From positions 35,545 through 99,544 of the forward strand of contig JBFMAT010000005.1 of NCBI GenBank assembly GCA_040755495.1: a stretch of 64,000 nt of DNA. Reading direction: 5' to 3'. Every line of letters starts with the position of its first letter. Position 1 is the stretch's first letter. Positions 1-64,000 of this stretch are shown here, in pieces. The notes under the pieces are model-generated. The model saw nothing but the letters and a program-made list of their open reading frames with translations, searched no databases and had not been told where the DNA came from. Origin of the DNA: Chloroflexota bacterium. GTDB taxonomy: Bacteria > Chloroflexota > Limnocylindria > Limnocylindrales > CSP1-4. The translations under genes were made by a program, and so were the position numbers.

Positions 1-850
1 CGCGCTGCGTCACTACGGCGTGGCGCTCCAACTGTCGCCGCGGGACGAGGCTGCGCTGCTCGGCCGCGCGCAGGCCCTCGCGGCGCTCGGGCGCCCGGGC
101 GAGGCCGCCGACGCGTACGACGCCCTGTCCGAGGCCCGGCTGTCCGGCGGCAAGCTCGCAGACGCCGTGGACGCCGCCCGGCGCGCCCTGGAGCTGGCCG
201 AGGGCCGCGAGCGACGGCGGACGCTCGCCCGGCTGATCGGGGAGCTGCGGGCGTCCGAGCCCGGCGAGCCTGGCAGGGCGGCGCTGGAGCAGGCCCTCGG
301 GGTGCTCGACGGGATGGCGATGCCGTCGATGGCGCCGGCGAGACCGTCGCGATCGAAGGGCACGCCGCCGGCCGCCGGCGAGGCCGGGCCCGCCGCGGAC
401 GAGGGGGTCGAGGCCGGGCCCGCGGCGGACGAGACCGAGGCGGCACCCGAGGTGCCCGAGGCGGAGGAGACGGCGCCCGCCGTGCCCGCCATCCGGGCGG
501 CGCTCGACCGGGACCTCCTGGAGGACGTGGACGCGGATACCCTGGCGCGTGCCGCCGACGCCGAGATCGACGCCGGGGACATGGCCGCGGCCCTCGGGCA
601 CCTCCTCGATCTCGCGGCCACGCATCGCCGCCAGGGCAGCGCCGAGGCGGCCATCGACGCCTGCTACGTCGGGCTCTCGCTTCGCCCGGATGACGTGGAC
701 CTGCACCTCGCGCTGGTCGAGCTCTATGACGACCGCGGCTGGACGGTGCTCGCGGCCGAGAAGCTGGACCTCCTCGAACGGATCGCGACGCTCGACGAGG
801 ACGCCGATGCGACCGCCCGCGTGGCCGCCGCGAGGACCCGGCCCGGCTGA
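1..850 (+). CDS. TPR-like repeat protein, C-terminal part (likely starts before the window)
   Basis: ORF 20..850 with helical TPR-like repeats (LLGRAQALAALGRPGEAADAY; ALGHLLDLAATHRRQG) around an Ala/Glu/Pro linker; no RBS before the alternative start at 20. Confidence 0.6.
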   Translation, partial: ALRHYGVALQLSPRDEAALLGRAQALAALGRPGEAADAYDALSEARLSGGKLADAVDAARRALELAEGRERRRTLARLIGELRASEPGEPGRAALEQALGVLDGMAMPSMAPARPSRSKGTPPAAGEAGPAADEGVEAGPAADETEAAPEVPEAEETAPAVPAIRAALDRDLLEDVDADTLARAADAEIDAGDMAAALGHLLDLAATHRRQGSAEAAIDACYVGLSLRPDDVDLHLALVELYDDRGWTVLAAEKLDLLERIATLDEDADATARVAAARTRPG

Positions 851-932
851 GCCGGCCGCCCGTCCCGGACCCCGGCACGCCCGATCGCCGCCGGCCGGGC
901 GGCCCGGGGCCCGGTGTTACACTCGCCCGAGG

Positions 933-1892
933 ATGCCCCCGTTGATCGAGTCGCTCGTCCAGCAGGCCACGCTGACGACGCTGCTCGACATCGCGATCAC
1001 GGCACTGTTCATCTACTGGCTGTTCAGCCTGATCCGGGGGACGCGGGCCGTCACGCTCGTGATCGGCGTCTCGATCCTGCTCGGCGTGTACGCCCTGGCG
1101 CAGGCCCTCGGGCTGCGGCTGTTCACCCAGCTGCTCCAGGCGGGCGCCGTCGTCGGCCTGTTCGCCCTCGTCGTCGTGTTCCAGCCGGAGCTGCGGCGTG
1201 CCCTCGAGCGGATCGGGCGCGTGGGCACGTTCGGCTGGCTGCTCGCGCCCGCCGAGCGCCGCCGGATCGAGCACGTGGCGGCGGAGGTCGCCGGGGCCGC
1301 CGGCCTGCTGTCACGGGAGGGTCACGGGGCGCTGATCGTCCTGGAGCGGGAGACGGGGCTCGAGGAGATCGCCGAGACGGGCGTGATGCTCCACGCCGAC
1401 CTGTCGCGCGAGCTGCTGTCCACGATCTTCATGCCCCGGACGGAGCTCCACGACGGGGCCGTGATCGTGCGCGGCGACGCGATCGTCGCCGCGGCCGCCC
1501 TGCTGCCGCTGACCGAGATGTCGCTCAGCGAGCGGTTCGGCACCCGCCACCGGGCGGCCCTGGGGATCACGGAGGACACCGACGCGGTGGCGATCGTCGT
1601 GTCCGAGGAGAGCGGCCAGATGAGCGTGGTGGAACGCGCCCGGATCGTCCGCGTCCCGACCGAGGCCCAGTTGGAGCGCGCGCTTCGGGCGCTGCTCGAG
1701 ACGCCCGCGGCGCCCCCGGGCCTGGGCCGCGCACGCGGGCCGTGGCGGGGCGGCGGGGCGGGCGGTCGGCTGCGGCTGACCCGCGGGCGCCCGCTGCGCG
1801 CCGAGCAGGCCGCCCCGGAGCCCGCGGTGCCGGAGACGCAGCTCGGGGCCGACGAGGAGGGCACGGCCGCCGCCGTGGTGACGCCGCGATGA
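933..1892 (+). CDS. cdaA: Diadenylate cyclase CdaA/DacA
   Basis: Three N-terminal TM helices, then a DAC domain with the HDGA and GTRHRAA motifs; ATG at 933. Confidence 0.95.
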   Translation: MPPLIESLVQQATLTTLLDIAITALFIYWLFSLIRGTRAVTLVIGVSILLGVYALAQALGLRLFTQLLQAGAVVGLFALVVVFQPELRRALERIGRVGTFGWLLAPAERRRIEHVAAEVAGAAGLLSREGHGALIVLERETGLEEIAETGVMLHADLSRELLSTIFMPRTELHDGAVIVRGDAIVAAAALLPLTEMSLSERFGTRHRAALGITEDTDAVAIVVSEESGQMSVVERARIVRVPTEAQLERALRALLETPAAPPGLGRARGPWRGGGAGGRLRLTRGRPLRAEQAAPEPAVPETQLGADEEGTAAAVVTPR

Positions 1893-3187
1893 ACATCGGC
1901 CGCCCGGCGCGACGCGCGCTCGCGTTCGTCGTCCACAACTGGCCGCTCAAGCTGGCCGCCATCGCGGTCGCCACGCTGCTGTACGCGGGCTTCGTGGTGT
2001 CGCAGGACAGCAACGTGTACCCGGGCCCGATCCCCGTCGGGCGCGCGAACCAGCCCTCGGACACCGTGGTGACCAACGACCTGCGCGACGTGGAGCAGAT
2101 CCGCTACATCGCGCCCGCCGACCTCGGGCGCCTCACCGCCAAGGACTTCCGGGCGACCGTCGACCTGGCCAACGTGACCCCCGACGGCTCGCCCGTCAGC
2201 GTCCGGGTGACCGTCGTGGCGATCGACCCGCGGGTCACGATCCTCGACTTCCGGCCGCAGTCGATCCAGGTGGTCCTCGACCAGTCGATCCCCAAGGTCG
2301 TCGACGTCGTCGTGGACCGCGGCTCGCCGCCGGCCGGCCTCGACATCGGCGAGGAGACGGTCGAGCCGGCGAGCGTCACCGTCACGGGCCCGTCGGTGGC
2401 CGTCAACCAGGTGGTCGCGGCCCGGGCCAGCGCCCCGATCGACGGCAGCGGCCTCGACGTGGACCGCGAGGTCGAGGTGGACGCGATCGACGCCGCCGGG
2501 GAGATCGTGACCGGGGTGGACATCGAGCCGCGGACCGTCCACGTCACGATCCCGATCTTCACCAACAAGCAGTCGCGGACGCTGCCCGTGAACCCGGTCC
2601 TGACCGGCACCCCGGCGGCCGGGTTCCGGATCGCGAGGATCGAGTTCGAGCCGCTGGTGGTCTCGGTCGAGGGCGACGGCGACCAGCTCGCCGAGCTCGT
2701 GCGGGCCGACACGGAGCCGGTCGGCGTGTTCGGCGCCACGAGCGACGTCGAGGCGACCGTCCTGCTCGCGCTGCCGCCCGGCGTCCTGCCGCTGGGCTCT
2801 ACGAGCGTGAAGGTCACGGTCGTGATCGAGCCGGTGACGGAGACCCGGACGTACTCCGCCGGCCTGCGCCTCGACGGCATGGTGCCCGGCTTGCGCTACT
2901 CGGCCGAGCTCCAACCGATCCTGCTCACGCTGTTCGGCTCGGTGGTGGACCTCGACATCCTGGGCTCGGCGCCGATCGTGATCGGCCTCAACGTGTCGGG
3001 GCTCGGGCCGGGCACCCACGAGGTGCCGGTGGTCCCGTCGGTGCCCTCGGGCGTGACCGTGGCCGCGATCTCGGTCGAGACGGTGACCGTCACCGTGACC
3101 GAGCCGCCGTCGCCATCGCCGGCGCCCGCGTCGCCGTCACCGTCACCATCGCCCTCGGACGGGGCGTCTCCGTCCGCGGCACCCTGA
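1889..3187 (+). CDS. cdaR: CdaR/YbbR-like regulator of diadenylate cyclase
   Basis: NWPLKLAAIAVA N-terminal anchor and repeated YbbR-like beta domains; ATGA overlap with cdaA. Confidence 0.9.
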   Translation: MNIGRPARRALAFVVHNWPLKLAAIAVATLLYAGFVVSQDSNVYPGPIPVGRANQPSDTVVTNDLRDVEQIRYIAPADLGRLTAKDFRATVDLANVTPDGSPVSVRVTVVAIDPRVTILDFRPQSIQVVLDQSIPKVVDVVVDRGSPPAGLDIGEETVEPASVTVTGPSVAVNQVVAARASAPIDGSGLDVDREVEVDAIDAAGEIVTGVDIEPRTVHVTIPIFTNKQSRTLPVNPVLTGTPAAGFRIARIEFEPLVVSVEGDGDQLAELVRADTEPVGVFGATSDVEATVLLALPPGVLPLGSTSVKVTVVIEPVTETRTYSAGLRLDGMVPGLRYSAELQPILLTLFGSVVDLDILGSAPIVIGLNVSGLGPGTHEVPVVPSVPSGVTVAAISVETVTVTVTEPPSPSPAPASPSPSPSPSDGASPSAAP

Positions 3188-3239
3188 CGATCCCGGGCCG
3201 GGCCAGGCCAGTCGATCCCCTGATGCACCAAGGAGCAGC

Positions 3240-4574
3240 ATGACCCGCCTGTTCGGCACGGATGGAATCCGAGGCGCGGCGAACGTCGACCTTCGGCCGT
3301 CGCTCGCCTTCGCCCTCGGCCGGGCGACGGCCCATCACCTGGTGGGCCCCGGCGGGGCGCTCGTGGTCGGCCAGGACACGCGGCGCTCCGGCGACATGTT
3401 CGTGTCCGCGATCACCGCCGGCGCCACGAGCATGGGCGTCGACGTCCACCGGGTCGGCGTCGTGCCCACCCCGGCGCTCGCGTTCCTGGCCGGCACCGGC
3501 GACTTCGCGGCCGGGATCATGGTGTCGGCCTCGCACAACCCGGCCGAGGACAACGGCCTCAAGGTGCTCGACCCGCGCGGCCTCAAGCTGGACGACGACG
3601 TCGAGGACGAGCTGGAGGCCGTGATCCTCCGCGCCGACGAGCTGCCGGGCGTGCCGCCGGCGGGCATCGGGCGCGAGGTCGATGCGCGCGGGCTGCTGGA
3701 CCGCTACCTGGCCCACCGGTCCGGGCTCGCCCGGGCCGTGCGCGGGAGCGGGCTCCACGTCGTGCTCGACGCCGCCAACGGCGCGGCGCACCAAGTGGGG
3801 CCGGAGCTGCTGCGGGCCACCGGCGCCCGCGTCACGGTGATCCACGACGCGCCCGACGGCGACAACATCAACCTGGAGTGCGGCGCAACCCACCCGGCCT
3901 CGCTCGCCGAGGCGGTCACGGCGCTGGGCGCCGACGTGGGCTTCGCGCTCGACGGCGACGCGGACCGGTGCGTCGCGGTGGACACCGACGGGCAGCTCGT
4001 GGACGGCGACCAGGTCCTGGGCATCCTCGCCCTCGAGCGGCTGGCCCGGGGCGCGCTCGACAACGGCAGCCTCGTCGTGTCCGTGCTGTCCAACGGCGGG
4101 CTCCAGCACGCGGTCGAGGCCGCCGGCGGACGGATCGTCCGGACCCCTGTCGGGGACAAGCACATCCTGGCGGCGATGCTGGTGTCCGGCGCGGGCCTGG
4201 GCGGCGAGAAGAGCGGGCACGTGATCGTCCGCGAGCACACGACCTCGGGCGACGGGATCGTGACCGCCCTCGAGCTGCTGCGCGTCATGACCGCGGCCGG
4301 CTCCGGCCTCGGGGCGCTCGCCGTCGCCGTCCCGCTGCTGCCGCAGCAACAGCGGGCGATCCGGGTCCGGCACCGCGACCAGTGGGACAACGACGACGTC
4401 CTGCGGCAGGCGATCGTGGACGCGGAGGCGAGGCTGGCCCCGGACGGAAGGATCCTCGTCCGGCCGTCGGGCACCGAGCCCGTGCTCCGGGTGATGGTCG
4501 AGGGTCACGACGCCGCCGAGGTGGTCGAGATCGCCGACGCGATCGCGACGCTCGCAGGGGAGCGTCTACACTAG
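3240..4574 (+). CDS. glmM: Phosphoglucosamine mutase
   Basis: LFGTDGIRG, SASHNP, DGDADR, GGEKSGH and RPSGTEP motifs; AAGGAG RBS. Confidence 0.97.
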   Translation: MTRLFGTDGIRGAANVDLRPSLAFALGRATAHHLVGPGGALVVGQDTRRSGDMFVSAITAGATSMGVDVHRVGVVPTPALAFLAGTGDFAAGIMVSASHNPAEDNGLKVLDPRGLKLDDDVEDELEAVILRADELPGVPPAGIGREVDARGLLDRYLAHRSGLARAVRGSGLHVVLDAANGAAHQVGPELLRATGARVTVIHDAPDGDNINLECGATHPASLAEAVTALGADVGFALDGDADRCVAVDTDGQLVDGDQVLGILALERLARGALDNGSLVVSVLSNGGLQHAVEAAGGRIVRTPVGDKHILAAMLVSGAGLGGEKSGHVIVREHTTSGDGIVTALELLRVMTAAGSGLGALAVAVPLLPQQQRAIRVRHRDQWDNDDVLRQAIVDAEARLAPDGRILVRPSGTEPVLRVMVEGHDAAEVVEIADAIATLAGERLH

Positions 4575-4623
4575 CCCGGCCGCGGCGGCCCGCGGCGGAT
4601 CCGGAGGGAGAACCACCAGCGGC

Positions 4624-6453
<1,830 letters not shown>

Positions 6454-6455
6454 CC

Positions 6456-7100
6456 ATGCAACCCTCCGAGGTCCGAGGCGACGCTCCTGCGAGCCATCGG
6501 CCCGAGGATGACGCGCCCAGGAGCCATCGGCCCGAGGCTGACCCCGTCATCCCGCCTGGCACGGTGCCGCCGGGCACCACGGAGCTGGGCATCGACATCA
6601 TCAAGGTGGACCGGATCCGGGCCACGATGGCGCGCTTCGGCGAGCGGTTCAGCAAGCGGGTCCTGACCGCCGGCGAGCGACGCTACGTCCGCGACCGGCC
6701 GGAGACGTTCGCCGGCCGATGGGCGGCCAAGGAGGCCGTGTCCAAGGTCCTGGGCCTCGGGGTCCGCGGCATCGGCTGGACGGAAATCGAGATCGAGCGC
6801 CTGCCCACCGGCCAGCCGTCGGTGCGCCTCCACGGCCGCGCCGCCCAGCGCGCCGAGCAGCTGGGGATGGCGCGGATCGCGGTCTCGATCAGCCACGAAT
6901 CGGAGTACGCGGTGGCGGTGGCGTTCGGCGTCCGGACCGCCGGCGGGCGCTACGTCTTCCCGCTCGACATCGACGCCCGCCTGGACGACCGGGAGCGCCA
7001 GCTGATGGCGCGGTTCGAGCGCATGCGGGAGCTCCACGAGGCGACCCGGGCGATGGCCGCCGAGGTCGAGACCCGCGGCGGGGCGGACGGCGATGGCTGA
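6456..7100 (+). CDS. acpS: Holo-ACP synthase with N- and C-terminal extensions
   Basis: GIDII, FAGRWAAKEAVSKVLG and VSISHE motifs. Confidence 0.92.
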   Translation: MQPSEVRGDAPASHRPEDDAPRSHRPEADPVIPPGTVPPGTTELGIDIIKVDRIRATMARFGERFSKRVLTAGERRYVRDRPETFAGRWAAKEAVSKVLGLGVRGIGWTEIEIERLPTGQPSVRLHGRAAQRAEQLGMARIAVSISHESEYAVAVAFGVRTAGGRYVFPLDIDARLDDRERQLMARFERMRELHEATRAMAAEVETRGGADGDG

Positions 7101-8202
7101 CCGGCGCCCCGTCGGGTTCGGGCGGCGCGAGGGAGCGAGCGCGGGGGCCGGAACGGCCACGGCCGTGCCGGCGGGCTCGGTGCTCCTCGACGACGAGGCG
7201 ATGGCCCGGCTCCTGCCGGACCGCGACGCGCGGGGGCACAAGGGGACGTTCGGCAAGCTGCTGGTGGTGGCCGGCTCGCTCGACTACGCGGGCGCCGCGT
7301 TGCTCGTGTGCCGTGCCGCCGGTCGCGCGGGGGCGGGCCTGGTGACGCTCGCGGTGCCCGAGAGCCTCCAGCCGCTGTTCGCCGCCAAGGTCGTGGAGGC
7401 GACGACGATGGCGCTGCCCGAGGACGACGTCGAGGAGGTGGACCCGGAGCCCGCCCTCGCCAAGATCCTCGACCACGAGCACGACGCGCTGGTGATCGGC
7501 CCCGGCCTCCGGCCCGCCCTGGCGACGGCGGACCTGCTGCGGCTCCTGCTCACGATCCCCGAGGAGCCGGCGGCCCCGGCGGTGCTGGACGCCGAGGCGC
7601 TCCGGACGCTCGCGTCGGCCGACGCGTGGTGGGACTCCGTGACCCGGCCATGCGTGCTGACGCCCCACGCCGGCGAGTTCGCACGCCTGCGGGCCGGTGC
7701 CGGCCATGACGCCACCGCGGACGGCGACCTGCGGGACGACGATGGGGCCCGGGTTCGGGCGGCCGCCGCCGCGGCCGCGGAGTGGCGACAGGTCGTGGTC
7801 CTCAAGGGCGCCCGGACGGTGATCGCGTCGCCGGACGGCACGACGGCCGTGGCGCCGTTCGAGAACCCGGCCATGGCGTCCGGCGGGACCGGCGACGTCC
7901 TGTCCGGGACGATCGGCGCGCTGCTCGCCCAGGGCCTCGCGCCCTACGACGCGGCGCGGCTCGGGGTCTACCTCCACGGCCTGGCGGGCGATGCGGTGCG
8001 CGATCGGATCGGCGACGCGGGCCTGCTCGCGGGCGACCTCCCGGACGCGATCCCGCTCGCGCGCAAGCGCCTCGCCGGGATCGCGGAGCGCCTGCGGGGT
8101 GGCCGCCGGCTCGGGTTCGGGTCGCGCGGCGGCGAGGCGCATGGCGGCGAGGCACGCGGCCGCGAGGCCGGCGAGCCCGGGCCCGATCCCGCCACGGGAT
8201 GA
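7093..8202 (+). CDS. nnrD: ADP-dependent NAD(P)H-hydrate dehydratase (no epimerase domain)
   Basis: HKGTFG, GPGL, VLTPHAGEF, VVVLKGA and MASGGTGDVL motifs. Confidence 0.92.
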   Translation: MADRRPVGFGRREGASAGAGTATAVPAGSVLLDDEAMARLLPDRDARGHKGTFGKLLVVAGSLDYAGAALLVCRAAGRAGAGLVTLAVPESLQPLFAAKVVEATTMALPEDDVEEVDPEPALAKILDHEHDALVIGPGLRPALATADLLRLLLTIPEEPAAPAVLDAEALRTLASADAWWDSVTRPCVLTPHAGEFARLRAGAGHDATADGDLRDDDGARVRAAAAAAAEWRQVVVLKGARTVIASPDGTTAVAPFENPAMASGGTGDVLSGTIGALLAQGLAPYDAARLGVYLHGLAGDAVRDRIGDAGLLAGDLPDAIPLARKRLAGIAERLRGGRRLGFGSRGGEAHGGEARGREAGEPGPDPATG

Positions 8203-8221
8203 GCGCCGCCGCCGATCCCGG

Positions 8222-9550
8222 ATGAGCCCGGCCCGGCGCCCGCCGATCGAGCTCCGTCTCGCCCGCGCCGGGCTGCCGCCCCTGCCCCGGACCGCCTGGC
8301 TGGAGCTGGACCTCGACGCCCTGCGGTCCAACCTCGGGATCCTGCGCGCCATCGTGGGGCCGGGGGTCCGCGTGGAGCCCGTGGTCAAGGCCGACGCCTA
8401 CGGGCACGGCGCCGGGCCGATCGCGCTGGCGCTCGAGGATGCCGGCGCCGACGGCCTGTCCGTCGCCACGCTCGACGAGGGCCTGGAGCTGCGCGCGGCC
8501 GGCGTGACGCTGCCGATCCTCGTGCTGTACCCGATCCCGCCCGACGGGGTCGGGGACGCGGCGCGGGCGGGGATCGCCACCACCACCGGGCCCGGCCTGC
8601 TCAACGCGAGGCTGCTCGTGGCGGCGGCGGCCTGGAGCGCGTCCGCCGACGCCCGCGACCGGCCGCTCGAGGTCCACATCGAGGTCGAGACCGGGCTGGG
8701 CCGGGGCGGGGTGCTGCCCGAGATGGTGCCCACGGCCGTGGGGGTCGCGCTGACGGCGCCCGGCGTCCGGCTGTCGGGCGTGTGGACGCACCTCGCCGCG
8801 GCCGACGACCGCGCCAGCGCCGTCGGGCAGGACGAGGCCTTCGGCCAGGCGCTGGCGCCGCTGGTCGATGCGCTGCACTGGGGCCCCGACGCCGTGCGCC
8901 GCCACTTCGCGGGCAGCGGCGGCGTGCTGGCCCCGGGGCTCCGGCGCTGGGACTCGGTGCGCACCGGGCTGTCGATCTACGGCCTGGTCCCCGACGCCCT
9001 GGCGTCACGGCCCGAGGTGGTCGGGCCCGCCGCGGGGCTGCGGCCCGTGATGGCGCTCCTGGCCCGGCCGGTCCGCGTGCTGGAGCTGCCCGGCGGCCAC
9101 GGCGTGAGCTACGGCCCGTCGTTCGTGACCGCGCGGCGCTCGCGGATCGCGACGCTCCCCGTGGGCTACGGCGACGGCTGGCGGCGGGACTTCTCCGACG
9201 CCTCCGAGGCACTTGTGAGGGGGGTGCGGGTGCCGTTCGTGGGGCGGGTCGCGATGGACGCGGTGATGGCGGACGTGACGGACGTACCGGTGCCGGCGGT
9301 CACCGAGGACGACGAGTTCGTACTCCTGGGCGAGCAGGGCGGCGAGCGGATCACGGCCCTCGAGCTCGCCGCGACGGCCGGGACGATCAGCTACGAGGTG
9401 GTCACGGCCATGGCCCGCCGGCTGCCGCGGGTGTACCATGCCGCGGGTTCACCCGTGGGGATTCGGACGCTCGCGGGCGGGAGGTCCGATTGGCGCGAAT
9501 CGAGCTCTGGAACGGCGACATCTGCGACCTCGAGGTCGATGCCATCGTGA
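8222..9550 (+). CDS. alr: Alanine racemase
   Basis: VVKADAYGHG (PLP-binding lysine), HIEVETGLGRGG, VSYG, GYGDG, GRVAMD, TISYE. Confidence 0.96.
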   Translation: MSPARRPPIELRLARAGLPPLPRTAWLELDLDALRSNLGILRAIVGPGVRVEPVVKADAYGHGAGPIALALEDAGADGLSVATLDEGLELRAAGVTLPILVLYPIPPDGVGDAARAGIATTTGPGLLNARLLVAAAAWSASADARDRPLEVHIEVETGLGRGGVLPEMVPTAVGVALTAPGVRLSGVWTHLAAADDRASAVGQDEAFGQALAPLVDALHWGPDAVRRHFAGSGGVLAPGLRRWDSVRTGLSIYGLVPDALASRPEVVGPAAGLRPVMALLARPVRVLELPGGHGVSYGPSFVTARRSRIATLPVGYGDGWRRDFSDASEALVRGVRVPFVGRVAMDAVMADVTDVPVPAVTEDDEFVLLGEQGGERITALELAATAGTISYEVVTAMARRLPRVYHAAGSPVGIRTLAGGRSDWRESSSGTATSATSRSMPS

Positions 9551-10119
9551 GTCCGGCCGGGACATCGCTGTGGATGTCCACGGGGATCGCTGGCGAGATC
9601 AAACGAGTCGGCGGGGACGACATCGAGTTCGCGGCGATCCGGCAGGCCCCGGTCACGCTGGGCGACGCGGTCGTGACGCCGGCCGGCCGGCTGGCCGCCA
9701 AGGTCGTGGTCCACGCGGTCTCGCTGGAGCGCGACCGGCGGACGAACGCCGCGGCGCTCGACCGTGCGGCGCGCAACGCGATGGCGCGCGTGCGGGAGCT
9801 CGGTCTCACGAGCGTCGCGTTCCCGGCCCTCGGCACCGGCGTCGGCGGGTTCCCGCTGGCCGAGGCGGCGCGGATCGCGGTGGACGCGGTGCGTGACGAG
9901 CTCGGGGTGCCGTCCTCGATCGAGCACGTGATCTTCGCGCTCCGAGGCGCGGCGGCGTACGAGGCCTTCGCCCGCGCGCTGTCCGCCGGCGAGCCCGCGC
10001 CGTCGCGGCCCGTGCTCGCGCTGCCCGCCTGGCGCCCGGTCGGGCCGGGCGTGGAGGCGATCACGGCCCCGGTGCATCGTGGCGGGGGCGAGGGACCGAC
10101 GGGCGAGCCCGCCGGATGA
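9490..10119 (+). CDS. Macro-domain (ADP-ribose-binding) protein
   Basis: GDICDLEVDAIVSPA, VVHAV and VAFPALGTGVGGF motifs; probable TTG start overlapping the end of alr. Confidence 0.88.
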   Translation: MARIELWNGDICDLEVDAIVSPAGTSLWMSTGIAGEIKRVGGDDIEFAAIRQAPVTLGDAVVTPAGRLAAKVVVHAVSLERDRRTNAAALDRAARNAMARVRELGLTSVAFPALGTGVGGFPLAEAARIAVDAVRDELGVPSSIEHVIFALRGAAAYEAFARALSAGEPAPSRPVLALPAWRPVGPGVEAITAPVHRGGGEGPTGEPAG

Positions 10120-10406
10120 GCTTCCCCATGGAACCGCTCGACGAGCGGCGCGAGGCGCTCGTCGAGGCGGTCGCGCGCGAGATCCGGCTGCGTGGCCTGA
10201 CGGGTCCTGCCGTCCACTTCCTCGAGGCGAGCCGGCCGTACCGGCCGCTCGGCGCCCCGGCCATGCTGTTCTTCGATCCCGTGCTCCGCGACCTGTTCGG
10301 CGGGGAGCTGCCGTCGGCCAGCGAGCTGCTGCGCGACGACCTGGGGATCGAGGCGCTGATCGACCGCCTCGAGGAGCTCGACGACTCGGACGGCTGGGAC
10401 GCCTAG
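10116..10406 (+). CDS. Small hypothetical protein
   Basis: ATGA-coupled to the macro-domain gene; typical GC3 codon usage. Confidence 0.7.
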   Translation: MSFPMEPLDERREALVEAVAREIRLRGLTGPAVHFLEASRPYRPLGAPAMLFFDPVLRDLFGGELPSASELLRDDLGIEALIDRLEELDDSDGWDA

Positions 10407-10478
10407 GCCCGGGCCCGCCGGGCGCGGTCGCGCACCCCGGGGCCGGGCGATCCACGCGCCGCTGGTAGCATCGGCCCG

Positions 10479-12089
10479 GTGAGCAGCGAACCCCGGGCCT
10501 TCGCCACGGTCGATCAGGGCACGGCCACCGTCGCCGTCTCGCTGCTGGGTCGCTTGGACGGGCGCTGGCGACTGCTGGGATCCACCGCCGCGCCGGCCAG
10601 CGTCCCGGCCGACGCGCTGCTCCACCGGCTCCGGGCGCGCCTCGACGCCGCCGATCCCGGCCTCGCGGCAGGCGTGGGCCTCGCCGCAGCCGAGGCCGTC
10701 GCGGACCTGCCGCGGGTCGAGTCCCGCACGACCCCGCCCCCGGTCCTCGTGGTGGTGGCGGCCACCGAGCGCGTCGTGCGGCCGCTGGCGGCCGCGGCCG
10801 CGACGGCCGGCTGGCGCGTCCGCGCCATGGCCCTCGAGGGCGCCGAGATCCTGTCCATCGCGTCGGCGCTCGCGGACCCGTCGGTGACCGCGGTGCTGGC
10901 CGGTGCCTCGGACCCGCCGGGCGCGGACGAGCGGCCGCTGGTCGGCGAGCTCGCCGCCCTGGCCGCGGCGGCGACCCAGCGACGGCCGGACCTGGTCCTC
11001 GTGCTCGCCGGCGGCATGTCGGACGCCGTGAACCGGACCGGCCTGCCGGTCGCGCACGACCGGCCCGGGGCCACGCTGCTCGCGCCGGCGGTGGCGACGG
11101 CGGACGGCGCTCGCCTCCGCGAGCTCCTCGACGGTGTTCGCGGCGGGGCGTCGGACGGCCGGCGAGCCCTGGCCACGTCGACGGCCACGCTGGCCGAGGT
11201 GCTCCGCCGGCGGATCGAGGTCGTCGAGGTCGGCCAGTCGGCGGGTGCGCGGGTCGCGGCCGCGTGGGCGCCCGGGGCCCCGGCGGTGTCCGTGACCTGG
11301 GCGACCGTCGCCGGCGCCGCGCTCATCCCGCCGGGCGCCGACGACACCGTCGTGGACGAGATCGCGGGCTGGCTCGCGGCACCCCTCGACCGGCTGCGCC
11401 TGCGGGACCGGCTGCGCGAGCTCGCGGTGGCACCGTGGGGCGACGCCACCGGCGAGGGCGCCCAGGTCAGGCTCGCCGCCGCCCGGGCCGCGGTGGCCCG
11501 GCTCGCCGGGGCGACGCCGGCCTTCGACGCCCTGCCGGCCCCCGACCTCGTGGTGGCCGCGGGCGGGGCCTGGTCGGTCGCCCCGGGGCCGGCAGTCGCG
11601 CTCGCGCTGGCCGACGTGCTGCGCCGGCCGGGCGTTCGCGCGCTCGGGCTGGACCACGCGAGCCTGCTGGGGCCGCTGGGCACGATCGAGGACGAGGCCG
11701 AGCGGCGGCGCGTCGTCGCGGACCTGCGCGACGAGCTGCTGCTGCCGCTGGGCAGCGTGCTGATGCCCGGCGCGCTCCGGGCCGGGCACTCGGCCGGCCG
11801 ACTCGGCATCGTGGCCGCGGACGGTCCCGTGGAGCTCGACCTCGTCCCCGGCGGGCTGGAGCTCGTGGACCTGCCGCCGGGCAGCCGGGCCATCGTGGAC
11901 GTGCGCTTCCGCGACACGGTTGACCTCGGGCTGCGCGGGCGGCAGTTCGCGCTCGAGGTCGCCGGCGGCCTCGGCGGGCTGCTCGTCGACCTGCGGGGCA
12001 TCCCGATGCGCCTGCCCGACCGCCTCGAGCGGCGGCGCGAGCTGCTGGCCGCGTGGCAGGGGGCGCTTTGGACGGGGGTCGACGCGTGA
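10479..12089 (+). CDS. Glutamate-mutase-L (GlmL/MutL)-like, actin-fold protein
   Basis: N-terminal VDQGTATV (ASKHA-like phosphate loop), EVVEVGQS, DLVVAAGG and C-terminal GGLGGLLVDLRGIP, which resemble the GlmL-like family. Confidence 0.65.
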   Translation: MSSEPRAFATVDQGTATVAVSLLGRLDGRWRLLGSTAAPASVPADALLHRLRARLDAADPGLAAGVGLAAAEAVADLPRVESRTTPPPVLVVVAATERVVRPLAAAAATAGWRVRAMALEGAEILSIASALADPSVTAVLAGASDPPGADERPLVGELAALAAAATQRRPDLVLVLAGGMSDAVNRTGLPVAHDRPGATLLAPAVATADGARLRELLDGVRGGASDGRRALATSTATLAEVLRRRIEVVEVGQSAGARVAAAWAPGAPAVSVTWATVAGAALIPPGADDTVVDEIAGWLAAPLDRLRLRDRLRELAVAPWGDATGEGAQVRLAAARAAVARLAGATPAFDALPAPDLVVAAGGAWSVAPGPAVALALADVLRRPGVRALGLDHASLLGPLGTIEDEAERRRVVADLRDELLLPLGSVLMPGALRAGHSAGRLGIVAADGPVELDLVPGGLELVDLPPGSRAIVDVRFRDTVDLGLRGRQFALEVAGGLGGLLVDLRGIPMRLPDRLERRRELLAAWQGALWTGVDA

Positions 12090-13111
12090 CGGCGCACGAC
12101 TGGCGGGCCGAGATCCCGTCGCGCCCGTTCGTCGAGGCCGGGCTCGAGACCCACCTGCCGCTGCCGCCCGGCGACCGCGCGCTGGTCGAGACGGGCACGG
12201 AGCTGGCACCCGGCGACCCGCTGCTCGAGCACCTCCGCGACGCACGGATCGACGAGGCCGACGTGCGGTCGTCGGTGGGGGCGCCGCCGCCGGTCGCCGG
12301 CACGCGCTGGTCGCCCACGCTCGCGACGGGCCGCTTCCGCCGCGGCCGGCCGGAGCTCGAGGGCGAGTTGCTGGCGCCGGTCGCCGGCCAGCGGGACCGC
12401 TGGCGGATCGTGGTCGGGGACCACCGGTCGGTCGGCACGTCGCCGGTCGGCGGACTGGTCGTGGACGTTCGGCCGGGCGCCGAGGTCCGCATCCGCGTCG
12501 CCGGGCTGGCGGTGCGCGGCGCGATGGCCGCCGGCGCCTCCGCGCGCGGGCGGCTGGAGCTCGCGACCGACCCGTTCGGCGACCTGCGGCCGGGCGGAAT
12601 CGACGTCGGCCGGGCCGGCAGCATCCTGGTCGTCGGCTCGCGCATCGACGCGGAGGCCCTCACGCGCGCCCGGGCGATGGGGGTGCGCGGGATCGTCGTC
12701 GCCTCGCTGCCGGGCAAGGAGCTGCGCGACTTCCTGGCCTCCGAGCGGCGCCAGCGGGCGGCCCTCCACCCCGCACCGCCGTTCGGGCTGCTGGTCCTCG
12801 ACGGCACGCTGCGGCGCCCGATCGCGTCGCCGATCGCCGAGCTGTTCGAGCGCCTGGCCGGGCGGGAGGTCGCGCTGCTCGTGGACCCGCCGGCGCTCGT
12901 GTTCGACGCCCCGGACGTGGAGCTGCCGGCGATCGACCCCGACTGGGTGCGGTTGCGCAGCGGTCCCACCGCGGGCGCCGAGGGTCGCGTGACCGGCCTC
13001 GCGGGCCGTCGCCGGTTCGCGGCCGGCGTGATGCTCGAGGCCGCGTGGGTCGAGATCGACGGCGAGCCGCCCGTGGACACGCCGCTCGGCGACCTCGAGC
13101 GCCTCGTCTGA
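12086..13111 (+). CDS. Conserved hypothetical partner of the GlmL-like protein
   Basis: GTGA overlap; ALVETGTELAPGDPL barrel-sandwich-like segment; ARAMGVRGIVVASL. Confidence 0.7.
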   Translation: MTAHDWRAEIPSRPFVEAGLETHLPLPPGDRALVETGTELAPGDPLLEHLRDARIDEADVRSSVGAPPPVAGTRWSPTLATGRFRRGRPELEGELLAPVAGQRDRWRIVVGDHRSVGTSPVGGLVVDVRPGAEVRIRVAGLAVRGAMAAGASARGRLELATDPFGDLRPGGIDVGRAGSILVVGSRIDAEALTRARAMGVRGIVVASLPGKELRDFLASERRQRAALHPAPPFGLLVLDGTLRRPIASPIAELFERLAGREVALLVDPPALVFDAPDVELPAIDPDWVRLRSGPTAGAEGRVTGLAGRRRFAAGVMLEAAWVEIDGEPPVDTPLGDLERLV

Positions 13112-13174
13112 CGGCACCCCGCGCGCGCCCGGTGCGGCGGCGTCGGGTCCCGGCTTCGGCTACCCTCGGCTCCG

Positions 13175-13648
13175 ATGTCCACCCCCGTCCTCGCCGAGCG
13201 CGTCGTCCGCACGCACGACCCAGCCGCCACGCGCGCGCTCGCCGCGCGGCTGGCGGCCGTCGCGCGGCCCGGTGACCTGGTGTGCCTCGTGGGCGACCTG
13301 GGCGCGGGCAAGACCGTGTTCGCCAAGGGGTTCGCCGAGGGCCTCGGCATCCGGGACACGGTCAACTCGCCCTCGTTCGTGCTGATGGCCGAGTACGCGG
13401 GGCGGCTGCCGATGTTCCACCTCGACCTGTACCGCCTCGGCGACGCCGCGGACGCCCTCGCCGGCGGGCTGCTCGACGACCGCCAGGCCGAGGGCGTGGC
13501 GGTGGTGGAGTGGGCGGAGCGCCTGGGCGAGGCGCTGCCGGCCGGACGCCTGGACGTGGTCATCGACGGCACCGGCGACGACGAGCGGCGGATCACGCTC
13601 CGGGCCGGAGAGCCCGGCTACGCGCGGTACCTGGGAGCCGCCGCATGA
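13175..13648 (+). CDS. tsaE: t6A biosynthesis ATPase
   Basis: GDLGAGKT, VNSPSF, HLDLYRL, VVEWAE. Confidence 0.96.
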   Translation: MSTPVLAERVVRTHDPAATRALAARLAAVARPGDLVCLVGDLGAGKTVFAKGFAEGLGIRDTVNSPSFVLMAEYAGRLPMFHLDLYRLGDAADALAGGLLDDRQAEGVAVVEWAERLGEALPAGRLDVVIDGTGDDERRITLRAGEPGYARYLGAAA

Positions 13649-14394
13649 CGGCCGGCGGCCCGCTGCTGGTCGTGGACACGGCGACGACCCACGCGCTGGT
13701 GGCGCTCGGCACGCCGGCCGGCGACCTCATCGAGGGCCGGGCCTGGCCCGCGGGCTACCGGCACGGCGAGGAGCTGCTGATCCGGCTCGAGGCGCTGCTC
13801 GCGGCCCATGGCGTCGCCCCGGCGGACCTCGGTGGGCTGGTCGTGGGCACCGGTCCGGGCGCGTTCACGGGCCTGCGCGTCGGCATCGCGACCGTGAAGG
13901 GGCTCGCCCACGCGCTCGCGCTGCCGGTCGCCGGCGTCGCCACCGGCGCGGCGCTGATCGCGGCCGCGGTGGCTGCGTCGGACGCGGCGGACGCGCCGGA
14001 TGCGTCGGGCACGGGCGTCGCGCCCGGCACGGGCGCCGATCCCGCCACGGTCGTGCTGCTGCAGCCCGCCGGCCCGTCCGATCGGGTGGTGACGCGCACC
14101 GGCGAGCCATCGCGGATCGTGCCCGGCGGCACGGAGCCGGCCTTGCGGCGGGGCGACCTCGTGGTCGCGGTAGACCTCGACGGACGCGCGCCCGCCGACG
14201 CCGTCGCGCGCGGCGACGCGGCGCGCGAGCGGCTGGCCGCCGCGCTGCTCGCGGCCGGGGCCCGCCGGCTGGCCGCCGGCGACGCCGATGACCTCGCCCG
14301 CCTCGTGCCGGAGTACGTGACGCTGCCCCGCGGCGTGCGCGCCGCACCCGCCGACGGCGGCGTGGAGCTGAGCGGCGGGGGCAGGCGCCGATGA
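13645..14394 (+). CDS. tsaB: t6A biosynthesis protein TsaB
   Basis: VVDTAT, HGEEL, GTGPGAFTGLRVGIATVKGLA. Confidence 0.93.
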   Translation: MTAGGPLLVVDTATTHALVALGTPAGDLIEGRAWPAGYRHGEELLIRLEALLAAHGVAPADLGGLVVGTGPGAFTGLRVGIATVKGLAHALALPVAGVATGAALIAAAVAASDAADAPDASGTGVAPGTGADPATVVLLQPAGPSDRVVTRTGEPSRIVPGGTEPALRRGDLVVAVDLDGRAPADAVARGDAARERLAAALLAAGARRLAAGDADDLARLVPEYVTLPRGVRAAPADGGVELSGGGRRR

Positions 14395-14969
14395 CCCCGA
14401 GACCGGTGCTGCGGATCCGGGCCATGACCGTCGCGGACCTGCCGGCCGTGCAGCTCATCGAGCGGGCGAGCTTCAGCACGCCCTGGCCGCCGCAGGCGTA
14501 CCGCCAGGAGCTCGAGACCAACCGCCTCGCGCAATACCTCGTCGCCACGATGGGCGACGTGATCGTCGCCTACGGCGGCGTGTGGCTGATGGTGGACGAG
14601 GCCCACATCACGACCTTCGCCGTCCACCCGCGGTTCCGCCGCCGCCGGATCGGCGAGCGGCTGCTGCTCGCGCTGATGGACCTCTCGGTGGACCGCCACG
14701 CGCGCGAGGCGACGCTGGAGGTGCGGCTGTCGAACCTGGCGGCGCGCCGGCTGTACGAGAAGTACGGGTTCCGGCCCGTGGGCATCCGGCCGCGCTACTA
14801 CAGCGACAACGGCGAGGACGCGCTGATCATGACCACGGAGCCCCTGGCGTCGCCGCCGATGCGCGAGCGGATCGGGCGACTCCGGGCGGCCGTCGACGCG
14901 AGCCCCGCGCCGTCGACGATGCCGGACCCGGAACCTGTGGCCTCGCAGGCGGGCGAGGGGTTGGCGTGA
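14391..14969 (+). CDS. rimI: Ribosomal protein S18 alanine N-acetyltransferase
   Basis: SFSTPW, EAHITTFAVHP, LEVRLSN, YEKYGF, RYYSDNGEDA. Confidence 0.93.
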   Translation: MTPRPVLRIRAMTVADLPAVQLIERASFSTPWPPQAYRQELETNRLAQYLVATMGDVIVAYGGVWLMVDEAHITTFAVHPRFRRRRIGERLLLALMDLSVDRHAREATLEVRLSNLAARRLYEKYGFRPVGIRPRYYSDNGEDALIMTTEPLASPPMRERIGRLRAAVDASPAPSTMPDPEPVASQAGEGLA

Positions 14970-16030
14970 GCGGCCCGCTCGTCCTGGCGGTCGAGTCGAG
15001 CTGCGACGAGACCGGCATCGCGCTGGTCGAGGGCGGCCGGCGCATCCACGCCAACGTCGTCGCCAGCCAGGTCGCGCTCCATGCGCCCACGGGGGGCATC
15101 GTCCCCGAGGTCGCCGCGCGCGCCCACCTGCGCTGGGTCGTGCCGGTGCTGGACGAGGCGCTGGCCACGGCCGGCGTCACCGCCCGCGACGTCGACGCGG
15201 CGGCCGTGACGTACGGTCCCGGGCTGGCCGGCTCGCTGCTCGTCGGCATCAACTTCGCCAAGTCGCTGGCCTGGGCCCACGGCAAGCCCCTGGTGCCGGT
15301 CAACCACCTCGAGGGCCACGTGTACGCGGGCTGGCTCCTGGACCCGGGCGAGGCGGAGCGCGCGACGCCGCCGTTCCCGCTGATCGCCCTCGTCGTGTCC
15401 GGCGGCCACACCTTCCTCGCCGAGATGCGCGACCACCTCTCGTACCGCCTGCTGGGCCAGACGATCGACGACGCCGCGGGCGAGGCGTTCGACAAGGTGG
15501 GCCGGCTGCTGGGCCTCGGCTACCCCGGCGGCCCCGCCATCTCGCTCGCGGCGGAGGCCGCGACGGCCCGCGACCGCGTGTTCCCCCGGGCGTGGCTGGG
15601 CGACTCGTACGACGTCAGCTTCTCGGGGCTCAAGACGGCCGCCCGCCGGATCATCGGGCAGGCGCGCGCGGACGCCGGCCTGCCCGCCGACGAGCGCGAG
15701 GGGGCGCTGCCGGAGGCCGTGGTCGCGGAGCTCGCGTGGGGCTTCCAGGACGCCGTGGTGGACGTCCTCGCGACCAAGACGATCCGCGCGGCCGAGGCGA
15801 CCGGCGCCCGGGGCGTCCTGCTGGGTGGCGGCGTGGCCGCCAACCGGGCGCTGCGGGACCGGATCGCCGGCGAGGCGGCGGCGCGGCGGCTGGAGCTGGT
15901 CCTGCCGCGCCCGGGGCTGTGCACGGACAACGGCGCGATGGTCGGCGCCGCGGGCGCCCGGCGGCTGGCGGCCGGCGTCCGTGCCGGCCTGGACCTCGAC
16001 GCGCGGCCCTCGCTGCCGCTGGCACGATGA
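14966..16030 (+). CDS. tsaD: tRNA t6A transferase TsaD
   Basis: LAVESSCDETG, GGIVPEVAARAH, VNHLEGH, SGGHT, DDAAGEAFDK, CTDNGAM. Confidence 0.97.
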   Translation: MSGPLVLAVESSCDETGIALVEGGRRIHANVVASQVALHAPTGGIVPEVAARAHLRWVVPVLDEALATAGVTARDVDAAAVTYGPGLAGSLLVGINFAKSLAWAHGKPLVPVNHLEGHVYAGWLLDPGEAERATPPFPLIALVVSGGHTFLAEMRDHLSYRLLGQTIDDAAGEAFDKVGRLLGLGYPGGPAISLAAEAATARDRVFPRAWLGDSYDVSFSGLKTAARRIIGQARADAGLPADEREGALPEAVVAELAWGFQDAVVDVLATKTIRAAEATGARGVLLGGGVAANRALRDRIAGEAAARRLELVLPRPGLCTDNGAMVGAAGARRLAAGVRAGLDLDARPSLPLAR

Positions 16031-16908
16031 CGGCCGACCGCCGGGCAGGCGACCTGCGCCTCGACCCGCAGCACGTCCGGCGCACGCTGCACAACGCGGG
16101 CCTCCGGGTGCGCCACAACCTGAGCCAGAACTTCCTGGCCGACGTGGACGTGCTCGAGGGCATCCTGCGCGAGGCGGACCCGGCGCCCGGGCGGGGGGTG
16201 CTCGAGATCGGCCCGGGGCTCGGGTTCCTGACCGGCGGCCTGCTCGCGACGGGCGCGCGGGTCACGGCCGTGGAGCTGGACCGGGGCCTGGCGGCCCTGC
16301 TGCGCGAGACGTTCGCCGCGGAGCTCGACGCCGGGCTGCTGCGGGTCGTCGAGGGCGACGCGCTGGACCAGGACCTCGTCCACCTCGTGCCGCCGCCGTA
16401 CGACGTCGTCGCGAACCTGCCGTACCACATCACCAGCCCGATCCTCCACCGCCTCCTGGGCACCGCCCCCCGGGCCGGCCGGCTGGTGCTCATGGTCCAG
16501 CGCGAGGTCGCCGAGCGGGTCGCCGCCGCCCCCGGGGCGCTGTCGTACCTGTCCGTGTTCGTCCAGTACCACGCGAGGGCGCGGGTGGCGTTCCGGGTGC
16601 CGCGCGAGGCCTTCGAGCCCGCGCCCAAGGTCGAGTCCGCGGTCCTGGTCCTCGAGCCCTACCCGCTGGACGACCGCCTCGACGCCGCCGCCGAGGACCA
16701 CCTGTGGCGGATCGTCCAGGCCGGCTTCCGCGAGCGGCGCAAGATGCTCCACAACGTCCTCGCCCGCCAGCTGCCGGTCCCCGCCGAGCGGGTGGACGAG
16801 GCGCTCGCCGCCGTCGGCATCGCCCGCGACCGGCGCCCCCAGACCGTGGCCGTGGGCGAGTGGATCGCCCTCGCCGAGGCGCTGGGCCCTATCTCGGCCG
16901 GCCGATGA
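16027..16908 (+). CDS. rsmA: 16S rRNA dimethyladenosine transferase
   Basis: SQNFL, LEIGPGLG, VANLPYHI, MVQREVAER, F.PAPKVES. Confidence 0.96.
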   Translation: MTADRRAGDLRLDPQHVRRTLHNAGLRVRHNLSQNFLADVDVLEGILREADPAPGRGVLEIGPGLGFLTGGLLATGARVTAVELDRGLAALLRETFAAELDAGLLRVVEGDALDQDLVHLVPPPYDVVANLPYHITSPILHRLLGTAPRAGRLVLMVQREVAERVAAAPGALSYLSVFVQYHARARVAFRVPREAFEPAPKVESAVLVLEPYPLDDRLDAAAEDHLWRIVQAGFRERRKMLHNVLARQLPVPAERVDEALAAVGIARDRRPQTVAVGEWIALAEALGPISAGR

Positions 16909-17933
16909 CGAGCAACTCGGCGGACCCGCTGCGGCGCCTCTCCCCGGTGATCCGGCTCGCGCCGGCGAAGGTGAACCTCACGCTGGCGGTGCTCGGCACG
17001 CGGCGCGACGGCTTCCACGACCTGCACAGCGTGATGGTCCCGCTCGACCTCGCGGACCGGCTGTCGGTCTCGGTGCTGTCGCCGGGGAGCGCCGACAGCC
17101 TCCACGTGGACGGCTTCGACCCGGGTCCGGCCACGGACAACCTCGTGCTGCGGGCCATCGCGGCGACCCGCCGGGTGGCGCGGCCAGCCTGGGGACGCCC
17201 GGAGCCGCCGCCCCCGCTGGCCGCCCGCCTGGACAAGCGGATCCCGGTCGCGGCCGGCCTCGCGGGCGGCTCGTCGGACGCGGCCGCGGCGGCGGACGCG
17301 GCGCTCGAGGCGTGGGGCACGGACCTCGACCCGGACGCCCGCCACCGGCTGGCGGCGGAGCTGGGCTCGGACGTGCCGTTCTTCCTGGCCGGCGGACCGG
17401 CGCTGGTCGAGGGACGAGGGGAGCGGATCACGCCGCTCGCCTGGCTCCGTGACGCGGACCCGGCACACGACCGGCCGGGCCTCCTGCTCGTGACGCCGGC
17501 CGTGGGCATCGCCACGCCCGCCGCGTTCGCCGCCTACGACGCCGGCGCCCGGGTCTCGGGCGGCGCCGCCCGCCTCGCCTCGGCGCACCTCGCGGAGGAG
17601 CTCAGGCGCGGCCTCCGGCTGGCCGACCTGCTGGCCCGCGCCTCCGTGCTGGCCGCCGCCAACGACCTCGCGCCAGCCGCCGCGGTCGTGGAGCCGGCGC
17701 TCGTCCCGTTCCGGCGGGCGCTGCTCCGGCTGCTCGGCCGGCCCGTCGGCCTGTCGGGCTCCGGCCCGACCCACTGGGCGCTCTATCCTTCACTCGCCGA
17801 GGCATCGGCGGCGGCGGAGACGCTCCGCTCGGCCATCGGCGCCGGCGACCTGCCCAGCCCGGGGCCGCGTGAGCCGTTCGTCGCGGCGGCCCGGATCCTC
17901 GCCCGCACCCACGACCCGCGGAGGCAGTCATGA
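16905..17933 (+). CDS. ispE: 4-diphosphocytidyl-2-C-methyl-D-erythritol kinase
   Basis: APAKVNLTL, KRIPVAAGLAGGSSDAAA, LGSDVPFFL, LSGSGPT. Confidence 0.95.
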   Translation: MTSNSADPLRRLSPVIRLAPAKVNLTLAVLGTRRDGFHDLHSVMVPLDLADRLSVSVLSPGSADSLHVDGFDPGPATDNLVLRAIAATRRVARPAWGRPEPPPPLAARLDKRIPVAAGLAGGSSDAAAAADAALEAWGTDLDPDARHRLAAELGSDVPFFLAGGPALVEGRGERITPLAWLRDADPAHDRPGLLLVTPAVGIATPAAFAAYDAGARVSGGAARLASAHLAEELRRGLRLADLLARASVLAAANDLAPAAAVVEPALVPFRRALLRLLGRPVGLSGSGPTHWALYPSLAEASAAAETLRSAIGAGDLPSPGPREPFVAAARILARTHDPRRQS

Positions 17934-18316
17934 ACCGCCAGGCCATCTCCACCAGCGGCGCCCCGGGCGCCATCGGCCCCTACAGCCAGGCGATCGCCAG
18001 CGGCGACCTCGTGTTCTGCAGCGGGCAGCTGGGCCTCGATCCCGCGTCCGGCGAGCTGGTCGAGGGCGTGGAGGGCCAGGCGGACCGCGCGATGCGCAAC
18101 CTGGGCGCCGTCCTCGATGCCGCGGGCCTGACGCTCGCGGACGTCGTGAAGACCACGATCTTCCTCGCCGACATGGCCGACTTCGCGGCCGTCAACGCCG
18201 TGTACGGCCGCTACGTCCCGGACCCGCCGCCCGCCCGGTCCACCGTCGGGGTCGCCGCCCTGCCCAAGGGCGGCCGGGTCGAGATCGAGGCGATCGCGCG
18301 CCGCCATGCCCGATGA
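17930..18316 (+). CDS. ridA: RidA family enamine/imine deaminase
   Basis: APGAIGPYSQA, SGQLG, PARSTVGVAALPKGGRVEIEAIA. Confidence 0.93.
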   Translation: MNRQAISTSGAPGAIGPYSQAIASGDLVFCSGQLGLDPASGELVEGVEGQADRAMRNLGAVLDAAGLTLADVVKTTIFLADMADFAAVNAVYGRYVPDPPPARSTVGVAALPKGGRVEIEAIARRHAR

Positions 18317-18501
18317 GCTGGATGGCGCTGGGCCGCGATCGGGGATGCGAACGGCGCCGCGGCCGGGGGCGCGGTTGACACCCTCTGCGACCCACCCCAG
18401 AATCGGCGCGCCTCGATGACAACCCACTCGACCCCCACGGGCAACCGCGCCGCCGCACCACCTGCGGCGGGTGGGGCGCGACCCGCCCGGCGCCCCACCC
18501 C

Positions 18502-20022
18502 GTGACCCCAGCACATCCCGAGTCGCCGGTGCGGCGGACGGTCGCCGTCGTGCTCGCGGCCGGGCTCGGCACGCGCATGCGCTCCCGGCTGCCCAAGGTC
18601 CTCCATCCGCTGTGCGGACGGCGGATGATCGACTACGTCCTCGAGTCCGCGGTCGGCGCCACCGGCGGCCGCCCGCTGGTCGTCTACTCCCCGATCACCG
18701 AGGCCGTGCGCGACGCGGTCGCGGCGATGGCGGACACCGCGCTCCAGGACGAGCCGCGCGGGACCGGCGACGCGCTCCGGGCAGCCCTGGCCGTGCTCCC
18801 CGCGGGCGTGGAGGAGCTCCTCGTCCTGTCCGGCGACGTGCCGCTGGTCCGCGCCGAGCTGCTGACCGCCCTGCTCGAGGCCCGCACGCTGGACCACGCC
18901 GCCCTGTCGCTGGTCGCCGTCGACGCCGTCGATCCCACCGGGCTCGGGCGCGTCGTGCGCAACGAGGGCGGCACCGTCGAGCGGATCGTCGAGGACAAGG
19001 ACGCGACCGACGAGGAGCGTCAGCTCACGGAGATCAACGCGGGCCTGTACGCGGTCGACGCCGCCTGGCTCCGGCGCCGGATCGGCGACCTGCGGCCCTC
19101 GTCGACGACCGGCGAGGTGTACCTCACGGACCTCGTCGCGCTCGCCCGCGAGGACGGGCGGATCGTGGCCGCGCTGGACGTGGAGGACGACGGGCGCCTC
19201 ACCGGCATCAACGACCGGGCCCAGCTCGCGCGTGCCGAGTGGGACCTCCGGGTCGAGGCGAACGACCGCTGGATGCGGGCCGGGGTCACGATGGCCGACC
19301 CGTCGACGGTCTACCTGGACCACGGCGTGGAGCTGGCGGAGGACGTGGTCCTCGAGCCGAACGTGATCCTGCGCGGGCGGACCCGCGTGGGGGAGCGGAC
19401 GCGGATCGCCGCCGGGTCGCAGATCACGGACTCGGAGATCGGCGCGGACTGCGTGATCTGGGCCAGCGTCATCGAGCGGTCCGTGGTCGAGGACCACGTC
19501 ACGATCGGGCCGTTCAGCCACCTTCGCCCGGGGGCGCACGTGGGGCCGCGGTCCGAGATCGGCAACTACGCCGAGATCAAGAACAGCCGCCTCGGCGAGC
19601 ACGTCCGCCAGCACCACATGAGCTATCTCGGCGACGCGGACGTGGGCCGGGACACGAACGTCGGTGCCGGCACGATCACCGCCAACTACGACGGGGCGCG
19701 CAAGTACCCCACGACGATCGGCGAGCGGGTGTTCCTGGGCGTGGACACGATGCTCCGCGCGCCGGTCACGCTGGGCGACGACGCGAAGACGGGCGCCGGC
19801 GCGGTGGTCACCCGGGACGTGCCGCCCGGCATGCTGGCCGTGGGCGTGCCTGCGCGGGTGCGCCCGCCGCGCCCGCTCGAGCCGGCGGACCCGGCCCCGG
19901 CGGCCGATGCAGACGCGGCTGAGACGGCTGACCCGGCCGGGAACGAGGCTGCCGCTCCGGCCGATGCCGCAGACCGGGGCGAGGGGCCCCCCGACACCTC
20001 CGTACCGGCGGACGGCGCCTGA
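18502..20022 (+). CDS. glmU: Bifunctional UDP-GlcNAc pyrophosphorylase/acetyltransferase
   Basis: VLAAGLGTRMRSRLPKVLH, EINAG, YLTD, hexapeptide repeats, GAGTITANYDG. Confidence 0.96.
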   Translation: MTPAHPESPVRRTVAVVLAAGLGTRMRSRLPKVLHPLCGRRMIDYVLESAVGATGGRPLVVYSPITEAVRDAVAAMADTALQDEPRGTGDALRAALAVLPAGVEELLVLSGDVPLVRAELLTALLEARTLDHAALSLVAVDAVDPTGLGRVVRNEGGTVERIVEDKDATDEERQLTEINAGLYAVDAAWLRRRIGDLRPSSTTGEVYLTDLVALAREDGRIVAALDVEDDGRLTGINDRAQLARAEWDLRVEANDRWMRAGVTMADPSTVYLDHGVELAEDVVLEPNVILRGRTRVGERTRIAAGSQITDSEIGADCVIWASVIERSVVEDHVTIGPFSHLRPGAHVGPRSEIGNYAEIKNSRLGEHVRQHHMSYLGDADVGRDTNVGAGTITANYDGARKYPTTIGERVFLGVDTMLRAPVTLGDDAKTGAGAVVTRDVPPGMLAVGVPARVRPPRPLEPADPAPAADADAAETADPAGNEAAAPADAADRGEGPPDTSVPADGA

Positions 20023-21359
20023 TGGGCGACACGCTCCTCGAGCTCGCCTTCATCACGTTCCTCGTGCTGCTCAACGGCGTGTTCGTGGCCGCCGAGATCG
20101 CCCTGGTCTCGATCCGGCCGAGCCGGGTGGAGCAGCTGGTGGAGGAGGGGAGGCGGGGCGCATCGCGCGTGAAGCGCCTGATCGGCGATCCCGGGCGCTT
20201 CCTGGCCGTGATCCAGCTCGCAATCACGTTCATCGGCTTCCTCGCCTCGGCCTTCGCCGGGATCAGCCTGGCCACGGCGCTCGCGACCTTCCTGACGGAC
20301 ATCGGCGTCGGCGAGGGCTACGCCGTCCCCGTGTCGCTGCTCATCGTCACGATCCTGCTCTCGCTGTTCACGATCGTGTTCGGGGAGCTGGTGCCCAAGA
20401 CCCTCGCCCTCGCCCACCCGGAGGCGTTCGCGCTCGGGCTCGCCCGGCCGGTGGACGTCATCGGCCGCCTGTTCCGCCCGGTCGTGGCCGGGCTCACGCT
20501 CGCGACGCGGACGATCTCGAAGGCGTTCGGGGCGGAGGTGACCACCCAGGCCCAGATCACCGCAGAGGAGCTGCGGCTGATCGTGGAGCGCGGCGGCGAG
20601 CAGGGGATCCTCGAGGCCGAGGAGGAGCAGATGATCAACGCGGTCATCGAGCTCGGCGAACGGCGCCTCCACGAGGTCATGGTGCCCCGGATCGCGATCG
20701 TCGCCCTGCCGGCGACGGCCACCTTCGAGGAGGTGATCGACCGGATCATCGAGGAGGGCCACTCGCGGGTGCCGGTCTACGAGACCTCGGTGGACGAGGT
20801 CATCGGCATCCTGTACGCGAAGGACCTGCTGCCGTTCCTCAAGGCGGCCGCGGTCGAGCCGCCGGACCTGCGCACGCTGCTGCGGGCGCCCGTGTTCGTG
20901 CCCGAGTCGATGACCATCGACGACCTGCTCCACGAGTTCCAGCGCCGCAAGGTCCACATCGCGATCGTGCTCGACGAGTACGGCGGCACCGCGGGCCTGG
21001 TGACGATCGAGGACCTGCTGGAAGAGATCGTGGGCGAGATCCAGGACGAGTACGACGTCGAGGAGCCGCTGGTCGAGCCGCTGGGCGAGGACCGGGCGCG
21101 GGTCGACGGGCGGGCCTCCGTGGACGACCTGCTCGACGTGTTCGACCTGCGCCTCACGCTCGAGGACGAGGACGAGTACGACACGGTCGGCGGGCTCGTC
21201 TACCACCGGATCGGCGGCGTTCCGGTGCCGGGCGACGAGGTGCGGGTGGACGGGCTGCGGCTGACCGTGGAGACGACCGACGGCCGGCGGGTGGGCAAGG
21301 TGCTGGTGGTCCGCGAGCGGCCGGTCGAGGACGAGTCGGCGGCCGAGGGCGAGGAGTAG
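20022..21359 (+). CDS. Hemolysin/CorC-HlyC family membrane protein (DUF21-CBS-CorC)
   Basis: LLNGVFVAAEIAL, GELVPK, GHSRVPVY, LDEYGGTAGLVTIEDLLEEIVGEIQDEYD. Confidence 0.93.
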   Translation: MGDTLLELAFITFLVLLNGVFVAAEIALVSIRPSRVEQLVEEGRRGASRVKRLIGDPGRFLAVIQLAITFIGFLASAFAGISLATALATFLTDIGVGEGYAVPVSLLIVTILLSLFTIVFGELVPKTLALAHPEAFALGLARPVDVIGRLFRPVVAGLTLATRTISKAFGAEVTTQAQITAEELRLIVERGGEQGILEAEEEQMINAVIELGERRLHEVMVPRIAIVALPATATFEEVIDRIIEEGHSRVPVYETSVDEVIGILYAKDLLPFLKAAAVEPPDLRTLLRAPVFVPESMTIDDLLHEFQRRKVHIAIVLDEYGGTAGLVTIEDLLEEIVGEIQDEYDVEEPLVEPLGEDRARVDGRASVDDLLDVFDLRLTLEDEDEYDTVGGLVYHRIGGVPVPGDEVRVDGLRLTVETTDGRRVGKVLVVRERPVEDESAAEGEE

Positions 21360-21398
21360 CCGGTCCCGAGGCGCGCCCGGGGCGGGCGGCCGGCCGCC

Positions 21399-22421
21399 CT
21401 AGGCGCTGATCACCGAGAGGATGATCCCGGTCAGCTGTTCGCGGGCGGCCGGGTCCACGACACCCAGCGCGCCCAGCTCGGCGAGCGCCTCGTCGCGGTA
21501 GCGGCGGGCCTCGTCGCGGGTGAAGTCCCGGCCCCCGGACCGCTCGAGGATCGCCACGATCTCGGCGACCTCGGCGGGCGACGGGTCGGTGGTCGCGTAC
21601 AGCGTGGCCAGGCGCTCGCGGTCCGCCGGCTCGGCATGCTCGAACGCGTACAGCACGGGCAGCGTCTTCTTGTGGCGCGCGACGTCCGTGGGCTCCTTGC
21701 CGGTCTGCTGCTCCTGGCCCCAGATGCCCAGCACGTCGTCGTTGAGCTGGAACGCGAGCCCCAGGGCCCAGCCGAAGCGGCGGTACCCGGCGATGACGGC
21801 CTCGTCATCGGTGGCCAGCAGGGCGCCCGCCTCGATCGAGGCCGAGATCAGGGCCGCGGTCTTGCGGCCGATCATGTCGAAGTACAGCTCCACGGTCATC
21901 GGCTCGTCGGCGGCCGAGGTGGCGATGTCGAGGTACTGGCCCTCGCACAGCAGCACGCACGTCTCGTCGTACAGCCGCATCAGGCGCAGCACCTTGGCGT
22001 CGCTGAAGCCGAGGTCCGTCAGCCGGTGGAGCGCGACCCGCGACAGGCTGAAGATGAGGTCGCCGGTGTTGATCGCCTGCGGCACGCCGTGGATCGTCCA
22101 CAGCGTCGCCCGGTGGCGGCGCTCGGTGTCACCGTCCTCGATGTCGTCGTGGACGAGGCTGAAGTTGTGGCCCAGCTCCACGGCCGCGGCCCCCGGCAGG
22201 GCCGCCCGGTGGTCACCGGCGATCGACGCGTAGGCCAGCAGGCCCAGCAGCGGCCGCATGCGCTTGCCGCGTGGCCCGTCGGCGCCGTCGAAGCCCAGGT
22301 GGTACCGGATCATCGCGTACACGCCGGCCGTGGACGGCTCGCGATCCTGCACGACGCGGAGGATCTCCGCCTCCGTGTCGGCGAGCAGGACGGACAGGTC
22401 GAGGTCGCTGCTGACGGTCAT
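21399..22421 (-). CDS. Polyprenyl diphosphate synthase (GGPPS-like)
   Basis: GKRMRP, HNFSLVHDDIED (FARM), EGQYLD, KTAAL, FQLNDD (SARM). Confidence 0.93.
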   Translation of the reverse strand: MTVSSDLDLSVLLADTEAEILRVVQDREPSTAGVYAMIRYHLGFDGADGPRGKRMRPLLGLLAYASIAGDHRAALPGAAAVELGHNFSLVHDDIEDGDTERRHRATLWTIHGVPQAINTGDLIFSLSRVALHRLTDLGFSDAKVLRLMRLYDETCVLLCEGQYLDIATSAADEPMTVELYFDMIGRKTAALISASIEAGALLATDDEAVIAGYRRFGWALGLAFQLNDDVLGIWGQEQQTGKEPTDVARHKKTLPVLYAFEHAEPADRERLATLYATTDPSPAEVAEIVAILERSGGRDFTRDEARRYRDEALAELGALGVVDPAAREQLTGIILSVISA

Positions 22422-22500
22422 CGCGTGCCAGTGTAACGGCTCGCGCGGTAAACGTGTCCAGTGAAAGTAGCCTGTTGGGCGCGGCGTCCCGGCGGGCGCG

Positions 22501-23088
22501 TCAGGTCGGCGGTCCGGCCGCCGCCCGGTGCGCCGCCCCGATCGCGTCGGCGATCCGCTCCACGCCGTACGCGAAGGCCGCGTCGACGTCACCGCCGAGC
22601 CGGAACGCACCGGCGAGCTCCATGCCCACGAACCCGCTGGCCCAAGCGACGACCGTCCTCGCCGCCTCGAGGACGTGCTGGGGCCCGGACAGCGCCGCGA
22701 CGGTCCGGAACAGCGACTCGAACGTGCGGGTGCCGGGATCGGGATCGAGTCGCCAGGCGTCCGGGAGCCGGGCGAACAGGAGGGCGTAGGCGCCGGGGTG
22801 GGCGAGGGCGTACGCCCGGAACCCGTGGGCGATCGCGCGCAGGTCGCCGCGCGGGTCGCCGGTCGTGGCGGCCAAGTCCATCGCGGCGCCCAGCTCCCGC
22901 TCGATGTCGCCGGCGATCAGCCGGACGAGCTCGGCGCGATCGCGGACGTGCTTGTACAGCGAGGGCGCCCGCACGCCGACCGCGCCCGCCACGCGCTGCA
23001 TCGTGAGCGAGTCGAGGCCATCCTCGTCGAGGATCGTGCGGCCGGCACGGACGATCCGGTCGAGCGAGGTGCGGGAAGGGGTCGGCAT
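22501..23088 (-). CDS. TetR family regulator (WHG-like C-terminus)
   Basis: HTH LTMQRVAGAVGVRAPSLYKH; C-terminal WASGFVGME. Confidence 0.9.
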   Translation of the reverse strand: MPTPSRTSLDRIVRAGRTILDEDGLDSLTMQRVAGAVGVRAPSLYKHVRDRAELVRLIAGDIERELGAAMDLAATTGDPRGDLRAIAHGFRAYALAHPGAYALLFARLPDAWRLDPDPGTRTFESLFRTVAALSGPQHVLEAARTVVAWASGFVGMELAGAFRLGGDVDAAFAYGVERIADAIGAAHRAAAGPPT

Positions 23089-23116
23089 GCCTGGGCTCCG
23101 GGCGTCTGGTTCGATA

Positions 23117-23153
23117 GCTATTGACAGTAGCCATGATGGCTATGTACAGTAGC
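23117..23153. promoter_or_regulatory. Sigma70-type promoter overlapped by a tandem TetR-like operator
   Basis: TTGACA 23121-26 and TACAGT 23145-50 (18-nt spacer); repeats GCTATTGACAGTAGC 23117-31 and GCTATGTACAGTAGC 23139-53; central inverted repeat TAGCCAT-G-ATGGCTA. Confidence 0.75.
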
Positions 23154-23262
23154 TCTCACGGCATCGTACCGCAAGCCCGCCGCGACGCAACGAGGATCGC
23201 GCCGCTGTCCTGACGCCGCGGGACCCCTGCCCCGACACCCGCACCCCACAAGGAGACGCTGA

Positions 23263-24006
23263 ATGCAGCTCGCCCCGTCACTCCACCGGCTCGGATCCGG
23301 GCTCGTCAACAGCTACCTGGTGGAGGAGGCCGGGTCCGTCACCGTCATCGACGCCGGCCTGCCCGGCGACTGGACGGCGCTGCGCGACGAGCTGGCGGCG
23401 ATGGGCCGGTCCCTCGACGACGTCCGGGCGGTCCTCCTGACCCACGGCGACACCGATCACGTCGGGTTCGCCGCGCGGTTCTCGCGCGAGCGGGGGATGC
23501 CCGTGCATGTCCACGACCTCGACGCGACGCGGGCCCGGGGCGAGATCCGCAAGCCGATGTCGGGGTGGGGTCCGGTCAGGATCCGGCCCCTCGCCGGCTT
23601 CCTCGTCGACACGGCGCGCCGCGGCGGCCTGCGCATCCCGCCGGTGACGGAGCTCGCGTCGCTGGAGGTGGGGCCGACGCTGGACCTGCCGGGATCCCCT
23701 CGGGTCATTCACCTGCCCGGGCACACGCCCGGCAGCGTCGCGATCCACGTCCCCACGGTGGGCGCCCTGTTCGTGGGCGACGCGCTGACCACGCGCAGCG
23801 TGCTGACCGGGGCGACGGGTCCCCGGCTCGCGCCGTTCACGCTGGCGCCGGCCGAGGCGCTGGCCTGCCTCGGGCGCCTCGAGGGGATCGAGGCCGGCTG
23901 GCTGCTGCCGGGTCACGGGCCGGCCTGGACCGGCGGCGTGCCGGACGCGCTGCGCCGAATCCGCGAGCAGGCCGTCGCGGACGGGGTGCCCAGCGGGGCG
24001 CGGTAG
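23263..24006 (+). CDS. MBL-fold metallo-hydrolase
   Basis: VIDAG, THGDTDHVG, PGHTPG, GD, LPGHG; AAGGAG RBS. Confidence 0.92.
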   Translation: MQLAPSLHRLGSGLVNSYLVEEAGSVTVIDAGLPGDWTALRDELAAMGRSLDDVRAVLLTHGDTDHVGFAARFSRERGMPVHVHDLDATRARGEIRKPMSGWGPVRIRPLAGFLVDTARRGGLRIPPVTELASLEVGPTLDLPGSPRVIHLPGHTPGSVAIHVPTVGALFVGDALTTRSVLTGATGPRLAPFTLAPAEALACLGRLEGIEAGWLLPGHGPAWTGGVPDALRRIREQAVADGVPSGAR

Positions 24007-24074
24007 GCGGGTCGCTCAGCAGGCGGGTCCGCTCCCCCGTGGCCGCGAGCCCGGAGGATCGTCCGCGTGGGCGC

Positions 24075-24236
24075 CGTGCGCGGGACGCACGCAATCCGTG
24101 CCTGCGAGTCGCCATCGTGCGTCCTGCGCACGCTGACGACCTCGATTCGGGTGGTGCAGCCGCGTTCCTGGTCGCCGACGTGCGTGCGGCGCACGCTGAC
24201 GACCGGCTCGCACCGAATCCGTGCGTGGGACGCACG
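24075..24236. repeat. REP/BIME-like cluster of four 17-bp palindromes CGTGCG-N5-CGCACG
   Basis: Copies start at 24075, 24116, 24179 and 24220 (spacings 41/63/41). Confidence 0.85.
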
Positions 24237-24329
24237 CGGGTGCCGGCGATCCGCGGCCGCATCCCGGCCCGCGACGCCCGGCCGGCGGCGCACCACGCCG
24301 GGGTCCGCGCCGAGTGGTACCGTCGCCTC

Positions 24330-25118
24330 GTGCCCGCCCCTCGCCGCTACGTCACCGATGCGATCGTGTTGTCCCGCTTCGACCTTGGCGAGGCCGACCG
24401 GGTGCTCACGCTGATCACCCCGCAGCACGGCAAGCTCAAGGCCATCGCCAAGGGGATCCGGCGCCCCACGTCCCGCCTCGGCGGCTCGCTGGAACCGTTC
24501 GCGGAGCTGCGCGTCGCCCTGGCGCGTGGCCGCACGTTCGACGTGGTCACCGAGGTGCGCGTGGGCCACGCGTGGCTGGCGCTCCGCGACCGGCTGGAGA
24601 GCGCCGCCACCGCGTGGTACCTCGCGGAGCTGGCGGACCGGAGCCTCGAGGAGCGCAACGAGGCGGAGGCGCAGTACGCCCTGCTCCATCGCGCCTACGA
24701 GCTGCTCGACGCCGGCATGGCACCCGGCCGGGTCGCGCGCTGGTACGAGATGCACCTCGCCGACGAGCTGGGCCAGCGGCCCGAGGTGGACCGCTGCGTG
24801 GAGTGCGACCGGATGCTCGAGGCGACCGAGTCCTTCCGCTGGGTCCCGCCGCTGGGCGGGGTGCTGTGCGGCCGCTGCCCGGGACCGCCGGCCGAGCGCG
24901 CCGGCCTGGGCCTCGAGGCGCTCAAGCTGCTCAAGGCGTACCAGCGGCTGGACATCGAGGCGATCGCGGCCCTCCGGCTGGCGGACGACGTCGAGCGGGA
25001 GGTCGAGGCCGCGATGCGCGAGTTCATGCGCGTCGCCCTGGAGCGCGATCCGCGCTCGCTCGCGTTCCTGGACGAGGTTCGACACCGGCCCGGCGTCCGG
25101 CCGGCAACGGTCCAGTAA
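24330..25118 (+). CDS. recO: DNA repair protein RecO
   Basis: DLGEADRVLTLITPQHGKLKAIAKG, SRLGGSLEPF, C-x2-C...C-x2-C zinc finger. Confidence 0.95.
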   Translation: MPAPRRYVTDAIVLSRFDLGEADRVLTLITPQHGKLKAIAKGIRRPTSRLGGSLEPFAELRVALARGRTFDVVTEVRVGHAWLALRDRLESAATAWYLAELADRSLEERNEAEAQYALLHRAYELLDAGMAPGRVARWYEMHLADELGQRPEVDRCVECDRMLEATESFRWVPPLGGVLCGRCPGPPAERAGLGLEALKLLKAYQRLDIEAIAALRLADDVEREVEAAMREFMRVALERDPRSLAFLDEVRHRPGVRPATVQ

Positions 25119-25129
25119 AGGAGGTCCTG

Positions 25130-25555
25130 GTGGTCTTCGACACGGGAAGCGCGTCCGACGAGCACGCCCTCGAGCGGCTGCGAACCGACCGGATCGGCTG
25201 GCTGACCACCGTGACGCCCGCGGGCCAGCCCCAGACCTTTCCCATCTGGTTCCTGTGGGCTGACGGCGAGCTGCTCGTGTACAGCGACCGCCGGGCGAAG
25301 CGGAACGACAACATCCGCGCCAACCCGCGGGTGTCGCTCCACCTCAACGACAACGGCAGCGGCGGCGACATCGTCATCGTCGAGGGGGAGGCGCGGATCG
25401 ACGATGCGACGCCGGCCGTCCCCGGCAACACCGCCTATCTCGTGAAGTACGGCGACTGGATCGCCGACTACCTGGGCTCGCCCGAGGAGATGGCCGCGGT
25501 CTACAACGTCCCGGTGCGGATCCGCCCCACGCGCGGCCGCGCGTTCGGGGCCTGA
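25130..25555 (+). CDS. PPOX-class (F420-dependent-like) pyridoxamine oxidase family protein
   Basis: GWLTTV...GQPQTFPIWF, KRNDNIRANPRVSL; AAGGAGG RBS before GTG 25130. Confidence 0.85.
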   Translation: MVFDTGSASDEHALERLRTDRIGWLTTVTPAGQPQTFPIWFLWADGELLVYSDRRAKRNDNIRANPRVSLHLNDNGSGGDIVIVEGEARIDDATPAVPGNTAYLVKYGDWIADYLGSPEEMAAVYNVPVRIRPTRGRAFGA

Positions 25556-25559
25556 CGCC

Positions 25560-26744
25560 GTGAGCACGCGCGGCCGCCTGGCCCTCGCCGCGGGCGGGCT
25601 CGCCGTGGGCGCGCTCGCGGCGGCCCGGCCGGTCCTCGACGCCGTCATGGCCAGCGGCGAGCGGCAGCGCAACCGGACGCCGCCCGAGGCCACGACCCCC
25701 GTCTCCGAGCGGGCGCGCGCCCTCCACGCGACCCTCCGCGTGGCGGACCTGCACGCGGACTCGCTGCTGTGGGGCCGTGACCTGCTCGAATGGGGCGACC
25801 GGGGTCACGCCGACATCCCCCGGCTGATCGAGGGACGGGTCGCGCTCCAGGTGCTGTCGTGCTCGGTGAAGGTGCCGCGGCACCTCAACATCGAGCACAA
25901 CGCGGACACGTCCGACGACGTGCTCAAGATCGCCCTCGCCCAGCGCTGGCCGCCGCGGACGTGGCGCAGCATCATGGCCCGTGCCCTGCACCTCGCGGCG
26001 CGGGCCCGGGGCTTCGAGGCACGCTCCGGCGGCGCGTTCCGCCTGGTCACCAGTCGCGATGCGCTGGCCGCGTACCTGGCCGTCCGCGAGCGCGACCCCG
26101 CCATCACCGCGGGCCTGCTCGCGATCGAGGGCGCGACGGCGCTCGACGACGACCCGGCCAACGTGGACGTGGTCGCCGACGCCGGCTTCCGGATGATCTC
26201 GCCCGCCCACTTCACCGACACCGTGTTCGGCGGGTCGGCGCACGGCGCGGTCCAGGGCGGGCTGACCGACCTCGGGCGCGAGATGGTCCGGCGGATGGAG
26301 GCACGGGGCGTGCTCCTCGACATCGCCCACGCCTCGGCCGCGACGATCGACGATGCGCTCGCGGTCGCCACCCGCCCGGTCGTCGCCTCCCACACCGGCC
26401 TGCGCGGCGTGCTGGACAACGCGCGCAACCTGAGCGACGCGCACCTCGACGGGATCGCCGCGACCGGCGGCCTGGTGGGGGTCGGGTTCTGGCCGACCGC
26501 CTGCGGCGGCACGGACGCCCACGCCATCGCCCGCTCGATCGCGTATGCCGTGGACCGCGTCGGCGTGGACCACGTGGCGCTGGGCTCGGACTGGGACGGC
26601 GCGGTGCCCGTCCCGTTCGACGCCGCCGGGGTCGGCCGCCTCACGGATGCGCTGCTGGACGCCGGCCTGGACGAGGCCGCGATCCGCGCGGTGATGGGCG
26701 AGAACGTGCTCCGCGTGCTCGCGGCGACGCTGCCCGACGCCTGA
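25560..26744 (+). CDS. Membrane dipeptidase (peptidase M19)
   Basis: DLHADSL, AIEG, GLTDLGREMV, DIAHAS, SHTG, RNLSD, HVALGSDWDG. Confidence 0.92.
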   Translation: MSTRGRLALAAGGLAVGALAAARPVLDAVMASGERQRNRTPPEATTPVSERARALHATLRVADLHADSLLWGRDLLEWGDRGHADIPRLIEGRVALQVLSCSVKVPRHLNIEHNADTSDDVLKIALAQRWPPRTWRSIMARALHLAARARGFEARSGGAFRLVTSRDALAAYLAVRERDPAITAGLLAIEGATALDDDPANVDVVADAGFRMISPAHFTDTVFGGSAHGAVQGGLTDLGREMVRRMEARGVLLDIAHASAATIDDALAVATRPVVASHTGLRGVLDNARNLSDAHLDGIAATGGLVGVGFWPTACGGTDAHAIARSIAYAVDRVGVDHVALGSDWDGAVPVPFDAAGVGRLTDALLDAGLDEAAIRAVMGENVLRVLAATLPDA

Positions 26745-26752
26745 GCGGGTCG

Positions 26753-27985
26753 TCAGACGAGCGGCGCGATCAGCGCGGCCGCCCTCGCCGCCCCGTCGGC
26801 CGCGACCGGGCGATACGCCACCGGGCGATCGATCTCGGCCACGATCGCGTCGGCGATCACCTCGGGCGTCGAGTCCTCGAACTCCATGCACCGCCCGGCG
26901 CCGTAGCGCTCGAGGCGATGGCGGACGTGCCGCCGCTGCTCGAAGTGGTTCCGGAGCGGGAAGTACAGGAACGGGCGTCGTGCCGCCGCGAGCTCCATCG
27001 TCGTGGTCAGGCCGCCCTGCACCACCGCGAGGTCGCACGCGACGAGGTGTCGGTACAGCTCGGGCACGAACGCGCGAACCTCGACGCCGGCGGGCGCCCC
27101 CAGGCTGGCGGGGTCGATCCGCGGCCCGGCCACGGTGATCATGCGCAGGCCGTTGACCCGGCGCGCGGCCGCCGGGTACGCGGCGACGACCCGGCGCAGC
27201 AGCGCCTCGCCGACGCCCGAGCCGCCGACGGTCACGATCACGACCCGCTCGTCGGGCCGGTAGCCGAGCTCGTGGCGCAGCTCGTCGCGGCGCTCGAGGA
27301 GCGGCGCCGGGTCGAAGCCCGTGATGTAGCCGCTGAACGCGAAGTGCGCCTCGGTCCAGTCGCGGATCCGCGGCATCCCGGGCCCGAACGCGTCGGGCAC
27401 GATGTCGTCCGCCTCGCCCACGAAGATCGCCCGGTCGCGAAGCCGCGGGAAGCGCTCGACGTGCTCGATCATCTCGGCGTTGTAGTCGGCGGTGAGGAAC
27501 GCCTCGCGCTCGCCGCCGTCGGGCATCGGCAGCCAGCCCACGAAGTCCGTGAGCCACGCGAACGCCGTGCGCTTGAGCTCCGGGTTCTCGTGCAGGAAGT
27601 GGTCGACGTCCCACGCCTCGTCGCCGATCACCAGGTCGTACTCGCCGTCCTCGACCGCGTCGTGGAACACCATGAAGTTGGCGACCAGGATCTCGTCCAT
27701 GCGCCGGATCGCCGCGAACGCGTTGAGGTCGTGGCCCGATGCCTCGCCGGTGATGTGCGCCGACTCCGACGCGAGCTCGGCGCTCAGCGGGTGGATCCGC
27801 TCCTCGCGAGCCTCGAGGACGGTGGTGACCGGGTGCTGGGCCAGCCAGTCGATCTCGAGGTCGGGTCGCAGCGCCCGCAGCTCGTCGGCGATGGCCAGGT
27901 CGCGCTGCGCGTGGCCGAGCCCGATGGGCGACGAGAGGAACAGCGCCCGCCGGCGGCGCGCGAGCGCCCGCGTCCAGGAGCTCAC
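26753..27985 (-). CDS. GT-B glycosyltransferase-like protein (MurG/GT28-like)
   Basis: SSPIGLGHAQRD, VTVGGSGVG, DLAVVQGGLTTTMEL, FEQ. Confidence 0.8.
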   Translation of the reverse strand: MSSWTRALARRRRALFLSSPIGLGHAQRDLAIADELRALRPDLEIDWLAQHPVTTVLEAREERIHPLSAELASESAHITGEASGHDLNAFAAIRRMDEILVANFMVFHDAVEDGEYDLVIGDEAWDVDHFLHENPELKRTAFAWLTDFVGWLPMPDGGEREAFLTADYNAEMIEHVERFPRLRDRAIFVGEADDIVPDAFGPGMPRIRDWTEAHFAFSGYITGFDPAPLLERRDELRHELGYRPDERVVIVTVGGSGVGEALLRRVVAAYPAAARRVNGLRMITVAGPRIDPASLGAPAGVEVRAFVPELYRHLVACDLAVVQGGLTTTMELAAARRPFLYFPLRNHFEQRRHVRHRLERYGAGRCMEFEDSTPEVIADAIVAEIDRPVAYRPVAADGAARAAALIAPLV

Positions 27986-28908
27986 GGCCGTGACCCCAGG
28001 CCAAGCACGAAGTCGCGGATCGCGAGGTTGACCGCGACGGGGTCGCGCGCCAGCGGGATGTGGCCCGAGCCCTCGAGCGCGACGAGCCGCCCGCGCGTGA
28101 GCGTCGCGAGCCGCTCCCCGACGGCGAGGGGGATCACGTGGTCGTCCGAGCCGTGCACCACCAGCACCGGACAGCGGACCGCCCTCGCCAGCTCCTCCGT
28201 CGCGCCGCCCTCGGCCAGCCCCTTCGCGTCCTCGATCTGCAGCAGCGTCCCCGGGTCCGTCTCGAGGCCCCAGCCGATGCAGTCCTCGATCGGCTTCGTC
28301 GAATGCGGCTCGGTGAAGCACTCCGCGAAGAAGAACTCGAGGAAGTCGGGGTAGTCACGGCGCCAGTGGTGGCGGTTGTACTTCGCCCAGCCCTCGTACG
28401 CCGGCAGCTCCGCGTTGAACGCCGCGAGCGCGGCCTCGCGATCGGCCGACCGGGCGGCGAGCCGGACCGAGGGGCCGATGAACACGGCGCCCGCCACGCG
28501 CTCCGGATGGTGTGCGGCGAGCACCAGCGCCCAGCGCGAGCCCATCGACAGGGAGACCAGCACCGCCGACGACGTCGCCGTCGCGTCGAGGACCGCGAGG
28601 GCGTCGTCCGCGAAGGCCTCGGTCGTGTATGCCTCGAGGGCACCCGGCCGGTCGGATCGACCGTTGCCGCGCCCGTCGAACGTCACGACCCGGAAGTGCC
28701 GGGCGAGGTAGGGGACCTGCGCCTTCCAGAAGCGCGAGTGGATGATCGACCAGGTCGGCAGCAGCAGGATCGTCGGGCTGCCGTCGCCGTGGCGCTCCCA
28801 GGCGATGCGGACGCCGTCGCGCTCCACGAACCCGGTGGCGTCGGGATGCCGGGCGCGGGACGGGTCCGGGGTCGTGGTCTCGATGATGGATGCGGGGGAC
28901 GCGCACAT
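27982..28908 (-). CDS. Alpha/beta hydrolase
   Basis: TFDGRGNGRSD, nucleophile SLSMG, VVHGSDD, GSGH. Confidence 0.9.
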   Translation of the reverse strand: MCASPASIIETTTPDPSRARHPDATGFVERDGVRIAWERHGDGSPTILLLPTWSIIHSRFWKAQVPYLARHFRVVTFDGRGNGRSDRPGALEAYTTEAFADDALAVLDATATSSAVLVSLSMGSRWALVLAAHHPERVAGAVFIGPSVRLAARSADREAALAAFNAELPAYEGWAKYNRHHWRRDYPDFLEFFFAECFTEPHSTKPIEDCIGWGLETDPGTLLQIEDAKGLAEGGATEELARAVRCPVLVVHGSDDHVIPLAVGERLATLTRGRLVALEGSGHIPLARDPVAVNLAIRDFVLGLGSRP

Positions 28909-28914
28909 CCGACG

Positions 28915-29574
28915 TCACTCCTCGAGCGAGCGGATCACCTCGCCGATCTTGCGCAGCGCCGAACGGGTCGGCAGCTCGGACTCCTCGAACCCGAGCAGGA
29001 TCGCCGCCTCGGCGCCCATGAACGGCGTGCCCATCAGGGCCGCCACCTCGGCCGGGGTGAACGGGCCGAGGCCGCCGCGCCGCCGCGCCTCGCGCTCGGC
29101 AACGCTCGTCAGCAGGCGGAACCAGCCGCCCAGGAACGTGCGGACGGCGGCGGCGACCTCCGGGTCCGACCAGCCGGCGGCGATCATCTCCTGGAGCACC
29201 CGGACGTACCCCGACTCGAGGTCCTCGTCGAGGAACTCGCACGCTCGCTCCCATTGCTGCCACAGGGGCTCCGGGCCGGCGAACATCGAGCGCTGGCGCT
29301 CCAGCAGCCGGGCATTCTCGGCTTCGAGCAGGGCCAGGATGAGCTGCCCGCGACTGCCGAAGTGGTAGTGGATCTGGCTGAGCGGCACCTCGGCGGCCTC
29401 GGCGACGGCGCGGGTCGTGAGGTTCGCGTAGCCGTCGGCGAGGAGCCGGGCGCGGGCCGCCGCCAGGATCGACGCGCGGGTGTCCGCCGCCGCCTGGTGG
29501 CGTCGCTCGGCGCGCGTCTGGGGCGCGGCTTCGGTCCCGTCCACGTCCGACCGAGCATACGACGCCCGCGTCAT
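28915..29574 (-). CDS. TetR family regulator
   Basis: GYANLTTRAVAEAAEVPLSQIHYHFGS. Confidence 0.9.
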   Translation of the reverse strand: MTRASYARSDVDGTEAAPQTRAERRHQAAADTRASILAAARARLLADGYANLTTRAVAEAAEVPLSQIHYHFGSRGQLILALLEAENARLLERQRSMFAGPEPLWQQWERACEFLDEDLESGYVRVLQEMIAAGWSDPEVAAAVRTFLGGWFRLLTSVAEREARRRGGLGPFTPAEVAALMGTPFMGAEAAILLGFEESELPTRSALRKIGEVIRSLEE

Positions 29575-30332
29575 CCGGCGACCGCGTACACGGCCGCGAG
29601 GACGAGCACGACGCCCAGCGGCCGCGTGAGCCGCCGGCCCCAGGGCAGGTTCTTCTCGACGGCCGTGACGGCACCCAGCGCCAGCATCGCCGTCACGCTG
29701 CCCAGGCCCACGCCGAACATCACCAGCATCAGCGACCAGCAGCAGCCGACGCAGAAGGCGCCGTGGGCGATCCCCAGGGCGAACGCCTCGCGACGCGGGC
29801 TCGTGCCCTGCCAGCGGTGCATGACGAAGCCCAGCGGGCTGCGGCACGCGTCGAGGCACCGGTCCCGCAGCGGGCTGAACTGCCACAGGCCCGCGGCGAG
29901 CAGCGTCGCGCCGATGATCAGCTGCGGGTGCGCCGCGAGGAACGGGACCGCATCGACGGCGGCGTGGACGCCCCGGTCCGCGAGCCAGGCCGCGATCCCG
30001 AACGCCCCCCAGGCCACGAGATACCCGGCCAGCACCAGGCCCACCAGCAGCCCCGGCCGCGGGCGACGCCCGACGAGGGCCCCGAACGTGACCACGAGGG
30101 GCACGCTCGAGGGCAGCATCATCGCCACGATCATGACCACCCAGCCGATGGCGAACAGCGCCGCCTCGAGCGGCAGCGACCCAAGCCCGCCCTCGTGGTG
30201 GAGGTACCGCCCGAAGGGTGAGCCCGCCCACAGCCACAGCGTGAGCCAGGCGAGGCCCGACAACACGACGAGCGATCCGGCGAGGATCGCCCGATCGCGC
30301 CGCGGGTCGCGGAGATGGGACGCCGCGAACAT
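29571..30332 (-). CDS. DUF2182 predicted metal-binding membrane protein
   Basis: WVVMIVAMMLPS, WQFSPLRDRCLDACRSP, FCVGCCWSLMLVMF, EKNLP. Confidence 0.88.
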   Translation of the reverse strand: MFAASHLRDPRRDRAILAGSLVVLSGLAWLTLWLWAGSPFGRYLHHEGGLGSLPLEAALFAIGWVVMIVAMMLPSSVPLVVTFGALVGRRPRPGLLVGLVLAGYLVAWGAFGIAAWLADRGVHAAVDAVPFLAAHPQLIIGATLLAAGLWQFSPLRDRCLDACRSPLGFVMHRWQGTSPRREAFALGIAHGAFCVGCCWSLMLVMFGVGLGSVTAMLALGAVTAVEKNLPWGRRLTRPLGVVLVLAAVYAVAG

Positions 30333-30346
30333 CGATCGCCGTCCGC

Positions 30347-30955
30347 TCAGGCCGCGAAGCGGAAGTGGCCCTGGAGGGCGTTGTTGCCCCGGCGGTCCAC
30401 GTCCGGCAGCCCGTGCGGGCTGCCGTCGCGCGTGAAGTGGGTCGACTTCGACGCGTAGACGGGGGAGCCCGGGATCGTGGAGAACACGGTCTCGGAGAGC
30501 ACCGTGGTCTTGCCGGTCGCGCCGGTGTAGGGGATCAGGTCCGCGTCGGCGATCTTGCCGATCGACAGCCGGCCCTGGCCGCCGTCGACCGTGAACGTGA
30601 TCGGGACGCGCTCGACGGACACGACCTCGCCGATCAGCCCGGCCAGGTCCGCGATCGCCCCGCCGAGCTGCCCGGTGAACACCTTGAGCAGCTGGCCCTG
30701 CTGCTCGTCGGTCGAGCCGTCGTCGACGAACACGGCCGCCTTCCAGGAGGCGGGGGTCAGCACGTTGCCGGGGATGTGGACCGACAGGGCGACCGTCCGC
30801 CCGGTGACGTCGACGCCCTCGATCGCGCCGCTGTCGATGCGCCAGGCCAGCGCGGAGTCGCAGGTCCCGCCGTCCGGGTCCTCGCCGATCCAGCAGGGGC
30901 AGAGCACGTTGCAGGAGCAGACCTCGAGCAGCCTGCCCTCGATGTCATAGGCCAT
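30347..30955 (-). CDS. DUF1326 family protein
   Basis: GRLLEVCSCNVLCPC, CDSALAWRIDSG, FTGQLGG. Confidence 0.88.
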   Translation of the reverse strand: MAYDIEGRLLEVCSCNVLCPCWIGEDPDGGTCDSALAWRIDSGAIEGVDVTGRTVALSVHIPGNVLTPASWKAAVFVDDGSTDEQQGQLLKVFTGQLGGAIADLAGLIGEVVSVERVPITFTVDGGQGRLSIGKIADADLIPYTGATGKTTVLSETVFSTIPGSPVYASKSTHFTRDGSPHGLPDVDRRGNNALQGHFRFAA

Positions 30956-30996
30956 GGGACGCACCTCCGGGACGCGGGACCGATTGCCGCTATCAG

Positions 30997-31030
30997 TCGG
31001 TCGATCGACCGACATCGGTCGGATGACCGA
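30997..31030. promoter_or_regulatory. Tandem palindromic operator TCGGTC-N4-GACCGA (two copies)
   Basis: Copies at 30997-31012 and 31015-31030, upstream of the DUF1326 operon that encodes a TetR. Confidence 0.65.
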
Positions 31031-31126
31031 CACCATACAACGCGGTGTCAATACCCGGGACCCATCGCCCGTTGACATCGCCGAGCCCCCGCAACGATGG
31101 TTGGGCGAACACACCAGGGGGATCCG

Positions 31127-31603
31127 ATGAATCGGCCACGATCCATGCGCGTCAGGCGGCTTGGGGGGAGACTCGGCGGGGCCTGCCTCGTTGCGGTGGC
31201 CATGGCTGGCTGCAGCTCGGGCCTCGTCCCAGGCATCGACGGCTGCGGCGGCAACGGACCAGGCGGCCCAAGCCCTGCCTGCACGTATCCGCCGACGGCG
31301 CCGCCAGGCGTAGCCGACGAGGAGACGGCGGTTGCCCGCGCCCGGGCGGCAGCGGGCGATGGCGATGCGACCACCACGGTGGTGTGGGCCACTGTCGAGC
31401 GCGCCGGCCCCGACGTCCCGCGGGGGCACGAGTGGGTGTGGGTCGTCCGCCTCGAGGGCACGGGACTGGGGCAGTCGACGTGCCCCTCGGGCTACCTCGA
31501 TGGCTCGCCCGACCTTGCTGCGCCTCCCTGCCTCGACGGCGACCGCGGTCTCAACGTCGTCATGGACGCGTTCTCGACCGAGGTCCTCGGGACCGCGCAT
31601 TGA
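31127..31603 (+). CDS. Hypothetical lipoprotein
   Basis: Basic N-terminus, hydrophobic stretch and lipobox-like MAGC; four further Cys. Confidence 0.55.
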
Positions 31604-31737
31604 CCCCGTCCCGGCGGTCGTGGATTCGGAGCCGCGTGCTGGCGCGAGCCAAGAGTGCGGCGGACGGCTCTGCTAGCATCGAACGGCCATCCATCCCGCG
31701 CGGCCCTTCCACGGTCGCGTATCAGCGGAGCGCTCAC

Positions 31738-33147
31738 GTGACCCCCGAACCCCTCGACCCCGAGGCCGTCGTGCCCGCCGTCGCCAACCTCGACACCATC
31801 GTGTCGCTGTCCAAGCGGCGCGGGTTCATCTTCCCGTCGTCCGAGATCTACGGCGGCATCAACGCCGTGTGGGACTACGGGCCCCTGGGCGTGGAGCTCA
31901 AGAACAACGTCAAGCGCGCCTGGTGGCGGGCGATGGTCCAGGACCGCAACGACATCGTGGGACTCGACGCCGGGATCCTGATGCACCCCCAGGTGTGGGT
32001 GACCAGCGGCCATGTCGGCTCGTTCAGCGACCCGCTCGTGGAGTGTGGCACCTGCCGGCGCCGCTACCGGCTGGACGAGCTGCCGGGCGCCGAGGACCTG
32101 TCCGCGACCGACCTGCGCGACAAGACGATCGTCACCCGCCTGGGCCTCGTGTGCCCCAACGACGGCGGCCCGCTGTCCGCGCCGCGCCGGTTCAACCTCA
32201 TGTTCACCTCGCACATGGGCCCGGTCGAGGATGACGCGTCGATCGTGTACTTCCGCCCCGAGACGGCGCAGGGCAGCTACGTCAACTTCAAGAACGTCCT
32301 CAACAGCTCGCGCAAGAAGATCCCGTTCGGGATCGCCCAGATCGGGAAGTCGTTCCGCAACGAGATCAGCCCCGGCAACTTCGTGTTCCGGATGCGCGAG
32401 TTCGAGCAGATGGAGATGCAGTACTTCGTCCGCCCGGATGAGGGCGCGGCGCAGGCCTTCGAGGAGTGGCTGCCCCGCCGGCGCGCGTGGTACGAGGCCT
32501 ATGGGGTCACCCCGTCCCGCCTCCGCTTCCGCGAGCACGCGCCGGACGAGCTCGCCCATTACGCCAAGAAGGCGATCGACGTCGAGTACCGGTTCCCGTT
32601 CGGCTGGAAGGAGCTCGAGGGCATCCACAACCGCGGCGACTTCGACCTCGGCAACCACGCCCGGGCGTCGGGCGAGAACCTGGAGTACTTCGACCAGGCC
32701 AGCGGCGAGCACTTCATCCCCTGGATCGTGGAGACGGCGGCGGGCGCGGACCGGGCAGCGTTCACGTTCCTGATCGACGCCTACCGCGAGGAGGAGGTCC
32801 GGGGCGAGACGCGCGTGGTCCTGGGGCTGCACCCGGAGCTGGCGCCGTACAAGGTCGCGGTCCTGCCGCTGCTCAAGAAGCGCCCCGAGATCGTGGACAT
32901 GTGCCACCACCTGCTGGCGGACCTCAAGCGCGACCTGATGGCGGTGTACGACGACACGGCCGCGATCGGCAAGCTCTACCGGCGCCAGGACGAGATCGGC
33001 ACGCCGTGGTGCGTCACGGTGGACGTCGATTCGCTCGACGACGGCGCGGTGACCATCCGCGACCGCGACACGATGACCCAGGAGCGAGTGCCGCTCGAGA
33101 ACGTCAAGCGCCTGATCCTCGATCGGATGGCCGCCGTCCGGCCGTAG
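31738..33147 (+). CDS. glyQS: Glycine-tRNA ligase, alpha2 (eukaryote/archaea-like) type
   Basis: SEIYGG...[57 protein letters not shown]. Confidence 0.97.
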
Positions 33148-33186
33148 AATCCGCGGCGCGACCGGCACGAGGTCGCCGCAGGGAGG

Positions 33187-34119
33187 GTGGGCGTGACGGG
33201 AGGGGTGCGACAGGACCCGAGGCTGGGGGACGTCCTGCTGCTGGCGCTGAGCGTGGCCGGTCTCGCGGCCTGCCTGACGCTGATGTTCCACGCCATGCGG
33301 GCGGTCATGGACGTCGGCGGCTACTGCGCGGAGGGCGGCCCGTACGTCATCGAGCAGCACTGCCCGGAGGGCTCCGCCCCGGCGCTGTTCCTGGGGATCT
33401 TCGGGTTGTTCGGCTTCGGGGGTCTGGGGATGTACGCGGGCGCGAAGGCCGGCGGCTACGGGTGGGTCCCGCTGCTCGCCTGGACCGGGCTGTTCGCCTC
33501 GCTGGGCTGGAACTTCCTCGACTACGGCCTGCTCAGCCCGCCGGAGGGCGAGGGGATCATCTGGGGCTGGCTGATCCCGGGCGTGATGTTCCAGGTGATG
33601 GCCTGGGCGCCGCTCGCGGTCGGGTTGGCCGGGGCGCGGGCGATGTCCGGCGCGGCGGGTGGGTCCCGCGGGCGCCCGGCGGCGATCGTGCCCAACGCGC
33701 TGCGCGGGCCGGGACAGCCGGCGCGAGACTCGGCCAACGTCGTCCGCCTCGCCGCCGCCACCGAGCCCACCGTCCACACCACCGTGCGCACGATCGAGAT
33801 GCCGCCGGACGAGGCCCGGGAGGCGCTGCGCGACATCGCGTCGCTGATGGGTGCGGCGGTCGCCCACGTGGCCGCGGAGACGCCGATGGACCCCGACCTG
33901 CGGGCCGGGGATGGGGCGGCCGAGGCGGGCGGCGGGGCGGCGGCTGGCGGCGGGGCCGCGGCGGGGCCCGGCGGCGAGGCGGACTTCTCCGAGGGCACCC
34001 AGGCCCTGCTGGATCGCCTGGAGCGCCTGGCCGACATGCGCGATCGTGGCCTCCTGGGCGCCGACGAGTTCGAGACCGCGAAGGAGGCGATCATGCGCGA
34101 GCTGGAGTCCCGGTCGTGA
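33187..34119 (+). CDS. Membrane protein with C-terminal SHOCT domain
   Basis: Four TM segments; C-terminal LLDRLERLADMRDRGLLGADEFETAKEAIM. Confidence 0.75.
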   Translation: MGVTGGVRQDPRLGDVLLLALSVAGLAACLTLMFHAMRAVMDVGGYCAEGGPYVIEQHCPEGSAPALFLGIFGLFGFGGLGMYAGAKAGGYGWVPLLAWTGLFASLGWNFLDYGLLSPPEGEGIIWGWLIPGVMFQVMAWAPLAVGLAGARAMSGAAGGSRGRPAAIVPNALRGPGQPARDSANVVRLAAATEPTVHTTVRTIEMPPDEAREALRDIASLMGAAVAHVAAETPMDPDLRAGDGAAEAGGGAAAGGGAAAGPGGEADFSEGTQALLDRLERLADMRDRGLLGADEFETAKEAIMRELESRS

Positions 34120-34217
34120 CGGTGCCCCGCCGCCTCGTCCCGGTCGTGCTGGTCGTCGCAGCGGCGCTCGGCGTCCTCGCCGGGCTGCGCATCTGGGAGG
34201 CGCTCGGCGGGGGCTAG
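34116..34217 (+). CDS. Possible 33-aa single-TM peptide
   Basis: GTGA overlap with the preceding stop; VTVPRRLVPVVLVVAAALGVLAGLRIWEALGGG. Confidence 0.4.
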   Translation: MTVPRRLVPVVLVVAAALGVLAGLRIWEALGGG

Positions 34218-34285
34218 CGTCCCGAAGCGTCCGCGCCGGCCGCGGCATGGACGGTCCGGCGGTGGTTCGCCCGTGAGCCTCCGGA

Positions 34286-34308
34286 TGAACCGTTCGCGAA
34301 CCGGTTCA
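34286..34308. promoter_or_regulatory. Imperfect palindrome, possible operator
   Basis: TGAACCGTTCGCGAACCGGTTCA upstream of the gene at 34620. Confidence 0.3.
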
Positions 34309-34619
34309 CCTTCGGAGCCAGATCACAGGCAGGGAGCCTGCTGCTCCATGTTCTGGCGTCGGTGGCGAACCAACCGATGGTTCCTCCATCGGGAAGCGCG
34401 CTTGCAGCCAGCGGGGCGGCCCGATGGCAGGGCCGCCGCCCCGGCGCACCGGCGCACCGCACGGCGGTCCGGTGACGGCCCGCACCGGCCCTGACGTCCG
34501 GGTCATGGCGGCCACACGGCACCACGCCGAGCATGACCGGAAGGGACGCGGTCGTCGCCACCCCACGGTGATCCGACGGCCGCGCCCATCCACCCGAGCG
34601 TGGACGGACCGGGGGCAAC

Positions 34620-36207
34620 GATGCGGACGAAGGGCAAGGGGGGACGAGCGACGCGCGCGGCGCGGGCCGGGGCCGCGCTGCTGGCCGCCCTGTGCCTGCT
34701 GGTGCCCCCCGCGACGGCCGTGGCGTACACGGAGTCCGACGGTGACGGCCTGCCCAACAAGTTCGAGCGCCAGAAGACGCTGACCAGCCCGTACCGCCGC
34801 GACACGGACCGCGACGGCCTCCCCGACGCGCAGGAGGACCCGGACCGCGACGGCCTGTGGAACCGCTACGAGTACCTCGCCGGCACGCACCCGCGGCGCA
34901 AGGACTCCGACGGCGATGCGCTCCGCGACGACCGCGAGAACCCGGACCTTGACGGCCTCAACAACCTCCAGGAGCAGGTCGCGCGGACGCACCCCCGGCG
35001 GGCCGATACCGACGGCGACCGGCTCGCCGACCAGTACGAGGACCCCGACGGCGACGGCCTGTGGAACATCACCGAGTTCCGTGCCGTCACCCAGCCCCGC
35101 GACGCCGACAGCGACGATGACGGGCTCCGAGACGGGCTCGAGGACCGCGACGGTGACGGCCTGCCCAACGCCGCGGAGCAACGCGTGGGCACCCACGCGA
35201 ACCGCACCGACACGGACCGGGACGGCCTGCCGGACGGAGAGGAGGACCCCGACCGCGACGGCCTCACCAACCTCGAGGAGCTGGCCCGTGGCACGGACCC
35301 GATGGACGCCGACTCGGACGACGACGGGACGCCGGACGGCGAGGAGCCCGGCGGGACGGGCGCACCCGTGATCCCCGGCGCGCCGGCCTGCACGGTGTTC
35401 CCGGCGACCAACGTCTGGAACGTCCGCATCGACGATCGGCCGGTGGCGGCCGACAGCGCCACGCTGATCGCCTCGATCGGCGTGAGCCGCACCTTCCACA
35501 TGGACTTCGGCTCGTACGCCGGGTACGGGATCCCGTTCCAGGTCATCGGCCCGGAAACGCCGCTGCGGACCGTGGCCTTCGACTACGCGGACGAGTCGGA
35601 CCCGGGGCCGTACCCGATCCCGGCCGCCCCGCTGATCGAAGGCGGCTCCGACCGGCACCTGATCACCGTGGACCCGGTCGGCTGCCGGCTGTACGAGCTG
35701 TACGCGGTGCGCCAGACGTCGAGCGGCGGCTGGGCGGCGGGCTCCGGGGCGATCTTCGACCTGGCCAGCAATGCGCTGCGTCCCGAGGGCTGGACGAGCG
35801 CGGACGCCGCGGGCCTGCCGATCCTGCCCGGCCTCGTCCGCTACGACGAGGTCGCGGCCGGCGAGATCGCCCACGCGCTCCGGTTCACCGCTCCCCAGAC
35901 CCGCAGGGCGTACGTCTATCCTGCCCGGCACTACGCCTCGTCGTCCACGAGCGCCTCGCTGCCGCCGATGGGCCTGCGGGTGCGCCTCAAGGCGAGCGCG
36001 AACCTGGCTGGGCTGTCACCCGACGCGCGCGTGATCGCGGTCGCGCTCCAGCGCTACGGGATGATCCTCGCCGACAACGGCTCGCCATGGTACGTGTCCG
36101 GGATGAGCGACCCGCGCTTCGACGACGACGTGCTCCACGAGCTGGACCGGTTCACCGGCGCCGACCTCGAGGTCGTGGACACGACCGGGCTGGTCAACGG
36201 CCCGTAG
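34620..36207 (+). CDS. Secreted protein with six 34-aa Ca-binding (thrombospondin type 3-like) repeats and a C-terminal domain
   Basis: Signal peptide ending ATAVA; repeats DxDxDGLxNxxE...TxP...D(T/S)DxDG; C-terminal SADAAGLPILPGLVRYDE...LQRYGMILADNGS. Confidence 0.8.
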
Positions 36208-36254
36208 GCCGTCGACCGCCCGTTCCGTCCCTCGGGACCCGGTCCCGATGCCGT

Positions 36255-37790
36255 TCAGCCGGTGGTCGCGGCCGCCTTCGGCTCCCGGACCGCCTTCGCG
36301 CTCACTGCGGGCTCCTCCGGAGGCGGCGGCCAGACGCCGTTGAGCCACGAGTCGATCGAGCGCGCGGCACGCTTGCCGTCGCCCATGGCGAGGATCACCG
36401 TGGCCGCGCCGCGGACGATGTCGCCGCCCGCGAACACGCCCGGCATGCTGGTCATCCCGTACTCGTCGGTGACCATGTAGCCCCACTCGTTGACCTCGAG
36501 CTCGGGCGCGCTGCCGGTGAGCAGCGGGTTGGCCTTGGTGCCGATGGCCACGACGACGAGGTCGCAGTCGATGACGAACTCGGAGCCCGCGATGGGCTTC
36601 GGGCGTCGGCGGCCGCTCGCGTCGGGCTCGCCCAGCTCCATGCGCTGGACCCGCAGGCCGGTGACCCAGCGGTTCTCGTCGGCCAGCACCTCGACCGGGG
36701 CCGCCAGCAGCTCGAACCGGACGCCCTCCTGTTCGGCGTGGTGGACCTCCTCGGCACGGGCCGGCAGCTCGTCGCGCGAGCGGCGGTAGACGATTGTCGC
36801 CTCCGACGCCCCGAGGCGGCGCGCCGTCCGGACCGAGTCCATCGCGACGTTGCCGCCGCCCACCACGACCACTCGCTGGCCGTGGAGGATGGGCGTCGCG
36901 GACTCGGGGTTCCAGGCACCCATGAGGTTGACGCGGGTGAGGTACTCGTTGGCCGAGTAGACGCCCTTGAAGTTCTCCCCCGGGACGTTCATGAACACCG
37001 GCAGTCCCGCGCCGACGGCCAGGAACAGGGCATCGAACTCCTCGCGCAGCTCGGGGACCGTGTAGGTCCGGCCGATGATCGCGTCGAGCTCGATCTTGAC
37101 GCCCTCGGACACCAGGCGGTCGACCTCGGACTGGACGATGTCCTTGGGCAGCCGGAACTCCGGGATGCCGTAGATCAGGACGCCGCCGGGCGCGTGGAAC
37201 GCCTCGAACACCGTGACGTCGTGGCCCTTCCGGGCGAGCTCGCCGGCGGCCGTCAGCCCGGCCGGCCCGGAACCCACGATGCCGATCCTGCGGCCGGTCA
37301 GGGGCTGCCGGAGGTGCGGCACGGCGCCCGGGTTGTCCATCGCCCAGTCCGCGACGTAGCGCTCGAGGTAGCCGATCGCGACGGGGTTGCCCTTGCGGGC
37401 GCGGACGCACACGCCCTCGCACTGCGTCTCCTGGGGGCAGACGCGCCCGGTGACGCAGGGCAGCGCGTTGTCGCCCAGCAGGCTCTCGGCCGCACCCGCC
37501 ATGTCGCCGTCGCGCAGGTGGGCGATGAAGTTCGGGATGTTGACCCGGACCGGGCAGCCGTCCACGCAGAACGGCTTGGGGCACTGCAGGCAGCGCTCGG
37601 CCTCCAGCATCGCGAGCTGGAAGGTGAGCCCGAGGTTGACCTCGCGGAAGTTGTGGGCGCGGATGTCGCCGTCCTGCTCGGGCATGGCGACCCGGTCGAT
37701 CGCCATCCGCTCCTTGTTGGTCAGCGGCACCTTCGGCTGGGCGGGCTCGACGGGCTCGTCGGCCGGCGCCGGGGACGCGGGCTCGGTCAT
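36255..37790 (-). CDS. NfnB/SudA-like NADPH-dependent oxidoreductase (GltD-like)
   Basis: EAERCLQC...C...CP, TGRVCPQETQCEG, GSGPAGL, GGGNVAMD, GVFAGGD; no gltB nearby. Confidence 0.9.
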   Translation of the reverse strand: MTEPASPAPADEPVEPAQPKVPLTNKERMAIDRVAMPEQDGDIRAHNFREVNLGLTFQLAMLEAERCLQCPKPFCVDGCPVRVNIPNFIAHLRDGDMAGAAESLLGDNALPCVTGRVCPQETQCEGVCVRARKGNPVAIGYLERYVADWAMDNPGAVPHLRQPLTGRRIGIVGSGPAGLTAAGELARKGHDVTVFEAFHAPGGVLIYGIPEFRLPKDIVQSEVDRLVSEGVKIELDAIIGRTYTVPELREEFDALFLAVGAGLPVFMNVPGENFKGVYSANEYLTRVNLMGAWNPESATPILHGQRVVVVGGGNVAMDSVRTARRLGASEATIVYRRSRDELPARAEEVHHAEQEGVRFELLAAPVEVLADENRWVTGLRVQRMELGEPDASGRRRPKPIAGSEFVIDCDLVVVAIGTKANPLLTGSAPELEVNEWGYMVTDEYGMTSMPGVFAGGDIVRGAATVILAMGDGKRAARSIDSWLNGVWPPPPEEPAVSAKAVREPKAAATTG

Positions 37791-38626
37791 GCCTTCACCT
37801 CGGTCGTCGCGCAGGCGCCCAGCTTGTCCAGGGCCTGCGCTTCGAAGCTTCGATAGGTCGTCAGGCGGTCCGCCAGCTCCGCGAAGTTGACCTGGTGGCC
37901 GTCGAACTCCGGGCCGTCCACGCAGGCGTACTTCGTCTCGCCACCGATCGTGACTCGGCAGCCGCCGCACATCCCCGTGCCGTCGACCATGATCGCGTTG
38001 AGCGACACGGTCGTGGGCACGGCGTAGGGGAGCGTGAGGTTCGACACCGCCTTCATCATCGGCACCGGACCCACCGCGTACACGGCGTCTACCCCGCCGG
38101 CGTCGAGCAGGTCCTTGAGCGCCTCGGTCACGAAGCCCGGGCGGCCGTAGGACCCGTCGTCCGTGCAGGCGACCACGTCGCCGCAGGTCCGCAGCTCGTC
38201 CTCGAGGATCACCCACTCCCTCGACCGGCCGCCGATCACGCTGGTGACCTTCACGCCGCGGCGCGCCAGCTCTCGGGCGATCGGCAGGATCACTGCCGTG
38301 CCCACGCCACCGCCGACGCACACCGCGTGGCCGTGCTCGATGAGCTCCGTGGCCTGGCCCAGCGGCCCCGCGACGTCCTGGATCGCCTCGCCAGCCTGGA
38401 GCGCGCACAGCTCGGTGGTGCTGGCGCCGATCGCCTGGATCATCAGCGTGATGGTGCCGGCGGCGGGGTCCGTGTCCGCGATGGTCAGCGGGATCCGCTC
38501 CGCGCCCGGTCCCTTGCGCACGATGACGAACTGGCCCGGCTTGCGGACCTTGGCGATGCGGGCCGCCTCGACCACGAGGCGGACGACGTTGGGGGAGAGC
38601 TGCTCACGCTCGACGACCGGATGCAT
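37787..38626 (-). CDS. NfnA/SudB-like FAD/[2Fe-2S] subunit
   Basis: KPGQFVIV, ERIPLTIAD, GGGVGTA, MVDGTGMCGGCRV...CVDGPEFDG. Confidence 0.92.
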   Translation of the reverse strand: MHPVVEREQLSPNVVRLVVEAARIAKVRKPGQFVIVRKGPGAERIPLTIADTDPAAGTITLMIQAIGASTTELCALQAGEAIQDVAGPLGQATELIEHGHAVCVGGGVGTAVILPIARELARRGVKVTSVIGGRSREWVILEDELRTCGDVVACTDDGSYGRPGFVTEALKDLLDAGGVDAVYAVGPVPMMKAVSNLTLPYAVPTTVSLNAIMVDGTGMCGGCRVTIGGETKYACVDGPEFDGHQVNFAELADRLTTYRSFEAQALDKLGACATTEVKA

Positions 38627-38922
38627 GCGACCTCTTGGCTGGTGCCGGTGGTGCTCCGATCGTCGCCCAGGCGGGGTGGCGGCGTTACGTGCCACCGGCC
38701 CCGAGCCGCGGTCCGAAGGTCACCTGCGGGGCGGGCCGACCGGGGTGCACGGGATGACAGGGCCGTGACGGTGGGTCGGCACGTGGCCATCGTAGACCCG
38801 GGACGGACGTTCGCGCGGTGGTCCGCCGCGGGTCGAGCGGCCAATGGCCGCCTCGGCGTCCTTGCCCGGATCCCCGCGCTACGCGTCGTTCGTCGCTCGT
38901 CCCCTGTCGCAGTCGCGCCACC

Positions 38923-39043
38923 CGTGCGTACGGCGCAGGGAGTCCGTGCCGCCGAGTCGTCGCCGTGCGTGGCACGCACGGCCGGAGCCGATTCCGGGTG
39001 CCAAGTGCCATTCGCGGCGCCGTCATCGTGCGTGGGACGCACG
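38923..39043. repeat. Second cluster of CGTGCG-N5-CGCACG palindromes (three copies)
   Basis: Copies at 38923 (one mismatch), 38964 and 39027; spacings 41/63; linker similar to that at 24093-24115. Confidence 0.8.
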
Positions 39044-39274
39044 GCCGGCGCGCGACCAGCCGGGGCCGGCGCGCGTGCTCGCTCAGCCGGCCGGGGGCGA
39101 CCGCCGGGGCCTTGCCCTTCGGCCAGTAGCCACGAAGGTGTCTCATGCTATCTCCTTGTGTGCCAACTGAACGGGAACCGCAGGCTTGGTGCCCGCCGAG
39201 CCGCTGCGCGACAATCGAAAGACCGCACGAAGACCGCAGTCGCGGGCCCCGAGCGGTCGAGCAGGAGAACCGCT

Positions 39275-39547
39275 GTGGCAGACCGATCCGATGTCGTTCG
39301 GCTGCCTGCTGTCGGCCCGCTTGTTGACGACGTTGGCTACTTCGAGTCCCTGGTACAAGATCTGCGCTTCGTTGAAACAGACCGAGGTGATACCCCATTC
39401 GTTCACGCGGCGACAGGTTGTTCGTCCGGGTGCGGCTGCAGTAGTGCGTCTCGTATCCTCACGACAGCACATCCATCAGCCAGACCTTGCCGGGTCGCGG
39501 CAGACACTGTGCAGGATGTGCTGCGCAGGGAGGAGAGGGCACGGTAG
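39275..39547 (+). CDS. Unannotated 90-aa ORF, first gene of the defence operon
   Basis: AGGAG at 39263, GTG at 39275; its TAG overlaps the helicase GTG (TAGTG); contains CSSGCGC. Confidence 0.6.
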   Translation: MADRSDVVRLPAVGPLVDDVGYFESLVQDLRFVETDRGDTPFVHAATGCSSGCGCSSASRILTTAHPSARPCRVAADTVQDVLRREERAR

Positions 39548-42500
39548 TGCAACCGGGGGACATCGCTTCAGGGGGTGGGCGGCCGCGCTCGTTGACGCCC
39601 GCTGAGGCGTATGAGCACATCAAGGAGTCCGTAGCCCAATACCTCGAGACCCAGTACCGGATCTCGAACCGGTTGGTGACGGAGGAGCGGGCTCGGTTGC
39701 TGCGTGAGCCAGGGACAATTGCTCAGGTCCCGTTCATCGAGGCGACGCCTGCATTTCCGACCGCGCACAAGCTGGCTGAGCTTGAGCGCCTCTATCCCGA
39801 GAGTGTTCCGGCTGGAATAGCCGAGCTAGTTCAGCACGGGGTGCCAGTCGACCGCTTCGCCCTGTACCAGCATCAGGAGGCAGCACTCTTGGCCGCAAGC
39901 GGGTCACGGCCCAACCTGCTTGTAGCCACGGGAACGGGCTCGGGCAAGACGGAGGCCTTCCTGCTGCCGATCCTGGCCGACATCCTCCGCGAGGCATCCG
40001 ATTGGCCCGCGCCAATAGCCGTTGAGCGCAGAGGGCAGTACGACCCGCGCCAGGGCTGGCTGAGCTCACGGCGGCATGAGGCGAGGCCAGCCGCGGTTCG
40101 CGCGATTGTGCTGTACCCGATGAACGCCCTGGTAAACGACCAGTTGTCGCGGCTGCGCCGCATCCTCGCTCGAGGTGAGTCTCCGGACTGGCAGCGTCGC
40201 AACCTCAACGGCAACGTCGTTCGTTTCGGCATGTACACGGGGCTGAGCCGACCTACAGGCCCATGGACGGTGAAGTGGCGCCGCGACAAGTACTTTCAGT
40301 ACGAAACCAAGGTCGATGCCGAGTGGCAGGCGCTCAGCGAGAGATTGAGGGCGACAGGCGGGTGGCCGCGGCCGGACGGCCCCGAGATGATCTGCCGCTG
40401 GGACATGCAACTCGCGCCGCCGGACATTCTGGTGACCAACTACTCGATGCTCGAGTACATGATGATTCGACCGATCGAGTCTGGCGTGTTCACCACCACA
40501 GCTGATTGGCTGGCGAGCGACCGCGCACATCACCGCCTGACATTGGTGGTCGATGAGGCTCACACCTACACGGGCGCCAAGGGAACCGAGGTCGCTCACC
40601 TCATCCGGCGTCTTCGTGAGCGTCTCGGGATTACCTCGAGCCCGCATCAGCTCCGGACAATTGCCACCACGGCATCAGTGCCAGACCACCCAGACGCCGA
40701 CGAGTCGCTGCTGCGCTTCGTTGGCGATCTCTCAGGAGCACGTTCCGACTCCTTCAGCCTCATCAAGCTTCCTCCAGCCGACCCGCTGCCGGATCCGGGG
40801 CCGGCGACTGGCACTGAAATCGATGCGTGGGCTCGATTCCACGAATCCTTCGACCTCGTGGAGCCAATGCCCGCAGTCGAAAGGCTCGTGCGCGACCTTG
40901 ACCTCGGGGAGGCTGACCGGACGCTCGATCCTCAGGTAGCCCTGTACAACGCCCTCGAGCGGGATCAGCGGATCAAGTGGTTCCGATCCCGAACCGCTCG
41001 TCGCGCGACTTTGCTCAGCGACCTCAGCCTCGAGGCCTTTGGCGATACCCTCAGCGAGGCGCAGCGGGATGCAGCGGCGGCGGGTGTGCTGGCAGCTGGG
41101 AGCTACGCAAGGGCTTCCGATCTCGCCGATACGCCGCCCCTCCTCTCGGTGAGAGTTCACGCGTTCTTTCGTGGTATCGCTGGCATCTGGGCGTGCCTCA
41201 ACCCCAACTGTCGTTTTGCCGAGCCCGCGGGTACGCGTCCCGTCGGAAGAATCTTCACGGAGCGCCGCGTGTGGTGCGACTGCGGCGCGAGAGTCCTAGA
41301 GGCATTCTCCTGCCGCAAATGTGGCCTGCTCTTCCTTGGTGGCATACCAGACTCTCAACAGGGCAGCCTGTGGCCTTGGACTGACGACTTCACAGGAGAC
41401 GGCCAGGACCTTGGCGCTTACGCCATCTTCGGCGTCGAAAGACCCCACCCGTCGGAGATGCCCTCATTCCGCTCGATCCTAACGACGCTTCCATCGCACC
41501 CCGGCGAGATGGACGTGCGGGAGGTATGGGAGGTCGCGCCTGCAACCGACTCGAACGGGCGGCAACTCAGCCCCTTCCCGTCACAGTGCCCCCGTTGCCG
41601 CAACTATCGCCAGTTTGGGGTGCAAGGGCCCAACGTGCGTGAGGTGGTCGAGCCCCTTCGAACAAAGGGACCACGAACCTTCTCGATCATCGTGGAGGAT
41701 GGGTTCAGGGTGCAGCCTCGATCGGCAGACGAGGGCTCGCCAAACCATGGGAGGAAGGCGCTGCTCTTCAGCGACTCGCGACCTGAGGCCGCGACGCTCG
41801 CTGCAGACCTGCGGCGCGACCATCGGAACGATCTCTTCCGCCAGCTGCTCTACCGAGCGTTGTACGTCTGTGCTCTGTGCGACGGCACCGGCTCGCTAGA
41901 ACAGGTGGAGGGGTACGTCATTGGACAAGCCACCTCGCCTGTTATCGGGCCCTGCAACGCATGCGACGGTTCAGGGATCCTTCCGTCGCCAGCGGCGCTG
42001 CAGTACGCCGAGCTCCGGGCGCGAGTCACGAGACTCCAGCTGGAGCGGGGGATCAATCCGAGCGGGGACGACATCCGGGACTTCTTCGCGCAGGCCGAGG
42101 CCGGCAATCCGGCGATTCAGCAGGCAACGCAGGTCTGGTTCGACGTGAACCTGAGACGGGAGATCTCGGAGGAGGAGTTCTCGCTTGGTCCCTTAGGGCT
42201 CGCTGAGTGGACGATCCAGCTGCCGGAGACGACCGGTGCTCTTGCACCGCTAACCGAGCCCGAAACCAAGCAGTTCATTCGCATCATCGCCCGGATCCTG
42301 GCGACCGAGGACATCCTGCTGCCGCCCGAGCCGGTCGAGCCGTGGGGCTGGCCAAGGGACATCGTTCGGGAGTGGGAGCGACAGGTCATCTACCCCGGCA
42401 ACGCCAAGCAGGGTGCTGCAATCCCATACAACTTGGAGCCCCGCAGAAAACTCGGGAGGTACGTCCGGGCTGTCGTCGCTGCACTCGTCGCCGAAGGGCG

Positions 42501-45000
42501 ACTGCCGAACCAAGCCGCCGGCGACCAGTGGCTCCGCGATCAACACTGGCCGTTGTGGGCCGCGCTGCGCGGGTTCGGCGTGCTCCAGCCGGCCGGAGCC
42601 AAGATCAATGGCCAGACTCCGCACGGCATCCGGATCGACTCCTTCGCTCTGTCACCGATCGGACCACTCGTCTGGCGCTGTGGCGAATGCGGGTATGTGA
42701 GTCCCGAGGCATTGCTCGATGTGTGCCCGCGCTGTGGTCAGCAAACAGCGCGGCTGCAGCCCGGCGACGACATCCGCAACTTCTATCGGCGCAGCGTTCT
42801 AGCAGCCCGGCCCGGTCCGCCATTCGATGACCCCCACCCGCTCCGCTCGATCGAGCACAGCGCTCAGATCCCCGGGGCCGAAGCTCGTGACCTAGAGCGG
42901 TGGTTCCAGGACTTCTTCCGGGATGGCGAGAATGCGCTCGACCACCGTATCGACGTGCTCTCCGTGACCACGACTATGGAGATGGGCATAGACATCGGCA
43001 GTCTGCTCACTGTTGGGCTTCGGAACGTTCCGCCAACCGTGGCCAACTACCAGCAGCGGGCTGGCCGCGCCGGGCGCCGCGGAAGTTCGATTGCCACCGT
43101 GCTGTCGTTCGCCCAGCAACGAAGCCACGACCAGTACTACTTCAGCCGCCCGCCCGAGATAGTCAGCCGGCCGCCCCGTGTTCCTGTCCTTTACCTCGCG
43201 AATTCGGTGATCGCGAGACGGCACGTGCGAGCGCTCGCACTTGAGCAGTTCTTCCGATCGTTCCTGCCAGGCGGTGGGACGGCATCCCTCTTCTCGGCGT
43301 GGGGCAAGGTCGGCGACTTCATCACGCGGCAGGGTGTGCCATCGCTGATCAGGTTCCTGGACGCTAACTTCGACTGGATGCTCGAACGTGGGGTATCCGT
43401 AGTCGACGCGACCTTTGGGGGGGTCGTGGCGGACTGGCTCAAGGAACTGCCCGGCGAGGTCGGAATCGCGATCGGCGCGACACCGTCCAGCGATGAGCTT
43501 CTGGATGCGCTATTGCAGTCGGGCCTCCTCCCGAAGTACGCATTCCCAGTGGACGTTGTCAGCTTGTCGATGCCGAGCTTCGGCGCATCGGACGATGACG
43601 ACTTTCCCAGCTCGGACACGATGCAGCGCGACCTCAAGATCGCCCTGTCGGAATACGCACCCGGGGCCGAGGTCATCAAGGGGACGTTTCCCGAGACGTT
43701 CGTGTACAAGAGCGCCGCATTGCACGATCCGTACGGTGTTGTTGGGGACTTCCGGCCCACCGGCTCACTGCTCGAGTGTCAGGATTGCCAAGCGATCTCG
43801 CTCGCAGGCGCGGATGCCCAAGGCGGTGTATGCGGCGAATGCGGTGGACTAAGCGTGCTGCCACTGCCATACCTCATCCCCAAGGGCTTCAGTGTCGATG
43901 CAGCGCTGCCAGGCGCAGGCCGCCAGCGGTACGACGGCGGCGGACGAGAGCGCAGTGGCGAGGTGCTTCCTGCGCGCCTGCTTCTCGGGGGAAGCTCATT
44001 CGCCCTTGGCGACCCTACTTCCTTCGCTCCCGCTCTCTACACATACGTCCGCAGCGGCCAGTTGTTCATGTGCAACAAGGGGCCGGATAGAGACTTCCCG
44101 GGCTTCCTTGTTTGTCCTCACTGCGGCCGCTGGCTTGACGCCGATAACCTCGGGACGCACACGTTCCCCGCTGACGTCCCCCCGCACTGGGGCCAGAGGC
44201 GCGGCCCGCGCGCCGGTTCGATGTGCCCGAACACCACCGACTTCGCGAATCAGCCGATCCTCGGGCACACCTTCCACTCGGAGGTAATCCTCCTTGGGGT
44301 GGATCTCCCGACGGATCTGGATGCCCCTTTCGCGGCACCTTCGGGACGGGCCGTCTGGTATTCCTTCGGAACCCTGGTCGCCAACGCGGCCGCTCGGGTA
44401 CTCCAGGTTGATCCCGGCGAGCTCCAAGTCGGAGTGCGCCCGGTGAGGCGTCCGGGTGGTCGTCTGCACGGCGAGGTCTTCATCTACGACGACGTCCCGG
44501 GAGGCGCTGGCTACGCACGCGGGGTCGGGCACAACCTCGATGAAGTTCTCCGTGTTGCGCGCGATCTCGCCCATGCATGTCCCAACCAGGACTGCCCTGG
44601 AGCGTGCTATCACTGCCTTCTCGAGTACGGGAACCAGAGACAGCACCCCCTCCTCGACAGACGCCTCGGCGGAGCGGTCCTGGACTTTCTCATCGAGGGC
44701 GTCAGGCCGGTGGTGCCCGAGGAGGTGGAAGACCGGGCAGCTGCGTCGTTGGCAGCGTACGCTCGGACTAGCTGGCGGGTGTCCGGGCCGGTCGCAGCGG
44801 GGACCACGCGTTTCGCCCTTGTGCTCGAGGACTCGGCGGGTGGTCGTATCGGACTCTGGGTGATTGATCCTCTCTCGGCTCGGCCCTCAGCGGCCGAGCG
44901 GCAACAGCTACTTGCCGCCTCGGGGATGCGTCCCGCTGTCCAGACGACGTTTGACCTTGACCGACGCCCGTTCTGGGTGATGAACAACCTGATCACATGA
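39547..45000 (+). CDS. DEAD/DEAH-box helicase with multiple Zn fingers and C-terminal DUF1998 (DruE-like)
   Basis: LYQHQ, ATGTGSGKTE, LYPMNALVNDQ, PPDILVTNYSML, DEAH, EHSAQ, TTTMEMGIDIG, NYQQRAGRAGRR; DUF1998 YDDVPGGAGY...CPGACYHCLLEYGNQ. Confidence 0.92.
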   Translation: MQPGDIASGGGRPRSLTPAEAYEHIKESVAQYLETQYRISNRLVTEERARLLREPGTIAQVPFIEATPAFPTAHKLAELERLYPESVPAGIAELVQHGVPVDRFALYQHQEAALLAASGSRPNLLVATGTGSGKTEAFLLPILADILREASDWPAPIAVERRGQYDPRQGWLSSRRHEARPAAVRAIVLYPMNALVNDQLSRLRRILARGESPDWQRRNLNGNVVRFGMYTGLSRPTGPWTVKWRRDKYFQYETKVDAEWQALSERLRATGGWPRPDGPEMICRWDMQLAPPDILVTNYSMLEYMMIRPIESGVFTTTADWLASDRAHHRLTLVVDEAHTYTGAKGTEVAHLIRRLRERLGITSSPHQLRTIATTASVPDHPDADESLLRFVGDLSGARSDSFSLIKLPPADPLPDPGPATGTEIDAWARFHESFDLVEPMPAVERLVRDLDLGEADRTLDPQVALYNALERDQRIKWFRSRTARRATLLSDLSLEAFGDTLSEAQRDAAAAGVLAAGSYARASDLADTPPLLSVRVHAFFRGIAGIWACLNPNCRFAEPAGTRPVGRIFTERRVWCDCGARVLEAFSCRKCGLLFLGGIPDSQQGSLWPWTDDFTGDGQDLGAYAIFGVERPHPSEMPSFRSILTTLPSHPGEMDVREVWEVAPATDSNGRQLSPFPSQCPRCRNYRQFGVQGPNVREVVEPLRTKGPRTFSIIVEDGFRVQPRSADEGSPNHGRKALLFSDSRPEAATLAADLRRDHRNDLFRQLLYRALYVCALCDGTGSLEQVEGYVIGQATSPVIGPCNACDGSGILPSPAALQYAELRARVTRLQLERGINPSGDDIRDFFAQAEAGNPAIQQATQVWFDVNLRREISEEEFSLGPLGLAEWTIQLPETTGALAPLTEPETKQFIRIIARILATEDILLPPEPVEPWGWPRDIVREWERQVIYPGNAKQGAAIPYNLEPRRKLGRYVRAVVAALVAEGRLPNQAAGDQWLRDQHWPLWAALRGFGVLQPAGAKINGQTPHGIRIDSFALSPIGPLVWRCGECGYVSPEALLDVCPRCGQQTARLQPGDDIRNFYRRSVLAARPGPPFDDPHPLRSIEHSAQIPGAEARDLERWFQDFFRDGENALDHRIDVLSVTTTMEMGIDIGSLLTVGLRNVPPTVANYQQRAGRAGRRGSSIATVLSFAQQRSHDQYYFSRPPEIVSRPPRVPVLYLANSVIARRHVRALALEQFFRSFLPGGGTASLFSAWGKVGDFITRQGVPSLIRFLDANFDWMLERGVSVVDATFGGVVADWLKELPGEVGIAIGATPSSDELLDALLQSGLLPKYAFPVDVVSLSMPSFGASDDDDFPSSDTMQRDLKIALSEYAPGAEVIKGTFPETFVYKSAALHDPYGVVGDFRPTGSLLECQDCQAISLAGADAQGGVCGECGGLSVLPLPYLIPKGFSVDAALPGAGRQRYDGGGRERSGEVLPARLLLGGSSFALGDPTSFAPALYTYVRSGQLFMCNKGPDRDFPGFLVCPHCGRWLDADNLGTHTFPADVPPHWGQRRGPRAGSMCPNTTDFANQPILGHTFHSEVILLGVDLPTDLDAPFAAPSGRAVWYSFGTLVANAAARVLQVDPGELQVGVRPVRRPGGRLHGEVFIYDDVPGGAGYARGVGHNLDEVLRVARDLAHACPNQDCPGACYHCLLEYGNQRQHPLLDRRLGGAVLDFLIEGVRPVVPEEVEDRAAASLAAYARTSWRVSGPVAAGTTRFALVLEDSAGGRIGLWVIDPLSARPSAAERQQLLAASGMRPAVQTTFDLDRRPFWVMNNLIT

Positions 45001-46130
45001 GCGCGGCCACAGACTGGACGGTCAAGCGCGCAGAGTGGGCCCCTCGGTCGCGGCCATCCCCGCCACTTGGGGTGACATCAGCGGCCGTCGCTCGGTCATG
45101 CGGGCTGCGCCTGCTCTTCGAGCGATCGGACGCATATGCGCGGCGCCTGTCCTTTGCGGCCCGCATAGGGACGGCATTCCACCGGACGATGGAACGTCTC
45201 TCCGAGGAAGGTGTGCCCGCGAATGCGGCCGAGGCTGCCTTGATCGCACAGGTGGTATTTGACGACGAGCTCGCGGCACAAGCTCTGGCTGCCGACACGG
45301 CGTTTCGAGAAGGATCACTGCCCCGGGATGAGCGGAGGGTGCAACTGGCGAAGGAGGCGGCCGTCGCTGAGGCGGTTCGCATGGCACGCAATCCGCAGAC
45401 CTCGACGCCAACCGAAACGGCAGCGGGCGGCGTACCAGGGGCTGGGGATGGTACCTGGGTCGAGGTACCGGTCGCCTCAGCTGACGGGTGGCTCAGAGGG
45501 CGCATCGACCGGATAGAGCGACATGCCGGCAGGCTTCGACTCGTGGACTACAAGTCCACTCTTCGTGCGGACTTGCCCGAACGGTACGAGCGCCAAGTCA
45601 AGGTGTACGCAGCTATGTGGGAGCAGACCTTTGGCTTCTGGCCGAACGAGGCCGCGATCGTCTACCCCCTCCTCGGCACCGAAGCCACGCTTGAGCTCAA
45701 TCCGGAGGAGTGCACCGAACTCGCAAATGACGACTCCGCGGTGCTTCGTGAGGTCTGCACGCGTGGAGCACCTCGAGATCACGCGCGGCCCGGCGATGTG
45801 TGCAAGGCATGCGAGTTCCGGCCATGGTGCGAGCCGTTCTGGGCGGCTCAGGTAAGCGACGCAAATACGGAGGCAGACGTGCTGGAGCGCGCCTACCTCG
45901 GCTTCGAAGGGACTGTCGTTGAGGTGCTAGACGGCCCAGGCTTCGTGCGTGGCAGCGTCACGTGGCGTGGACGGCCTGTCAGCTTCATCGCCGATCCCGA
46001 ACGGTTTCCGCAACTTCGGTCTGCTCGTCCGGGAATGAACCTCCGATTCCTGGAGTGGCGGCTCAGGGGTCAACGGCACGCTCCACAGGCGTTTGCGTCA
46101 GACACCGGGGAACTGTTCCTTGTCGACTGA
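44997..46130 (+). CDS. PD-(D/E)XK nuclease, Cas4/RecB-like
   Basis: GTAFH, LRGRIDRI...VDYKS, QVKVYA, C-x2-C-x5-C (CKACEFRPWC) plus an N-terminal Cys; ATGA overlap with the helicase. Confidence 0.88.
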   Translation: MSAATDWTVKRAEWAPRSRPSPPLGVTSAAVARSCGLRLLFERSDAYARRLSFAARIGTAFHRTMERLSEEGVPANAAEAALIAQVVFDDELAAQALAADTAFREGSLPRDERRVQLAKEAAVAEAVRMARNPQTSTPTETAAGGVPGAGDGTWVEVPVASADGWLRGRIDRIERHAGRLRLVDYKSTLRADLPERYERQVKVYAAMWEQTFGFWPNEAAIVYPLLGTEATLELNPEECTELANDDSAVLREVCTRGAPRDHARPGDVCKACEFRPWCEPFWAAQVSDANTEADVLERAYLGFEGTVVEVLDGPGFVRGSVTWRGRPVSFIADPERFPQLRSARPGMNLRFLEWRLRGQRHAPQAFASDTGELFLVD

Positions 46131-46134
46131 TGAG

Positions 46135-47499
46135 GTGCCGCCGACCGCCGCCACGGGCCGCACCCGTGAGCTCGTCGACTCGATCCGCACCGCGATGGAC
46201 GAGCACCTCGCGGGCCTGGGGCTGTCCGGGGCGACCGGATTGCAGTCGACGAAGGAGGCTGTGCGGCAGAGCCACGCGGCCCAACGCCAAGAGACCCTCG
46301 CACGGGAGAAGCCGGCGCTCCAAGCCCGCTGGCGCGAACTCATGTCCTGGTTCGCCAGCGGCAGCGATGTCAACCCATCCACCGTGGCGCCTGCTCTGGT
46401 CCAGGTATCGAGTGGCGACGAGACCTCGCTGGTCTTCCGCCTGGCGACGTTGCTCTGGTCCGTCCCGGTCTCGCGCGGGTATGGGCGCAGGATGCGGTAC
46501 CTCGTGGTCGATGAAAGCAATGGGCACCTGATCGGTGTGCTCGCGCTCGGCGACCCGGTGTTCAACCTCCGGGTCCGAGACACTCACATTGGCTGGACTG
46601 TCGATGAACGGCGGGACCGACTGGTCAACATCCTCGACGCGTTCGTCGTGGGAGCAGTGCCTCCATACACTCAGCTCATGGGCGGGAAGCTTGTGGCGAG
46701 TCTGCTCGCGTCGCGAGAGGTCTCGTCGGACTTTGATCGACGATACGGCGAGAGCGTGGGGATCATCAGCGGGAAGGCCAAGACAGCGAGGCTGGCGCTC
46801 GTCACGGTGACGAGTGCGCTCGGTCGATCGTCGATCTACAACCGATTGCGGCTTCCGGGTCGCGTGGAGCTGCAATCCGTCGGCCTTACCGAGGGCTGGG
46901 GCCACTTTCACGTCCCGGAAGCGGTGTTTGCGGACATGCGACGCCTGCTGGAGCTCGAGGGACACCCGTACGCGTCAGGACACCAATACGGAACGGGCCC
47001 GAACTGGCGGCTTAGGGTGATCCGGGCATCGCTCATCAGAGTCGGGTTGGACCCAGCGTTGCTCCGGCACGGAATAGCTCGCGAAGTGTTCGTCATGCCA
47101 CTTGCGCAGAATTGGCGGCGCTACCTCAAGGCGATTGACGACCGGGCGGTCATCGACCGGCCATCCGCGCGCGACATTGGGCTGGCGGCAAGGACTCGGT
47201 GGATTGAGCCTCGCGCGGCTCGAACCCCCGAAGCGCTGCGCTGGTCCCGCGACGACCTTGCCGGTGACTTTGAGTCCATGTTCGCAAGTCCCGAGCAGGG
47301 CTCGGGCGAGCAGGTCGCGGCCACCATCGACGCAACGGCTGAGCTCTCGCAGAACCCCTCGCCGAACTCGCCAACTGTACAAGGGCCATCACCGCTGCAT
47401 GCGGAACTCATACCCGAAGAACCCATGGGGCCGGGGGCGACCGGATCCAGCCTGCCGGAGGTGGCCTGGATCCCTCGCATCGGGACGAGCACAGGATGA
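46135..47499 (+). CDS. DUF4338 / Druantia DruA-like protein
   Basis: WSVPVSRGYGRRMRYLV, IGVLALGDPVFNLRVRD.HIGW, GAVPPYTQLMGGKLVA, TSALGRSSIYNR; GTG 46135 (alternative TTG 46093). Confidence 0.8.
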   Translation: MPPTAATGRTRELVDSIRTAMDEHLAGLGLSGATGLQSTKEAVRQSHAAQRQETLAREKPALQARWRELMSWFASGSDVNPSTVAPALVQVSSGDETSLVFRLATLLWSVPVSRGYGRRMRYLVVDESNGHLIGVLALGDPVFNLRVRDTHIGWTVDERRDRLVNILDAFVVGAVPPYTQLMGGKLVASLLASREVSSDFDRRYGESVGIISGKAKTARLALVTVTSALGRSSIYNRLRLPGRVELQSVGLTEGWGHFHVPEAVFADMRRLLELEGHPYASGHQYGTGPNWRLRVIRASLIRVGLDPALLRHGIAREVFVMPLAQNWRRYLKAIDDRAVIDRPSARDIGLAARTRWIEPRAARTPEALRWSRDDLAGDFESMFASPEQGSGEQVAATIDATAELSQNPSPNSPTVQGPSPLHAELIPEEPMGPGATGSSLPEVAWIPRIGTSTG

Positions 47500-47511
47500 G
47501 AGACCGGCGGC

Positions 47512-48534
47512 ATGCCTGACGTACGTGTTGCCCTGGACACCAATGTCTGGGCGTTTCTCACTGATCGAGACGAGGCGCAGAGCTTCGCGCGCTGGTGTCG
47601 GTCGCGCGGCATCACTGTTGTTGTCCCGCCTGCAACCCTGCTCGAGATCTCTCGCACGAAGGATCCCATCCGCCGGGCGCGAATCCTCGCGGCCGCCACA
47701 ACTCCGCCTCGGATCCACCCGCGTACCGAGGCCGCCGAGGAGTCCGCTGAGTTCATCGAGGAGATCCGGCGACTGCGGCCGTCGTGGATCCGGGAGAAGC
47801 CCATCCACGTCGCTGACTTCGAGAGCCTGGATAGGCTCTGGACGCGAAGAGTCCCACGCTTCGCGAAGTACAAGCCGGATGTCCTCGGCGAGATGACTCG
47901 CACGATGGAGTCAGGGCGCCTCGAGTATGAGCAGCAAGCGGTGGTGGACTCCCAACGCTCGCGCCAAGACGCACTCCGCGCGCAAGGACGCGAGGTGAAC
48001 CTCGGCAACCTACACGACACGTGGGTTTCGCCTGCCGACGGATCCGACCCGGCCTATTGGACGCCCTTGCCTCTGAGCGGCCGCATCGAGGAGTGGCGAT
48101 TCCAGAATGCCGTAGTCTTCTGGTCTACCCTCCAGCAGCCGGCGACATACGGCAGGACGCTCGGCCGTGACACGACCCGAGCGGACTGGATTGAGCCATT
48201 CGTCGACCTCGGAGCGCTACGTCGAGACCACGCCGACTTCAACCGGCTCTGGTTCGAGGAAATCGCTCCCGAACGCGTGCTGCGCAACTGGCTCCGATGG
48301 GCGCTGCAGCTCGCCCAAGTTAGGTTCCGCCTGGGTCGCGGGAACGCGACCGATGAGCAGCAGGCCGCATACCTACCCGACTGCGACGTATACGCGACCG
48401 CCGACCACCGGTTCCACCTCGCACTCGAAGCGGTATGTCGGCAGGCGCCGAGGTCGGTTGCCAAGGTGGTCTATGTCGATCGGAATGCAAGCTCGGCTGT
48501 TGCGGCCATCGAAGTCGCGATCAGTGCGGTTTGA
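47512..48534 (+). CDS. PIN-like domain protein with a large insertion
   Basis: N-terminal VALDTNVW and TLLEI; C-terminal DEQQAAYLPDCDVYATADHRF. Confidence 0.65.
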   Translation: MPDVRVALDTNVWAFLTDRDEAQSFARWCRSRGITVVVPPATLLEISRTKDPIRRARILAAATTPPRIHPRTEAAEESAEFIEEIRRLRPSWIREKPIHVADFESLDRLWTRRVPRFAKYKPDVLGEMTRTMESGRLEYEQQAVVDSQRSRQDALRAQGREVNLGNLHDTWVSPADGSDPAYWTPLPLSGRIEEWRFQNAVVFWSTLQQPATYGRTLGRDTTRADWIEPFVDLGALRRDHADFNRLWFEEIAPERVLRNWLRWALQLAQVRFRLGRGNATDEQQAAYLPDCDVYATADHRFHLALEAVCRQAPRSVAKVVYVDRNASSAVAAIEVAISAV

Positions 48535-48655
48535 CTGTCGCCAACCCCGAAGACATGAGGGGCTGGCGCATGGCGATGCCATACTGGGGTCACGCCAACC
48601 CACGATGATCGGCGGGTGACACCGACGGTGCTCGGCACTGCTTGCGGCTCACCGG

Positions 48656-48760
48656 ACCTATCCAGAGTGCCCGAGAGTCCCGGCTCGATGACGGCACGGC
48701 AACCCGCGCACGTCCCAGGTGCCGAAGGTGCCCCTTCCGGGATCGATAGGTGAGGGATCC
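48656..48760 (+). ncRNA. SAM-I clan riboswitch (likely SAM-I/IV-like variant)
   Basis: P1 ACCTATC/GATAGGT, ATCCAGAG, P2 with GAGAG...CTCGATGA kink-turn-like motif, GGCAACC...AAGGTGCC P3; P3 loop GTCCC is complementary to downstream GGGAT near the RBS. Confidence 0.8.
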
Positions 48761-48762
48761 CG

Positions 48763-48846
48763 ATGACCAGCGAGACCGCCGACCTCGTCGACGCACCCCC
48801 TCGGCTGCTCCAGCTCCGCCGCACAAACGCCCGCACTAAGCGGTGA
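48763..48846 (+). pseudogene. 27-codon ORF under the SAM riboswitch, possibly a truncated gene remnant
   Basis: ATG 12 nt after P1; MTSETADLVDAPPRLLQLRRTNARTKR*; runs into the 3' end of the convergent fnr-like gene. Confidence 0.35.
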
Positions 48847-49642
48847 TTGTGTTCGGTTTCCCCTTCGGCCAGTACAGCTCCTTCTTGACGTGGAACTCGG
48901 GGAAGCCGCGGTCCATCAGCGCCCGCTCCACGTTGAGGATCATGTCCGGGTTGCCGCAGATGTAGACGACGGTCCGGTCGGGCCGCAGCCCGTGCTCGCG
49001 ACAGACGTCCATGATCACCTGCTCGGCGCGCCCCACGCGCCCCGCCCAGCCGGCGTTGCGCGGGTCCGCGGGCCGCGAGATCGTGGGCACGTAGCGCAAC
49101 CGGTAGGCGGGGTCCTGCTGCCACGCCTCCAGCTCCCGGCGGTAGCCCAGCTCGTCGGCGAACGAGCAGCCGTTGAGCAGCACCGTCTTGCGCGGCTTCC
49201 CCTGGGCCATCGTCTCGCGGATCATCGAGATGAACGGCGCGATGCCGGTCCCGGTCGACACGTACAGGTGGGTCCGGTCGTCGTCGGGCTCGAGCATGAA
49301 CTTGCCCTTGGGTCCGATCATCCGCATCCGGTGCCCCACCGGCAGCCGCCACAGCGCGGTCGTGAACCGGATCACCGGCACGTGGCGCACGAACAGCTCG
49401 TAGCCCTCGGTGTTCGCGACGGACGGCGCGGACGCCACGGAGTACGGCCGTTGGAGCATCTTGCCGTCGGTGACGACGCCGGTGGTCATGTACTGCCCGG
49501 GCTCGAACGGCGTGGCCGCGCCGTCGAACTTGACCCAGAAGCAGGCGAGGTCGTGGGTCAGGTCCTCGCGCCGGACGAGGGTCGCGTTGTACGACTCGGC
49601 ATCGGCCTCGATGACCCGTGGGTCGTCGTGGTGATTGGTCAC
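48836..49642 (-). CDS. Ferredoxin-NADP+ reductase (Fpr-like)
   Basis: FEPGQY, RPYSVAS, GPKGKF, STGTGIAPFISM, VYICGNPDMI. Confidence 0.92.
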   Translation of the reverse strand: MTNHHDDPRVIEADAESYNATLVRREDLTHDLACFWVKFDGAATPFEPGQYMTTGVVTDGKMLQRPYSVASAPSVANTEGYELFVRHVPVIRFTTALWRLPVGHRMRMIGPKGKFMLEPDDDRTHLYVSTGTGIAPFISMIRETMAQGKPRKTVLLNGCSFADELGYRRELEAWQQDPAYRLRYVPTISRPADPRNAGWAGRVGRAEQVIMDVCREHGLRPDRTVVYICGNPDMILNVERALMDRGFPEFHVKKELYWPKGKPNTITA

Positions 49643-50149
49643 GGCATGGCTCCCGGAAGCTACGCGACGTGGTGCACTCAGCGGCGGCGGACTCCCGTGA
49701 GTGTACTGCCGGCCGCGTGCCGGACCGGAGTCCGTGGTGCCAGCCGGACATCGGGACTCACAGTCTCGAGGTACCGGACACCCCGGCCCGGCGCTCGACC
49801 GCCAGTCCTGTGGGCGACCATCGAGCGCCCCGACAGGCGGCACGCCCGGTCGGGGACTGGACGCTGGGTCCCGTACTGAGCAGGGTGCGGCCAGCGTTGG
49901 TGACTGGCAGTCCGGCGCGGGCCCCTGCGCGTATCTCGGGGGTCGCGACGATGGCGACGGGCGGTCCGGCCCGGTTGCGCACGGCCGGCCGGCCCCCGCG
50001 GACGGGCACTTCGGGGCCCGCGCGGCAACCCATCCGCAACCCGGGTCCGCGCGGGTGGCGGCGTACAATCGCCACGTTTCCCAAGAGGTGCCTCGCGGGC
50101 CGCGTCCCCACGGCCGCCCGCCGTTGTCGAGTCAAGGAGCCCCTGCACG

Positions 50150-52933
<2,784 letters not shown>

Positions 52934-52984
52934 CCGCGGGCTGGCCGCGGGCGCACCCAGCCGGCACCCGGCCCGCCCGGCCGC

Positions 52985-54553
52985 CTACCAGCTGAAGGTG
53001 GCGGTGTAGTCGATCGGGCCGCCGGTGAACGTGAACGTGCCCACGAAGCGGAACTCGTAGATGCCCGGCGGGGTCATCGGGAACACCGGCAGGGCCCACT
53101 CGAACACCGGGTCGACCGGCGTCAGCGACTGGGCCGGCTGCGCGGCGTCGCGGACGGACCAGGAGAAGCCCGCGACCTGCTCGGCGAACACGAGGTTGAC
53201 GCCCAGCAGCTTCGCCTCCCGGGAGGACACGAGGGCGGCGAACCCGTAGTAGCCGGGAGCCGGGTTGACCGGGTCGCCGAAGAACTCCGCGTTGTCGGCC
53301 CAGGTGAGCACGGGGCGCAGGGCGTGGAACTCGAACGTGACGTCCGCGAACGGCGCGACGTTGTCGTTGGGCGGGCGGACGCTCGCCTCCCAGGTCACGC
53401 TGCCGGTGGCGTCGTTGGGCACGGTCAGCGGGCCGGGCGAGGTGAGGACCTCGCAGGTCGGGTCGCGGTCGGCCGGCCCGAGGCACAGCCGGAGGCCGTT
53501 GCCGTCGTCGCCGCTCACCCGGTTGAGCAGGAACGTGACGTCGCCCGGGCCGTCGGTGGTGAACGTGAACCGGGGGTTCATCCGGTTCCTGGAGATGCCC
53601 TCGCGGCGGTTGCCCGTGTCCTCCAGCTCGAAGTCGAGGAACTGGATCCGGGCGAGCGGCGCGGTCGGGACGGGGGGCGGGGTGACGCCCGGGCTGGCCT
53701 CTGCGCTGGCCGACGGCGGGGCGCTGGAGGGCTCCGCCGAGGCCGGGGCGCTGGGCTCCGGGGTCGGGCTGGCCACGGCCCGCGACGGGGGCGGGGTGGC
53801 GGTCGCCTCCGGGGCGAACGGCCCGAGCTTGCCGAGGAACGCGCCGGCCCCGAGGACGAGGGCGACGACGCCGACGCCGGCGACGGGCGGGATCCAGCTC
53901 GGCAGCAGCGCACGCTGGTTGAGCGTGGCGCGCAGCTGGATCGGCGCCTGGCGCCCGGGCTCCACGCTCACCGTGAAGGGCCGGGAACGGTTCGGCCCGA
54001 ACGGGAACGGGTCGTCCACGGCGACCGACACGCGGAACGCCGCCCGCGCCTCGGGGGCCACGATCGCGCTGGGCGGCTGCACGCCGAGCGTCAGCCGGCG
54101 ATCCGGGTCCGTGGCGCTGACGGCCACGTCCACCGGCGCATTGCCGCGGTTGTCCACGAGGACCTCGTGGCGGCCGGCGCGGCTGCCGCGCGACGTCTGG
54201 GGCACGATCTCGGCGGCGACGTCCGGGAACGGCGTGACGGTGACCCGCCCCTCCTCGACCGCGGAGCCGGCCGGGTTGGCGGCCGGCCGCACGCGCACGC
54301 CGAACGGGTGGACCCCCGCCCGCGGCTGGCTGGCCCGGGGTGGGGCGAAGGTGAGCACGACCGCGCCCTCGGCGCCGGGGAACAGCGACAGCGACGCCGG
54401 GTCCACGGTCACCCAGCCCGCGGTGGGGCCGACGACATCGACGTCGAAACGGTCGACGATCGAGCCCGTGTTGCGGACGCGAAGGGTGGTCACGGCCCGG
54501 CTGCCGGGATCGACGGTGAGCTCGGCGGGTGACAGGGTGGAGATCGCGCTCAT
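52985..54553 (-). CDS. CIS-associated bitopic protein with Ig-like N-terminal domains
   Basis: Two beta-rich domains (LRVRNTGSIVDRF; VDNRGN), TM WIPPVAGVGVVALVLGAGAFL, Pro/Ser linker and a beta-rich C-terminus. Confidence 0.65.
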   Translation of the reverse strand: MSAISTLSPAELTVDPGSRAVTTLRVRNTGSIVDRFDVDVVGPTAGWVTVDPASLSLFPGAEGAVVLTFAPPRASQPRAGVHPFGVRVRPAANPAGSAVEEGRVTVTPFPDVAAEIVPQTSRGSRAGRHEVLVDNRGNAPVDVAVSATDPDRRLTLGVQPPSAIVAPEARAAFRVSVAVDDPFPFGPNRSRPFTVSVEPGRQAPIQLRATLNQRALLPSWIPPVAGVGVVALVLGAGAFLGKLGPFAPEATATPPPSRAVASPTPEPSAPASAEPSSAPPSASAEASPGVTPPPVPTAPLARIQFLDFELEDTGNRREGISRNRMNPRFTFTTDGPGDVTFLLNRVSGDDGNGLRLCLGPADRDPTCEVLTSPGPLTVPNDATGSVTWEASVRPPNDNVAPFADVTFEFHALRPVLTWADNAEFFGDPVNPAPGYYGFAALVSSREAKLLGVNLVFAEQVAGFSWSVRDAAQPAQSLTPVDPVFEWALPVFPMTPPGIYEFRFVGTFTFTGGPIDYTATFSW

Positions 54554-54671
54554 CCGGCGCAGTCTACGCAACCGGCCGCCCTCCGCGTCGACGAACGCGC
54601 GACCGGCGGGGTGATTGCGACGGGTCGCTAGACTGTGCGACCCGGACAGGCCGGCGGGATGGAGGGCGCGC

Positions 54672-56096
54672 GTGATTGTCTGCAAGGTGTGCGGGACCGA
54701 GAACGAGCAGGGGGCGGGGTTCTGCGGCTCGTGCGGGGCGTTCCTCGAGTGGAGCGGCGAGCCCGTCACGCCGGACGACGCGCCCACCGAGCGGTACCAG
54801 CCGGTCCCCGCGCCGCCGCCGTCGCCGTCGCCGGATGCCGCCCCTACCGAGCGGTACGAGCCGGTCGCGGACGCGGGCCTGCCGGCCGGTCCCGGTCAGC
54901 TCGTGTGCCCGTCCTGCGGCCTGGCCAACGAGTCGACGCGGGTCTACTGCCGGCGGTGCGCTGCGGAGCTCGCCCCAGCGACGGCCGCCGCCACGACCGT
55001 GGTGTCCGCGGAGCCGCCGCGCGTCCGCTCGGGACCGCCCGTGGCGATCCTCGGGGGCGTCGCCGCGGTCGCGCTCCTCGGGGCGGTCGGCCTGTTCGTC
55101 CTGCTGCCCCGTGGCACGCCCACGCCGAGCCCGGACGTGACGGAGTCGGCGCCGGTGGCGGTCACGACGTCGCCCGAGGCGCCGGCGAGCGATCCCGTGG
55201 GGCCAGCGTCGGGCGAGCCGCCGACCGCGCCACCGAGCGCGCCGCCCACCGAGCCACCGTCCGTGCCGCCCACGCTGGACTCGCTGACGGGGCTCCTGGT
55301 GTTCGCGGCGGTCGAGGACGGGAACGCGGACCTGTGGATCTGGGACCCGGCCGACGACAGCCTGCGGCGGCTGGTGAAGGGACCCGGCAGCCAGACCGAG
55401 CCCGCCTGGGCCCCGGACGGCTCGGCCGTGGTGTACCGCGCGCCCGATGGGCTGCGGATGGTGCGCGCCGACGGCGAGCGGTTCGAGCCCCCGGACTTCA
55501 CCCACCACGACCGCGACCGCAACCCGACCTGGTCACCGGACGGCAGCCGGATCGTGTTCGCCACCGACCGCAACCCGTTCGGCAGCCTCAACATCGTCGC
55601 GCGCCCGGCCGGCGACAACGAGGCGGACCTCGACGTGCTGGTCACCAACAGCGGCGACGACTGGGACCCGGCCTTCTCGCCCGACGGCTCGACGATCGTG
55701 TTCGCCTCCACGCGCCGGGGCGACGCCACGCTGTACCTGATGAACGCGGACGGCAGCACCGAGCGCGCCGTGGAGCTGGGTCCCGGCTACTACGACGACC
55801 CGACGTTCTCGCCCGACGGCGAGTGGCTCGGGTTCACCCGGCGGGATGACGCGAAGGCACAGAAGGACCTGTGGGTCGCCCGCGTCGACGGCTCGGAGAT
55901 GCGCCGGCTGACGTCGACGCCGGCGAACGAGAACGACCTCGCCTGGTCGCCGGACGGCCGCGTGATCGTGGTCGCCCGGGCCGACGACGACGGGCGGCTG
56001 GTGGCGATCGATGTCGCGACGGGCGACGAGATCGGCGACATCGGCGTCGACGGTGCCCGCAACGGCCACCCCGACTGGTGGTGGCCGGACCGCTGA
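54672..56096 (+). CDS. Double zinc-ribbon / TM / TolB-like (PD40) beta-propeller protein
   Basis: CKVCG..N..G..FCGSCG and CPSCG..N....YCRRC; TM; repeated P(A/T)(W/F)SPDG motifs; GGAGG RBS. Confidence 0.85.
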   Translation: MIVCKVCGTENEQGAGFCGSCGAFLEWSGEPVTPDDAPTERYQPVPAPPPSPSPDAAPTERYEPVADAGLPAGPGQLVCPSCGLANESTRVYCRRCAAELAPATAAATTVVSAEPPRVRSGPPVAILGGVAAVALLGAVGLFVLLPRGTPTPSPDVTESAPVAVTTSPEAPASDPVGPASGEPPTAPPSAPPTEPPSVPPTLDSLTGLLVFAAVEDGNADLWIWDPADDSLRRLVKGPGSQTEPAWAPDGSAVVYRAPDGLRMVRADGERFEPPDFTHHDRDRNPTWSPDGSRIVFATDRNPFGSLNIVARPAGDNEADLDVLVTNSGDDWDPAFSPDGSTIVFASTRRGDATLYLMNADGSTERAVELGPGYYDDPTFSPDGEWLGFTRRDDAKAQKDLWVARVDGSEMRRLTSTPANENDLAWSPDGRVIVVARADDDGRLVAIDVATGDEIGDIGVDGARNGHPDWWWPDR

Positions 56097-56292
56097 CGAG
56101 TGCGGGCGGGAGGGACACGGCCCGGCCCAGGTACTTTCGTTCTCGGGGGCGCGACGGGGTAGACCCGCCGGGGTCGCGGTGCCACCATAGGCGCGACCTG
56201 CGCCCATGGGGGACGAGGACAGACGGCGGAGGGTTGCATTGCCCGAAGGGCGCAACGGAGATCGGACGGGCCGAGGTCCCGGACACGAGGGC

Positions 56293-59241
56293 GTGCCGGC
56301 GGTGGTGCCCGCCAAGATCCGCGTCCCGGTTGCCGAGGCGCTCCCGCGCGAGCGCCTCGAGAGCCGCCTCGATGCGGCGTGGCGTCATCGCCTGACGCTG
56401 GTCATCGCGCCCGCCGGCTCGGGCAAGACCACGCTGGTGGCCCGGTTCGCGGCCGCGTCGGGGGTGCCGGTGGCGTGGTACCGGGCGGAGACCTGGGACG
56501 CCGACGAGGGCTCGCTCGTCCGCCACCTCGAGGCCGCGCTCCTCGGCGCGCTGCCGGGCCTGGCGGGCGGCTGGACGACGGTGGAGGACGCCGCCCGGGC
56601 CCTCGAGGCCGGCCCGGTCCCGGCTGCGCTGCTGGTCATCGACGACGGGCACGCCCTCGAGGGGACGGCCGCCGAGGCGGCCCTCGGCCGGTTCGTGGAC
56701 TACGCGCCGCCGTGGCTCGCCGTCGTCGTCGCCGGCCGGGTCCCACCGTCGTTCAACCTGCCCCGGCTCCGGGTGTCGGGCGAGCTCCTCGAGCTGGGCA
56801 CGGACGACCTCCGCTTCCGGGCCTGGGAGGTGGAGCAGCTGTTCCGCGACGTCTACCACGACCCGGTGCCGCCCGCGGACCTCGCCACGCTCGCCCGACG
56901 GATCGAGGGCTGGGCCGCCGGGCTCCAGCTGTTTCACCTCGCGACGCGGGGCCGCTCGGTGGAGGAGCGCCGGCGCGTCCTGGGCGTGACCGGCGGCAGC
57001 GGGCGGCTGCTCCGCGAGTACCTGGCCCAGAACGTGATGTTCGGGCTGCCGGAGGAGCTGCGCCGGTTCCTCGTGGACACGTGCGTCCTGGGCCGGCTGT
57101 CCGGGCGGCTGTGCGACCGGCTGCGGGGCGCGTCCGGCAGCGGCGCCCTCCTCGACGAGCTGGCGCGGCGCGGCGTGTTCACCGTCCCGGTGGAGGACTC
57201 CGACGACGCCTACCGCTATCACGAGGTCCTGCGCGGCCACCTGGACCGGATGCTGGTCGAGGAGATCGGCGAGATCGGTGCCCGCGAGCGGCACGCTCGG
57301 GCCGGCGCGCTGCTGGAGGCGGAGGGGGCCTTGCCCGAGGCCCTCCGCGCGTACTGCCGGGCGGAGGACTGGGAGGCCGTGCGGCGCCTGCTGGGCGGCC
57401 AGGGCGAGCGGCTCGCCGCCGGCGGCGGCTCGTGGGTCGATGCCGTGCCGCCGGCGATCGAGCGCCACGATCCCTGGGTCGCGCTGGCCGCCGCGCGCCG
57501 GGCGCGCAACGACGGGCGGTGGCCGACGGCGGTCGACGCGTATGTCCGCGCGGAGACGGTGTTCGGTCCCGGCCGCGCCGCCGACGCCCCGCGCCACGAG
57601 CGCCTGGCCCTCACGGCCTGGATGGACCCGGCCGCGATCCCGCCGCCGGACGCCTCGGGGGTGCTGCGCTCGGGTCTCGTGCGCGAGCCGGCGGCGGCCG
57701 TGCGGGACCTCGCGCGGGTCGTGGACCCGGCGGCGCCGGTCGCCCGCGGGCTGCTCGCGCTGGCGGCGGGCGAGGTCGTGGCGGCACGACGCCTGCTGAC
57801 CGCCGCCGCGGACTCCCCGGACGCCGCCGATGCAGGTCGGCTGCCGGTCGCGGCGGCGCGCCTGGGCGCGGCGGTGGCCGCGGTGCTGGCGGGCGAGGCG
57901 TGGGACGGACGGGCCTTCGATCGAGCCGCGGAAGAGGCGGAGCGAGCCGGCGTGCCGTGGCTCGCGCGGCTGGGCCGGGAGCTCGGACGGCGCCTGGACC
58001 CGTCGGCCGGGGCGTCGGACGGCGAGGCGGATGGTGCCGGCGATGCGGTCGGCGCCGAAGCCTGGAGCGGCGCGCTGCTCGCGCTGGCGACCGCCTGGAG
58101 CGCCGCGGACCCCGATGCCGGGCTGGCGGCCGCGGAGTCGGCGGCACGCGGCTTCCGCAGGCTCGGGGCGGGCGTGCCCGAGGCGTGGAGCCGCGCCCTG
58201 GCCGCCGCCGCGATCGTCCGGACCGGGGCGCCCGACGCGCGCGAGGCCGCGCTGGCCGCCGAGAGCCTCGGCCGCGCGACCGGCACGCCGGCCGCACGGA
58301 TGCTGGCCTACGCGGCGCTCGGGCGGGGCGCGGGGGGCCGGGGCGCGGAGTACGCCCAGCTCGCGGACGCCGTCCGCGCCGACATCGGCCTCGCGCTGCC
58401 ACCCGCGCTCGTTGCCGGCCGGCCGGATGGCCCGTTCGAACCCGCCGGTGCCGCCACGCCCGCCGCATCCGAGGGGGAGGCAGGCCGCGCCGATGCCACC
58501 GCGCCGGTCAACGCCAGCGTGCGCATCCGGACGCTGGGCGGCTGCGGCCTCGACGTGGACGGCCGGCGTGTCTCGCTCGACCGCGCCAAGCCGCGCGTCC
58601 GGTCGCTGCTGCGGCTGCTCGCGATCCACGCGGGCGCCCCGGTCCATCGCGAGGTCATCCAGGAGGCCCTGTGGCCGGAGGCCGACGCCGATGCCGGCGC
58701 CCGCAGCCTGCACGTCGCCGTGTCCGCGCTGCGGCGGCTGCTCGACGAGGTGGCCCAGCCGGTCGGTGGCCGGCTCGTCGTGCGGGACGGGGACGCCTAC
58801 CGGCTCGGCATCCCGCCCGACGCCGTGGACCTCGGCAGGTTCGACCGCGCCATCGTGGAGGGCCGCGCCGCCCGCTCGCGGGGAGAGGTGTCAGCGGCGG
58901 CGTTCTCGCTGGCGCTGGAGCTGTACGCGGGTGAGCTGCTGCCCGAGGAGGGGCCCGCCGACTGGGTCATCGAGCGTCGCGAGCACTACCGGTCGAAGGC
59001 GATCGAGGCCGCGATCGGCCTCGCCGAGGAGGCGATGCTGGCCGCCGATTACGCGACCACCGTGCGCGCCTGCCGCTTCGGCCTCGAGCTGGACCGCTAC
59101 CAGGACACCCTGTGGCGGATGCTCATCGACGCCCGCGACCGGGCCGGGGATGCCGGCGCGGCCTCGCGCGACCGCCGGGAGTACGCGTCCGTGCTGGAGG
59201 GCCTGGGCGTCGAGGCGCCGGTCGCGATCAGCCCGTTCTGA
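56293..59241 (+). CDS. MalT-like ATPase / wHTH / BTAD (SARP-type) transcriptional regulator
   Basis: APAGSGKTT, LVIDDGH, IEGWAAGL, YRYHEVLR; C-terminal IRTLGG...LWPE, LELYAGELLPEE (BTAD). Confidence 0.88.
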   Translation: MPAVVPAKIRVPVAEALPRERLESRLDAAWRHRLTLVIAPAGSGKTTLVARFAAASGVPVAWYRAETWDADEGSLVRHLEAALLGALPGLAGGWTTVEDAARALEAGPVPAALLVIDDGHALEGTAAEAALGRFVDYAPPWLAVVVAGRVPPSFNLPRLRVSGELLELGTDDLRFRAWEVEQLFRDVYHDPVPPADLATLARRIEGWAAGLQLFHLATRGRSVEERRRVLGVTGGSGRLLREYLAQNVMFGLPEELRRFLVDTCVLGRLSGRLCDRLRGASGSGALLDELARRGVFTVPVEDSDDAYRYHEVLRGHLDRMLVEEIGEIGARERHARAGALLEAEGALPEALRAYCRAEDWEAVRRLLGGQGERLAAGGGSWVDAVPPAIERHDPWVALAAARRARNDGRWPTAVDAYVRAETVFGPGRAADAPRHERLALTAWMDPAAIPPPDASGVLRSGLVREPAAAVRDLARVVDPAAPVARGLLALAAGEVVAARRLLTAAADSPDAADAGRLPVAAARLGAAVAAVLAGEAWDGRAFDRAAEEAERAGVPWLARLGRELGRRLDPSAGASDGEADGAGDAVGAEAWSGALLALATAWSAADPDAGLAAAESAARGFRRLGAGVPEAWSRALAAAAIVRTGAPDAREAALAAESLGRATGTPAARMLAYAALGRGAGGRGAEYAQLADAVRADIGLALPPALVAGRPDGPFEPAGAATPAASEGEAGRADATAPVNASVRIRTLGGCGLDVDGRRVSLDRAKPRVRSLLRLLAIHAGAPVHREVIQEALWPEADADAGARSLHVAVSALRRLLDEVAQPVGGRLVVRDGDAYRLGIPPDAVDLGRFDRAIVEGRAARSRGEVSAAAFSLALELYAGELLPEEGPADWVIERREHYRSKAIEAAIGLAEEAMLAADYATTVRACRFGLELDRYQDTLWRMLIDARDRAGDAGAASRDRREYASVLEGLGVEAPVAISPF

Positions 59242-59255
59242 CCGGAGGGGCCGCC

Positions 59256-59810
59256 TCAGGGGTTGACGGTGACCCGGATCGTGGCGGTCAGGTTGCGCTC
59301 GACGCCGCCGCAGGTCCCCTCGGCGAAGCTGGCGACCGCGGTGATGTCCCAGGTGCCCGGCGGCAGGTGGACCTCCGGGTCGGCGAAGAACTGCTCGTAG
59401 AAGGCGGCGTTGGGGTCCTCTGCGCCCCAGCCGCCGGACTTCCGGATCCCGCTCGTGATCGGCGCCTCGGCACCGACCGTGTAGCGTACGCAGTCGGCGG
59501 TCATGGCGAACCCCATCCGCCGGGTGCCGCCGACCTCCGTGAAGCTGAAGCCGAGCGGACCGCCACCCGACGCGACGATGCCGGCATCGAGCCCGTCGGT
59601 CGTGCCGAGGGTCGCCGTCGCGGTGATGGCGTCGGCCGTCGTGAACGTCGTCCGCGGGAGCTCGAAGGTCAGGACGAAGCGGCCCTCGATGTCGGTGGCG
59701 CTCGCCACGGCCGCCGACGCCGAGGGAGTCGGCGCCGGGGTGCTCGACGGCGCAGGGCCACCGCACGCCGCGATGACGAGGGCGATGAGCATGAGTGTCA
59801 GCCGTCGCAT
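59256..59810 (-). CDS. Hypothetical lipoprotein
   Basis: MRRLTLMLIALVIAAC lipobox, then a Ser/Pro linker and a beta-rich domain. Confidence 0.75.
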   Translation of the reverse strand: MRRLTLMLIALVIAACGGPAPSSTPAPTPSASAAVASATDIEGRFVLTFELPRTTFTTADAITATATLGTTDGLDAGIVASGGGPLGFSFTEVGGTRRMGFAMTADCVRYTVGAEAPITSGIRKSGGWGAEDPNAAFYEQFFADPEVHLPPGTWDITAVASFAEGTCGGVERNLTATIRVTVNP

Positions 59811-60010
59811 GGCCAATCCCCACCCTGTCTCGAGGTCCGTTCGGTCGCCGGTCCGACGCCTCCCGGGAGCGGCCCATAGTGTCGCCCACGGCGGGCGATC
59901 CTGCACGACCGCGTCATCCGGGCCGATTGGGCCTTGCCCGGCGGCGTGGTGCGGCTACGGTTGCGACGATGAGGCGCGGAGCCTCGACGAGCCTCCAGGA
60001 GATTCGGGCG

Positions 60011-60268
60011 ATGACCGGCGCGGGCACCAGGGAACCCTGCCTCGGATGCGGTGAGGAGACGGCCGCCGGGAGCGCGTTCTACTCGGATCGCCGAGTCGTC
60101 GAGGGATCCGATGGCTCGCGGGTCTTGGTCTGCTCGTCCTGCGTCCAGCGGGCGGCCGCACGACGCCGTGGCCGCCGCCTGACCGACCGGGAGCTCCGTG
60201 ACATGGTCGACAACGGGTCGATGGCGGCGATCACGTGGGGGAACGCCGGTCTCGGCCCCGGCATCTGA
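60011..60268 (+). CDS. Small zinc-finger protein
   Basis: CLGC...CSSC; AGGAG upstream. Confidence 0.55.
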   Translation: MTGAGTREPCLGCGEETAAGSAFYSDRRVVEGSDGSRVLVCSSCVQRAAARRRGRRLTDRELRDMVDNGSMAAITWGNAGLGPGI

Positions 60269-60298
60269 GCCCCGGCCCCGGCGAACCCCGGGAGCCGG

Positions 60299-62458
<2,160 letters not shown>

Positions 62459-62536
62459 GCACGCACTCCCAGGGTCATGGGTGGGTCGCGCAGAGGATAG
62501 ACGCCTTGTGAGTCGCGCGGGAGGTCCGGTTCACGA

Positions 62537-62729
62537 GCGGGCCTCACAGGCCCGCGTTTCGGGTCGAAGCGCGGGCCGGGGGCTCTGCGGCGCCCCCTCG
62601 CGTCGATGGCGGGCCTGACAGGCCCGTTGGAGCCTCGAGGAGGTCGCGGCCACGGGCTTGGGGCCGGAATGCGGGCCTCACAGGCCCGCCGGAAGCTTCG
62701 GGAGGCTCGGAGGAAGGTCGACAGGCCCG
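62537..62729. repeat. Second REP-like family CGGGCCT-N3-AGGCCCG
   Basis: Copies at 62537, 62609 and 62671, plus a half copy at 62721. Confidence 0.75.
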
Positions 62730-62786
62730 GTGGAACCTCCACGAGGGCCCGGAGGTCGGCCCCGGAGCAGGCAACAGCTCCCGGCG

Positions 62787-63347
62787 TCATCCCTTGGCGG
62801 CCCCGCCACCCTTGACGATCTCGATGCGATGCATCACGTGGGCGGGCTTGGCCGTCGCGACGAGGGCGTCGAGCCGCTGGGCGTCGACCCCCTTGGGATC
62901 GGGGACCGTGACCCGCACGACCACCAGCGGCTCCGGCGAACCGGGCAGCTCGCCGCCCGGGTCCACGGACCAGCCGGTCGCGCCGTTCTCCACGATCTCG
63001 ACGCGACCCCCAGTCTGGATCTCGACCTGGCCGGCGAGGCCGAGGGCCGTCCCGCGCATCCGGTACAGGTCGACCGCCCGCGCCACGATTGCGCGGCGCC
63101 GGTCCACGTCCCACGACTCGTCGAGCGCGATCCCCACCCAGCCGCCGAGCCAGGCGAGGAAGTCGTCCGGCGTGAGGTGCGGGTCGAGGTACGCGTCGAA
63201 GTTGTCGAGCGTGCTGTAGACCGGCGCCATGACGTCGTCCAGGCCCGCCAGCAGGCGCTGGGCGAAGTCGTCGTCCTGGTACAGGGCGGGGAGCGCCGGC
63301 CCCAGCGGGTGCGGCGTCCCCAGCCCGGCGACGAGGCCGCGCATCAC
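62787..63347 (-). CDS. Phage tail protein I-like baseplate wedge protein of a contractile injection system
   Basis: LPALYQDDDFAQRLLAGLDDV, YLDP...FLAWLGGWVG, LYRMRGTALGL, KPAH. Confidence 0.9.
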   Translation of the reverse strand: MMRGLVAGLGTPHPLGPALPALYQDDDFAQRLLAGLDDVMAPVYSTLDNFDAYLDPHLTPDDFLAWLGGWVGIALDESWDVDRRRAIVARAVDLYRMRGTALGLAGQVEIQTGGRVEIVENGATGWSVDPGGELPGSPEPLVVVRVTVPDPKGVDAQRLDALVATAKPAHVMHRIEIVKGGGAAKG

Positions 63348-64000
63348 GCGCCCTCGACGAGCACCTGGTGCTCGTAGCTGAACACGAGGGCGTGGGCCTC
63401 GAGCTCCAGGCGCGGCGTCTGCTGGCCGCGCTGGCCGGTCACCGGGTCGGCGCCGAACAGACGCGCGTCCTCGACCAGCTCGGTCCCGCGGATCCCCTGG
63501 AGCACCGAGTAGACCTCGCCCACGTTCACCGGGCGCCCGAACGGCCAGCCGGTCCCGTCGGGGCCGCCGGTGATCGGGTTGAAGTACTCGTACAGGGCGG
63601 CCAGCGCCTCCTCCTGGAGCCGGGTGGGGTTGACCCGGTTGCGGGCCTTGAGCTTGGCGACCACGGTGATCCCGCGGTACACGGGCGGCTCGATGATCGC
63701 CCGGGTCCCGATGACCCGGCTCTCCTCGAGCCGGTCGGTGATCTTCTGCAGGGTGTCCTCGTTGGGGACCAGCTGGTCGAACCGCAGGCGGCCCTGCTCG
63801 GATACCGCGGAGGGCACGATGAGCACCCGCACCGAGCCGGCGTCGGCGCCGTCGCCCGCGGCCACGGCCCGCACCCGGGCGACCTCCGGGGCCGCCTCGC
63901 GGGCGAGCTGCTCGTAGTCCTCGGTCGTGACCGCGCGCCCCCTGGCGCGGAGCCGGATCGGGCCGCGGACCTTGGCGTTCTCGATGTCCTCGCCGTCGAC
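63344..64000 (-). CDS. Putative baseplate assembly protein (gpJ/Afp11-like), C-terminal part
   Basis: RAVTTEDYEQLA, ERLEESRVIGT-like segment, YFNPITGGPDGTGWPFGR; continues beyond the window. Confidence 0.9.
   Translation of the reverse strand, partial: VDGEDIENAKVRGPIRLRARGRAVTTEDYEQLAREAAPEVARVRAVAAGDGADAGSVRVLIVPSAVSEQGRLRFDQLVPNEDTLQKITDRLEESRVIGTRAIIEPPVYRGITVVAKLKARNRVNPTRLQEEALAALYEYFNPITGGPDGTGWPFGRPVNVGEVYSVLQGIRGTELVEDARLFGADPVTGQRGQQTPRLELEAHALVFSYEHQVLVEGA

Follow-up and report, generated by a model that had tools for sequence, protein, structure and literature searches.

Type I Druantia reportedly comprises five genes, DruABCDE (Doron et al. 2018), and is among the broadest-acting defence systems reported. 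To our knowledge, only the two-gene type III Druantia has been mechanistically dissected so far. This DruH-DruE system targets DNA, its nuclease/ssDNA-binding partner cooperating with DruE at ss/ds junctions (2026 preprints). As type-defining genes we used DruM, DruF, and DruG for type II, DruH for type III, and DruF and DruL for type IV (defined in PMC8565338); the PADLOC definition of type I requires all five core genes. Helicases of the YprA family typically have a nuclease either as a fused part of the same protein or as the product of a gene right after their own (PMC12458937).

Here we describe a locus that has the helicase found in Druantia of any type and the DruA of type I, and that lacks both the genes defining types II, III, and IV and the DruB, DruC, and DruD genes of type I. 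It lies in a window of 64,000 nucleotides, meaning the whole stretch of DNA that was analysed, on a segment of about 65% GC (39-49 kb) between flanks of 70-80% GC. Four tightly spaced genes, all on the plus strand, encode a DruE-like SF2 helicase of the YprA/MrfA family (39547-45000; 1,817 aa), a Cas4/AddB-type PD-(D/E)xK nuclease with a predicted four-cysteine Fe-S cluster (44997-46130; 377 aa), DruA (DUF4338, PF14236; 46135-47499) with a predicted GNAT-like fold, and a PIN-like protein (47512-48534; 340 aa). At its upstream junction the DruE gene shares one base with a preceding stop codon (TAG/GTG at 39547), the DruE and nuclease genes overlap in ATGA (44997-45000), and spacers of 4 nt (46131-46134) and 12 nt (47500-47511) follow the nuclease and DruA genes, respectively. 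The first-pass annotation had described a Druantia-like yet non-canonical operon of co-oriented genes with these junctions on a less GC-rich island. Orientation, junctions, and GC difference are present as claimed, and the locus is indeed non-canonical, with DruE and DruA there and DruB, DruC, and DruD absent from the 64-kb window. We lean towards reading the island as two separable modules, a recurrent three-gene Druantia variant and an independent PIN-like gene. The first module (39547-47499) would consist of a divergent DruE, a nuclease translationally coupled to it, and DruA. This trio has apparently not been described before; the literature that we searched (for DruK, Druantia type V, and DUF4338 plus nuclease) held no description of it.

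The helicase matches Pfam DEAD (4.7e-16), Helicase_C (9e-7), and MZB/DUF1998 (MZB, 3.4e-15), as its earlier designation as DruE-like would have it. Every PADLOC DruE model recognises it, at 313-923 bits; the best is DruE1 (1.3e-277), on which it scores 923 bits as against 2,332 bits for canonical type I DruE, and the DruE2 and DruE4 models give 795-801 bits. We place the start at GTG 39547, which is preceded by GGAGGAG (39529-39535) and agrees with the 1,817-aa gene call in a sister cassette, L004. Numbered from this GTG, Walker A (GSGKT, 131-135), the DEAH box (336-339), and motif VI (QQRAGRAGR, 1169-1177) are all intact, and the protein has several CxxC zinc modules in addition to the MZB/DUF1998 domain. 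Our references for type I were the loci on P. putida pKF715A, Ralstonia pUW163a, and Nitrosococcus pNWAT01. Identity between the window DruE and canonical type I DruE is 29-32%, and the DruEs of the trio form a tight clade of their own (at least 57% identity); judged by these scores and identities the trio DruE appears to be a separate lineage, though diversity is also high within canonical type I, where the Nitrosococcus and Pseudomonas DruEs share 34% identity. The trio DruEs also have a specific tail, FDLxRRPFW. At the C-terminus, the domain of the trio DruEs has no conserved nuclease triad, in line with PMC12458937, which describes an 'inactivated Vsr' in type I/II DruE. Comparison of this domain with PDB sequences produced spurious matches only.

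The protein encoded next, rightly called a Cas4-like nuclease at first pass, matches PDDEXK_1 (7e-23) and Cas_Cas4 (2e-5). It carries all the marks of the Cas4/AddB type: the D...(D/E)xK motif (D171, D184-Y-K186), QxxxY (Q200..Y204), and one N-terminal cysteine (C35) together with CxxCx5C (C269/C272/C278). In 34 homologs of 37-80% identity, D171, D184, K186, Q200, Y204, C269, C272, and C278 never vary, and at least 90% of the homologs keep C35. The C-terminus is a family-specific domain of about 90 aa, and there is weak similarity to both AddB and AddA. The nuclease is not a CRISPR-associated Cas4 proper: it scores 31.6 bits on the TIGR00372 Cas4 model, under the 65-bit cut-off, its neighbours are DruE (64 of 66 loci) and DruA (51 of 52 loci) and not a cas operon, and profile searches of the island proteins matched no cas gene family. 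Its best PADLOC matches are the DruK models PDLC00059/60 (PD-(D/E)XK), which all 34 family members hit. The scores reach only about 70 bits (best E 1.8e-20), and by these low values the family is related to, but different from, PADLOC DruK, of which the PADLOC papers searched gave no description. The family profile matched no solved structure among PDB sequences.

The assignment of the 46135 protein to DruA/DUF4338 also stands (PF14236, 6.8e-86; PADLOC DruA1, 1.6e-143), and its identity to three canonical type I DruA proteins is about 46-49%. The conserved part stops near 47320, the last ~58 codons being a non-conserved, low-confidence tail. DUF4338 has been described as GNAT-like (PMC10853773). 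When the AlphaFold model (pLDDT 80.6) was compared with PDB by Foldseek, almost all of the 40 best matches were GNAT/AHL-synthase folds, each of them individually weak (best E 0.05, probability 0.90). A conserved LLGGK follows the strand at 166-174, and Y178, K185, and H257 are invariant residues around the predicted GNAT loop.

No tblastn match to DruB, DruC, or DruD from the three canonical type I loci was obtained at E<=1e-3 anywhere in the 64-kb window. The corresponding PADLOC models, on which the canonical proteins score 386-902 bits, matched none of the island proteins, and at E<=0.01 the five island proteins gave no hit to the DruF, DruG, DruH, DruL, or DruM models. These profile searches agree with the first reading, in which no DruB, DruC, DruD, DruF, DruG, DruH, or DruM had been recognised. 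Absence of the gene set elsewhere had been named beforehand as a refutation; the trio does recur, in over 50 loci spread across several phyla, its hosts including Meiothermus, many Chloroflexota, and Solirubrobacteraceae; DruB, DruC, and DruD are absent from 90 trio loci. Our survey covered 89 related loci, of which only the testable ones enter the counts of gene order. In 64 of 66 such loci the nuclease gene comes right after DruE, and DruA adjoins this pair in 51 of 52, with 27 in the order DruA-DruE-nuclease (A-E-N), 21 in the order DruE-nuclease-DruA (E-N-A), and 3 convergent. With DruA first in 27 of the 52 resolvable loci, a leading helicase cannot serve as the defining trait for which it had been taken. 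The trio also occurs on a Meiothermus plasmid, where a composite transposon carries it, and recombinases adjoin L004 and a further locus, L010. L004 is 82-90% identical to the window cassette, and the four real genes moved jointly between the two.

As for the five-gene operon first proposed, the trio of DruE, nuclease, and DruA recurs, whereas the small ORF is not a gene and none of the 89 distant trio loci has the PIN-like gene. We rejected the small ORF (39275-39547, plus strand), supposedly the operon's first gene, on its GC3, on family searches, on conservation, and on its position outside the common cassette. It forms the end of a longer ORF (550 aa), the 5' part of which runs antisense to a real minus-strand gene. 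In the small ORF GC3 (0.58) is lower than GC1 (0.70), against GC3 values of 0.70-0.78 in the four real island genes. The small ORF matched nothing in Pfam, PADLOC, or NCBIfam and had no tblastn match among 94 related loci, and it falls outside the DNA common to the window and L004, where homology begins at 39509.

The protein at 47512-48534 is probably a PIN protein, as judged from its relatives and conserved residues. The PIN identity given to it at first pass is supported by 12 of 19 relatives, which match Pfam PIN (best 2.2e-5, N-terminal half of the profile only), but not by the window protein itself, which at 16-18 bits (16.2-18) stays under the cut-off of 23.6. For one relative the annotation is VapC family toxin. 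Like VapC-type PIN toxins, the protein has an LDTNVW strand near its N-terminus and acidic residues that are conserved (D9 and E45 in its N-terminal part; D281, D290, D292, and D298 in its C-terminal part). Unlike them, it is 340 aa long, a helical insertion rich in Trp splits its core over about 230 aa, and no antitoxin-like gene adjoins it, DruA being directly upstream. Removing the insertion in silico did not recover a full PIN match, only the N-terminal half, and a Foldseek search with the model returned no significant match in either PDB or BFVD. Relatives in Streptomyces, in Amycolatopsis, and in one mobile-element island stand alone, away from Dru genes; in the window and in L004 the gene follows DruA by 12-44 nt and has travelled with the cassette. 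The neighbourhood checks led us to reject the PIN-like protein as a part of the trio system, a component role that the first-pass annotation had given it. By its distribution it is a lineage-specific add-on outside the conserved trio, and a functional link to the trio within the lineage of the window and L004 is possible. The second module (47512-48534) would be a single-gene PIN-like nuclease, a hitch-hiker on the cassette in this actinobacterial lineage only.

Co-orientation and tight spacing, together with the joint transfer of the four real genes between the window and L004, are what one would expect if a single five-gene operon were the working unit and the PIN protein its integral abortive-infection RNase. 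This is nevertheless unlikely when no test of coding or conservation supports the small ORF and the PIN-like gene is missing from 89 other trio loci and has stand-alone relatives. A different view would make the locus non-functional debris, a decayed canonical type I system that lost druBCD and has an unrelated nuclease beside it by chance. We consider it extremely improbable: DruA does share about 49% identity with its canonical type I counterpart, and DruE1 is the helicase's best PADLOC model, but ORFs are intact and catalytic residues invariant in more than 50 trio loci across phyla, the nuclease directly follows DruE in nearly every testable locus, and the trio DruEs are a tight clade of their own.

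The genes might instead encode a DNA-repair helicase-nuclease like MrfAB or AddAB/AdnAB that has no anti-phage role. Carriage on a mobile insertion that close relatives lack, on a composite transposon of a plasmid, and next to integrases, a patchy distribution, and a DruA plus DruE domain set that is a hallmark of the defence branch make this very unlikely, even with a nuclease that is weakly AddB- and AddA-like and a YprA/MrfA family that, according to PMC12458937, includes repair helicases with a downstream exonuclease. Self/non-self discrimination could also depend on an epigenetic mark and not on the sensing of DNA structure; m6A patterns reportedly change with type I Druantia, in which no methylase is recognisable (preprint 10.1101/2024.04.14.589459), a hint of restriction-like logic in type I, DruA has a predicted transferase fold, and the island contains a putative orphan SAM riboswitch. 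This riboswitch is, however, not common to the sister cassette L004, and profile searches found no methyltransferase domain in any island protein. Moreover, GNAT enzymes use acyl-CoA, not SAM, as their cofactor, and we regard discrimination by such a mark as improbable.

To the proposal that DruA, the divergent DruE, and the Cas4-like Fe-S nuclease are a self-sufficient, unclassified Druantia type, a minimal relative of type I with three genes in which one nuclease replaces DruBCD, we give an even chance. Like type I, the trio has DruA and a DruE of the same overall architecture. Unlike type I, it is without DruB, DruC, and DruD, whose place the Cas4-like nuclease, encoded after DruE, would occupy, and its order is E-N-A or A-E-N. 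With type III it shares a DruE-centred helicase system, which would likewise target DNA together with a partner protein; in contrast to type III, it has DruA and no DruH, its DruE has no C-terminal PLD nuclease domains, and a gene of its own encodes the Cas4-like nuclease. By analogy with type III DruE, for which such loading and unwinding have been shown, the trio helicase may load onto phage DNA at ss/ds junctions or where ssDNA is exposed and unwind it with ATP. The C-terminal nuclease-like domain of the trio DruEs appears inactive, so that the separate Cas4-like exonuclease would degrade the unwound strand, giving a helicase-nuclease machine like AddAB or Hachiman. An SF1/SF2 motor that feeds a PD-(D/E)xK, PLD, or DnaQ nuclease is likewise found in Hachiman HamAB, DISARM DrmABC, MrfAB, and AddAB/AdnAB, and the predicted Fe-S PD-(D/E)xK chemistry of the trio nuclease resembles that of Cas4 and AddB; unlike HamAB, DrmABC, MrfAB, and AddAB, the trio counts DruA among its partners. 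DruA, which type I also has and for which a GNAT fold is predicted, may act as a regulatory or sensing subunit, possibly via acyl transfer. It is from such analogies that we infer the biochemical activities of the trio, a physical complex, and a defence phenotype.

The exchange of DruBCD for a recognisable nuclease hints that DruBCD supply an effector or DNA-processing function, and the trio isolates DruA as the conserved partner of its DruE helicase lineage. If the proposal is true, the self-sufficient trio, which at about 8 kb is small enough for cloning and mutagenesis, is the simplest system in which to study the role of DruA (DUF4338) and type I-like phage killing. It also extends the pattern of a motor with a fused or downstream nuclease, known from YprA/MrfA helicases, to a Cas4-like Fe-S nuclease. 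Present detection rules would probably miss the trio or call it 'other', because the type I definition requires five genes.

The low-GC island that carries the cassette (39129-48857) was delimited by GC profile, metagenome depth, and an empty-site contig. It is proven to be an insertion flanked by 17-bp direct repeats, because the empty site is present in metagenome contigs of related organisms: depth on these contigs collapses across 39.2-48.8 kb, and a 1,957-nt contig (run X5) joins 39129 to 48861. The left repeat, TTGCCCTTCGGCCAGTA (39112-39128), is identical to the empty-site sequence and marks the left insertion edge; the right repeat, TTCCCCTTCGGCCAGTA (48858-48874), has one mismatch and lies in the last codons of a reductase gene. 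The repeat match (family D14) was equalled or bettered in 16 of 2,000 shuffles. Counting one repeat copy, the insertion measures 9,746 bp, the island consisting of a 418-nt leader, the four genes, and a 323-nt trailer, with no integrase. None of the sequencing runs searched for the island carries it, and no exact-protein matches for two flanking genes are on record. A promoter scan of the leader detected no sigma-70-like site; actinobacterial promoter types were outside its coverage.

The host is a GC-rich soil bacterium, which has acquired the island DNA horizontally. That a displaced, still-coding 3' end of the reductase gene might lie just outside the left repeat was considered and rejected, there being no coding signature and no nearby stop in that frame. 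The orphan riboswitch lies in the trailer (48655-48752, plus strand) and is a probable SAM-I aptamer (RF00162), matched over its full length at 52.4 bits against a gathering threshold of 44.4, with four non-canonical pairs in its P3 stem; only a 27-codon ORF (48763-48846) lies between it and the island edge. The reductase gene itself (48836-50068, minus strand) now ends in island-derived sequence, which supplies its final six codons and stop. With its precise empty-site evidence, the island is a clean example of a presumed defence cassette placed, without an integrase of its own, in the 3' end of a housekeeping gene.

A sharply bounded stretch of ~65% GC at 39-49 kb interrupts a window of ~75% GC, confirming the less GC-rich island on which the first-pass annotation had placed a five-gene, non-canonical Druantia-like operon (39275-48534). 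Third-position GC phasing, which tells genuine genes apart from the spurious ORFs that abound in a high-GC genome, assigned a coding signature (GC3 0.70-0.78) to four plus-strand island genes: DruE (39547-45000), a Cas4/AddB-type nuclease (44997-46130), DruA (46135-47499) and a PIN-like protein (47512-48534). Four of the five proposed genes are thus real, and their junctions are as originally described. The fifth, a small ORF at 39275-39547, we reject as a gene on the basis of GC3, family searches, tblastn and the extent of shared DNA. It forms the 3' part of a longer, 550-aa ORF whose first 800 nt run antisense to a real gene (37790-38695), its GC3 (0.58) is below its GC1 (0.70), and it found no match in Pfam, PADLOC or NCBIfam and zero tblastn matches among related loci. 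Homology between the window and the closest sister cassette, L004, extends over 39509-47320 and 47494-48536, exactly the four genes, leaving the small ORF outside. DruE starts at GTG 39547, with the ribosome-binding site GGAGGAG upstream, a start that agrees with the 1,817-aa gene called in L004.

The island is a genuine insertion, and a recent one. Exactly at its two GC-content breaks lie the copies of a 17-nt direct repeat (39112-39128 and 48858-48874, 16 of 17 positions matching); when the flanks were shuffled 2,000 times, such a match arose in only 16 cases. Contigs of related organisms, taken from metagenomes of soil, sediment and bioreactors, extend over both flanks, and their depth drops to ~0 over 39.2-48.8 kb. 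The empty site itself is present on a 1,957-nt contig (sequencing run X5) that runs from 39129 to the sequence after 48874 with one repeat copy; shorter contigs in runs X4 and X1 likewise read across it. The flanking genes are housekeeping genes, with a GltD-like oxidoreductase (36258-37784, minus) and a DHODB-type Fe-S/NAD-binding protein (37790-38695, minus) on the left, and a ferredoxin-reductase-like gene (48836-50068, minus) and pyruvate phosphate dikinase (50150-52933, plus) on the right. Insertion occurred at the 3' end of the reductase gene and replaced its last codons: the final six and the stop are now island-derived (YWPKGK/PNTITA, stop), and the gene continues differently in relatives with the empty site. 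There is no tRNA gene in the 64-kb window and no recombinase inside the island.

Which of the island genes belong together was apparent from other loci. A nuclease-profile scan yielded 9 loci with one genome per species and 80 from a metagenome collection, and the neighbouring genes were located by tblastn with the window proteins. The core of the proposed gene set does recur elsewhere, with DruE immediately upstream of the nuclease in 64 of 66 testable loci and DruA adjacent in 51 of 52. Gene order, which had been regarded as a defining trait, is variable: DruA-DruE-nuclease was found in 27 of the 52 resolvable loci and the window's own DruE-nuclease-DruA in 21, while DruA is convergent and just downstream in 3, and one locus (L010) has SNF2 and DEAD helicases instead of DruA. 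The small ORF and the PIN-like gene accompany the trio in 0 of 89 loci; since neither is part of the system, the five-gene unit was wrong. The conserved unit is the trio of DruE, nuclease and DruA. Its hosts include Meiothermus (Deinococcota), many Chloroflexota and Solirubrobacteraceae (Actinomycetota), and its remaining neighbours are heterogeneous.

The window DruE matches DEAD, Helicase_C and MZB/DUF1998 in Pfam, and its GSGKT, DEAH and motif VI sequences, several CxxC modules and MZB cysteines are intact. Among solved structures it is closest to two large helicases of ~2,000 aa (9wae, 9tu7), and then to MrfA/YprA. Among 23 non-redundant trio DruEs the C-terminal domain shows no conserved catalytic triad; all 23 carry an invariant tail, FDLxRRPFW (44950-44985 in the window, residues ~1802-1810 from GTG 39547). 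This tail is trio-specific, being absent from canonical type I DruE, and might serve to dock the nuclease encoded directly downstream.

The nuclease matches PDDEXK_1 (7e-23) and Cas_Cas4 (2e-5) in Pfam and, always weakly, Cas4, AddB and AddA in NCBIfam. In 34 homologs (37-80% identity) the catalytic D171, D184 and K186, a Q200..Y204 motif, and C269, C272 and C278 are invariant, and C35 is kept in at least 90%; this pattern we take to be the Cas4/AddB Fe-S nuclease signature. All 34 nucleases also match the orphan 'DruK' PD-(D/E)XK models of PADLOC-DB, but at only ~70 bits, a score indicating that DruK is a related but different family.

DruA was recognized by PF14236 (6.8e-86) and PADLOC DruA1 (1.6e-143). 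The best PDB matches of its AlphaFold model (pLDDT 80.6) are almost all GNAT-fold acyltransferases, each individually weak (best E 0.05, probability 0.90), and agree with the description of DUF4338 as a GNAT-like domain (PMC10853773). The C-terminal tail of the window protein (47320-47499, ~58 codons) is non-conserved and disordered (pLDDT <50), and is absent in L004, which has a stop at the equivalent of ~47325. The tail is probably read-through after stop loss or an indel.

The first reading of the locus, as a non-canonical and recurrent form of Druantia with a Cas4-like nuclease, is right in kind. DruB, DruC and DruD from three canonical type I plasmid loci (P. putida pKF715A, Ralstonia pUW163a, Nitrosococcus pNWAT01) have no match within the 64-kb window, and across 90 trio loci they detected a single weak DruB-like gene. 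This gene follows DruA in L063 (3699-5528; PADLOC DruB1, 79.5 bits), the sole such trio locus and possibly a transitional form linking the trio to canonical type I. The literature searched distinguishes Druantia types I-IV, or I-III with subtypes III-A and III-B, and we found in it no description of a DruA, DruE and PD-(D/E)xK nuclease set. The window's DruA shares ~49% identity with canonical type I DruA, its DruE only 29-32% with canonical DruE; any two trio DruEs share 57% or more. When the PADLOC models were calibrated, a canonical DruE scored 2,332 bits with DruE1 and 570-650 with DruE2/DruE4, against 923-998 and 795-855 bits for trio DruEs (window DruE: DruE1 923, DruE4 801, DruE2 795). 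Taken together, identities and calibration make the trio helicase look like a lineage of its own, roughly as far from type I as from types II and IV, bearing in mind that canonical type I DruEs are themselves diverse (34% identity, Nitrosococcus versus Pseudomonas).

In the simplest model, DruE would be the motor and the translationally coupled Cas4-like nuclease the effector, degrading the unwound strand. DruA, the trio's only other constant partner and one shared with type I, could act as regulator or sensor, possibly via acyl transfer. In type III, according to preprints, exposed ssDNA or junctions are bound by DruE, which unwinds in the 3'-to-5' direction; its partner DruH is described there variously as a 3' exonuclease licensing DruE or as a binder and sensor of ssDNA. 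The DruEs of types I and II reportedly have an inactivated Vsr-like C-terminal domain, and within the YprA helicase family a nuclease is typically either fused to the motor or the product of a gene just downstream (PMC12458937).

The family of the PIN-like protein is rare, with 21 clusters among 5.8 billion proteins, and has conserved acidic residues at both ends of the protein, split by a ~230-aa Trp-rich insertion. Pfam PIN matches 12 of 19 members, through the N-terminal half of the profile only; the window protein scores under threshold, and fold searches with its confident model (pLDDT 87.3) returned no significant match. Its PIN-like identity is therefore probable rather than established. 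The window's four genes recur together only in the sister cassette L004/L005 (82-90% identical). Relatives of the PIN-like gene in Streptomyces and Amycolatopsis, and in a mobile island that also holds TA modules and fragments of type I R-M systems, have no Dru gene nearby. On the most plausible reading, the PIN-like gene is a single-gene module in its own right that shares the cassette with the trio. Its closest distant relative (46% identity) lies on an ENA metagenome contig (L003, 8489-11047), directly 3' of an HTH_3 gene. The mobile island around it includes an integrase, Gp49/HTH toxin-antitoxin-like pairs and pieces of type I R-M systems. Such surroundings hint that the family has a defence or TA-like role of its own.

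Mobility is shared by the cassettes related to that of the window. In L004 a large serine recombinase is encoded 4.6 kb downstream, and L010 has a tyrosine integrase. On the Meiothermus taiwanensis WR-220 plasmid pMtWR-220 (L096, 1943-13082), DruE-nuclease-DruA lies between 1,122-bp inverted repeats, 99.6% identical, with transposase genes, so that the unit looks like a composite transposon; its nuclease gene is intact yet missing from the distributed gene table. In L010, a Chloroflexia MAG (265-18085), the order is tyrosine integrase, DruE, nuclease, DpdE/BrxHII-like SNF2 helicase and DEAD-box helicase, reminiscent of ARMADA.

The island trailer contains a SAM-I riboswitch (48655-48752, plus; full-length RF00162, 52.4 bits versus a gathering score of 44.4) with a degenerate P3 stem. 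Downstream are only an SD-like GAGGGA and a 27-codon ORF (48763-48846) ending 11 nt short of the island edge. Found neither in related populations nor in L004, the riboswitch is probably an orphan brought in from a donor context. Just left of the island, the host intergenic region carries a 39-nt element twice (38950-38988 and 39013-39051; 82% identical, 63 nt apart), each copy with the palindrome CGTGCGTGGCACGCACG; in related populations a shorter, different sequence replaces this stretch.

Follow-up and report, generated by a model that had tools for sequence, protein, structure and literature searches.

Riboswitches of the SAM-I (S-box) family are exemplified by the yitJ, metI, and metK leaders of Bacillus subtilis and by metF of Thermoanaerobacter tengcongensis. 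In the cryo-EM structure of the SAM-IV riboswitch, a P5 hairpin lies between P1 and the PK-2 strand, and the SAM-I/IV riboswitches have an undivided P2 and no PK-1 (PMC6890682). Riboswitches may also act through antisense RNA, as described for the S-box element 3' of ubiG-mccBA in Clostridium acetobutylicum and for the B12 riboswitch/AspocR of Listeria monocytogenes (PMC9943018). Our literature search found no report that links SAM riboswitches with defense islands or with Limnocylindria. Here, we analyzed a SAM-I-type riboswitch that is followed by an ORF of only 27 codons and is located in a 64,000-nt stretch of DNA, hereafter called the window, from a Chloroflexota bacterium of the Ca. Limnocylindria. 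The features of the locus are compiled in Table 1.

Table 1. Features of the riboswitch locus, the surrounding island, and the insertion site in fnr (positions refer to the window)
Feature	Position	Strand	Basis or remark
Left 14-nt direct repeat CCCTTCGGCCAGTA (attL core)	39115..39128	+	twice in the window
Inserted island, about 9.75 kb	39129..48860	+	composition break, direct repeats, empty site in relatives
GC-rich hairpin	48537..48569	+	directly 3' of the PIN-like stop codon; predicted fold
SAM-I-type aptamer	48655..48752	+	RF00162, 52.4 bits; alignment to 41 aptamers
P1 helix	48655-62/48745-52	+	part of the aptamer
P2a helix	48667-71/48693-97	+	with K-turn-like CGA/GAUGAC
P2b helix	48675-77/48684-86	+	part of the aptamer
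PK-1	48679..48741	+	P2 loop CCCGG (48679-83) with CCGGG (48737-41)
P3 helix	48698-704/48727-32	+	distal stem and loop GUCCCAG (48712-18)
PK-2 (proposed)	48712..48758	+	P3 loop GUCCC (48712-16) with GGGAU (48754-58)
Alternative 7-bp hairpin CGGGAUC/GAUCCCG	48738..48762 (48738-44/48756-62)	+	minimum-free-energy fold
SD GAGG	48752-55	+	7-nt spacing to AUG
27-codon ORF MTSETADLVDAPPRLLQLRRTNARTKR*	48763..48846	+	SD GAGG (48752-55) upstream
Imperfect hairpin	48821..48852		spans the ORF stop (48844-46) and the fnr stop (48836-38); predicted fold
fnr-like ferredoxin-NADP reductase gene, 268 aa	48836..49642	-	Pfam FAD_binding_6 and NAD_binding_1
Right 14-nt direct repeat (attR core)	48861..48874	+	within the fnr codons for YWPKG

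The identity of the RNA was examined with the Infernal search that a first-pass annotation of the sequence had proposed as a check. When the complete window was scanned with cmscan, a single result exceeded the threshold, the match to RF00162 (SAM) listed in Table 1. It had an E-value of 3.5e-9, spanned the full model (1-108), and passed the curated gathering score of 44.4 bits. A permissive cmscan of 48450-49000 revealed nothing further that was credible. RF01725 (SAM-I/IV) gave no match anywhere in the genome at E<=10, and RF00634 (SAM-IV) gave none at the riboswitch locus and three weak ones elsewhere in the genome (E>=0.12). The RNA is the sole SAM-I match in the 3.74-Mb assembly, and the genome contains no other SAM-clan aptamer. 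The SAM-I core described in the first-pass annotation was recovered, with GACCTATC (48655-62) and GATAGGTG (48745-52) as the P1 strands and GGCAACC at 48698-704, and the conserved core AUC..AGAG..GAG..GCAACC..GGUGC..GAU (P1/J1-2/P2/P3) is present. For comparison, we aligned the window's copy with 41 additional aptamers, drawn from metagenomes and from members of its genus, family, and class. Across 24 aptamers of the genus, 28 columns are invariant, and the window's copy agrees with every one of them. As judged by these homologies, the locus is a genuine riboswitch of the SAM-I sequence family, and it is predicted to sense SAM.

Two classes of aptamers were apparent in the alignment. The 7 copies of class A, from the same genus, combine a normal P4 (CAGG..CCUG) with a terminator, and a ThrC-like gene is located downstream. 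The window's copy belongs to class B, in which only 3 nt lie between the CCGGG strand and the 3' strand of P1. The homology alignment identified the second GGUGCC (48727-32) as the conserved 3' strand of P3, resulting in a normal P3 with the loop GUCCCAG. Within P2, CGA (48672-74) faces GAUGAC (48687-92) in the K-turn columns of the model, which, judged from sequence only, corresponds to a K-turn-type internal loop.

The aptamer as drawn by cmscan contains a "P4" of 3 bp, in which just 51% of the cells pair, no better than in shuffled sequences. The assignment of CCGGG (48737-41) as the 3' strand of this "P4" was rejected, as the strand instead covaries with the P2 loop, with which it forms PK-1. 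In the 24-sequence alignment, 98.2% of the PK-1 cells pair, and four of the five pairs have changed on both sides. None of 500 shuffles matched this value, and slid controls reached at most 61%. The two PK-1 strands read CCCGG/CCGGG in most copies and CCUGG/CCAGG in 11, and the remaining copies carry UACAG/CUGUA and CUCGG/CCGAG. The window's aptamer has PK-1 and lacks P4. The first-pass annotation had noted "little or no P4", and both the shuffle-level pairing and the 3-nt gap between the PK-1 strand and the 3' strand of P1 bear this out.

A second pseudoknot, PK-2, had been suggested in the same annotation on the basis of the complementarity between GUCCC in the P3 loop and GGGAU near the ribosome-binding region. 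This complementarity is indeed present, and complementarity of the same kind occurs in the homologues. Most class-B RNAs carry a CCUC-like run in the P3 loop that is complementary to 4-9 nt just before the start codon. In 22 homologues, the loop-tail complementarity amounts to 4-9 bp and often includes the AUG. Matched loop-tail pairs had a mean score of 14.7 versus 13.2 for mismatched pairs, a difference (permutation p=0.004) that is only indicative because the aptamer sequences are related to one another. We conclude that PK-2 probably forms between the P3 loop and the ribosome-binding site, where its GGGAU strand overlaps the SD. From the end of the P1 3' strand (48752) to the start of the PK-2 strand (48754), the spacing is 1-2 nt, and no P5 hairpin lies between them. 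Thus, with the K-turn kept, P4 and P5 absent, and PK-2 probably added, the RNA fits none of the three named SAM families exactly.

The minimum-free-energy fold pointed to a possible switching mechanism. The alternative 7-bp hairpin predicted therein takes up the PK-1 strand and loops out the 3' strand of P1 together with the SD, and the AUG is situated just 3' of the stem. Equivalent alternative helices, GGUGC/GCACC, were found in the closest relatives (G282, L078, and G372). A 6-nt difference from the relatives (GAGGGAU-CCCGAU-GACC) results in a better hairpin and in no defect. This modeled structure is likely the SAM-free (ON) conformer. From these structures we infer the following ON/OFF logic. 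In the SAM-bound state, P1, PK-1, and PK-2 would enclose the SD, and translation would be OFF; in the absence of SAM, the hairpin would borrow the PK-1 strand, thereby freeing the SD and the AUG. A consensus scan of 48300-49400 recognized neither a terminator-like site nor a sigma-70-like promoter. As no terminator-like site was seen, control by the riboswitch is read as translational.

The riboswitch unit is located inside an inserted island, 15 nt from the right repeat, and reads outward. According to assignments from Pfam and PADLOC, the insert is a Druantia (anti-phage defense) island that encodes, all on the plus strand and in this order, a 90-aa ORF, a DruE-like helicase, a DruK/Cas4-like nuclease, DruA, and a PIN-like protein, followed by the riboswitch unit. 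Its GC content is 0.62-0.67, with a GC3 of about 0.75 versus 0.97-0.99 in the flanking core genes. A Pfam scan of the ORFs of 39487-48534 detected no recombinase or integrase. The 14-mer CCCTTCGGCCAGTA that borders the island is present in exactly two copies in the window versus 0 expected by chance. To the left of the left repeat, on the minus strand, lies the displaced original tail of fnr, YWPKGKAPAVAPGRL (..KGKAPAVAPGRL), and beyond it follow a normal intergenic region and nfnA, colinear with the relatives. The present tail, KPNTITA*, is supplied by the island and joined to the fnr body at the right repeat. A comparison with the fnr tails and 3' flanks of the relatives gave no match that would identify its donor.

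Our search for Fnr relatives yielded 494 proteins, mostly from MAGs of Chloroflexota / Ca. Limnocylindria. The two closest, with 94-95% identity, come from genomes with an uninterrupted site and nearly the same original fnr tail, in which fnr is followed by nfnAB; the order fnr-nfnA-nfnB is likewise found in more distant species. In these empty sites, of close and distant relatives alike, fnr and nfnA are separated by roughly 190-400 nt that contain no riboswitch. Thus, the empty site in the relatives and the repeats identify the island as a recent insertion in the fnr 3' end. In DNA searches with the locus, the fnr 3' end was all that matched at the genus level (blastn), and the aptamer was all that matched at the class level. 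Among sequencing runs, none contained more than 17% of the sampled words of the stretch, a share that probably stems from the conserved part of fnr, and no RNA run was found.

These observations bear on the proposal of the first-pass annotation that the riboswitch was left behind at the edge of the island when a met gene was deleted. Under this explanation, a met or sulfur gene once stood behind the riboswitch at the chromosomal site and was later lost. The position at the island edge fits such a history, as does the occurrence of metK and of a ThrC-like gene behind related riboswitches in the same genus. However, the relatives have no riboswitch between fnr and nfnA, and the RNA resides between the direct repeats, within an insert of lower GC content. 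Since fnr of the relatives is directly followed by nfnAB, no gene was deleted from the host locus. We therefore give the loss of a host gene virtually no credence. The part of the proposal that stands is the relic itself, which is best read as what remains of a mobile unit of riboswitch and small gene that the element brought along. The riboswitch is not part of the host methionine regulon, and its convergence with fnr is an accident of where the island landed.

To find related islands, we used the PIN-like protein as a query. A scan of genome contigs for the PIN-like gene retrieved nothing, and a large protein search led to an ENA metagenome contig with the nearest island (L046), whose PIN-like protein is 88% identical and whose DNA is 82-87% identical. 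The homology ends exactly at the PIN stop codon (48536). Past the PIN-like gene, the related island continues with other genes, including a serine recombinase 4.6 kb beyond, and its contig contains no SAM match. The segment without a counterpart comprises 324 nt and starts at the hairpin at 48537. It is unique within the genome, and phage and plasmid collections gave no match to 48537-48875. Apparently, the riboswitch does not belong to the Druantia island proper. The switch arrived as the last roughly 320 nt of the Druantia island when the latter integrated site-specifically in fnr.

The position at the right end raises the question of whether the leader serves the island itself, being active only in an excised circle in which the right end is joined to the left, upstream of the DruE operon. 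Outward-facing promoters are known in some integrative elements. In such a circle, about 100 nt would separate the riboswitch and its ORF from the 90-aa ORF downstream, and all of them, like the other island genes, are on the same strand. Between the ORF stop and the repeat core lie 14 nt, and the joined ends would read as an imperfect palindrome, CCTTCGGCC-AGTA-GCCACGAAGG. Against this stand the lack of a recombinase in the island, the lack of the riboswitch in the related island, and the left end, which, to go by its letters, has a promoter-like element of its own (TTGGTG-N18-GACAAT). We consider a leader of this kind very improbable.

We then asked which genes are controlled by the related aptamers, a check likewise put forward in the first-pass annotation, according to which such riboswitches normally precede Met, SAM, or sulfur genes. 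All in all, the related aptamers are situated upstream of ORFs of about 67-480 aa. Class A stands before the ThrC-like gene, and metK occurs once downstream of a class-B aptamer; mostly, small orphan genes follow. Besides a MoxR-type AAA+ ATPase and an HDAC-like protein, the class-B targets are mainly unknown small genes, encoding a Cys-rich protein of 132-134 aa, a zinc-ribbon-like protein of 118-124 aa, a protein of 67-80 aa, a protein of 94 aa, a Cys-rich protein of roughly 250 aa, and a protein of about 100-127 aa with a match to the phage family phrog_27831. Class-B tandem arrays are frequent, with the order riboswitch, 94-aa ORF, riboswitch, 132-aa ORF, and are located near tRNA genes, a truncated serine recombinase, or a gene with an ARPP-1 domain. 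In one stretch of 14 kb, class-B arrays lie beside four variant c-di-GMP-II riboswitches. The related aptamers thus head small orphan genes with a fast turnover in variable, apparently mobile regions of Ca. Limnocylindria genomes.

Some of the units are visibly decayed. The L074 unit consists of 13 codons and a degenerate aptamer, L079 retains 32 codons, and both L079 and L086 are missing the 5' half of the aptamer. A nonsense codon interrupts the gene of L081 where its near-twin L087 has none. In G372, homology to the cassette family extends over about 36 residues only, and G056 encodes a 50-aa cut version of the 67-80-aa family. The other frames of fewer than 60 codons behind related aptamers are, in four of four cases (L074, L079, L081, and G056), cut-down versions of longer genes. 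L081 further illustrates that an intact aptamer can persist before a dead gene.

The product of the 27-codon ORF begins MTSETADLVDAPP and consists of an acidic N-terminal half and a basic tail, RRTNARTKR. As described in the first-pass annotation, the ORF terminates after 27 codons, within the 3' end of the fnr-like gene that converges on it (48763-48846 versus the fnr stop at 48836). The two genes overlap by 11 nt, and their stop codons are 8 nt apart. GC3 amounts to 23/27 in frame versus 19 and 16 in the other two frames, a codon bias that looks coding. An exact match to the 27-aa peptide was absent from a collection of 15 billion proteins, and tblastn with 13 cassette proteins against all frames of 48740-48880 yielded no significant similarity. 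Nor did the ORF families behind related riboswitches include a longer parent gene for the frame. Local nucleotide alignment of the ORF with the Cys-rich family gave a single run of 14/15 nt (p about 0.03). The 132-aa Cys-rich family was nevertheless dropped as a candidate parent, because the same codon string is found at the start of an unrelated gene after a tRNA. As a run of this kind recurs by chance, no parent family is claimed. The name "orphan" given to the riboswitch in the first-pass annotation is apt, as its target is a 27-codon orphan ORF and no Met/SAM gene.

Taken together, the probable reading of the locus is an intact translational OFF switch that is stranded with a gene stump and lacks a meaningful target. 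We infer the stump status of the ORF by analogy; a stump is most likely because the other short frames are stumps and the segment itself was appended to the island end as a mosaic addition. The 27-codon frame would accordingly derive from one of the small genes of the lineage and would have been cut during assembly of the island.

Some properties of the unit speak against a stump. The aptamer keeps all 28 invariant columns; the SD, the distance from it to the AUG, and the hairpin of the ON state look functional; the ORF has a GC3 of 23/27; and no longer parent gene was found. A single sequence cannot separate a recent relic from a live small gene.

The frame might instead be a live micro-gene whose 27-residue peptide is made when SAM falls and serves either the island or the cell. 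The aptamer, the SD, the start codon, and the ON-state hairpin are all intact, the in-frame GC3 exceeds that of the other two frames, and a hairpin is present at the ORF stop codon, all of which speaks for such a gene. On the other hand, we found no second copy or homologue of the peptide, and the four other frames of fewer than 60 codons downstream of related aptamers are truncations. In addition, the nearest island lacks the segment, and the final 11 nt of the ORF coincide with the island-derived fnr tail. A live micro-gene is unlikely in our judgement.

The convergent arrangement allows yet another function, in which transcription starting upstream of the aptamer reads through into fnr and a SAM-tuned antisense RNA lowers fnr expression at low SAM. 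The geometry would permit this, as the stop codons face each other at close distance and no canonical terminator separates the aptamer from fnr. The hairpin that covers both stop codons could be a two-way terminator according to its predicted fold; its stability of about -16 to -19 kcal/mol is unexceptional (z -0.7), and it has no U-tract. Precedents and a survey of antisense-placed riboswitches have been published, but in that survey 56 of 8,039 SAM riboswitches were antisense-placed, which is no enrichment (PMC9943018). The described antisense-acting riboswitches resemble the one analyzed here in their convergent position at the 3' end of a gene. They differ, however, in that they gate a terminator and have targets tied to their ligand, whereas no terminator is present here and fnr is unrelated to SAM. 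The RNA of the window has a predicted translational platform without a SAM-dependent terminator, so that SAM could presumably alter read-through only indirectly, via Rho. Moreover, the arrangement is a side effect of the recent insertion that relatives do not share, no connection between Fnr and SAM is evident, and no promoter was recognized in the consensus scan. Regulation of fnr by an antisense RNA is thus improbable.

For annotation, the locus serves as a warning. The above-threshold riboswitch beside fnr would suggest control of a redox gene by SAM, but it is in reality cargo of a recently inserted defense island. Riboswitches of this lineage are mainly found on small orphan genes of apparently mobile regions and only rarely before methionine genes. 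If these orphan genes matter, they would point to a connection of methyl-donor levels with mobile elements or defense that is so far unexplored. It is conceivable, although we would call it a long shot, that the P4-less double-pseudoknot SAM-I variant and its interchangeable orphan genes constitute a mobile "SAM-depletion sensor" module. Mobile elements and defense islands would then use it to activate small effectors upon a collapse of cellular SAM, such as might follow the attack of a SAM-degrading phage enzyme on methylation-based immunity. The copy in the Druantia island would in this case still be live and would provide the basic-tailed 27-aa peptide or an antisense RNA at low SAM. Importance of the locus itself is moderate; the wider pattern of class-B riboswitches and orphan genes in Limnocylindria merits follow-up.

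As an element, the island resembles known integrative islands that reside in gene 3' ends, with which it shares the direct repeat, the displaced tail, the new tail with its stop codon, the empty site, and the compositional break. Unlike those islands, this copy carries no integrase or recombinase. The RNA shares with SAM-I (RF00162) the sequence family, the P1-P2-P3 core, the K-turn-type P2 loop, and the PK-1 pairing between the P2 loop and J3/4. In contrast to SAM-I, it has no P4 and closes its junction 3 nt past the PK-1 strand, and its P3 loop probably forms an extra pseudoknot with the ribosome-binding site. Its control is predicted to be translational, without a terminator, and it is found in a mobile defense island before a 27-codon frame instead of a Met/SAM gene. 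With SAM-IV (RF00634), the RNA has in common the lack of P4, the occurrence in high-GC bacteria, the double pseudoknot of PK-1 and the PK-2 proposed here, and presumably the translational mode of action. It did not match the SAM-IV model, however; its turn is of the 6-nt SAM-I type rather than the 4-nt type of SAM-IV, and the P5 between P1 and the PK-2 strand is missing. SAM-I/IV (RF01725) likewise combines a SAM-I-like binding core with different outer contacts and a P3-loop pseudoknot, whereas the RNA of the window, which gave no match to that model, has a P2 divided into P2a and P2b and a covarying PK-1. The class-B RNA is thus a riboswitch of SAM-I sequence built on a SAM-IV-like plan, with a K-turn, PK-1, and the proposed PK-2, and without P4 and P5. 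Standard covariance-model alignments mis-draw this design by inventing a P4. As a natural intermediate, it would be useful for studying how outer scaffolds are exchanged within the SAM clan.

The island, a Druantia defence insert in the 3' end of fnr, carries at its left end a strong ribosome-binding site and an ATG (AAGGAGATAGCATG) on the minus strand, reading outward over the terminal repeat and on into the fnr tail that the insertion displaced (MRHLRGYWPKGKAPAVAPGRL*). If joined, the left and right ends would yield CCTTCGGCC-AGTA-GCCACGAAGG, an imperfect palindrome of the kind expected for a recombinase site. The palindromes to the left of the island were rejected as its landing site: the real junction lies 72 nt further right, within the fnr coding sequence. 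They fall within the usual intergenic region between fnr and nfnA, a region present in relatives too. In relatives, nfnA/nfnB lie downstream of fnr on the same strand, at a gap of about 190 nt or more. Here, 9.7 kb of oppositely oriented island DNA separates them from fnr, and any co-transcription of fnr with nfnA/nfnB is therefore broken.

The host genome contains no SAM-I, SAM-I/IV or SAM-IV aptamer beyond that of the window, and SAM-I is patchy across the genus (16 of 41 genomes). Two metagenome copies retain the 3' half of the aptamer and the start of the ORF, with unrelated sequence in place of the 5' half; this suggests recombination breakpoints inside the conserved aptamer. For the window's own aptamer, the RF00162 cmscan alignment builds a spurious 3-bp P4 from the strand of pseudoknot PK-1, and assigns the 3' strand of P3 to the first GGUGCC copy, although by homology the conserved copy is the second. 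For P4-less SAM-I relatives, automatically drawn structure lines are not to be trusted.

Coordinates of the features discussed
Feature	Sequence or locus	Position (strand)
nfnA	window	37790-38626(-)
Rejected palindromes	window	38923-39043
Island left end	window	39129-39170(-)
Spurious P4 alignment	window	48727-48744
fnr	window	48836-49642(-)
Aptamer, 5' half replaced	L079	5006-5129(-)
Aptamer, 5' half replaced	L086	575-698(-)
100-127-aa family	L073 (G023:C16)	switch 6052-6149
100-127-aa family	L070	about 6541-6639(-)
100-127-aa family	L051	
100-127-aa family	L052	
SAM-I (n=2)	L071	6303-6400, 6741-6831
c-di-GMP-II-GCG (n=2)	L071	10265, 10907
c-di-GMP-II-GAG (n=2)	L071	11637, 12605

A tandem unit recurs in five loci (L070 of genome G282, L071 of G372, L075, L078 and L088): riboswitch, 94-aa ORF (MIKLSLDVETPL...), hairpin, second SAM-I riboswitch and a Cys-rich protein of 132-134 aa (..HPEPRPVPGAV..CxIPGCxHxPCPAKLRAWA..). 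Neither protein matched Pfam or PHROG. L071 (G372:C4:27000-41000) holds six riboswitches within 14 kb, adjoining a tRNA and a truncated serine recombinase; the ORFs behind most of them had no Pfam match. A family of about 100-127 aa with the motifs RQGDVLL...GE(A/V)TGHAH...HEEH, repeatedly found downstream of SAM-I riboswitches, matches phage family phrog_27831 (E 4.8e-13), whose function is unknown. The class A SAM-I riboswitches of genus relatives (L022-L027 and L037) combine a normal P4 with an intrinsic terminator, and are followed by a ThrC-like protein whose N-terminus bears a Cys4 ribbon (..LRCRNCG..CxxCFGPLEV..); this protein may be a phosphohomoserine-type methionine enzyme.

What the first reader, a model, noticed from the sequence alone, without database searches (positions are those of the whole stretch)
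52985..64000. Distal end of a Streptomyces-like contractile injection system with an expanded set of membrane accessory proteins
Seen: baseplate and tail-I-like genes followed by three bitopic proteins, a lipoprotein, a small Zn finger and a MalT/BTAD regulator. Established: in Streptomyces coelicolor the cytoplasmic CIS has baseplate genes followed by the membrane adaptor CisA and a dedicated regulator. Inference: a cytoplasmic or membrane-recruited CIS in a probable Chloroflexota host, with several alternative membrane sensors.
Basis: partly seen in the sequence, partly recalled or inferred. Interest (0 to 1): 0.65.

Follow-up and report, generated by a model that had tools for sequence, protein, structure and literature searches.

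The report
Streptomyces-type injection system, Chloroflexota host
This is the baseplate end of a phage-tail-like "contractile injection system" of the Streptomyces type in an uncultured soil Chloroflexota bacterium, and the membrane proteins beside it are relatives of the two accessory families already studied in Streptomyces, plus a swapped-domain copy and a tightly linked regulator.

Summary
On the minus strand the window ends with cis11 (Baseplate_J) and cis12 (Tail_P2_I). The rest of the system lies on the contig end and on two other contigs that synteny joins (C44 -> C68 -> C5). There is no capsid or terminase.

- **60299-62458:** a true CisA (SCO4242) homologue. It has two zinc ribbons joined by a ~247-residue (Pro-Glu)n tether, one TM helix and a discoidin/CBM32-like outer domain. 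It follows cis12 in 57/57 related loci.
- **56206-59241:** a MalT-like ATPase with a C-terminal SARP domain, convergent downstream in 63/65 loci.
- **54672-56096:** a CisA paralogue with a TolB-like propeller as outer domain (13/58 loci).
- **52985-54553:** a homologue of Sco4256-4258, which Casu 2023 reported as CIS effectors, so it is not an obvious sensor.
- **Lipoprotein:** a real gene, but absent from all 80 related loci.
- **"Small Zn finger":** not a separate gene; it is the N-terminus of the CisA homologue.

In 151 genomes of the host class, CisA-like and Sco4256-like genes occur in exactly the 9 genomes that have cis11. The host is Limnocylindrales (Chloroflexota).

Verdict: a new variant of a known system, of moderate interest.

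The parts
63344..64000 (-). cis11 (baseplate J-like wedge protein). The C-terminal 218 aa are in the window; the full 648-aa gene runs 1290 nt past the window end.
   Evidence: Pfam Baseplate_J 2.6e-8 for the window part and 7.3e-17 for the full gene. 54% identical over 647 aa to S. rubrogriseus Cis11.
62787..63347 (-). cis12 (Tail_P2_I, 186 aa). Its GTG start overlaps the cis11 stop by 4 nt.
   Evidence: Pfam PF09684 3.6e-13. 47% identical to the S. rubrogriseus homologue.
62459..62786 (.). cis12-cisA intergenic region carrying 3-4 copies of the palindrome GCGGGCCTSACAGGCCCGC at 62-72 nt spacing.
   Evidence: the repeat finder families D1/D2 and inverted repeats I1-I3. Probably a copy of this genome's intergenic hairpin repeat family and not specific to the CIS.
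60299..62458 (-). CisA homologue, 719 aa. In order: Zn ribbon 1 (aa 4-21), (Pro-Glu)n tether (DNA 61499-62240, ~123 hexamer units), Pro-rich stretch, Zn ribbon 2 (aa 456-473), a PWWRRIF motif, a TM helix (~aa 535-553) and a discoidin/CBM32-like outer domain (aa ~598-714).
   Evidence: Pfam Zn_Ribbon_1/DZR. NCBIfam NADase_discoid 4.2e-12, above its cut-off. TRF period 6. BLASTP E=5e-13 against the S. rubrogriseus protein at the SCO4242 position. In the AF2 model the CTD has pLDDT >90, and Foldseek returns APC10/CBM32/F5-8C folds. It sits next to cis12 in 57/57 loci.
59256..59810 (-). Lipoprotein, 184 aa: a real gene but not a CIS component (a lineage-specific insertion between cisA and the regulator).
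   Evidence: Lipobox. 884 representative clusters at E<=1e-3. No tblastn hit in any of 80 related loci. In relatives the cisA stop and the regulator stop are <300 nt apart in 48/63 loci.
56206..59241 (+). STAND-type regulator, 1011 aa: an N-terminal MalT-like ATPase and a C-terminal OmpR-type winged helix + BTAD (a SARP module at the C-terminus, the reverse of the AfsR order).
   Evidence: Pfam AAA_22/AAA_16, Trans_reg_C 2.4e-8, BTAD 1.6e-6. NCBIfam MalT 6.6e-53 over aa 33-401. A homologue lies convergent downstream of cisA in 63/65 loci.
54672..56096 (+). CisA paralogue with a swapped outer domain, 474 aa: Zn ribbon 1, Zn ribbon 2, TM helix, Pro-rich linker and a TolB-like PD40 beta-propeller. 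The GTG start has GGAGG 6 nt upstream.
   Evidence: Pfam PD40 6.6e-35 and Zn ribbons. TIGR02800 propeller_TolB 1.5e-36. Its N-terminus is 52% identical to that of the 719-aa protein. Start codon. Present together with the 522-aa gene in 13/58 loci. One full-length relative lies in a CIS-negative genome (G092).
52985..54553 (-). Sco4256-4258-family protein, 522 aa: two N-terminal ASH/PapD-like Ig domains (aa 1-215), a TM helix (aa 221-242), a disordered Pro/Ser linker and a variable all-beta C-terminal domain (aa ~300-521).
   Evidence: Pfam Cep192_D3 7.1e-8. BLASTP E=6e-49, 38% identity over aa 1-300, against the S. rubrogriseus protein at the sco4256 position. hhalign probability 100%. AF2 model and Foldseek hits. 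Strong hits occur only in the 9 cis11-positive genomes out of 151.

Best explanation
**What it is.** The region is the baseplate-distal end of a type IId contractile injection system (the S. coelicolor CIS-Sc type) in a Limnocylindrales (Chloroflexota) genome.

**Shown here**
- The gene after cis12 is an orthologue-grade homologue of CisA.
- The 522-aa gene is a homologue of Sco4256-4258.
- The PD40 protein keeps the CisA cytoplasmic double zinc-ribbon module but has a TolB-like propeller in place of the discoidin-like outer domain.
- A MalT-ATPase/SARP regulator is almost invariably linked to cisA in this lineage.
- The whole set is present only in genomes that have the CIS.

**Inferred by homology with Streptomyces** (PMC12237407, PMC10066040)
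- The particle assembles free in the cytoplasm.
- The CisA homologue sits in the membrane with its zinc ribbons and (Pro-Glu)n tether inside and its glycan-binding domain outside. On an envelope or stress signal it recruits the baseplate (Cis11) to the membrane and permits sheath contraction, which kills the producing cell.
- The Sco4256-like protein is needed for a loaded, functional particle.

**Inferred from domain content alone**
- The STAND regulator switches the locus on when its ATPase domain binds a signal.
- The PD40 paralogue offers a second input with a different outer domain.
- The lipoprotein is a bystander.
For: **The system is complete and is not a prophage.**
- On C5 beyond the window: gp25, VgrG-like spike, CIS_tube+LysM and a gp19 tube.
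- On C68: sheath, tube, Cis15 AAA+ ATPase, Cis16 (Pvc16_N) and an eCIS_core protein.
- The contig order C44 -> C68 -> C5 is shown by synteny with the near-complete genome G137. One 677-aa G137 gene matches the C68 end with its N-terminus (1e-38) and the C5 end with its C-terminus (4e-16).

**CisA homology.**
- P0094 (S. rubrogriseus, 468 aa, the length given for CisA) lies directly after Tail_P2_I and before a hydrolase gene and an MsiK-like ABC gene.
- It has the same domain order: ZnR1, linker, ZnR2, PWWRRLF, TM, NADase-type domain.
- It aligns with the window protein at E=5e-13.

**Linkage.**
- 57/57, 63/65 and 13/58 loci, as given in the observation check.
- The same arrangement is seen in Kribbella and in metagenome contigs.

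**Presence and absence in 151 genomes of the host class.**
- cis11 is in 9 genomes.
- Full-length CisA-like genes are in the same 9, with a second paralogue in 7 of them.
- Strong Sco4256-like hits are in the same 9.

**Actinomycetes sample of 201 genomes.** Sco4256-like genes are in 22 genomes, strong cis11 hits in 20, and both in 19. They are 1.6-35 kb apart in all 14 genomes where both lie on one contig.

**Sco4256 homology.**
Against: - Nothing here shows expression, assembly, localisation or firing. The cytoplasmic mode and the roles of each protein are carried over from Streptomyces.
- CisA-to-window identity is only 29% over the conserved part.
- The eLife paper describes the CisA outer domain as similar to solute-binding proteins. 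My model of the window protein, and Pfam/NCBIfam for both proteins, give a discoidin/CBM32-type sandwich. That agrees with the 2023 paper's 'sugar-binding domain'.
- The presence/absence match may only reflect that the locus is gained and lost as one block.
- The PD40 paralogue is in a minority of loci, and one relative occurs in a cis11-negative genome. Its tie to the CIS is therefore weaker.
- No regulator of this type was seen next to the Streptomyces cluster.
Confidence: 0.8

Rival explanations
1. Both bitopic families are envelope sensors or triggers, not an adaptor plus effectors. Each has a conserved cytoplasmic CIS-docking module (a double zinc ribbon in CisA-like proteins, tandem ASH Ig domains in Sco4256-like proteins) and an interchangeable outer domain that reads the state of the cell wall. 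This is essentially the first reader's 'alternative membrane sensors'.
For: - Both families show the same pattern: a conserved N-terminal part, one TM helix and a variable outer domain.
- CisA-like outer domains are discoidin-like or PD40.
- Sco4256-like proteins have at least three unrelated C-terminal domains in Limnocylindrales (alignment A2). In Streptomyces they carry ChW or ricin lectin domains (PMC10066040). These are typical extracytoplasmic glycan- or wall-binding modules.
- No signal peptide precedes the N-terminal modules, so the variable domains should face outward.
Against: - Casu 2023 reports that Sco4256-4258 are toxic in E. coli and that the triple mutant has mostly empty tube lumens. 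That fits cargo.
- No binding or sensing data exist for any member.
Confidence: 0.25
2. The system is a released extracellular CIS or tailocin, and the discoidin-like protein encoded at the tail-fibre position is its receptor-binding protein.
For: - The gene occupies the position where eCIS loci encode tail fibres (PMC12237407).
- Its outer domain has a lectin-type fold.
- No other fibre gene was found.
Against: - The protein has N-terminal zinc ribbons without a signal peptide and a single TM helix, so it should be anchored in the producer's membrane.
- Its Streptomyces homologue is a membrane protein and is absent from purified particles.
- Related IId systems in Streptomyces, Chloroflexota and Deinococcota were imaged in the cytoplasm.
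Confidence: 0.07
3. The genes beyond cisA (the regulator, the PD40 paralogue and the 522-aa protein) are merely neighbours carried on the same variable island and have no functional tie to the CIS.
For: - The PD40 + 522-aa pair is present in only 13/58 loci.
- A PD40-ZnR relative lies in a cis11-negative genome.
- The lipoprotein shows that unrelated genes do insert here.
- IS elements sit at these junctions in G137.
Against: - The regulator is kept in 63/65 loci across Limnocylindrales, Acidimicrobiales and unclassified Actinomycetota MAGs.
- The 522-aa family is a homologue of a genetically validated CIS component and is absent from all 142 cis11-negative class genomes at strong E-values.
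- A second CisA-like + PD40 + Sco4256-like set flanks the other end of the locus and recurs in Kribbella.
Confidence: 0.1

Closest known systems
CIS-Sc, the cytoplasmic type IId contractile injection system of Streptomyces coelicolor (SCO4242-4260; Casu 2023 PMC10066040, Vladimirov 2023 PMC10020575, Casu 2025 PMC12237407)
   Same: - The same core genes in the same order: cis16/cis15 divergent from sheath, tube, then cis1b, cis7, cis8, cis9, cis11, cis12, cisA.
- Cis11 is 54% identical.
- No tail-fibre gene is present.
- An eCIS_core protein and Sco4256-like genes are in the cluster.
   Different: - The host is Chloroflexota (Limnocylindrales).
- A ~680-aa Pro/Ala-rich gene lies between the tube genes and cis1b.
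- There are three CisA-family and two Sco4256-family paralogues, at both ends of the locus.
- A MalT/SARP regulator is convergent with cisA, and a LuxR-type regulator lies on the other flank.
- Annexin-repeat proteins lie beside cis15.
CisA (SCO4242), the membrane protein needed for CIS-Sc contraction and firing
   Same: - Its gene lies directly after cis12.
- Same architecture: ZnR1, low-complexity linker, ZnR2, PWWRR(I/L)F motif, single TM helix, ~160-aa NADase-type/discoidin outer domain ending in ISEIEFF.
   Different: - 719 aa rather than 468 aa, because of a ~247-residue (Pro-Glu)n tract.
- Only 29% identity.
- The zinc ribbons are not mentioned in the Streptomyces papers (no occurrence of 'zinc').
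- A paralogue carries a PD40 propeller instead of the discoidin-like domain.
Sco4256, Sco4257 and Sco4258, reported CIS-Sc-associated effectors
   Same: - A highly similar N-terminus, one TM helix and a variable C-terminal domain.
- Encoded in CIS clusters and absent from CIS-negative genomes.
- 38% identity over 300 aa.
   Different: - The C-terminal domain in the window protein is an uncharacterised all-beta domain, not ChW or ricin.
- This copy lies beyond the regulator, not between the sheath gene and cis15. A second copy, on C44, is nearer that position.
Chloroflexota/Deinococcota clade of IId CIS (Roseiflexus, Thermus-like strains; Gaisin 2026, PMC12998442)
   Same: A IId CIS in Chloroflexota. 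In that clade the particles were imaged free in the cytoplasm.
   Different: That paper reports no close cisA homologues in Roseiflexus, whereas every Limnocylindrales locus examined here has one. I did not compare sequences with Roseiflexus.
MalT/LAL-type STAND regulators and AfsR/SARP regulators
   Same: A MalT-like NTPase domain, plus an OmpR-type winged helix with BTAD.
   Different: - The SARP DNA-binding module is at the C-terminus, after the ATPase. No LuxR-type HTH was found.
- Scores are far below the equivalog cut-offs, so it is neither MalT nor AfsR.

Membership tests
Type IId / CIS-Sc-like contractile injection system | Core set present: sheath, inner tube, tube initiators, VgrG-like spike, gp25, baseplate J, Tail_P2_I, AAA+ ATPase (Cis15), cap (Cis16) | tested here: met
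   Pfam hits on C5 and C68. The contigs are joined by synteny and by a gene that spans the gap.
Type IId / CIS-Sc-like contractile injection system | No phage head, terminase or lysis module adjacent; no conventional tail fibres | tested here: met
   Flanks are PPDK and a ferredoxin-reductase-like gene on one side. On the other side are regulators, Ig/PD40 proteins and housekeeping genes on C44. Only Pfam scans of called ORFs were run, not a full prophage search.
Type IId / CIS-Sc-like contractile injection system | Falls in clade IId in a sheath/Afp11 phylogeny (Chen 2019 scheme) | not tested
   No reference set of other eCIS classes was available. Placement rests on 54% Cis11 identity and identical gene order with the Streptomyces cluster that PMC12237407 calls IId.
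Type IId / CIS-Sc-like contractile injection system | Particles assemble and fire inside the producing cell | not testable with these tools
   Needs cryo-ET or fractionation.
CisA (SCO4242) family | Encoded immediately downstream of the baseplate genes cis11/cis12 | tested here: met
   328-nt gap after cis12 in the window. 57/57 related loci.
CisA (SCO4242) family | Bitopic: long low-complexity N-terminal region, one TM helix, conserved C-terminal domain | tested here: met
   Hydropathy, TRF and the AF2 model, which shows a helix followed by a confident beta-sandwich. Topology itself is predicted, not measured.
CisA (SCO4242) family | Sequence homology of the C-terminal domain to Streptomyces CisA | tested here: met
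   BLASTP E=5e-13 against the S. rubrogriseus protein at the SCO4242 position. Both match NADase_transloc/NADase_discoid. The S. coelicolor sequence itself was not available; the 468-aa S. rubrogriseus protein was identified by position and length.
CisA (SCO4242) family | Required for sheath contraction and CIS-mediated cell death | not testable with these tools
   Genetic and cryo-ET phenotype only.
Sco4256-4258 family | Shared N-terminal domain, single TM helix, variable C-terminal domain | tested here: met
   Alignment A2, AF2 model, BLASTP E=6e-49, hhalign probability 100%.
Sco4256-4258 family | Encoded in CIS clusters and absent from CIS-negative genomes | tested here: met
   Strong hits in 9/9 cis11-positive and 0/142 cis11-negative class genomes. 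Actinomycetes sample: overlap 19 of 20/22, and 1.6-35 kb apart on shared contigs.
Sco4256-4258 family | Toxic on expression; needed for a filled tube lumen | not testable with these tools
   Experimental properties from PMC10066040.
AfsR/SARP regulators | N-terminal OmpR-type DNA-binding domain + BTAD, followed by NB-ARC/TPR in the large members | tested here: not met
   Here the ATPase is N-terminal and Trans_reg_C + BTAD occupy aa 795-1004. NCBIfam SARP score is 17 against a cut-off of 500. It works like a STAND/SARP hybrid but is not a member of the AfsR architecture.

The most novel reading that the evidence does not exclude
CisA-like and Sco4256-like proteins may be two modular families of membrane triggers for cytoplasmic injection systems. 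Each would pair a conserved inner docking module (a double zinc ribbon, or tandem ASH Ig domains) with interchangeable outer wall- or glycan-binding domains (discoidin-like, PD40 propeller, ChW, ricin and others). A cell with several paralogues, as here, could then fire its CIS in response to several different envelope insults. On this reading the published 'effectors' Sco4256-4258 would be receptors or triggers at least as much as cargo. The MalT/SARP regulator would add a cytoplasmic ligand checkpoint.
Probability: 0.2. Interest if true: 0.7.

Novelty: new variant of a known kind. Interest (0 to 1): 0.5.

Why it matters
How a cytoplasmic injection system is told to fire is the main open question for the Streptomyces-type CIS. 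This locus and its ~130 relatives bear on that question in four ways.

- **Range.** The two accessory families known from Streptomyces extend to another phylum. A recent paper found no close cisA homologue in Roseiflexus, another Chloroflexota lineage.
- **Conserved parts.** The most conserved parts of CisA are two zinc ribbons and a PWWRR motif on the cytoplasmic side. These are obvious candidates for the proposed Cis11 contact, and the Streptomyces papers I read do not mention them.
- **Natural domain swaps.** Discoidin-like versus TolB-like propeller domains, and several C-terminal domains in the Sco4256 family, can guide chimera experiments.
- **A regulator.** The tightly linked STAND regulator gives a handle on when the system is made.

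None of this changes the basic picture of the system. It is a useful comparative extension, not a surprise.

Tried and rejected
- **Host.** I first guessed Actinomycetota from the 74% G+C. I rejected that because same-genus and same-family genomes carry Limnocylindrales/Chloroflexota record titles.
- **Is the 719-aa ORF real?** High-GC shadow frames on the plus strand look coding. I kept one ORF because ZnR1, linker and ZnR2 are in frame in all relatives and in Streptomyces CisA.
- **Separate small Zn-finger gene.** None exists.
- **Lipoprotein as a component.** Rejected.
- **Solute-binding-protein fold for the CisA outer domain.** Not recovered; Foldseek gives APC10, CBM32 and F5/8C folds.
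- **Tool failures and limits.**
  - The Streptomyces and Kribbella sp. records behind L102 and L018 are not held as genomes. The sco4256-position gene was reached instead by a second look-up of encoding contigs.
  - 'of' needs a G handle.
- **Literature.** No paper links Limnocylindria to contractile injection systems.
- **Not attempted.** A search for SARP binding repeats, expression data, and a sheath/Afp11 tree with outgroups.


Full report
**Gene content.** The window has about 74% G+C, so ORF lists are full of shadow frames. I used codon-position G+C to pick the real frames. From the window end, the genes are:
- minus strand: cis11 (Baseplate_J), cis12 (Tail_P2_I), a 719-aa zinc-ribbon protein and a lipoprotein;
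- plus strand: a 1011-aa regulator and a zinc-ribbon/PD40 protein;
- minus strand: a 522-aa protein with a Cep192_D3-like Ig domain;
- then pyruvate phosphate dikinase.

The region holds only four CxxC...CxxC ribbons. Two are in the 719-aa protein and two in the PD40 protein.

**The adjacent sequence.** The window is C5:35545-99544 of a 3.74-Mb, 112-contig genome.
- The 5 kb beyond the window encode the rest of cis11, then gp25, a VgrG-like spike, CIS_tube+LysM and a gp19 tube. The contig ends there.
- The only sheath gene is on contig C68. It sits with a tube gene, a Pvc16_N cap protein, an AAA+ ATPase with a winged-helix domain, an eCIS_core protein and two annexin-repeat proteins.
- In the near-complete same-genus genome G137 the genes of C44, C68 and C5 are contiguous, in the order C44 -> C68 -> C5 reversed.
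- One 677-aa G137 gene matches the end of C68 with its N-terminus and the end of C5 with its C-terminus.
- The locus is therefore one complete contractile injection system split by assembly gaps. No capsid or terminase was seen on either flank.

**Host.** Cis11 homologues occur in 9 of 151 genomes of the host's class, all in one family. G137 is CAVUFD01, G062 is CAWGWF01, G119 is DATGGQ01 and G125 is JANXWH01. Their titles read Candidatus Limnocylindrales, Chloroflexota or "uncultured Chloroflexia".

**The 719-aa protein is a CisA homologue.**
- A database search found relatives with the same build. All three whose contigs I looked up lay next to Tail_P2_I, including in Kribbella, where the gene sits between cis11 and cis12.
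- A second search reached many Streptomyces proteins that NCBI names "NADase-type glycan-binding domain-containing".
- One of these, P0094 from S. rubrogriseus, is 468 aa, the length given for CisA. It lies directly after Tail_P2_I and before a hydrolase gene and an MsiK-like ABC gene. That is the SCO4242 position described in PMC12237407.
- Its sequence shows ZnR1, a low-complexity linker, ZnR2, PWWRRLF, a TM helix and an NADase-type domain ending in ISEIEFF. The window protein has the same order and aligns with it at E=5e-13.
- The window protein's outer domain passes the NCBIfam NADase_discoid cut-off. It folds with pLDDT above 90 into a sandwich whose best PDB matches are APC10/DOC1, CBM32 modules and F5/8 type C domains.
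- Its linker is a 742-nt hexamer array that encodes about 247 residues of Pro-Glu.

**Linkage across genomes.** An alignment of ZnR2-TM-CTD (A1) found 134 relatives among species-representative genomes. The best 80 loci are mostly Limnocylindrales, with some Acidimicrobiales, Thermoleophilia, unclassified Actinomycetota and Kribbella koreensis. tblastn with the window's proteins gave the following:

| Feature | Loci with feature / loci evaluable |
|---|---|
| cis12 and cis11 directly upstream | 57/57 |
| Regulator homologue convergent downstream | 63/65 |
| PD40 paralogue together with the 522-aa gene beyond the regulator | 13/58 |
| Lipoprotein | 0/80 |

The lipoprotein is nevertheless a real gene of a large family.

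**The 522-aa protein is a Sco4256-4258 homologue.**
- Alignment A2 shows a conserved ~215-residue N-terminal part, a TM helix and at least three unrelated C-terminal domains.
- The model has two confident ASH/PapD-like Ig domains, a helix at aa 221-242 and an all-beta C-terminal domain.
[quoted passage not shown] The authors report toxicity in E. coli, empty tube lumens in the triple mutant and a phenotype like the CIS deletion.
- I reached that part of the S. rubrogriseus cluster. After the sheath gene come a 982-aa gene, an eCIS_core gene, a 479-aa ChW protein and a 481-aa ricin protein.
- The 479-aa protein aligns with the window protein at E=6e-49, with 38% identity over 300 residues. The profile comparison gives probability 100%.
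- In an actinomycete genome with 70% Cis11 identity to S. rubrogriseus, the homologue lies between cis15 and the sheath gene.

**Presence and absence.**
- Host class, 151 genomes: strong hits to the 522-aa family and full-length CisA-like genes occur in exactly the nine cis11-positive genomes. A second CisA paralogue is present in seven of them. Other hits are generic zinc ribbons.
- Actinomycetes sample, 201 genomes: the Sco4256-like family is in 22 genomes, strong cis11 hits are in 20, and both are in 19. Where both lie on one contig they are 1.6-35 kb apart, in 14 of 14 cases.
- These counts are not independent events, because the locus is clearly gained and lost as a block.
- The PD40 paralogue is less tightly tied. 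Full-length relatives are in three cis11-positive genomes and one cis11-negative genome.

**The other flank.** On C44, next to a LuxR-type response regulator, lie three more accessory genes:
- a second Sco4256-like gene;
- a secreted PD40 + Ig protein;
- a third CisA-family gene, with a clear NADase_transloc domain (1.8e-14).

The same trio accompanies the Kribbella locus and the loci of G137, G062, G038 and G119.

**The regulator.** Its first 400 residues match MalT's ATPase region (6.6e-53) and its last 210 carry Trans_reg_C + BTAD. This order is the reverse of AfsR-type SARPs. I found no such gene beside the Streptomyces cluster, and neither Streptomyces paper mentions a regulator.

**Mechanism.**
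- Shown: homology, architecture and linkage.
- Inferred from Streptomyces work: cytoplasmic assembly; CisA-dependent recruitment of the baseplate to the membrane followed by firing; and a requirement for the Sco4256-like proteins.
- Inferred from sequence only: the zinc ribbons and PWWRR motif as the cytoplasmic contact; the (Pro-Glu)n tract as a long acidic spacer; the outer domains as wall or glycan readers; and the STAND regulator as a ligand-gated activator.

**Comparison with the literature.** Gaisin 2026 showed IId systems in Chloroflexota and Deinococcota and noted that Roseiflexus has no close cisA homologue. No paper in the library links Limnocylindria with these systems.

**Verdict.** This is a new variant of a known system. 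It is well supported as to what it is, and of moderate interest.

Noticed in passing
window 62459-62786: The cis12-cisA spacer holds 3-4 copies of the palindrome GCGGGCCTSACAGGCCCGC, 62-72 nt apart. It looks like a copy of the ~150-nt multi-hairpin intergenic repeat family that earlier agents described in this genome.
   Followed up: partly
L005 (contig C68) 806-3199(-), 4123-5724(+), 3257-4105(-): Two annexin-repeat proteins (one also with PG_binding_1) and an eCIS_core/DUF4157 protein lie beside cis15/cis16. Annexin domains are unusual in bacteria, so these are candidate cargo. Among the close relatives examined, homologues were seen only in G137.
   Followed up: partly
L107 (contig C44) ~11139-13280(-); L018 11844-14354(-): A secreted protein with PD40 repeats and C-terminal ASH-type Ig domains accompanies the Sco4256-like and CisA-like genes in both Limnocylindrales and Kribbella. 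The Streptomyces papers I read do not discuss it.
   Followed up: partly
L018 10001-11296: In Kribbella sp. the CisA homologue is encoded between cis11 and cis12, not after cis12. Kribbella koreensis appears to have two CIS loci (two Cis11 hits, on C13 and C3).
   Followed up: no
L007 (G137) 2660-3933 and 12099-13349: Transposase genes are inserted between cis12 and the cisA homologue, and between the PD40 paralogue and the 522-aa gene, in the closest complete relative. The PD40 gene there also carries an internal TAA, so that copy may be decaying.
   Followed up: no
window 59256-59810: The lipoprotein belongs to a large family with no Pfam or NCBIfam match (884 representative clusters). The family occurs both as ~185-aa single-domain proteins and as 2-4 tandem repeats in longer proteins.
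   Followed up: partly
G092:C4:510858-512078: A 41%-identical relative of the PD40 paralogue, lacking the first zinc ribbon in the aligned part, sits in a genome of the same family that has no cis11 hit.
   Followed up: no
L006 12217-14250; C68 end and C5 end: A ~680-aa Pro/Ala-rich gene lies between the tube genes and cis1b, where a tape-measure protein might be expected. The Streptomyces paper says its cluster lacks a tape-measure gene. In this genome the gene is broken by the assembly gap.
   Followed up: partly
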